A DNA stretch of 24,441 nucleotides from a virus. Its lineage: Duplodnaviria; Caudoviricetes. The stretch lies in IMG/VR virus record IMGVR_UViG_3300017751_000222, positions 1-24,441 of that record, one strand, 5' to 3'. Below, one piece after another: positions 1 through 24,441 of the stretch; the stretch's first letter is position 1, and each line of letters opens with the position of its first letter. Made by a program: the position numbers and the translations under genes. The notes beneath the pieces were generated by a model. It had not been told where the DNA came from. It saw nothing but the letters and a program-made list of their open reading frames with translations, and made no database searches.

Positions 1-20
1 AGAATTAAAAATCAATAAAC

Positions 21-275
21 ATGAGTGAAAAAAAAGTTTTATCCCAAGAAGAAATTACTGAATTAAAAGAATTACAAGCAACATTTAAAAATCTAACAGA
101 AGTTTCTGGCGTTATAGAAATGCAAAATTATAACATACAATTAAAAAAAGAACAATTAAAGTTAAATTTACAAAAACTACAAGAAAAAGAAGGAGATCTT
201 GCTAAGAAATTAGAAGAAAAATATGGTCAAGGAAGTATCTCTTTAGAAACAGGTGAGTTTTTACCAAGTAAATAA
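21..275 (+). CDS. Small coiled-coil hypothetical protein (84 aa)
   Basis: ORF with A-rich leader. Heptad-like E/K/L/Q-rich helix ending in KYGQGSISLETGEF. Lies directly upstream of the sheath gene. Confidence 0.75.
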   Translation: MSEKKVLSQEEITELKELQATFKNLTEVSGVIEMQNYNIQLKKEQLKLNLQKLQEKEGDLAKKLEEKYGQGSISLETGEFLPSK

Positions 276-294
276 ACTTTTGAAAAAATTTAGT

Positions 295-304
295 ATATTT
301 ATCA
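295..304 (+). promoter_or_regulatory. Putative phage late promoter (class I motif, ATATTTATCA)
   Basis: One-mismatch variant of ATATTTATAA, which recurs in intergenic gaps before structural genes. Ends 15 nt before the sheath ATG. Confidence 0.55.
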
Positions 305-319
305 TAAAAATAACATAAA

Positions 320-2917
320 ATGGCAGAAACATTAATTTCCCCAGGAGTATTAGCAAGAGAAAACGATCAATCTCAAATTACTTCACAACCCATACAAGCC
401 GGAGCGGCTATTGTTGGTCCTACTGTGTTAGGTAGAAAAGGAATTCCAAAATTAGTAACTAGTTACTCTGAGTACTTAGCCAATTTTGGCAGTACCTTTA
501 CTAGTGGATCGGATACTTACACTTACTTTACTTCTGTATCAGCATACAATTATTTTAATAATGGAGGAACTTCATTATTAGTAGATAGAGTAAATTCAGG
601 ATCATTCAGTTCTGCTACTTCATCTTTAATTCCAGCTATAGAAGCTGAAAGTGGTGCTTTAGTAGTAGGTAGAAATATATCAGGATCATTTACATCAGGT
701 GGTGTAGGTGGTACAGCTGGTACTTACAATGGAGTAGCTACTACAAATAATGGAGCTGGAGATAATGCTTTAACATTAAACGTAACAACAGGAGTTGCTG
801 CTGGAAAAATATTAACAACTACAGTATTAGCTAACTCAGCAGGTGGTATAAATGCAGCTACTTCAGTAGGTACATTTAGTGATGTTTCTCAAACATCTTC
901 TTCAGGTGGAGGAACAGGATTAAGTGCAGATATTATAACAGCAACAGGAACAACATTTGCTGCTTCTTCAGCATTAACACTTCCAGGTGGTGCCATAACT
1001 GCAGATACAGCAGGAACAACAGGAGCAGTAGCAACTACATCAAGTGGAACAGGAACAGGAGCAACTGTATTAGTAACATCAGATGGTGTTAATATTACAG
1101 GAGTTGTAATTTCTGGAGTTGGATCAGGTGGTGCTTATGTAGCTGCAGAAACTTTAACAGTTTCAAAAGTAGATATGGATGCTGATGGTAGTATTGGTAC
1201 TACAGGTGGTAACTTAGTTATTACAATTGCACAATCAAATTTAACTTCAACATTAACATCAATTACAGTTAATGATGCAGGAGTAGGATATGCAAATTTA
1301 GATACTATTACATTTGCAGCCGCAAATATCGGTTCACCATCTAGTGACTTGGTAGTAACAGTTGCAACAGCTGATTTATCAGTAGAATTAGAAAATGCAA
1401 TTGTAGCAGCAGCAGGAACAGGATATGTAATTGGAAATGAAGTAACAGTAGCATTAGGGTTAATAGGTAACCCATCAGCTAATTTAGTATTTACATTAGT
1501 AGCAGATGATATAGTTAATACAAATGCATTTACATTAGAAACTATTTCACAAGGTACTATTATGAATAGTGATGGAGTTCAAAACGCTAATGGTGCTTTA
1601 ACAAATGGAAATAGAAATAATGTTAGATGGGAAATACAAGCTCCAAATACTGGATCAGGTACATTTAGTCTAATTATTAGACAAGGTAATGATAACTCAA
1701 AATCCAAATCAATATTAGAAATATTCCCTAATGTTTCATTAGATCCAAAACAATCTAACTATGTAGCTAGAATTGTGGGTGATATGACAGAAAATTTATT
1801 AGGAGCTGGAACATCAGATCCTTATATTCAAACAACAGGATCTTTTAGAAATGGATCACGATTTGTAAGAGTATCATCAGTTAACCTAAAAACACCAGAT
1901 TATTTTGATAATGATGGTATAGCAAAATCTGAATTTACAGGATCTATTCCAATGGCTTCAAGTGGGGCATTTGGAACAGCAGATGGAGATATTGTTGCAG
2001 CAAATCAAAATTACTATCAAGATATTAATAACTCAGATTCTCAAGGTGTTGACGCATCGTCAATCCCAGATTATACAGATGCCTTTAATTTATTAGCAAA
2101 TAAAGATGATTATAGATATAACATTTTATCTGCCCCAGGATTAGTTTATGCTAATGCTGCTCAAAAAACAGTACTAAATGTAGGTATTCAAAATGTACAA
2201 GGTAGAGGAGATGCAATATTTATTTTAGATCTAGAAAATTATGGATCAACAGTATCAGCAGCTACTGGAACAGCAGCAAGTGTAGATAATTCTTATGCAG
2301 CATCATATTGGCCTTGGTTACAATTAAGTGACCCAGATTCAGCACAATTAGTGTGGGTGCCAGCATCAACGTTAATGCCCGGAGTATATGCGTATAATGA
2401 CAAATCAGCTGAAGCGTGGTTCGCTCCGGCGGGTATCAATAGAGGTGGTTTAAGTACAGTTGTTCAAGCAGAAAGAAAATTAACTCAAACTAATAGAGAT
2501 GATCTTTATACAGGAAAAGTTAATCCAATAGCTACATTCCCAGGAAGAGGAGTTGTAGTATTTGGTCAGAAAACATTACAATCTCAAGCATCAGCTTTAG
2601 ATAGAGTAAATGTTAGAAGATTATTAATTGAGCTTAAATCTTACATTTCACAAATTGCTGATAATTTAGTATTTGAACAAAATACAGCGGCAACAAGAAA
2701 CGGATTTTTAGCTCAAGTAAATCCATATTTAGAATCAGTACAACAAAGACAAGGTTTATACGCGTTTAAAGTTGTAATGGATGCTTCAAATAATGGACCA
2801 GACGTAGTGGATAGAAACCAAATGGTAGGTGCAATATATTTACAGCCAACGAAAACAGCTGAATTTATTTACTTAGATTTCAACATTTTACCAACTGGAG
2901 CTCAATTCCCGTCATAA
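320..2917 (+). CDS. Contractile tail sheath protein (T4 gp18-like) with a ~290-aa Gly/Thr/Ala-rich insertion
   Basis: N-terminal SPGV..RE.D and YFNNGG..L.V.RV motifs. C-terminal sheath motifs YAASYWPW, WFAPAGINRG, KVNPIATFPGRG.VVFGQKT, RVNVRRLL, FEQN, IYLQPTKTAEFI. Followed by the tube gene. Confidence 0.96.
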   Translation: MAETLISPGVLARENDQSQITSQPIQAGAAIVGPTVLGRKGIPKLVTSYSEYLANFGSTFTSGSDTYTYFTSVSAYNYFNNGGTSLLVDRVNSGSFSSATSSLIPAIEAESGALVVGRNISGSFTSGGVGGTAGTYNGVATTNNGAGDNALTLNVTTGVAAGKILTTTVLANSAGGINAATSVGTFSDVSQTSSSGGGTGLSADIITATGTTFAASSALTLPGGAITADTAGTTGAVATTSSGTGTGATVLVTSDGVNITGVVISGVGSGGAYVAAETLTVSKVDMDADGSIGTTGGNLVITIAQSNLTSTLTSITVNDAGVGYANLDTITFAAANIGSPSSDLVVTVATADLSVELENAIVAAAGTGYVIGNEVTVALGLIGNPSANLVFTLVADDIVNTNAFTLETISQGTIMNSDGVQNANGALTNGNRNNVRWEIQAPNTGSGTFSLIIRQGNDNSKSKSILEIFPNVSLDPKQSNYVARIVGDMTENLLGAGTSDPYIQTTGSFRNGSRFVRVSSVNLKTPDYFDNDGIAKSEFTGSIPMASSGAFGTADGDIVAANQNYYQDINNSDSQGVDASSIPDYTDAFNLLANKDDYRYNILSAPGLVYANAAQKTVLNVGIQNVQGRGDAIFILDLENYGSTVSAATGTAASVDNSYAASYWPWLQLSDPDSAQLVWVPASTLMPGVYAYNDKSAEAWFAPAGINRGGLSTVVQAERKLTQTNRDDLYTGKVNPIATFPGRGVVVFGQKTLQSQASALDRVNVRRLLIELKSYISQIADNLVFEQNTAATRNGFLAQVNPYLESVQQRQGLYAFKVVMDASNNGPDVVDRNQMVGAIYLQPTKTAEFIYLDFNILPTGAQFPS
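650..1513 (+). repeat. Nested protein-level repeats within the sheath insertion (3 A half-repeats then 3 B half-repeats)
   Basis: A units: GTYNGVATTNNGAGDNALTLNVT, GTFSDVSQTSSSGGGTGLSADII, GTTGAVATTSSGTGTGATVLVT (aa 134, 184, 232). B units: G.(G)Y....T.TV/F...IG....LV.T (Tyr at aa 273, 324, 369; LV at aa 299, 344, 389). Confidence 0.7.
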
Positions 2918-2932
2918 AAACTAAAAATTTAG

Positions 2933-2942
2933 ATATTTATAA
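2933..2942 (+). promoter_or_regulatory. Putative late promoter (class I motif ATATTTATAA)
   Basis: Exact motif in the sheath-tube gap, 21 nt before the tube ATG. Confidence 0.6.
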
Positions 2943-2963
2943 TAAAAATAAAAAGAAAATAAA

Positions 2964-3452
2964 ATGGCAGTATTAAACCCAAACGAAATATTTTTCACAG
3001 CTTTTGAACCAAAAGTAGCTAATAGATTTATAATGTATGTAGATGGAATTCCTTCTTATATCATTAAGGGTATTAGTGGAATGGGTTTTGCACAAGATGA
3101 AATTGTACTTAACCACATCAATACTTATAGAAAAGTAAAAGGTAAATTAAGATGGAATGACATCACAATGCAATTATTTGACCCAATCACTCCATCAGGT
3201 GCACAAGCAGTAATGGAATGGACAAGATTACATCATGAATCAGTAACTGGTAGAGATGGTTACTCTGATTTTTACAAAAAAGATCTTACAATTGATGTAT
3301 TAGGTCCTGTAGGTGATGTAGTTTCTGAATGGATTATTAAAGGAGCATTTATTAAAGATGCATCATTTGGTGATTTTAATTGGGACACAGATGGTGAAGC
3401 ACAAAACATTGATTTAACAATCGGAATGGATTATTGTGTATTAAATTTCTAA
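2964..3452 (+). CDS. Tail tube protein (T4 gp19-like)
   Basis: 162 aa directly after the sheath. FEPK..NRF, KGKLRWNDIT, V.EW, YKKDLTI..LGP.G.VV.EW.IKGAF, GDFNW pattern typical of gp19-like tubes. Confidence 0.93.
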   Translation: MAVLNPNEIFFTAFEPKVANRFIMYVDGIPSYIIKGISGMGFAQDEIVLNHINTYRKVKGKLRWNDITMQLFDPITPSGAQAVMEWTRLHHESVTGRDGYSDFYKKDLTIDVLGPVGDVVSEWIIKGAFIKDASFGDFNWDTDGEAQNIDLTIGMDYCVLNF

Positions 3453-3478
3453 AATTTCTTTTAAATATTTTTAAAAAT

Positions 3479-3505
3479 AGCTTGGCTTCGGTCAAGCTTT
3501 TTTTT
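3479..3505 (+). terminator. Intrinsic terminator after the tube gene
   Basis: Hairpin AGCTTGGC-TTCG-GTCAAGCT (8 bp with one G-U, cUUCGg tetraloop) followed by a T-run. Confidence 0.9.
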
Positions 3506-3512
3506 ATATTAT

Positions 3513-3526
3513 ATATGTATAATTGA
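3513..3526 (+). promoter_or_regulatory. Putative late promoter (class I variant ATATGTATAATTGA)
   Basis: One-mismatch copy of ATATTTATAATTGA at 24181-24194. Both lie immediately downstream of a terminator. Confidence 0.5.
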
Positions 3527-3554
3527 TAATTAAGTTATAATAAATAAAATTTAT

Positions 3555-4361
3555 ATGAACCAAACAAATAATACTCCGCAACCTTCTACACCTGTAGAAA
3601 AACCTCAAGCGGCAGTTTCTAAACCAAAATTTAAATTTCCAACTGAAATAGTAGATTTACCTTCTAAAGGTTTAATTTACCCTAAAGACAATCCTTTATC
3701 ATCAGGTAAAGTGGAAATGAAGTATATGACAGCTAAAGAAGAGGATATTATAACTAATCAATCTTTCATCCAAAAAGGAACAGTAATAGATAAACTTTTA
3801 GAAGCATTAGTAGTAAGTGAAGGGGTAGATGTTGAAGATCTTATTGTAGGTGATAAAAATGCTTTATTAGTAGCGTCTAGAGTATTAGGATATGGTTCAA
3901 TTTATAAATTTACATATGGTGGTGAAGATTATGAAGTTGATTTAGCTAATTTAGAAAATAAAAAGTTTGATGAATCTTTATTCACCCCAGGTGAAAATAA
4001 ATTTTCATTTCAAACTCCTCATGGAGAAAATTTAATTGAATTTCAATTAATGACTGATAAAATTGAAAAGAAAGTATCAGCAGAATTGAGAGGATTAAAA
4101 AAGATCAGTAAAGGTGTAAGTCCTGAAATGTCAACTAGATTAAAACATATGATATTATCAGTAGACGGAAATCCAGAAAAAAAAGATATTAGAGAATTCG
4201 TAGATAATTTTTTCCTAGCACGAGATGCAAAAGCTCTTAGAGATTATGTTGTCAAAGTCCAACCCGATGTTGATTTCTCATTTGAACGAGAATTATCAAA
4301 TGGTGAATTAGAAGAAATTGACATTCCAATAGGTGCCAACTTTTTTTTCCCTGACGCCTAA
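3555..4361 (+). CDS. Tail/baseplate hub assembly chaperone (T4 gp26-like)
   Basis: Located between tube and tape measure. P.EIVDLPSKG..YP, KYMTAKEEDI, L.VGDKNALL.ASR.LGYG motifs. C-terminus IPIGANFFFPDA. Confidence 0.7.
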   Translation: MNQTNNTPQPSTPVEKPQAAVSKPKFKFPTEIVDLPSKGLIYPKDNPLSSGKVEMKYMTAKEEDIITNQSFIQKGTVIDKLLEALVVSEGVDVEDLIVGDKNALLVASRVLGYGSIYKFTYGGEDYEVDLANLENKKFDESLFTPGENKFSFQTPHGENLIEFQLMTDKIEKKVSAELRGLKKISKGVSPEMSTRLKHMILSVDGNPEKKDIREFVDNFFLARDAKALRDYVVKVQPDVDFSFERELSNGELEEIDIPIGANFFFPDA

Positions 4362-4695
4362 TCAAGCTATAGAATATAGACATAATTTATTTACACAAAT
4401 CCACGAAATAGTATTTCATGGACAAGGAGGATATGATTGGCATACTGTATATGGTATGCCTATGTGGTTAAGAAATTTTACTTATAAAAAAATAGTAGAT
4501 CACTATGAAGAAAAAAATAAACAAAATAGTGGAACTTCTTCAAATGATTTAGAAAAAGGAAGAGATATTCTTAAACAAGCTCAAAGAAATGATCCTTCTA
4601 ATGCAAATCAAAATAAATACACTGATAAATTTAAAAAAGCATCCCCAAAAATAAACGTCCCAGACTTCGTTACATCAAAAGCTAAAAAAGTTTAA
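4333..4695 (+). CDS. Second tail assembly chaperone (gp51-like / GT-type extension), probably expressed by frameshift from the upstream gene
   Basis: QIHEIVFHGQGGYDW..VY.MP.WLR.F motif resembles chaperone C-terminal extensions. The only upstream start is a weak GTG inside the previous gene. The overlap contains a T8 run. Confidence 0.65.
   Translation: MPTFFSLTPNQAIEYRHNLFTQIHEIVFHGQGGYDWHTVYGMPMWLRNFTYKKIVDHYEEKNKQNSGTSSNDLEKGRDILKQAQRNDPSNANQNKYTDKFKKASPKINVPDFVTSKAKKV
4341..4349 (+). other. Putative programmed frameshift/slippage site (TTT TTT TTC)
   Basis: T8 run in the 29-nt overlap. The downstream ORF is in the +1 (equivalent to -2) frame. Same genomic position as lambda G/GT and P2 E/E' slippery sites. 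Confidence 0.55.
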
Positions 4696-4702
4696 ATTAC
4701 TA

Positions 4703-4712
4703 ATATTTATAA
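4703..4712 (+). promoter_or_regulatory. Putative late promoter (class I motif ATATTTATAA)
   Basis: Within TAATATTTATAACAAAA (4701-4717), which is identical to 7798-7814. Ends 13 nt before the tape measure ATG. Confidence 0.62.
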
Positions 4713-4725
4713 CAAAATAGCTTAA

Positions 4726-7700
4726 ATGGCATTGGATCCTAAAATAATAGCAAAACTTAAAAAAGATTTAGCTGAGATAAATAAACTCTATAAACAGTTA
4801 AATATGGAGCCGTTATCTATAGAGATTGAAACGGCCGGTGTAGATGATATACTACTTGTTAAGCAATATTTACGAGAAGCAAAAGAACTTACAGAGGATT
4901 TAAATGAAGGATTTGGGGGAATGGCCGAATCTATAAAGAATATTGTTCGAGAATGGAAATCAGGTTTTGCAGATCCTACAAAAGAAGCAACCAAATCATT
5001 TACTAAATTAAAGGGATTAGCTGAAAAATTTTCGGATGACGCTACAGGTTTAGCTGAAATGAAAGGTAAAGAAGTTGCAGCTAATAAAAAATTAATTGCA
5101 CTTGAAGTTAAAAGATTAACTCTTTTAAAGGATGAATTAAGTAAAAAAGAAGTCCTTTCAACTGCTGAAGAAACAATATTAGCAAATTTAAATTCTGAAT
5201 ATGAAGTCCAAAAAGAACTTCTTAGTCTAGCAGAAGAAAGAGTAAAAAAAGAAAAAAAGATTCAAAAATCAATGGGTTTAACTGGTGCAGCAGTTAAATC
5301 AATATCTGGTGCTTTAGGTAAAATTGGAATGTCAAGTAGTTTTTTTGAGGGCATTGAAGGTAATATGAGAGAAACAGCAAAATCAGGAGGAAAATTTGCT
5401 GTAGCCATGACAGGATTAAAAGGAATTGTAAGTGGTATAGGTGAAGCTATAACAGATCCACTTGTTGTTTTTACAATGATTGTAAAATCTGTTAAATTTT
5501 TAGTAGGAATATTTGATCATGTTTTAAAATTAACAAACAAAATAGGTCAATCTGTTGGAGTAGCAGGATATGAAGCTAAAAATCTAAAAGCACAAATGCA
5601 TGCAGCTGGTGACTTATCAGGTGATATGTTTTATAATACTGAAGAAATGGCTGGGGCTTATGATAAGCTTAATAAAGCCGCTGGAATGAATTTAAAATTT
5701 AATGCTGAAAATGCTCAAACTTTTCAAGATTTAACTCTTTATATGGGGGTAAGTGAAGAAGCAGCAGCACAATTATTTAAAATATCAGCTCAAACTGGAA
5801 AATCATTTAATGAAATGTATGACCAAGTTAGAGATATTACTCAATCTTTAAATGAAAGTTCTGGTTATTCTATTTCAACACAAGATGCTATTGAAGCTAT
5901 AGGACAATCTAGTGGAACAGTTAGATTTAATATAAAAGGAGGAACAGAAGGTTTAGTTAAAGCTGCCCACACAGCTAATAGATTAGGTTTAAGTATGAAT
6001 GAAATAGCAGCAGCAGCCGCTACCCATTTAGATTTTGAAAGTTCAATTGCAAAAGAAATAGAAGCAGAAATGTTTTTACAAAAAGATCTAAACCTAGACA
6101 AATTAAGATACGCAGCTTTAACTGGAAATACAGCTATGGCCGCCGAAGAAGAAGCAAGATTAATTAAAGAAAATTATAAATCTTTAAAAGGTAATGTATT
6201 AGCCCAACAAGCATTTGCAGATGCAACTGGAATATCAATGGATAGTCTTGGAACTGCTTTAAGTAAACAAGAAGAATTAGAGGGTTTAAGTGGAAAAGCT
6301 TTAAAAGCTAAATTAGCAGAACAAAAGGCACAAAAAGAAATGGGACAGGATGCTCAAGCTTTTGACAGAACTATGGCTAACACATTGTTACAAATAAAAG
6401 CAATGTTAGAACCTTTAGCTAAAGTTGTTGGTCCTATGATTTTAGGTATGGCAAAAGCAATAGGTCCTATATTAAAGAAAATAGGTGATTTTGCAAAATC
6501 GGATATTGGTAAAGGATTTTTAAAAATAGCAGGGGTTGGTTTAGGGACAGCTTTAGCAGTTAAAGGATTTAACAAGTTAAAAGCTAGACTAACAGGTGTA
6601 AAAACTGGTGACAGTAATAATACTTACACTATGGATGGTAGACTAAGAGTATCAGGAGATGGTGGTAGTGGTAGTGGTATGGATATGTTAAAAGGAGGAA
6701 TGAAAGGTAATATCTTTAAATATTTAGGTAAAAAAGGAGGATTATCAAGAACTCTTAATAGAGGCCTTATTAGAATGTTTGGTAAAACTAAATTTACTAA
6801 ATTATTATCTACTAGAGTTTTGGGCCCAATGAGTACAGCTGCAAAGGGTATTACAAAAGAATCAAGTATAATAGCAAAAGCTATTAATTTTGTTCCATCA
6901 AAAATTAACCAAGGGTTAGGTAAAGTAGTATCATCTTCTGGATCTAATTTAGAAAAGAATTTTGGTACTAACAATATGTCCAAAATAGCAAAACAAGGTT
7001 CATCTGGAAATGTAAAAGCTTCTAAAATGGCTAGCAAATTTTCATCACCAACAACAACAAAAGCAACAACAAAAGCAGCAGCTAAAGGAGGTAATATTTT
7101 TAGTAGAGGATTTTCTGCACTTAAAGGGGTAGCTAGTAAGGGAATGGGCATGGTAAAAAGTGCAGGTTCTGCTATAAGTAAACAAGCCAGTAAATTAAGT
7201 CCAATGAAAGCTCTTAAAAAAGCTTTTAAATCTCCTTTAGCAAAAGGATTTGGAAAAGTATTTGGACCTATTATGGCTGCTGTAGAAGGAATAGGAAATG
7301 TTAGTTCATCTATATCAAATGCTAAAGCAGCAAAAATGGCTGGAGAAAATATTGATTTAGGGGCATTAGGTAAAGAAATAGTACAAGGAGCAGCATATCC
7401 AATAGCTAACTTAGCAACAAACTTAATACCAGGAGTTGGTACTGCAATTTCACTTACTGATGGTATTTTAAGTGCTTTTAATTTATCTCCAATAAAATGG
7501 TTAACTGATAATTTAATAGATTTAATACCAAATGATGCTTTTACAGGATTAGGTAAATTTGCTGTAGGAGATGATAAACCAGAATCAGGAGAAGTAACAA
7601 AATTAGCAACTGGAGGTATTGTAACTGGAGCTACAAATGCTATAGTTGGAGAAGCAGGACCAGAGGCAGTTATTCCATTAAGAGAATTTTATGCTAAATT

Positions 7701-7797
7701 TGATGAGCTAATAAGTGCTGTAAATAAGGGTGGAAGTGTCTACTTGGATGGAAATAAAGTAGGATATTCACTAGCATTGCAATCTTCCAAAATGTAG
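4726..7797 (+). CDS. Tail tape measure protein
   Basis: 1023 aa, helical and rich in A/K/G/L/M, with hydrophobic segments. Follows the chaperone pair. C-terminal LATGGIVTGAT.AIVGEAGPEAVIPL and VYLDG.KVG motifs typical of tape measure proteins. Confidence 0.9.
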   Translation: MALDPKIIAKLKKDLAEINKLYKQLNMEPLSIEIETAGVDDILLVKQYLREAKELTEDLNEGFGGMAESIKNIVREWKSGFADPTKEATKSFTKLKGLAEKFSDDATGLAEMKGKEVAANKKLIALEVKRLTLLKDELSKKEVLSTAEETILANLNSEYEVQKELLSLAEERVKKEKKIQKSMGLTGAAVKSISGALGKIGMSSSFFEGIEGNMRETAKSGGKFAVAMTGLKGIVSGIGEAITDPLVVFTMIVKSVKFLVGIFDHVLKLTNKIGQSVGVAGYEAKNLKAQMHAAGDLSGDMFYNTEEMAGAYDKLNKAAGMNLKFNAENAQTFQDLTLYMGVSEEAAAQLFKISAQTGKSFNEMYDQVRDITQSLNESSGYSISTQDAIEAIGQSSGTVRFNIKGGTEGLVKAAHTANRLGLSMNEIAAAAATHLDFESSIAKEIEAEMFLQKDLNLDKLRYAALTGNTAMAAEEEARLIKENYKSLKGNVLAQQAFADATGISMDSLGTALSKQEELEGLSGKALKAKLAEQKAQKEMGQDAQAFDRTMANTLLQIKAMLEPLAKVVGPMILGMAKAIGPILKKIGDFAKSDIGKGFLKIAGVGLGTALAVKGFNKLKARLTGVKTGDSNNTYTMDGRLRVSGDGGSGSGMDMLKGGMKGNIFKYLGKKGGLSRTLNRGLIRMFGKTKFTKLLSTRVLGPMSTAAKGITKESSIIAKAINFVPSKINQGLGKVVSSSGSNLEKNFGTNNMSKIAKQGSSGNVKASKMASKFSSPTTTKATTKAAAKGGNIFSRGFSALKGVASKGMGMVKSAGSAISKQASKLSPMKALKKAFKSPLAKGFGKVFGPIMAAVEGIGNVSSSISNAKAAKMAGENIDLGALGKEIVQGAAYPIANLATNLIPGVGTAISLTDGILSAFNLSPIKWLTDNLIDLIPNDAFTGLGKFAVGDDKPESGEVTKLATGGIVTGATNAIVGEAGPEAVIPLREFYAKFDELISAVNKGGSVYLDGNKVGYSLALQSSKM

Positions 7798-7799
7798 TA

Positions 7800-7809
7800 A
7801 TATTTATAA
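7800..7809 (+). promoter_or_regulatory. Putative late promoter (class I motif ATATTTATAA)
   Basis: 17-nt identity with 4701-4717. Ends 24 nt before the ATG at 7834. Confidence 0.62.
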
Positions 7810-7833
7810 CAAAACCAATTAAAACAAATAATT

Positions 7834-8130
7834 ATGGCAGAATCAATTTTAAAAATGTTTGATGCAGACGGTTCACGTTTAGGTGTACCTGTATCACCAG
7901 CTGATGGAACTATTAATGATGATATTAGTGTTCAAGGTATTTCAAAACTACATGACCAATATTCAAATATTGGAGATCCGAACCTAACATCACCAGCATA
8001 CAATAATATGGGTGCAGCAGCTATGGGGTATACGAATCCTAGCCCATCAGCATTAGGTCAAAGAACACAACTTTACCAAGAACCATCATCAAGATATAAA
8101 AATAACGCACCTGAAGGAAGGTCATTCTAA
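7834..8130 (+). CDS. Hypothetical protein, probably a virion component (98 aa)
   Basis: ORF in the tail cluster with its own class I motif and an A-rich leader. No recognisable domain. Confidence 0.7.
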   Translation: MAESILKMFDADGSRLGVPVSPADGTINDDISVQGISKLHDQYSNIGDPNLTSPAYNNMGAAAMGYTNPSPSALGQRTQLYQEPSSRYKNNAPEGRSF

Positions 8131-8140
8131 ATATTAGTAA

Positions 8141-10543
8141 ATGCCTTTAATTACTTCTACTACAGCTCTCAACAAACTGAAGTGGGGTTACGATAGATTT
8201 AATGCTGGTACATCCGATGGCAGTAACCAACCTTATATCAGACGTGATATCCCAGGGGTTAATGTTGATGATCCAAATCCTACACTATTTAATGATGGTG
8301 AAGATCTTCCTGCAAAAACAGGAATTGATTTTTTACTTAGAAATGGATTTAGAGCACCTGCAGATGCTTTACGAGACGTTAGTAGATTGTTTAAAATGTT
8401 TACTGATTTAAAAACGCCTAATGGTCTTTTATTTACGGCAGCACAAAATATATTATCTCGTACAGCAGTAAAAACAGAGGCTTCTTATGGAGTAGGTTAT
8501 GGGAGTACTAGAGAACCTAATTTTATAACAGGTGAAGGTGGAGGAGCATTAAATGAAGGTATTTATACTCCTTTAAGTACATTAGCCCAAGCAGGAGTAG
8601 GATTTACAGGTACACATTTAAATTTAATGGGATTAGATCCTACTGACCCTATGTCGGGGATTATAGAAGGTGGATTATTTCCTGGAGCAGGTTTAAATAC
8701 TTATTTTTCAACAATAAAAGCAAAAAATTCTGCTGCTACATTTTCAACAAAAACAGAAACATATACTGATAAAATTCCAAATCCATTATATCCTATATTT
8801 AATAATTTACCTTTAATATTAGGAAGTGAAGGACAAAACAACCCAGTAGAACCTGCATATTTAGATGTAGAAAAAGAAAGAATAGTATCTAATGATCAAA
8901 GTGATTTTGATAATAGATTAACAAATCTTTTAGATGTTAAACAAAATGTAAAAAATAATGATGCAAATATTATATCATACACAGGGGGACCAGGATCTAT
9001 TTTAGGGATAGGAAGTACAAATATTAAATTTGCGGATCAAAGAACAGGAGTAAATAATCTTTTATTTGTAAATGACCCTGGGTATTTTTTAGGGAGTAGT
9101 GGTAAAGATCATTATAATTTAAACCCTCAAACAAAAGACTATATAAGTAAATTAGGAGCATCTATATATGCCCAAAAAACATTTAGAGCTGAAGAAGATA
9201 GAGAAGAAATTATTACATATAATACAAACGAAATTATTGAAAATGAAAATAATTTTCAATCAACCATAAAAAATGCTAGTTTATCAACATTAGGATTTTT
9301 CTCAGCAAGACCTGATATCACACCAGATAATTACGGTGTATTTCAACGACCTTCTCCAGCTATAACTAGTAGAATCAAAGCAAATATCTTTTTTGTTGGA
9401 GCAACACAAGAATTTGCAGTAGCATTTCAAGAACAGGCCCCAGCATTAACTGAAGGTCTTAATTTAGGGGCAGATGGAGGAATTTATTTATTTGATAATA
9501 ATGTTTATAAAGATAATTTAGTTAGCGTAGGTAAAGATGAAGGAGGTAAACAATGGGAACAAAATACTTGGACTTTTACTCAAGCACAAATGGAAGATCA
9601 AGCATTATATAGAATTAACCCAGCAGTACAAGATTTTAGAAAAACAATAATTAATGCTTATGAATTAGAACAATCAAGTGTTTTATCATTAGCACCAGAT
9701 TATGTATCTAAATCAGCAAATAGAAGAGTAAATAGAGGGGATCCTGGAAAATCTAACACTTCTAACGGAAGTAAAAATGTATTTAATTATGGTTTACCTG
9801 CGACTCAAATGCAAGCATTAGACAAAATTACAGCCATGCCCATGTATGAAAGTGCTGGTCCTAATACATCTTTAGCTATTAACGACTTTTGTAAATTTAG
9901 AATAGCAGCTATAAATAATGAACCAGATAGTAATGGAAGTGCAGTTTATATGCATTTTAGAGCATTTATTGATTCATTTAGTGATAGCTATAATGCAGAA
10001 TGGTCACCTGTAAAGTATGCAGGTAGAGGAGAAAATTTATATAATTATGGAGGGTTTGGTAGAAGTATTAATATGGCTTTTACTTGTTTTGCTCAATCAA
10101 AACCCGAATTAATTCCTATGTATAAAAAATTAAATTATTTAGCTTCAACTTTAGCACCTGATTATACTAATGCTGGTTTTATGAGGGGTAATTTAGTAAG
10201 ATTAACTATGGGTGGTTATTTATATGAACAGCCTGGGTTTATAACATCTTTAACTTATGACATCCCTACAGAAACACCTTGGGAGGTAGCTATTAATGCT
10301 GAAGGAGGAGGAGATAGTAGTGTTAAAGAATTACCCCATATGATTAAAGTATCATCTTTACAATTTACTCCAATCCATAATTTCTTACCTCAAAAACCAA
10401 ATGTAGCAAATAATCCGGATGAAAGATATATAGCATTATCAAATGCTTTTAATTCAAGAGGAAACTATGCAGATTTATATCCTGAATTAGCTGCAGATGG
10501 TGATGGTGATAATAATAGTACAAATAATATTTTAGGTGAATAG
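8141..10543 (+). CDS. Baseplate/tail tube initiator-like protein (gp48/gp54-like C-terminal domain)
   Basis: 800 aa. C-terminal FRAFIDSFSDSYNAEW..VKYAGRGE..Y.Y.GF.RSI.MAF and LVRLTMGGYLYEQPGFITSLTY pattern is tube-fold-like. Lies between tape measure and the LysM gene. Confidence 0.65.
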   Translation: MPLITSTTALNKLKWGYDRFNAGTSDGSNQPYIRRDIPGVNVDDPNPTLFNDGEDLPAKTGIDFLLRNGFRAPADALRDVSRLFKMFTDLKTPNGLLFTAAQNILSRTAVKTEASYGVGYGSTREPNFITGEGGGALNEGIYTPLSTLAQAGVGFTGTHLNLMGLDPTDPMSGIIEGGLFPGAGLNTYFSTIKAKNSAATFSTKTETYTDKIPNPLYPIFNNLPLILGSEGQNNPVEPAYLDVEKERIVSNDQSDFDNRLTNLLDVKQNVKNNDANIISYTGGPGSILGIGSTNIKFADQRTGVNNLLFVNDPGYFLGSSGKDHYNLNPQTKDYISKLGASIYAQKTFRAEEDREEIITYNTNEIIENENNFQSTIKNASLSTLGFFSARPDITPDNYGVFQRPSPAITSRIKANIFFVGATQEFAVAFQEQAPALTEGLNLGADGGIYLFDNNVYKDNLVSVGKDEGGKQWEQNTWTFTQAQMEDQALYRINPAVQDFRKTIINAYELEQSSVLSLAPDYVSKSANRRVNRGDPGKSNTSNGSKNVFNYGLPATQMQALDKITAMPMYESAGPNTSLAINDFCKFRIAAINNEPDSNGSAVYMHFRAFIDSFSDSYNAEWSPVKYAGRGENLYNYGGFGRSINMAFTCFAQSKPELIPMYKKLNYLASTLAPDYTNAGFMRGNLVRLTMGGYLYEQPGFITSLTYDIPTETPWEVAINAEGGGDSSVKELPHMIKVSSLQFTPIHNFLPQKPNVANNPDERYIALSNAFNSRGNYADLYPELAADGDGDNNSTNNILGE

Positions 10544-10859
10544 ATATAATAAAATACAAAAAATTAGAAATACAAATGAATTTGTAGGGACTATAGGTGA
10601 TTTATATTATAGAACAGTATATTATCCTGAGTTTGGCCCATCAGAAACAGATATTTATGTTGAAACTGAATTTGGGGATAGATTAGATCGTTTAGCATTT
10701 CAATTTTATGGTGATGTTACTTTATATTGGATTATAGCTATAGCTAACCCAAATGTTATAAGTTTTGGAGCATTATTCCCTCCTATAGGATCACAATTAA
10801 GAATACCTACAAATATAAGTGGAATAATAGATAGTTATAATAGATTAAATGAGTTATAA
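10536..10859 (+). CDS. LysM-domain baseplate protein (P2 gpX / T4 gp53-like), GTG start
   Basis: GDRLDRLAFQFYGDVTLYWIIAIANP...G.QLRIP is the characteristic baseplate LysM motif. Confidence 0.88.
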   Translation: MNRYNKIQKIRNTNEFVGTIGDLYYRTVYYPEFGPSETDIYVETEFGDRLDRLAFQFYGDVTLYWIIAIANPNVISFGALFPPIGSQLRIPTNISGIIDSYNRLNEL

Positions 10860-10861
10860 AA

Positions 10862-13800
10862 ATGAATATACTAGGAAAACCTTTTTCGCCATGGGTTACT
10901 AACCAAATAAACACCAGACAAGCGTCTTTAGGTAATAGTACTAATTTAACAAATAGTAACTTATTATATCAAAATGCAAAGGCTCCTTGGATTAGATTAG
11001 CTAGCACAGTAGATATAAAGGCAATTGAAGGTAAAAATACTAATTTTACAAAACTTGCTAATTTTGGTATTTCTGATACTTTAATTCAAGGTGATACAGC
11101 AGCCAGAAATTTCATATTACAAGGAGGTACTTCTAAAATAATAGATAATGATGATAATGAAACAGGAGCATTAAACTCTGGGTTAAATTTAACTAATCAA
11201 CTTTATAATGGAGCTTATGGTTGGGGAGGTATAGAAGAAAGAGGATTTGTACCAATGCCTGGAATAATATCAGCTGATGTTAAATATTATAATAATGGAG
11301 CTTTATCAAAATCTACCATTAATATGAAATGCTTCTCAAGAAATCAATTAGCATTAATGGATGTTCTTTATATGAGACCTGGTTATAATCTTCTATTAGA
11401 ATTTGGATGGAGCCAATATTTAAACAATCAAGGAGAATTAATTCAAACAGATAATTTCTTTTCAGACCCTTTAAGTTTTATATTTAACCCTAATTCAGTT
11501 GCAAGTGATACCCCAACTCATTTTGATGTTTTAAATTTAATCCAAAATGAAAGAATTGCTAGTAATGGGAATTATGAAGGAGTATTTGGTAAAATAACTA
11601 ATTTTAATTGGTCTTTCAACTCAGATGGAAGTTATGATTGTAGAGTAGATTTAACAGGAATGGGAGATATGATGGAGTCTCTAAAAGTAAATATAAAATT
11701 ACCTTCTAAAAAAGATAATGATGTATCAAAAGAAAAAGAAGAACCTGCATCTGAAACAACAGTTCCTCCTATTGTAGCTAATAAAGATAAAACTACTTTA
11801 AATAAAGTTTTATTTCAACTTTATGAACAAAATATAAGTGTTGGAGAAGATACTTTTCAATCTTTAAATCTTAAATCTTTCCCAAATGTTAAAACAGAAA
11901 TTGATTCTGATGGAAAAGTAATAACAGAATTTAAAACAGAAGACATAACAATAAGTAATGGAATGTTAGCTTTAACAGGAACTACTACTGATATAGAAGG
12001 AAATTCATCTCCCCAAGTATATATAACATTTGGTTCTTTATTAGCTTATATCCAAAAATATTTACTTCTTTATAATAAAGAAGGTACTCCATTGTTTGCA
12101 TTTGATGTAAATTTTAATAATCTACCAATAGATGAAAATTATATAGTTTCAATCCCAGGACAATTTTCAGCAGATCCTTTATCATGTTTAATACCTTATA
12201 AAGGTCTTCCTGAAGGTATAGCTGATGATGCTAAGATAGTTGACACTAATGTTAATGATACTTTATTAAAAAATCAAAATACTTTTTTAACAGATAATGA
12301 ATATTTAGGAAGATTAACAGGAATTTATTTAAATATAAATAATATAGCAACAGTTTTAGATTCTTCACCAAGAGAAGAAGATGGAAGTTTATCATTACTT
12401 TCATTTTTAAATAATGTAATAACATCTTTCACTCAGGCTTTAGGGGGTATTAATATGATATCTATTAAAGTTGATGAAGTGACACAACAAATAAAATTCA
12501 TCGAAAATCAACCCCAAAGATTTACACAAGAAGAATCTAATGAAACTTATGCTAGATTTAATACATTTGGTGTAAAACCCAATGCTGAAGGTTCTTTTGT
12601 AAGAAATATAGTTATGGGAGGAGAATTAGGACCTAAATATGCTTCAATGATAGCTATTGGATCACAAATAAGTGGAAATAAATTATCAGCAAATGCCACA
12701 GGATTTTCTACATACAATTTAGGTTTAGAAGATAGAGTCATTCCACAAAAATTAAACCATGATTATGACGCTGGAACTGAAGCAGATGCTAATGCTGAAG
12801 TAGAACTAACTATAGGAGATATATGGAATAAACAAATTAATTATAAAGAAGGAGAATCAGATAAATCATTATTTGAAAGTATATATAATAGTAGACTTTT
12901 TATTACAGAAGATATTAATGCCCTAAAAGAATTAAATTATAATTTTATAAATCAAATTAGTGGAAAGTTAGTAGAAACAAAGCAACTCCAATCACCTTCA
13001 TTTCTACCTTTTAATTTAAGCATTGATATAGATGGTTTATCTGGAATAAAACTATTTGAAAGATTTTTAATGGATGATTCGATACTTCCCCCTTCATATG
13101 GAGAAGGAAATGTAGATTTACTTGTTAAATCTTTAAACCATACAATTGATTCTTCCCAATGGATAACATCAATAGATACTCAAGCAGCACCTTCTCAAAA
13201 ATTAGATCCTGTATCAAAACCTAATAGATTATTATCAACTTCAACAAAACAAAGTAATGCTAGTGGAGGTGGGGGAAGTCCTGTAGGAGAATTAGGAGAA
13301 ATTGCTTCATTAACTTCTGGTTATCCTATGGCTAAAATTTTCTATGATGGTCCTACATCTAAAACCCAAATTGTGATTCATCATACTGCAGGTAGACAAA
13401 ATATAGCAAATACTATTAAATCATGGAGTAAAAGAACAGATCATGTAGCTACTCATTATATTACTAATAATGAAGGTGAAAAAGAACAACTATTTGCTGA
13501 CACAGCTTGGGCAAATCATTTAGGTGTTAAAAGTTCAACTTTTAAAGCTTTAGGAGTTACTTATCAAAATTTAAACAAAACTAGTTTAGGGATTGAAATG
13601 CAAGCTTTTGGAGGGTTAAAGGAAAGAGATGGAAAATATTACACCTATGTAAACTCAGAAATCCCATCATCAAATGTAGCACAACCTGTAGATAAAAATG
13701 GAAATCCTACAACTTATAAAGGTTATTCTTTTTATGAAAAATATTCGTCTTCAAACATTGCTAGAGTTAAAGAAATAGTAACAGGATGGATGGGTAAATA

Positions 13801-13984
13801 TGGAATTCCTTTTGTATATGACTATGATGTTTTATTTCCTAGTACTTCAACAGTTTCATTAGCAGCATTTGAGGGTACATCAGGAGTTTATACTCACAAT
13901 TCATTTAGAACTGGAAAATCTGATGTATTCCCACAAGCAGAATTAATTCAAATGTTTAAATCAATAGCAACTAAAATAGTATAA
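10862..13984 (+). CDS. Baseplate hub-like protein with C-terminal N-acetylmuramoyl-L-alanine amidase (Amidase_2-like), a putative tail-associated lysin
   Basis: Follows the LysM gene. N-terminal PMPGI.S, LYMRPGYNLLLEFGW, GKITNFNWS. After an SGGGGS linker: QIVIHHTAG, VATHYI, WANHLG, N..SLGIEM, VYTHNSFRTGKSD (His/His/Asp Zn-ligand pattern). Confidence 0.78.
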   Translation: MNILGKPFSPWVTNQINTRQASLGNSTNLTNSNLLYQNAKAPWIRLASTVDIKAIEGKNTNFTKLANFGISDTLIQGDTAARNFILQGGTSKIIDNDDNETGALNSGLNLTNQLYNGAYGWGGIEERGFVPMPGIISADVKYYNNGALSKSTINMKCFSRNQLALMDVLYMRPGYNLLLEFGWSQYLNNQGELIQTDNFFSDPLSFIFNPNSVASDTPTHFDVLNLIQNERIASNGNYEGVFGKITNFNWSFNSDGSYDCRVDLTGMGDMMESLKVNIKLPSKKDNDVSKEKEEPASETTVPPIVANKDKTTLNKVLFQLYEQNISVGEDTFQSLNLKSFPNVKTEIDSDGKVITEFKTEDITISNGMLALTGTTTDIEGNSSPQVYITFGSLLAYIQKYLLLYNKEGTPLFAFDVNFNNLPIDENYIVSIPGQFSADPLSCLIPYKGLPEGIADDAKIVDTNVNDTLLKNQNTFLTDNEYLGRLTGIYLNINNIATVLDSSPREEDGSLSLLSFLNNVITSFTQALGGINMISIKVDEVTQQIKFIENQPQRFTQEESNETYARFNTFGVKPNAEGSFVRNIVMGGELGPKYASMIAIGSQISGNKLSANATGFSTYNLGLEDRVIPQKLNHDYDAGTEADANAEVELTIGDIWNKQINYKEGESDKSLFESIYNSRLFITEDINALKELNYNFINQISGKLVETKQLQSPSFLPFNLSIDIDGLSGIKLFERFLMDDSILPPSYGEGNVDLLVKSLNHTIDSSQWITSIDTQAAPSQKLDPVSKPNRLLSTSTKQSNASGGGGSPVGELGEIASLTSGYPMAKIFYDGPTSKTQIVIHHTAGRQNIANTIKSWSKRTDHVATHYITNNEGEKEQLFADTAWANHLGVKSSTFKALGVTYQNLNKTSLGIEMQAFGGLKERDGKYYTYVNSEIPSSNVAQPVDKNGNPTTYKGYSFYEKYSSSNIARVKEIVTGWMGKYGIPFVYDYDVLFPSTSTVSLAAFEGTSGVYTHNSFRTGKSDVFPQAELIQMFKSIATKIV

Positions 13985-14664
13985 TGTATATTCCAAAAAA
14001 TAGAATAAAACCAAACCTTTACACCCCAGGGAATGAATTTTTAATTAAATCATCAGGTGAAAGCTACAGAGGATATTACCATAGCCTTTACACAGGAAAG
14101 TTTTATACAGGAAAAACACAAAATGCTTCTAATATTAGGGAAATTATAAGATATGAAGTACCAGAATTAGAAGGCACACCTAATTTACCACAAAATTTAG
14201 AAAATACAAATGTTATTGCTTTATTTTTAAATGATCCTGATCCTTTAGTAAATGAAGATAAATGGAATCAAAAAGATATTGTAACATTTCTTGAATTAAA
14301 CGGAAAAAGTACAATTGATGATGACCCTAAAAATACACCTTATCAAAGTTACCCTAAACCAACAGAAGATGATTACAAATTAGGAACATTTACAAGATAT
14401 TTTGCGGTTAAGGTAAATGAAAATACATTTTTAGAATTAAATGAAGAAGTATATAAAAAACTTACCAAACAGGATACAAATTGGACTTGGGAATTATGGA
14501 CTTGTTTTAAAATACAATGGACATTAATTGGTGGTATAAAAGAAATTGGCAGTGCTAATAGAAATCAAGTTTTAATAACTGAACAAAGGTTAAAAAGAAA
14601 AGGATTACAAGCTTTTTTAAGAGGTGATTATGTTAAATTTTCTAAAAGACCTAAATTTAACTAG
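13984..14664 (+). CDS. Hypothetical protein, probably baseplate/virion associated (226 aa)
   Basis: Start overlaps the hub stop (TAATG). LYT.G.EF, Y.GYYH, PKPT..DY..G.FTRYF motifs. Last gene of the tail cluster. Confidence 0.7.
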   Translation: MYIPKNRIKPNLYTPGNEFLIKSSGESYRGYYHSLYTGKFYTGKTQNASNIREIIRYEVPELEGTPNLPQNLENTNVIALFLNDPDPLVNEDKWNQKDIVTFLELNGKSTIDDDPKNTPYQSYPKPTEDDYKLGTFTRYFAVKVNENTFLELNEEVYKKLTKQDTNWTWELWTCFKIQWTLIGGIKEIGSANRNQVLITEQRLKRKGLQAFLRGDYVKFSKRPKFN

Positions 14665-14690
14665 GAGTCCCTATTATAATTTTGTATATT
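14661..14690 (+). promoter_or_regulatory. Putative early/middle promoter (class II: CTAG-N20-TATATT)
   Basis: Shares GTATATT and spacing with the sites at 16415-16444 and 18398-18426. Resembles Bacteroidota -33 TTTG / -7 TAnnTTTG promoters. Confidence 0.45.
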
Positions 14691-14706
14691 AATCAAAATA
14701 ATAGTT

Positions 14707-15966
14707 ATGTTTTGGTTAGTTGAAGATAATAAACAATTAGAAATATTTAAGAATTATTGTAAAGGTGATGTTTTTATTGAAATAATACCTTATGATAATA
14801 GAGAGCACCCTACTCAAAATGAAATATGTGCTATTTATATTCGCCCGTTAAATTCAACTAAAGGTTATATTTTACCCACATCCCATAGTGAAACTTTAAA
14901 CATTGATTTATACGTTATAAAACGCGTATTAAACATGGTAGATAATATATATGTGCGTGATAAAAAAGAATTTTTACACTATTTAGTTTTCAAAAATCTT
15001 TTAGACACAACACTTAATGGTCCTACGTATATACCAGAATACACTAAAACTCATAACTATTTTTATAATCAATATCCTAATAAAAAAGACATAAATAGAA
15101 TAATACCTATTGTCAAACATTATGAATATTGTGAAACTATATTTAATGATTTAAAAGAAAAAATAAATGAACCAATCAATGACTTTTACAACAACAGAGC
15201 TACAGTGGTGTTCAACGCCTTGGAGCGAAGTGGAATACGAATTAATAGAGAAAAATTTGAATCGCACTTTCACCCTACCGATAGAGACATCACTTACACT
15301 CAATACAACTTTAAAACAACAACAACAAGACCATCTAACAAATTTGGAGGAGTAAATTATGCGGCACTTAATAAAGATAATGGATGTAGGGAAGCTTTTA
15401 TACCACATAATGATAAATTTATTGAGCTTGATATTGGTGCTTATCATCCTACTTTGCTTGGGTTGTTGGTTAATTATAATTTTGGTAATGAAGATATTCA
15501 CCAAGCATTTGCGGAAATGTATGGAGTGGATTATAAAAAAGCAAAAGAATTAACTTTTAAACAACTATACGGAGGAGTATTCGAACAATTCAAAGATCTG
15601 GAATTTTTTAAAAAAGTTCAAGTATATGTGGATGAGATGTGGGAAAAATTTAATCGAGAAGGTTATATTGAATGTCCTGTTTCAAAGTACATTTATAAAA
15701 AAGAAAAATTAGATGAAATGAAGCCTCAAAAACTTTTAAATTATCTACTACAAAACTTGGAGACAGCCATGAATATTCGTATATTATGGGATATATTTAA
15801 ATTATTAAAAGGACGCAAAACTAAATTAGTATTATATACTTATGATTCATTTTTGTTTGATTTTAGTGAGGAAGATAAAAATTTAATTAAAGAAATTAAA
15901 GCTATATTTACAACATATAAGCTTAAAATAAAAGAAAGTTATGGAAACACCTACAATTTTAAATAA
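14707..15966 (+). CDS. polA: Atypical short family-A DNA polymerase-like protein
   Basis: LERSGIRIN (thumb base), TTTTRPSN (motif 2), ELDIGAYHP (motif A, D242), DIH, KAKELTFKQLYG (motif B), LLNYLLQ (motif 6), LYTYDSFLFD (motif C, D380). Confidence 0.85.
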   Translation: MFWLVEDNKQLEIFKNYCKGDVFIEIIPYDNREHPTQNEICAIYIRPLNSTKGYILPTSHSETLNIDLYVIKRVLNMVDNIYVRDKKEFLHYLVFKNLLDTTLNGPTYIPEYTKTHNYFYNQYPNKKDINRIIPIVKHYEYCETIFNDLKEKINEPINDFYNNRATVVFNALERSGIRINREKFESHFHPTDRDITYTQYNFKTTTTRPSNKFGGVNYAALNKDNGCREAFIPHNDKFIELDIGAYHPTLLGLLVNYNFGNEDIHQAFAEMYGVDYKKAKELTFKQLYGGVFEQFKDLEFFKKVQVYVDEMWEKFNREGYIECPVSKYIYKKEKLDEMKPQKLLNYLLQNLETAMNIRILWDIFKLLKGRKTKLVLYTYDSFLFDFSEEDKNLIKEIKAIFTTYKLKIKESYGNTYNFK

Positions 15967-16414
15967 TTCAGTCAATATGTATACCGTAGACGACTTCTCT
16001 GAATTCGCTACATTAAATATAAAAGATTTGAATAATAAATTATTTTGTACTTTTACTACGTTAGAGGAATTAGACCCATTAATAAAGGGTTTAACTTCTA
16101 CTTATAACATAATGTATAATAAAATATTTGTTTTACATGTTAAAAGTAATGACGAGTATGTATGTACTTATAATATAGATCAAGCTAATTTAAGTTCTCT
16201 CCCAGAGAATACAATTTTAGTACATAGAAAAAAAGAATCAAATACCTTATATACTATTAATGCTTTAAATGAGTTAATTAAAAGATTAAATGGTGGGGTT
16301 GTTGACACAAAGTTTCCGATTACATGGGAACATTATAGAAATACTATATTACTAACTCAAAGAGATGAGTTAAAAGAATTAAAGACAAAAATTTATAAAA
16401 TTCTTGAAGTATAG
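15941..16414 (+). CDS. Hypothetical protein overlapping the polA end (possible polymerase partner)
   Basis: 157 aa, 26-nt overlap with polA, alternative start at 15977. Ordered alpha/beta-looking sequence (KLFCTF, TILVHRKKESNTLYTINALN). Confidence 0.75.
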   Translation: METPTILNNSVNMYTVDDFSEFATLNIKDLNNKLFCTFTTLEELDPLIKGLTSTYNIMYNKIFVLHVKSNDEYVCTYNIDQANLSSLPENTILVHRKKESNTLYTINALNELIKRLNGGVVDTKFPITWEHYRNTILLTQRDELKELKTKIYKILEV

Positions 16415-16444
16415 TTAGGCAAATCGAACATTCGTTCGTATATT
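16415..16444 (+). promoter_or_regulatory. Putative early/middle promoter (class II: TTAG-N20-TATATT)
   Basis: TTCGTATATTC is shared with 18417-18427. Lies upstream of the SSB gene. Confidence 0.55.
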
Positions 16445-16489
16445 CATCACATTAATAAACGTTATAAAACAAATTAAAAGTTATCTATT

Positions 16490-17308
16490 ATGGATTTAAA
16501 TGCAATCAAAAATCGCTTGGAACAAATGAACAAGCAAAGCTCTGCTAATAGTGGAGGCGGTAAATCACTATTTTGGAAACCATCAGTTGGTAAAGAAGTA
16601 GTTAGAGTAGTACCCAACAAATATAATAAACAATTCCCATTTACAGAAATGTTATTTTACTATGGCATTGGTCAAAGAGTAATGGCATCTCCTCAAAACT
16701 GGTCTGAAAAAGATCCAATTCAAGAATTCACTAAACAACTGCGTAATAGTGGTGATAAGGAAAATTGGAGGTTAGCTAAAAAATTAGATGCTAAAACACG
16801 TATTTTTGCTCCTATTATTGTAAGAGGACAAGAAGACGAAGGGGTAAAATTGTGGCAATTTGGTAAAGAAGTTTATCAAGATTTCTTAAATATGGCTTCA
16901 GATGAAGAAATTGGTGATTATACTGATATTGTAGGAGGTAGAGATATTAAGTTAACTACAGTAGGACCTGAAGTAACAGGAACTCCTTATAATAAAACGT
17001 CGGTTGGTCCTTCTCTTAAAACTTCACCTTTATCATCGGATGAAAATTTAGCAGAGAATCTTCTAAATAATCAACCAAACCCACTTGAAGTATTTAAAAG
17101 ATTTTCATTTGATGAAGTTAAATCAGCACTACAAGATTATTTATCTGATGGTGAAACAGAGGTTGTATCAACTACTACTTCTTCTTCACCTGCTGCAGCT
17201 CCAACAAATAATTATTCATTGGATACTAACAAGTCAAAATCTAAAGCTGATCAATTTGATGACTTATTTTCAGATGATAAAAATAAATCAGACGATTTAC
17301 CGTTTTAA
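16490..17308 (+). CDS. ssb: Single-stranded DNA-binding protein (T4 gp32-like)
   Basis: FWKP..GK..VRVVP, PF.E..FYY, DPI.EF, GVKLWQFGK.VY, D.TD...GRD pattern. Acidic tail ending FDDLF...DDLPF. Confidence 0.85.
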   Translation: MDLNAIKNRLEQMNKQSSANSGGGKSLFWKPSVGKEVVRVVPNKYNKQFPFTEMLFYYGIGQRVMASPQNWSEKDPIQEFTKQLRNSGDKENWRLAKKLDAKTRIFAPIIVRGQEDEGVKLWQFGKEVYQDFLNMASDEEIGDYTDIVGGRDIKLTTVGPEVTGTPYNKTSVGPSLKTSPLSSDENLAENLLNNQPNPLEVFKRFSFDEVKSALQDYLSDGETEVVSTTTSSSPAAAPTNNYSLDTNKSKSKADQFDDLFSDDKNKSDDLPF

Positions 17309-17318
17309 TAAATAGTAT

Positions 17319-18395
17319 ATGGCGAGAAAGAAAAAAACACTAGGGGAAGCAGTCTCTAAAGAAATACAATCAAATTTTAATTTAGATGCTTTTAAAACTA
17401 AAAAAGGTTTAAAATCTAATATTAAATTTAAAGATCAAGACTGGATTCCAATTTCGTCAGCATTCCAAGAGGTAACTTCAATTCCGGGTATTCCTATGGG
17501 GCACATTGTGCTCCTTAGGGGTCACTCAGATACTGGAAAAACAACAGCACTTTTGGAAGCAGCTGTATCAGCTCAAAAAAGAAACATTCTACCAGTTTTT
17601 ATTATTACTGAGATGAAATGGTCTTGGGACCATGCTAAAATGATGGGGTTAGAGGTTAATGAGATTAAAGATGAAGAAACAGGTGAAGTTGAAAATTATG
17701 AAGGTAATTTTATTTATGTAGATAGAGAAACTATTAATTCTATTGAAGATGTAGCTGGGTTTATTTTAGATTTAATTGATGAACAAAAGAAAGGTAATTT
17801 ACCATATGATCTATTATTTCTATGGGATTCTATTGGATCTGTACCTTGTGAAATGTCTATCAAATCTAATAAAAATAATAATGAATGGAATGCCGGCGCA
17901 ATGTCAACTCAATTTGGTAATAGTGTAAACCAAAAAATAACACTATCAAGAAAAGAATCATCACCATTTACTAATACGTTGGTTTGTATTAATAAAGTAT
18001 GGACATTAAAAGCTGAGTCTCCAATGGGACAACCCAAATTAATGAATAAAGGAGGTTATGCTATGTGGTTTGATTCAACATTTGTAGTTACATTTGGTAA
18101 TGTTATGTCAGCTGGAACTTCAAAAATAAAAGCTATTAAAGACGGTAAACAAGTTGAATTTGCTAAAAGGGTAAACATTCAAATTGATAAAAACCATATT
18201 AATGGTGTTACTACTAGAGGTAAAATTGTTATGACCCCCCATGGATTTATATTAGATAATGATCGAGAACTTAAAAATTATAAAGATGCTCGAAAAGAAG
18301 ATTGGGCAGCTATTTTAGGTGGTGGAGATTTTAGAGTAGTTGAAGAAGGTCAAGCATTTACAGATATAACATCTTTTGAAGACGAGCCACAATAA
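17319..18395 (+). CDS. recA: RecA/UvsX-like recombinase
   Basis: GIPMGHIVLLRG, Walker A GHSDTGKT, FIITE (catalytic Glu), Walker B LFLWDSIGS, CINKVW, KGG.AM.F, KNHI. Confidence 0.88.
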   Translation: MARKKKTLGEAVSKEIQSNFNLDAFKTKKGLKSNIKFKDQDWIPISSAFQEVTSIPGIPMGHIVLLRGHSDTGKTTALLEAAVSAQKRNILPVFIITEMKWSWDHAKMMGLEVNEIKDEETGEVENYEGNFIYVDRETINSIEDVAGFILDLIDEQKKGNLPYDLLFLWDSIGSVPCEMSIKSNKNNNEWNAGAMSTQFGNSVNQKITLSRKESSPFTNTLVCINKVWTLKAESPMGQPKLMNKGGYAMWFDSTFVVTFGNVMSAGTSKIKAIKDGKQVEFAKRVNIQIDKNHINGVTTRGKIVMTPHGFILDNDRELKNYKDARKEDWAAILGGGDFRVVEEGQAFTDITSFEDEPQ

Positions 18396-18397
18396 AT

Positions 18398-18426
18398 TTT
18401 GATATCGGGAATATTTTTCGTATATT
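18398..18426 (+). promoter_or_regulatory. Putative early/middle promoter (class II: TTTG-N19-TATATT) overlapped by a 9-bp inverted repeat
   Basis: TTTG at 18398-18401 and TATATT at 18421-18426. CGGGAATAT (18406-18414) pairs with ATATTCCCG (18422-18430). Confidence 0.55.
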
Positions 18427-18445
18427 CCCGTATAAAATAAACTAA

Positions 18446-19480
18446 ATGAAACAGAAAGAATTATTTAAACTCCTGGATAACATTCAGGAGCAAGGGGAAG
18501 GTACTGTAATAAATAGTGAAAGAGTTCTATTAATAGATGGGTTAAATCTATTTTTTAGGAATTTTGCAATGATGAATATGGTTAATCCTGATGGGGTTCA
18601 TGTAGGGGGTTTAGGTGGTTTTTTCCGTTCACTAGGTGCTTTAATTCGTCAAATAGATCCAACACAAGTATATGTTGTATTTGATGGGGCTGGATCAGCT
18701 AACAATAGAAAAAATATAATCCCAGAGTATAAATCAGGTAGAGATTTACAGCGTATTACTAATTGGGATGCTTTTGATGATTTAGATGATGAACATGATG
18801 CTAAAGTAGATCAAATGGTAAGAATAATTCAGTATTTAAAAACATTACCTGTTAAAACTTGTAGTATTGATAAAGTAGAAGCTGATGATATAATTGCATA
18901 TTTTAGTAAAATCATACCCCAAAAACCAGAAGACAAAGTGTTTATAGTATCTTCTGATAAAGACTTTATACAATTAGTAAATGAAAATGTTATTGTATAT
19001 CGTCCTATGGAAAAAGAATATTATACAGAACAAACAGTAATTGACAAATATAAAATGTCTCCTAAAAACTTTATTTTACATAAAACTTTATTAGGAGATA
19101 ATTCTGATAAAATTAAAGGTGTTAAGGGATTAGGTGAAAAGGGGTTGTATAAAAAATTTCCTGAGTTAATGGAACGTGATATGACTCTAGAAGATATATA
19201 TTCTATATGCGAATCTAAATTTAAAGATCATGTAGTGTATGCTAGAGTAATTCAAAATATAGATGAACTAGAAAAAAATTATAAGGTTATGGATTTAGAT
19301 AATCCTATGATTAGTAAAGATGATGAAAAATATTTAAATGAAGTTGTCAATTCAGAAATACCTCCATATATTCCAGAGCAATTTGTAGCATTTTACAACC
19401 AAGATAAACTTGGGGGTATGATACGAAATGTTGAATTTTGGGTAAAAGAAATTTTTGAAAAATTAGTTATAAAAAAATAA
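18446..19480 (+). CDS. 5'-3' exonuclease / flap endonuclease (PolI N-terminal domain, T4 RNase H, T5 D15 family)
   Basis: LLIDGLNLFFR, VVFDG, EYKSGR, EADDIIA, VSSDKDFIQL and the H3TH motif LLGDNSDKIKGVKGLGEK. Confidence 0.94.
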   Translation: MKQKELFKLLDNIQEQGEGTVINSERVLLIDGLNLFFRNFAMMNMVNPDGVHVGGLGGFFRSLGALIRQIDPTQVYVVFDGAGSANNRKNIIPEYKSGRDLQRITNWDAFDDLDDEHDAKVDQMVRIIQYLKTLPVKTCSIDKVEADDIIAYFSKIIPQKPEDKVFIVSSDKDFIQLVNENVIVYRPMEKEYYTEQTVIDKYKMSPKNFILHKTLLGDNSDKIKGVKGLGEKGLYKKFPELMERDMTLEDIYSICESKFKDHVVYARVIQNIDELEKNYKVMDLDNPMISKDDEKYLNEVVNSEIPPYIPEQFVAFYNQDKLGGMIRNVEFWVKEIFEKLVIKK

Positions 19481-19485
19481 GTTAC

Positions 19486-20850
19486 ATGACATTAGTAAAT
19501 TTAAACCATTATGGTATTCACTTTCAAATTAAAGCAATTTCCTCATTGCTTACACATAAGCAATTTTTAATTAGTATACATGATGTGTTAAGTGAAGAAT
19601 ATTTTGATAACCAAGCACATAAATGGATTATTAAAGAAATATTAAGGTATTATGACAAATACCATACTACTCCTTCAATGGATATTTTAAAAGTTGAGGT
19701 TAAAAAAATAGATAATGAAGTATTACAACTATCCGTTAAAGAACAACTTAGAGAAGCATATCAAGCTTCTGAAGAAGATTTAGAATATGTACAAGAAGAA
19801 TTTTCAACATTTTGTAAAAATCAACAATTAAAAAAAGCATTACTTAGTAGTGTAGATTTACTTAAAGCTGGGGATTTTGATGGTATTAAACATTTAGTAG
19901 AATCTGCTTTAAAAGCAGGTAATGATAAAAATGTAGGACATGAATATAATAAAGACATTGAAACCAGATTTAGAGAAGATGCTAGAACTACTATTAGTAC
20001 ACCTTGGCCTAAAATTAATGAATTACTACAAGGAGGATTAGGAAATGGAGATTTTGGCCTTATATTTGGTAACCCAGGAGGGGGTAAATCTTGGTCGTTA
20101 GTAGCATTAGGGGGTTATGCTGTAAAAATGGGTTATAATGTAATTCATTATACTTTAGAATTAGGAGAAGCTTATGTAGGGAGAAGGTATGATGCTTTTT
20201 TCTCACAAATCCCAGTTGATAGAATTCTTCAAAACAGAGAAAAAATTGAAGATATAATTCCCCAATTACCTGGAGAATTAATTATTAAAGAATTTCCAAC
20301 AGGAAGAGCAACTATGTCTACTATAGAATCACATATATCTAAAGTAGGAGACTCAGGGGTTAAACCAGATTTAGTAATAATAGATTATGTTGATCTTCTT
20401 GGTACAAAGAAAAAAACAGCTGATCGTAAGGGTGAAATTGATGATATTTATACAAGCACTAAGGGATTAGCTAGAGAATTAGATATACCAATTTGGTCAG
20501 TTTCTCAAGTTAATAGAGCTGGTGCAAAAGACGATATTGTAGAAGGAGATAAGGCAGCAGGATCATATGATAAAATTATGATTACTGATGTATGTATTTC
20601 CCTTTCAAGAAAAAAAGCAGACAAAGTAAATGGCACAGGAAGATTTCACATTATGAAGAATAGATATGGTATTGATGGTTTAACTTTTGGTGTAAAAGCT
20701 GATACTTCAACAGGACATTTTGAAGTAATAGATTACAACCCTGAAGATTATGAAAAAGAACCAACTCAACCTATAAACGGTTTTAATAATGATCTTGATA
20801 CTTTTGATAAACAGTCATTAAAAAATAAATTTTTCGAATTAAATACATAA
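19486..20850 (+). CDS. dnaB: Replicative DNA helicase (DnaB / T4 gp41-like, SF4)
   Basis: Walker A GNPGGGKS, HYTLEL, Walker B LVIIDYVDLL, WSVSQVNR, KNRYG. Confidence 0.93.
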   Translation: MTLVNLNHYGIHFQIKAISSLLTHKQFLISIHDVLSEEYFDNQAHKWIIKEILRYYDKYHTTPSMDILKVEVKKIDNEVLQLSVKEQLREAYQASEEDLEYVQEEFSTFCKNQQLKKALLSSVDLLKAGDFDGIKHLVESALKAGNDKNVGHEYNKDIETRFREDARTTISTPWPKINELLQGGLGNGDFGLIFGNPGGGKSWSLVALGGYAVKMGYNVIHYTLELGEAYVGRRYDAFFSQIPVDRILQNREKIEDIIPQLPGELIIKEFPTGRATMSTIESHISKVGDSGVKPDLVIIDYVDLLGTKKKTADRKGEIDDIYTSTKGLARELDIPIWSVSQVNRAGAKDDIVEGDKAAGSYDKIMITDVCISLSRKKADKVNGTGRFHIMKNRYGIDGLTFGVKADTSTGHFEVIDYNPEDYEKEPTQPINGFNNDLDTFDKQSLKNKFFELNT

Positions 20851-20856
20851 AAATAA

Positions 20857-21840
20857 ATGAAAAAATCACTTTTAAGAGAGCGTATAGTATATAAACCTTT
20901 TGAATATCAAGAGGCACATGATTATTGGATGAAACAACAACAAGCACATTGGTTACACACAGAAGTACCAATGATGAGTGATGTTAATGATTGGAAACAA
21001 AATTTATCAGAAACAGAAAAAAATATTATAGGTTCAATTTTAAAAGGATTTGCTCAAACAGAAACAGTAGTAAATGATTATTGGACAAGTTTAGTTACTA
21101 AATGGTTTAGAAAACCTGAGGTAATTAAAATGGCTGTTACATTTGGGGCATTTGAAACCATTCATGCTGAAGCTTATTCTTTGTTAAATGAGGAATTAGG
21201 TTTAGATGATTTTAGTGAATTTTTAGAAGATGAAGCTACAATGGCTAAAATTGATGCTTTAACTACTGTAAGAGATAGTCATGATGGGACTCCTGATTGG
21301 CATGAAAGAGCTAAATCATTAGCAATATTTTCAGCATTTACTGAAGGGGTAAATTTATTTTCTTCATTTGCAGTTTTATTATCTTTTAAATTAGATAATA
21401 AACTTAAAGGAGTAGGACAAATTGTTGAATGGAGTATTAGAGACGAATCATTACATTCAGATGCTGGTTGTTGGTTATTCAGAACTCTTTTAAAAGAACA
21501 CCCGGAATTTGACACCCCCGAACTTAAAGCTGACATTGAAGAAGCAGCTCGCTTATCATTAAAGTTAGAATTAGATTTTATTGATAAAGTATATGAAATG
21601 GGTGATTTAAAAGGATGTCCAAAATATGATTTAGTATCATTTATTAAACATAGAGTAAATACTAAAATGAGTGATTTAGGCTATGGTGCTATAGTTAATG
21701 GTATAGATCAGGATGCAGTAAAAAGAATGAAATGGTTTGATAGTCTATCAGGTGGAAAACAACATACTGATTTTTTCGCAAATAGAGTAACAAACTATAG
21801 TAAAGGAGTTCAAAATTGGGACGCAAATAGTTTATTTTAA
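20857..21840 (+). CDS. nrdB: Ribonucleotide reductase class I beta subunit
   Basis: YKPFEY, HWLHTEV, metal ligands E69, E100xxH103, TEG, DESLH, radical Tyr107, TDFF C-terminal motif. Confidence 0.96.
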   Translation: MKKSLLRERIVYKPFEYQEAHDYWMKQQQAHWLHTEVPMMSDVNDWKQNLSETEKNIIGSILKGFAQTETVVNDYWTSLVTKWFRKPEVIKMAVTFGAFETIHAEAYSLLNEELGLDDFSEFLEDEATMAKIDALTTVRDSHDGTPDWHERAKSLAIFSAFTEGVNLFSSFAVLLSFKLDNKLKGVGQIVEWSIRDESLHSDAGCWLFRTLLKEHPEFDTPELKADIEEAARLSLKLELDFIDKVYEMGDLKGCPKYDLVSFIKHRVNTKMSDLGYGAIVNGIDQDAVKRMKWFDSLSGGKQHTDFFANRVTNYSKGVQNWDANSLF

Positions 21841-21844
21841 AATT

Positions 21845-23560
21845 ATGGAAAATAACGCATTACAAGTAGATTATAGTAATTGGGAAGCTGGAAAACAATA
21901 TCCAGAGTGGATGGATGAAATATCTTTAGCTACAATAAGTAAAGGATATTTACTCCCAGGAGAAACAGTGAAATCAGCATATAGAAGAGTTGCTAATGCA
22001 TCTGCTGTTAGACTTAAGAAGCCAGAACTATCAAATAAGTTTTTTAAACTTATGTGGAATGGTTGGTTAGGTTTAGCATCACCTGTTTTATCAAACATGG
22101 GTACAGATAGAGGATTACCTATTTCATGCTTTGGTATTGATACACCTGATTCTATACGTGGTATAGGGTTAACAAACGCAGAACTAATGAAATTAACAGC
22201 ATCCGGTGGAGGTGTAGGCATTTCATTAAATCGCATTAGAAAACGTGGTACTGAAATAGCAGGAAATGGTAAATCTGAAGGTGTAGTACCTTGGGCTAAA
22301 ATTTATGATTCATCAATTATTGCTACTAATCAAGGAAATGTTAGAAGAGGGGCAGCATCAGTAAATTTAGATATTGAGCATGGAGATATAGATGAATTTT
22401 TACAAATTCGTAGACCTAAAGGTGATCCTAATAGACAATGTTTAAACTTACACCAATGTGTAGTTGTTGGAGATCCTTTTATGAGAAAGTTAGAAGCAAG
22501 AGACCCAGAAGCAATGAATAGATGGGCTACTGTTTTAAAATCAAGAATGGAGACAGGAGAACCTTATATAATGTATAAGGATAATGTAAATAAAGATAAC
22601 CCAATTGCATATAGATTAAATAATTTAGATGTAAGTATGACTAATATATGTTCTGAGATTACATTATTTACAGATGAAGAACATTCATTTATATGTTGTT
22701 TATCTTCTATGAATTTAGCAAAGTATGATGAATGGAAAGACACAGATGCTGTTGAATTATCAACTTGGTTTTTAGATGGTGTAATGCAAGAATTTATTGA
22801 TAAATCAAATGGTAAAGACTCATTAAGAAGAACTCATCAACATGCTAAAAAAGGTAGAGCATTAGGTTTAGGTGTAATGGGTTGGCATTCATTTTTACAA
22901 CAAAAGGGATTACCATTTAACTCAATAGCATCTACAGCTCATACTCATAACATTTTTTCAGATATTAGAAATAAAGCAGAAAAAGCATCTATGGATTTAG
23001 CTTCAGAATATGGGGAACCATTATGGTGTAAAGGAACAGGAATGAGAAATACTCACTTAATGGCAATTGCACCTACAGTATCTAACTCAGTAATTGTAGG
23101 AGGTATTAGTGCAGGTATTGAACCTTTACCCGCTAACATTTATACATTTAATGGAGCTAAAGGAACATTTATTAGAAAAAATAAAGAATTGCAAAAAATA
23201 TTAATTGCTAAAGGGGAAGATAAAGATAAATGGTGGGATCAAATGTTATCTGAAGATGGATCTGCACAAGGAATACCTGATAATATTTTATCCCCAGATG
23301 AAAAAGAGTTATTTTTAACTTTTCCAGAAATTAACCAATTAGAATTAGTGCGACAAGCAGCTATTAGACAAAGATATATTGACCAAACTCAATCTTTAAA
23401 TTTATCTTTTGATGTAAATGATTCCCCAAAATGGATTAATCAAGTACATTTAGAAGGATGGAAATTAGGAATTAAAACATTTTATTACTTAAGAACTGAT
23501 TCTGTTATTAAAGGTGATTTAGGTTCTAGAATGGCAGATTGTATATCTTGTGATGGATAA
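21845..23560 (+). CDS. nrdA: Ribonucleotide reductase class I alpha subunit (short, no ATP cone)
   Basis: GLPISCF, GGGVG, QGNVRRGA, TNICSEI, FICCLSS, ALGLGVMG, AIAPT, DQTQSLN, TFYYLR and C-terminal CISCDG. Confidence 0.96.
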   Translation: MENNALQVDYSNWEAGKQYPEWMDEISLATISKGYLLPGETVKSAYRRVANASAVRLKKPELSNKFFKLMWNGWLGLASPVLSNMGTDRGLPISCFGIDTPDSIRGIGLTNAELMKLTASGGGVGISLNRIRKRGTEIAGNGKSEGVVPWAKIYDSSIIATNQGNVRRGAASVNLDIEHGDIDEFLQIRRPKGDPNRQCLNLHQCVVVGDPFMRKLEARDPEAMNRWATVLKSRMETGEPYIMYKDNVNKDNPIAYRLNNLDVSMTNICSEITLFTDEEHSFICCLSSMNLAKYDEWKDTDAVELSTWFLDGVMQEFIDKSNGKDSLRRTHQHAKKGRALGLGVMGWHSFLQQKGLPFNSIASTAHTHNIFSDIRNKAEKASMDLASEYGEPLWCKGTGMRNTHLMAIAPTVSNSVIVGGISAGIEPLPANIYTFNGAKGTFIRKNKELQKILIAKGEDKDKWWDQMLSEDGSAQGIPDNILSPDEKELFLTFPEINQLELVRQAAIRQRYIDQTQSLNLSFDVNDSPKWINQVHLEGWKLGIKTFYYLRTDSVIKGDLGSRMADCISCDG

Positions 23561-23610
23561 ATAAAATAATATAGTTATAACTAATAATTTAAAATAAAAC
23601 AAAAAACAAA

Positions 23611-24123
23611 ATGAAAAAACTATTGACACTTTTAATTGCATCTACTTTATTAGTAGCATGTAATAATACTAATAAAAAAGCAGAAGTAAAAACATCTCCT
23701 GCTAAATTTACTTTAACAGTAATTAATAATACTGACCAAGATATGAAATGGGAACAAAGTTGGGCGATGACAGGACCAGATTCTGGAGTTGTAGCTGCAG
23801 GTGATACAGTTGAATTATCTTCTAATGAAGTTGATTCAGATCATATTAATGTTTACCCAATGCCTCCTAAAAGCGTAGATCAACCAAACCCAGGAAATGG
23901 GACGTTTAATATGCAATATGGTTGGGATGGACATATAGCGCGTGTTTATTGTGATAATGTATGTAATAAAGGGTACCCAACAGAACAATTTAATTATGAA
24001 GGTACAAATTGGATATACGCAACTAAATGGTTAAAAGATCCATCAGTACAAACTAATACAACAAATACAGTAACTATTACAACTGAAGCATACACACCCC
24101 CAGTAGTAGAAATAGTAAAATAA
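23611..24123 (+). CDS. Lipoprotein of unknown function (beta-rich)
   Basis: Signal peptide MKKLLTLLIASTLLVA-C with lipobox LVAC. Mature region is beta-strand-rich with a CxxxC pair. Confidence 0.8.
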   Translation: MKKLLTLLIASTLLVACNNTNKKAEVKTSPAKFTLTVINNTDQDMKWEQSWAMTGPDSGVVAAGDTVELSSNEVDSDHINVYPMPPKSVDQPNPGNGTFNMQYGWDGHIARVYCDNVCNKGYPTEQFNYEGTNWIYATKWLKDPSVQTNTTNTVTITTEAYTPPVVEIVK

Positions 24124-24151
24124 ACTAAAAAAGAAAATTAACTATATTATT

Positions 24152-24180
24152 AAGAGAGGTGCATAAGCACCTCTTTTTTT
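24152..24180 (+). terminator. Intrinsic terminator
   Basis: Stem AGAGGTGC-ATAA-GCACCTCT followed by a T-run. Ends the replication-RNR-lipoprotein block. Confidence 0.9.
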
Positions 24181-24190
24181 ATATTTATAA
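24181..24190 (+). promoter_or_regulatory. Putative late promoter (class I motif ATATTTATAA)
   Basis: Exact motif directly after the terminator, 23 nt before the ATG at 24214. Confidence 0.6.
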
Positions 24191-24213
24191 TTGAATCATT
24201 AAAATTAATTATT

Positions 24214-24441
24214 ATGGCAATATTTGGAGTAATTTGTTTAATTGTATTAGTAGGAATTGGTATTCTTATTTACTTACAAAAAACAGGGAAAGTAGGCGAT
24301 AGAGATAAAGATCTAATACCTGATGTAGTAGAAGATACAATTGAAGAAACTCAAAAAAGAGTTAAAGCAGTTAAAAAAGAAGCAAAGCAAGCAAAAGTAG
24401 CAATTTCTAAAGCAGCAAAAGAAGTTAAAGATGTTGCTAAA
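24214..24441 (+). CDS. Partial membrane-anchored protein (runs off the window; not in the ORF track)
   Basis: Translated by hand: MAIFGVICLIVLVGIGILIYLQKTGKVGDRDKDLIPDVVEDTIEETQKRVKAVKKEAKQAKVAISKAAKEVKDVAK... N-terminal TM helix then a K/A/E-rich helix. No stop before the window end. Confidence 0.8.
   Translation, partial: MAIFGVICLIVLVGIGILIYLQKTGKVGDRDKDLIPDVVEDTIEETQKRVKAVKKEAKQAKVAISKAAKEVKDVAK

Follow-up and report, generated by a model that had tools for sequence, protein, structure and literature searches.

A divPolA1 family polymerase with a truncated thumb and a histidine at the steric-gate position, possibly a short-tract DNA polymerase of large myophages

What is left for a family-A DNA polymerase to do once it has lost most of its thumb and the glutamate that guards its nucleotide pocket? 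The question is raised by a 419-aa open reading frame (ORF) in IMG/VR virus record IMGVR_UViG_3300017751_000222 (Duplodnaviria; Caudoviricetes), positions 1 to 24,441 of which were analysed and are called the window here. The window (27-34% GC all along) is part of a large myophage, with genes for tail sheath, tube, baseplate hub, wedge and amidase at 320-14664, followed by the polymerase gene and a replication block in the order given below. The ORF lies where it was originally predicted to lie, with all the residues that had been named, and an identical copy of the gene is carried by an 8-kb IMG/VR contig. Two ORFs 3' of the helicase gene read as probable ribonucleotide reductase subunits, judging from their own sequence and the gene order in Flavobacterium phage vB_FspM_immuto (immuto hereafter). 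Upstream, 10862-13984 encodes a probable baseplate hub protein of 1040 aa that ends in an N-acetylmuramoyl-L-alanine amidase domain; this C-terminal enzyme seems variable among relatives, immuto gp033 being annotated as a carboxypeptidase. The features needed below are as follows.

14684..14690, plus strand: GTATATT box 5' of divPolA1, a putative non-late promoter element; boxes of the same type precede the SSB gene (16438) and the 5'-3' exonuclease gene (18420)
14707..15966, plus strand: divPolA1, 419-aa family-A polymerase (ORF, profile alignment and model), with an exonuclease-fold domain (~1-155), a thumb stump (~159-200), and palm and shortened fingers to 419
15941..16414, plus strand: partner gene, longest ORF 157 aa
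15975..15982, plus strand: ATAT[TG]TAT box past the polymerase stop, a putative late promoter of the partner gene
16490..17308, plus strand: gp32-like single-stranded DNA-binding protein (SSB)
17319..18395, plus strand: RecA/UvsX-like recombinase
18446..19480, plus strand: 5'-3' exonuclease, Pol I N-terminal/flap-endonuclease type
19486..20850, plus strand: DnaB-like replicative helicase

The original prediction saw in this gene a candidate for an undescribed system, but it belongs to divPolA1, a family described by computation in 2024 and named by Yutin et al. (Virol J 2024;21:200, PMC11348598; preprint 10.1101/2024.04.26.591309). These authors report it from 14 phages of 155-190 kb, with the palm intact, the thumb truncated and the exonuclease inactivated, always alongside a regular PolA, PolB or PolC, and consider it probably replication-related (PMC11348598). 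The window protein is 38% identical over 412 columns (E 1e-95) to the type member, immuto gp001 (YP_010114413), which nests among its homologues in a tree. The two proteins have the same palm residues, truncated thumb and exonuclease fold predicted to be dead for want of its acids, their genes are followed by the same SSB-RecA-exonuclease-DnaB block, and there is no family-level difference from divPolA1. The window gene is therefore one more member, real, conserved and odd, of a family whose main features, found again here, had already been described. That family is far larger than the 14 phages reported, with 1171 50%-clusters at E <= 0.001, the weak end of which may include ordinary PolAs. 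Among named phages, tblastn returned six records, that is, four of immuto (38%), an uncultured 484-kb phage (LR756508.1:240919-242250), which falls outside the 155-190 kb Flavobacterium-linked set first reported, and Microcystis phage Mel-JY01 (PP395634.1:50766-51599). A literature search on the name divPolA1 returned the study of Yutin et al. with no follow-up work, and no biochemical study of the family was found. In the main text of that study the word 'steric' does not occur, and no discussion of the histidine gate, the fingertip deletion or the partner gene described below was found in it (PMC11348598). What is new here is the fingertip deletion, together with the conserved internal start of the partner (16028) and its own late-promoter-like box.

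Single-sequence searches are nearly blind to this family: with divPolA1 alone, Pfam gave DNA_pol_A at E 0.0095, below the cut-off, PHROGs gave no match and phmmer against the PDB gave chance matches only, so that a profile of 145 homologues was needed. Its best solved relative is Klenow (E 7e-11, HMMER alignment), and the alignment equates D242 with D705, Y246 with I709, H247 with E710, Y276 with R754, K280/F284/Y288 with K758/F762/Y766 and Y379-D380-S381 with H881-D882-E883, which bears out the register first obtained by hand. Conservation was scored in 136 sequences: the window protein and the 150 top-ranking representatives of 50% clusters, less 15 that were shorter than 395 aa. D242 and R208 are invariant; D380, K280, N217, Q349 and E352 are each found in 135 sequences, Y379 in 133, Y288 in 132 and F284 in 126, and the catalytic set is thus as intact as had been claimed. 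Retained equivalents include R668, N675, R690, N845, Q849, D705, D882, K758, F762 and Y766, which in Klenow bind DNA or substrate (PMC10520511).

Around this catalytic core, several canonical residues differ. At the steric gate, position 247 is His in 133 sequences, Gln in three and Glu in none, and its neighbour 246 is Tyr or Phe in 130 of 136. Position 381 is Ser in 99, Ala in 34 and Gly in three, the conserved feature of motif C being the loss of Glu rather than the presence of 'DSF'. Position 276 is Tyr in 86, Ile in 17 and Arg in 13 of the 136 (the alignment is loose at that column); loss of the motif-B Arg is common and Tyr is not invariant. Conservation, proposed as a check in the original prediction, holds for the histidine and for the tyrosine and aspartate of motif C, though not strictly for Ser381 or Tyr276, and random decay does not explain it. 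Six regular phage PolAs (five chosen by hand out of 40 rows spread over 743 records, and immuto gp199) all retain the motif-B Arg, and motif C reads HDS in three of them (two T5-like, one Bastille-like). The D-S motif, found in the HDSF of T7 RNA polymerase (RNAP), can therefore be rejected as RNA polymerase-specific.

A histidine gate has precedents in PolD, where H931 was tested and excludes ribonucleotides (PMC7708050), and in Pol III, where H760 was modelled (PMC8485763). Both folds are unrelated to family A, and the PolD case means that a changed gate alone does not imply tolerance of rNTPs. Four pocket positions are nevertheless unlike Klenow at once, which makes a changed substrate range possible: I709 to Tyr or Phe, E710 to His and H881 to Tyr, together with the frequent loss of R754, suggest a changed substrate rather than a slower Pol I. 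On the role of R754, a literature search turned up nothing useful. In helix Q, the nearly invariant E352 stands where Klenow has Ala and could partner His247. The gene is not decaying, since His247 is kept in such diverse homologues and its pairwise dN/dS to seven close loci is 0.15-0.22 (two of these give identical values), a mark of purifying selection.

An AlphaFold2 model of the protein (pLDDT 96.8) superposes on Klenow with Z 23.1 (408 of 419 residues, rmsd 3.4), residues 1-419 aligning to Klenow 329-927. Nine family-A DNA polymerase entries match it at Z 20.6-23.5, against 7.4-9.3 only for single-subunit (T7-type) RNAPs, and its N-terminal domain matches DEDD exonucleases where those enzymes have a promoter-binding domain. 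The RNAP-like motif C of the original prediction is present as YDS, but the likeness is weakened by this DNA-polymerase fold, by Ala or Gly at 381 in 37 of 136 sequences and by the HDS of T5-like and Bastille-like PolAs. The thumb is nearly absent, as had been proposed. Only 35 residues separate E173 from R208 (23-43 across the 136 aligned members), compared with 127 in Klenow (chain positions 218 and 345, HMMER alignment) and about 136-188 in three regular phage PolAs, and in the model a single 7-residue helix (181-187) stands between thumb base and motif 2. In Pol I, thumb truncation lowers processivity and fidelity while activity remains (10.1101/2022.12.02.518924). A second loss was missed by the original prediction: 14 residues are deleted after the motif-B YG (profile alignment to Klenow), which removes the O1/O2 fingertip including the F771 region that provides strand displacement in Klenow (PMC10520511). 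The last thumb helix is also short, with 11 residues from N217 to R228 in 128 of 136 sequences versus 15 in Klenow, but it was rejected as a diagnostic feature because ordinary phage PolAs have it too (12 in T5-like FFH1, 9 in LP-026).

In fold, the N-terminal domain resembles ExnV1 and RNase D (Z 10-12) and, more generally, DEDD exonucleases (Z 8-12). Its first strand has no conserved D-x-E, E25 being found in 40 and I27 in 107 of the 136 sequences; the register of motifs II and III is a manual reading, hhalign to two regular PolAs having stopped short of the domain. The exonuclease fold is thus retained and the site looks dead, its catalytic acids apparently replaced and proofreading predicted to be absent, much as the original prediction of a scaffold with no clear catalytic set had it. 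The domain has a conserved set of its own (H34 in 129, H60 in 134, an acid at 62 in 136, K87 in 129, N130 in 124 and P134 in 132 of 136), the residues of note being 34, 60, 62, 87, 130, 134 and 137-140.

Two kinds of promoter-like box punctuate the region. GTATA[TC][TA] occurs within 90 nt upstream of the polymerase gene in 40/82 close loci, of the SSB gene in 58/92 and of the exonuclease gene in 32/74, and never upstream of the partner (0/97), RecA (0/83) or DnaB (0/56) genes. ATAT[TG]TAT lies at 295, 2933, 3513, 4703, 7800 and 15975 on the plus strand of the window, 5' of structural genes (including those for sheath, tube, hub and tape measure) and of the partner gene; in immuto it precedes the same four genes plus terminase, portal and groES. 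This box is informative by position only, its ten matches in the window, all on the plus strand, comparing with 11.7 expected and so showing no over-representation overall. It is a candidate late promoter read by a gp55-like sigma factor, for which weak matches (E 2e-5 to 8e-3) were found in 4/4 near-complete relatives. Contigs of four RNA-labelled runs span the region and are uninformative on transcription, strand or starts.

The partner gene is likewise conserved, with dN/dS of 0.04-0.08 to seven close loci (two give identical values) and an invariant HRKK-x2-NT-x-Y motif. A conserved in-frame TTG at 16028 would give a 128-aa core. Four codons ahead of LFCTF, a conserved motif, 79 of 80 distinct close loci have ATG, GTG or TTG (TTG in 74), against a background of 159 TTG among 1488 Leu codons in the body of the gene; the same position has a start-type codon in 69/72 immuto-like loci, and a third clade has ATG at the same place in 27/46 and one codon earlier in 14/46. 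A TAT[TG]TAT box lies within 120 nt upstream in 76/80 close and 71/72 immuto-like loci, in 1/46 of the third clade and in 77/1135 random stretches. The upstream extension is open in frame in 72/72 close loci, a count in which ATG-only ORF calling favours open leaders, and it varies most at third positions. The pattern would fit two in-frame forms of the partner, one longer and produced together with the polymerase, the other of 128 aa and produced late. Two such forms would make an obligate two-subunit enzyme less likely.

The partner gene directly follows the polymerase gene in 77/77 close loci with room for it. Of 150 distant loci (at least 600 nt downstream; not dereplicated), 83 have it immediately next to the polymerase gene and 55 at a greater distance, making 138 with the partner adjacent or near, and in the other 12 it was not detected. 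In one clade (L197-L276), ~2 kb of variable genes stand between the two (e.g. L257:1829-3640 and L242:5168-5800), several of them starting with a short basic-hydrophobic leader ending in Glu, which we take to resemble protease-cleaved capsid-loading tags. Nine longer partner-containing proteins were found. Three of them include a partial polymerase, all singletons with truncated parts, and others join the partner to unrelated proteins; they were treated as assembly or gene-calling artefacts rather than fusions.

Comparisons with Pfam, PHROGs, the PDB and the Atlas gave no meaningful match to the partner. Its model (pLDDT 79; residues 1-29 below 50 and predicted disordered) is alpha/beta, and the best structural matches are ferredoxin/ACT/RRM-like, at Z <= 6.0 over residues ~25-99; the second half is barely covered, and no OB fold is among the matches listed. 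The only clear match is an uncharacterised family member in BFVD. The original suggestion that divPolA1 is one subunit of a split polymerase finds no support in such a model, which is without the long helical pair of a thumb and so does not represent a displaced one.

A further question is which other polymerase and primase such phages have, and here the answer for the window phage comes from relatives 54-83% identical in the divPolA1 protein. Five larger contigs with homologues this close encode PolB (5/5), with PolC and regular PolA in 0/5; the three nearest records, fragments of 8-25 kb, gave no PolB. Immuto has, besides divPolA1 as gp001 with the same block 3', a second PolA of 777 aa (gp199) and a DnaG primase (gp091). 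DnaG is also present in two near-complete PolB-bearing relatives and in a third genome with a regular PolA. A separate replicase and DnaG are thus found in 4/4 near-complete, non-chimeric relatives (immuto, G002, G003 and G009), and Toprim in 4 of 14 records, ten of which are only 26-63% complete. The separate polymerase, the missing thumb and the dead-looking exonuclease agree with the original view that this is not a standard replicase, while the remark that no primase is visible in the cluster loses weight, since DnaG is encoded elsewhere in these four relatives.

One relative that seemed to have no primase, G010 (178 kb), in fact encodes one of the T4 gp61 type and was set aside as probably chimeric: its first ~10 kb (C1:1-10400; L291, L247) is an Immutovirus-like hub-to-divPolA1 block and the rest is T4-like, with its own baseplate, gp43, clamp, loader and gp61 (IMG/VR completeness 99%). 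In two relatives the regular PolB was read out as adjacent ORFs of ~560 and ~310 aa with visible exonuclease and polymerase motifs; the break falls between motifs B and C, where the stop of one ORF overlaps the start of the next (L109:502-3113 in G004, L113:113-2193 in G002). In G002, PolB is followed by a 244-aa unannotated gene and then, by eye, by a small heat-shock-like protein; the 244-aa gene looked clamp-like, no match was found and no clamp is claimed.

The account that we favour, and to which we would give about an even chance, is that divPolA1 extends primers and fills gaps as a distributive short-tract DNA polymerase, working beside the main replicase; gap filling is likewise the likeliest of the options in the original prediction. 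We prefer it because the palm residues that hold the primer end and the nucleotide are kept, what would give grip, strand displacement and editing has been lost, and other enzymes already take care of priming and bulk synthesis. The enzyme would bind an existing primer end, add a few dNMPs and fall off, with synthesis halting on reaching a downstream strand for want of the strand-separating fingertip. Its substrates may be DnaG RNA primers or 3' ends delivered by the recombinase, which it would lengthen before hand-off, as well as the gaps that the 5'-3' exonuclease leaves behind. In this it would somewhat recall Pol alpha or the polymerase portion of Pol I, with His247 possibly serving as an alternative sugar gate. 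Its linkage to SSB, recombinase, 5'-3' exonuclease and helicase is fixed, and a fixed primer-handling step would let the main replicase be swapped among A, B and C while divPolA1 stays in the replication operon. Two points tell against a short-tract role and leave the need for another enzyme to be accounted for: in T4-type phages the main polymerase itself fills gaps, and immuto already has a proofreading PolA.

Several rival readings deserve weighing. Tentatively, and on the unlikely side, divPolA1 and its partner could be a dedicated chain starter, its His-gated pocket making or extending RNA or mixed RNA-DNA primers. A related and rather unlikely idea is that the pair is a primase-polymerase which, in the manner of staphylococcal CCPol-MP, initiates DNA chains de novo to fire origins or restart forks. 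The plan is alike, in that a truncated, exonuclease-less, short-thumb PolA is paired with a small, very conserved protein, with a helicase downstream (PMC7581432; 10.1101/2022.12.02.518924; see also PMC10201439 on such primases). The invariant basic HRKK motif of a partner kept at or near the polymerase also speaks for it, as does the short last thumb helix, a trait credited with leaving space for the initiating triphosphate (PMC7581432). That helix is, however, just as short in ordinary phage PolAs, CCPol keeps E710 (PMC7581432), and DnaG is present in all four near-complete, non-chimeric relatives; moreover, one clade separates polymerase and partner, and in two clades the partner has a late-type box and an internal start of its own, so that its expression may be separate from that of the polymerase.

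An enzyme that uses rNTPs to make RNA primers or short transcripts is improbable. It would account for the universal absence of E710, the Tyr or Phe at I709 and a motif C without its second acid, as in the HDSF of T7 RNAP, but the histidine is bulky where T7 RNAP has Gly. The fold is that of a DNA polymerase, in which an exonuclease scaffold is present and a promoter-binding domain is not, HDS occurs in half of the regular phage PolAs checked, DnaG already supplies RNA primers, and with a gp55-like sigma candidate, albeit weak, in 4/4 relatives, late transcription would need no such enzyme. In favour, removal of the gate Glu (E658A) lowers the sugar selectivity of Bst polymerase (PMC10520511). 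Slightly less credible still is a reading in which bulk replication falls to divPolA1, its thumb replaced by the partner or the helicase, and the regular polymerase is the accessory: divPolA1 is constant at the head of the replication operon, the regular enzyme is swapped and sits among chaperonin and nucleotide genes, and its role was called less obvious by Yutin et al. (PMC11348598), yet a genome of ~160 kb would then be copied without proofreading while the PolB of close relatives has intact exonuclease and polymerase motifs, and the alpha/beta partner is no substitute for a helical thumb. A non-catalytic scaffold or decaying gene, as the loss of thumb, fingertip, exonuclease acids and R754 might suggest, is very improbable, given that the two aspartates that bind metal and the Lys of motif B hardly vary among proteins 31-57% identical, with dN/dS of ~0.2 and at least 5403 homologous 90% clusters among 8000 candidates scored.

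Whichever reading holds, nature offers in divPolA1 a minimal family-A polymerase whose nucleotide pocket has been rebuilt. The family is abundant in aquatic phages, where it forms thousands of sequence clusters, and Flavobacterium sp. LMO8 with its phage immuto provides a cultured host-phage model. The questions that matter at family level are (i) whether His can act as a family-A sugar gate and (ii) why a second polymerase is kept while the main one is swapped. Should the chain-starter reading be true, divPolA1 would do for phages what Pol alpha does elsewhere, and the helicase-primase module would be uncoupled from a main replicase that can change freely among families A, B and C.

Among known systems, CCPol-MP of SCCmec and the related PolA-SSB pairs have the same general layout, a truncated, non-proofreading, short-thumb PolA with a small partner and a helicase further on. 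CCPol has lost most of its exonuclease domain and has Glu at the gate, whereas divPolA1 keeps the scaffold and has His; MP is predicted to be an OB fold, whereas the first half of the partner model is ferredoxin/RRM-like; and the relatives with divPolA1 also encode DnaG. T7-type RNAPs and TV-Pols share palm, fingers and the motif-C D-S with divPolA1, which differs in its exonuclease scaffold at the place of their promoter-binding domain and in being without the D5-type helicase linkage described for TV-Pols (PMC2579912). Klenow and Pol I share the overall fold and catalytic core, from which the window protein departs by ~90 missing thumb residues, 14 missing fingertip residues, exonuclease acids that are not conserved, the changes E710H, I709Y, R754Y, H881Y and E883S, and a 5'-3' exonuclease that, unlike in Pol I, is a separate gene in the same block.
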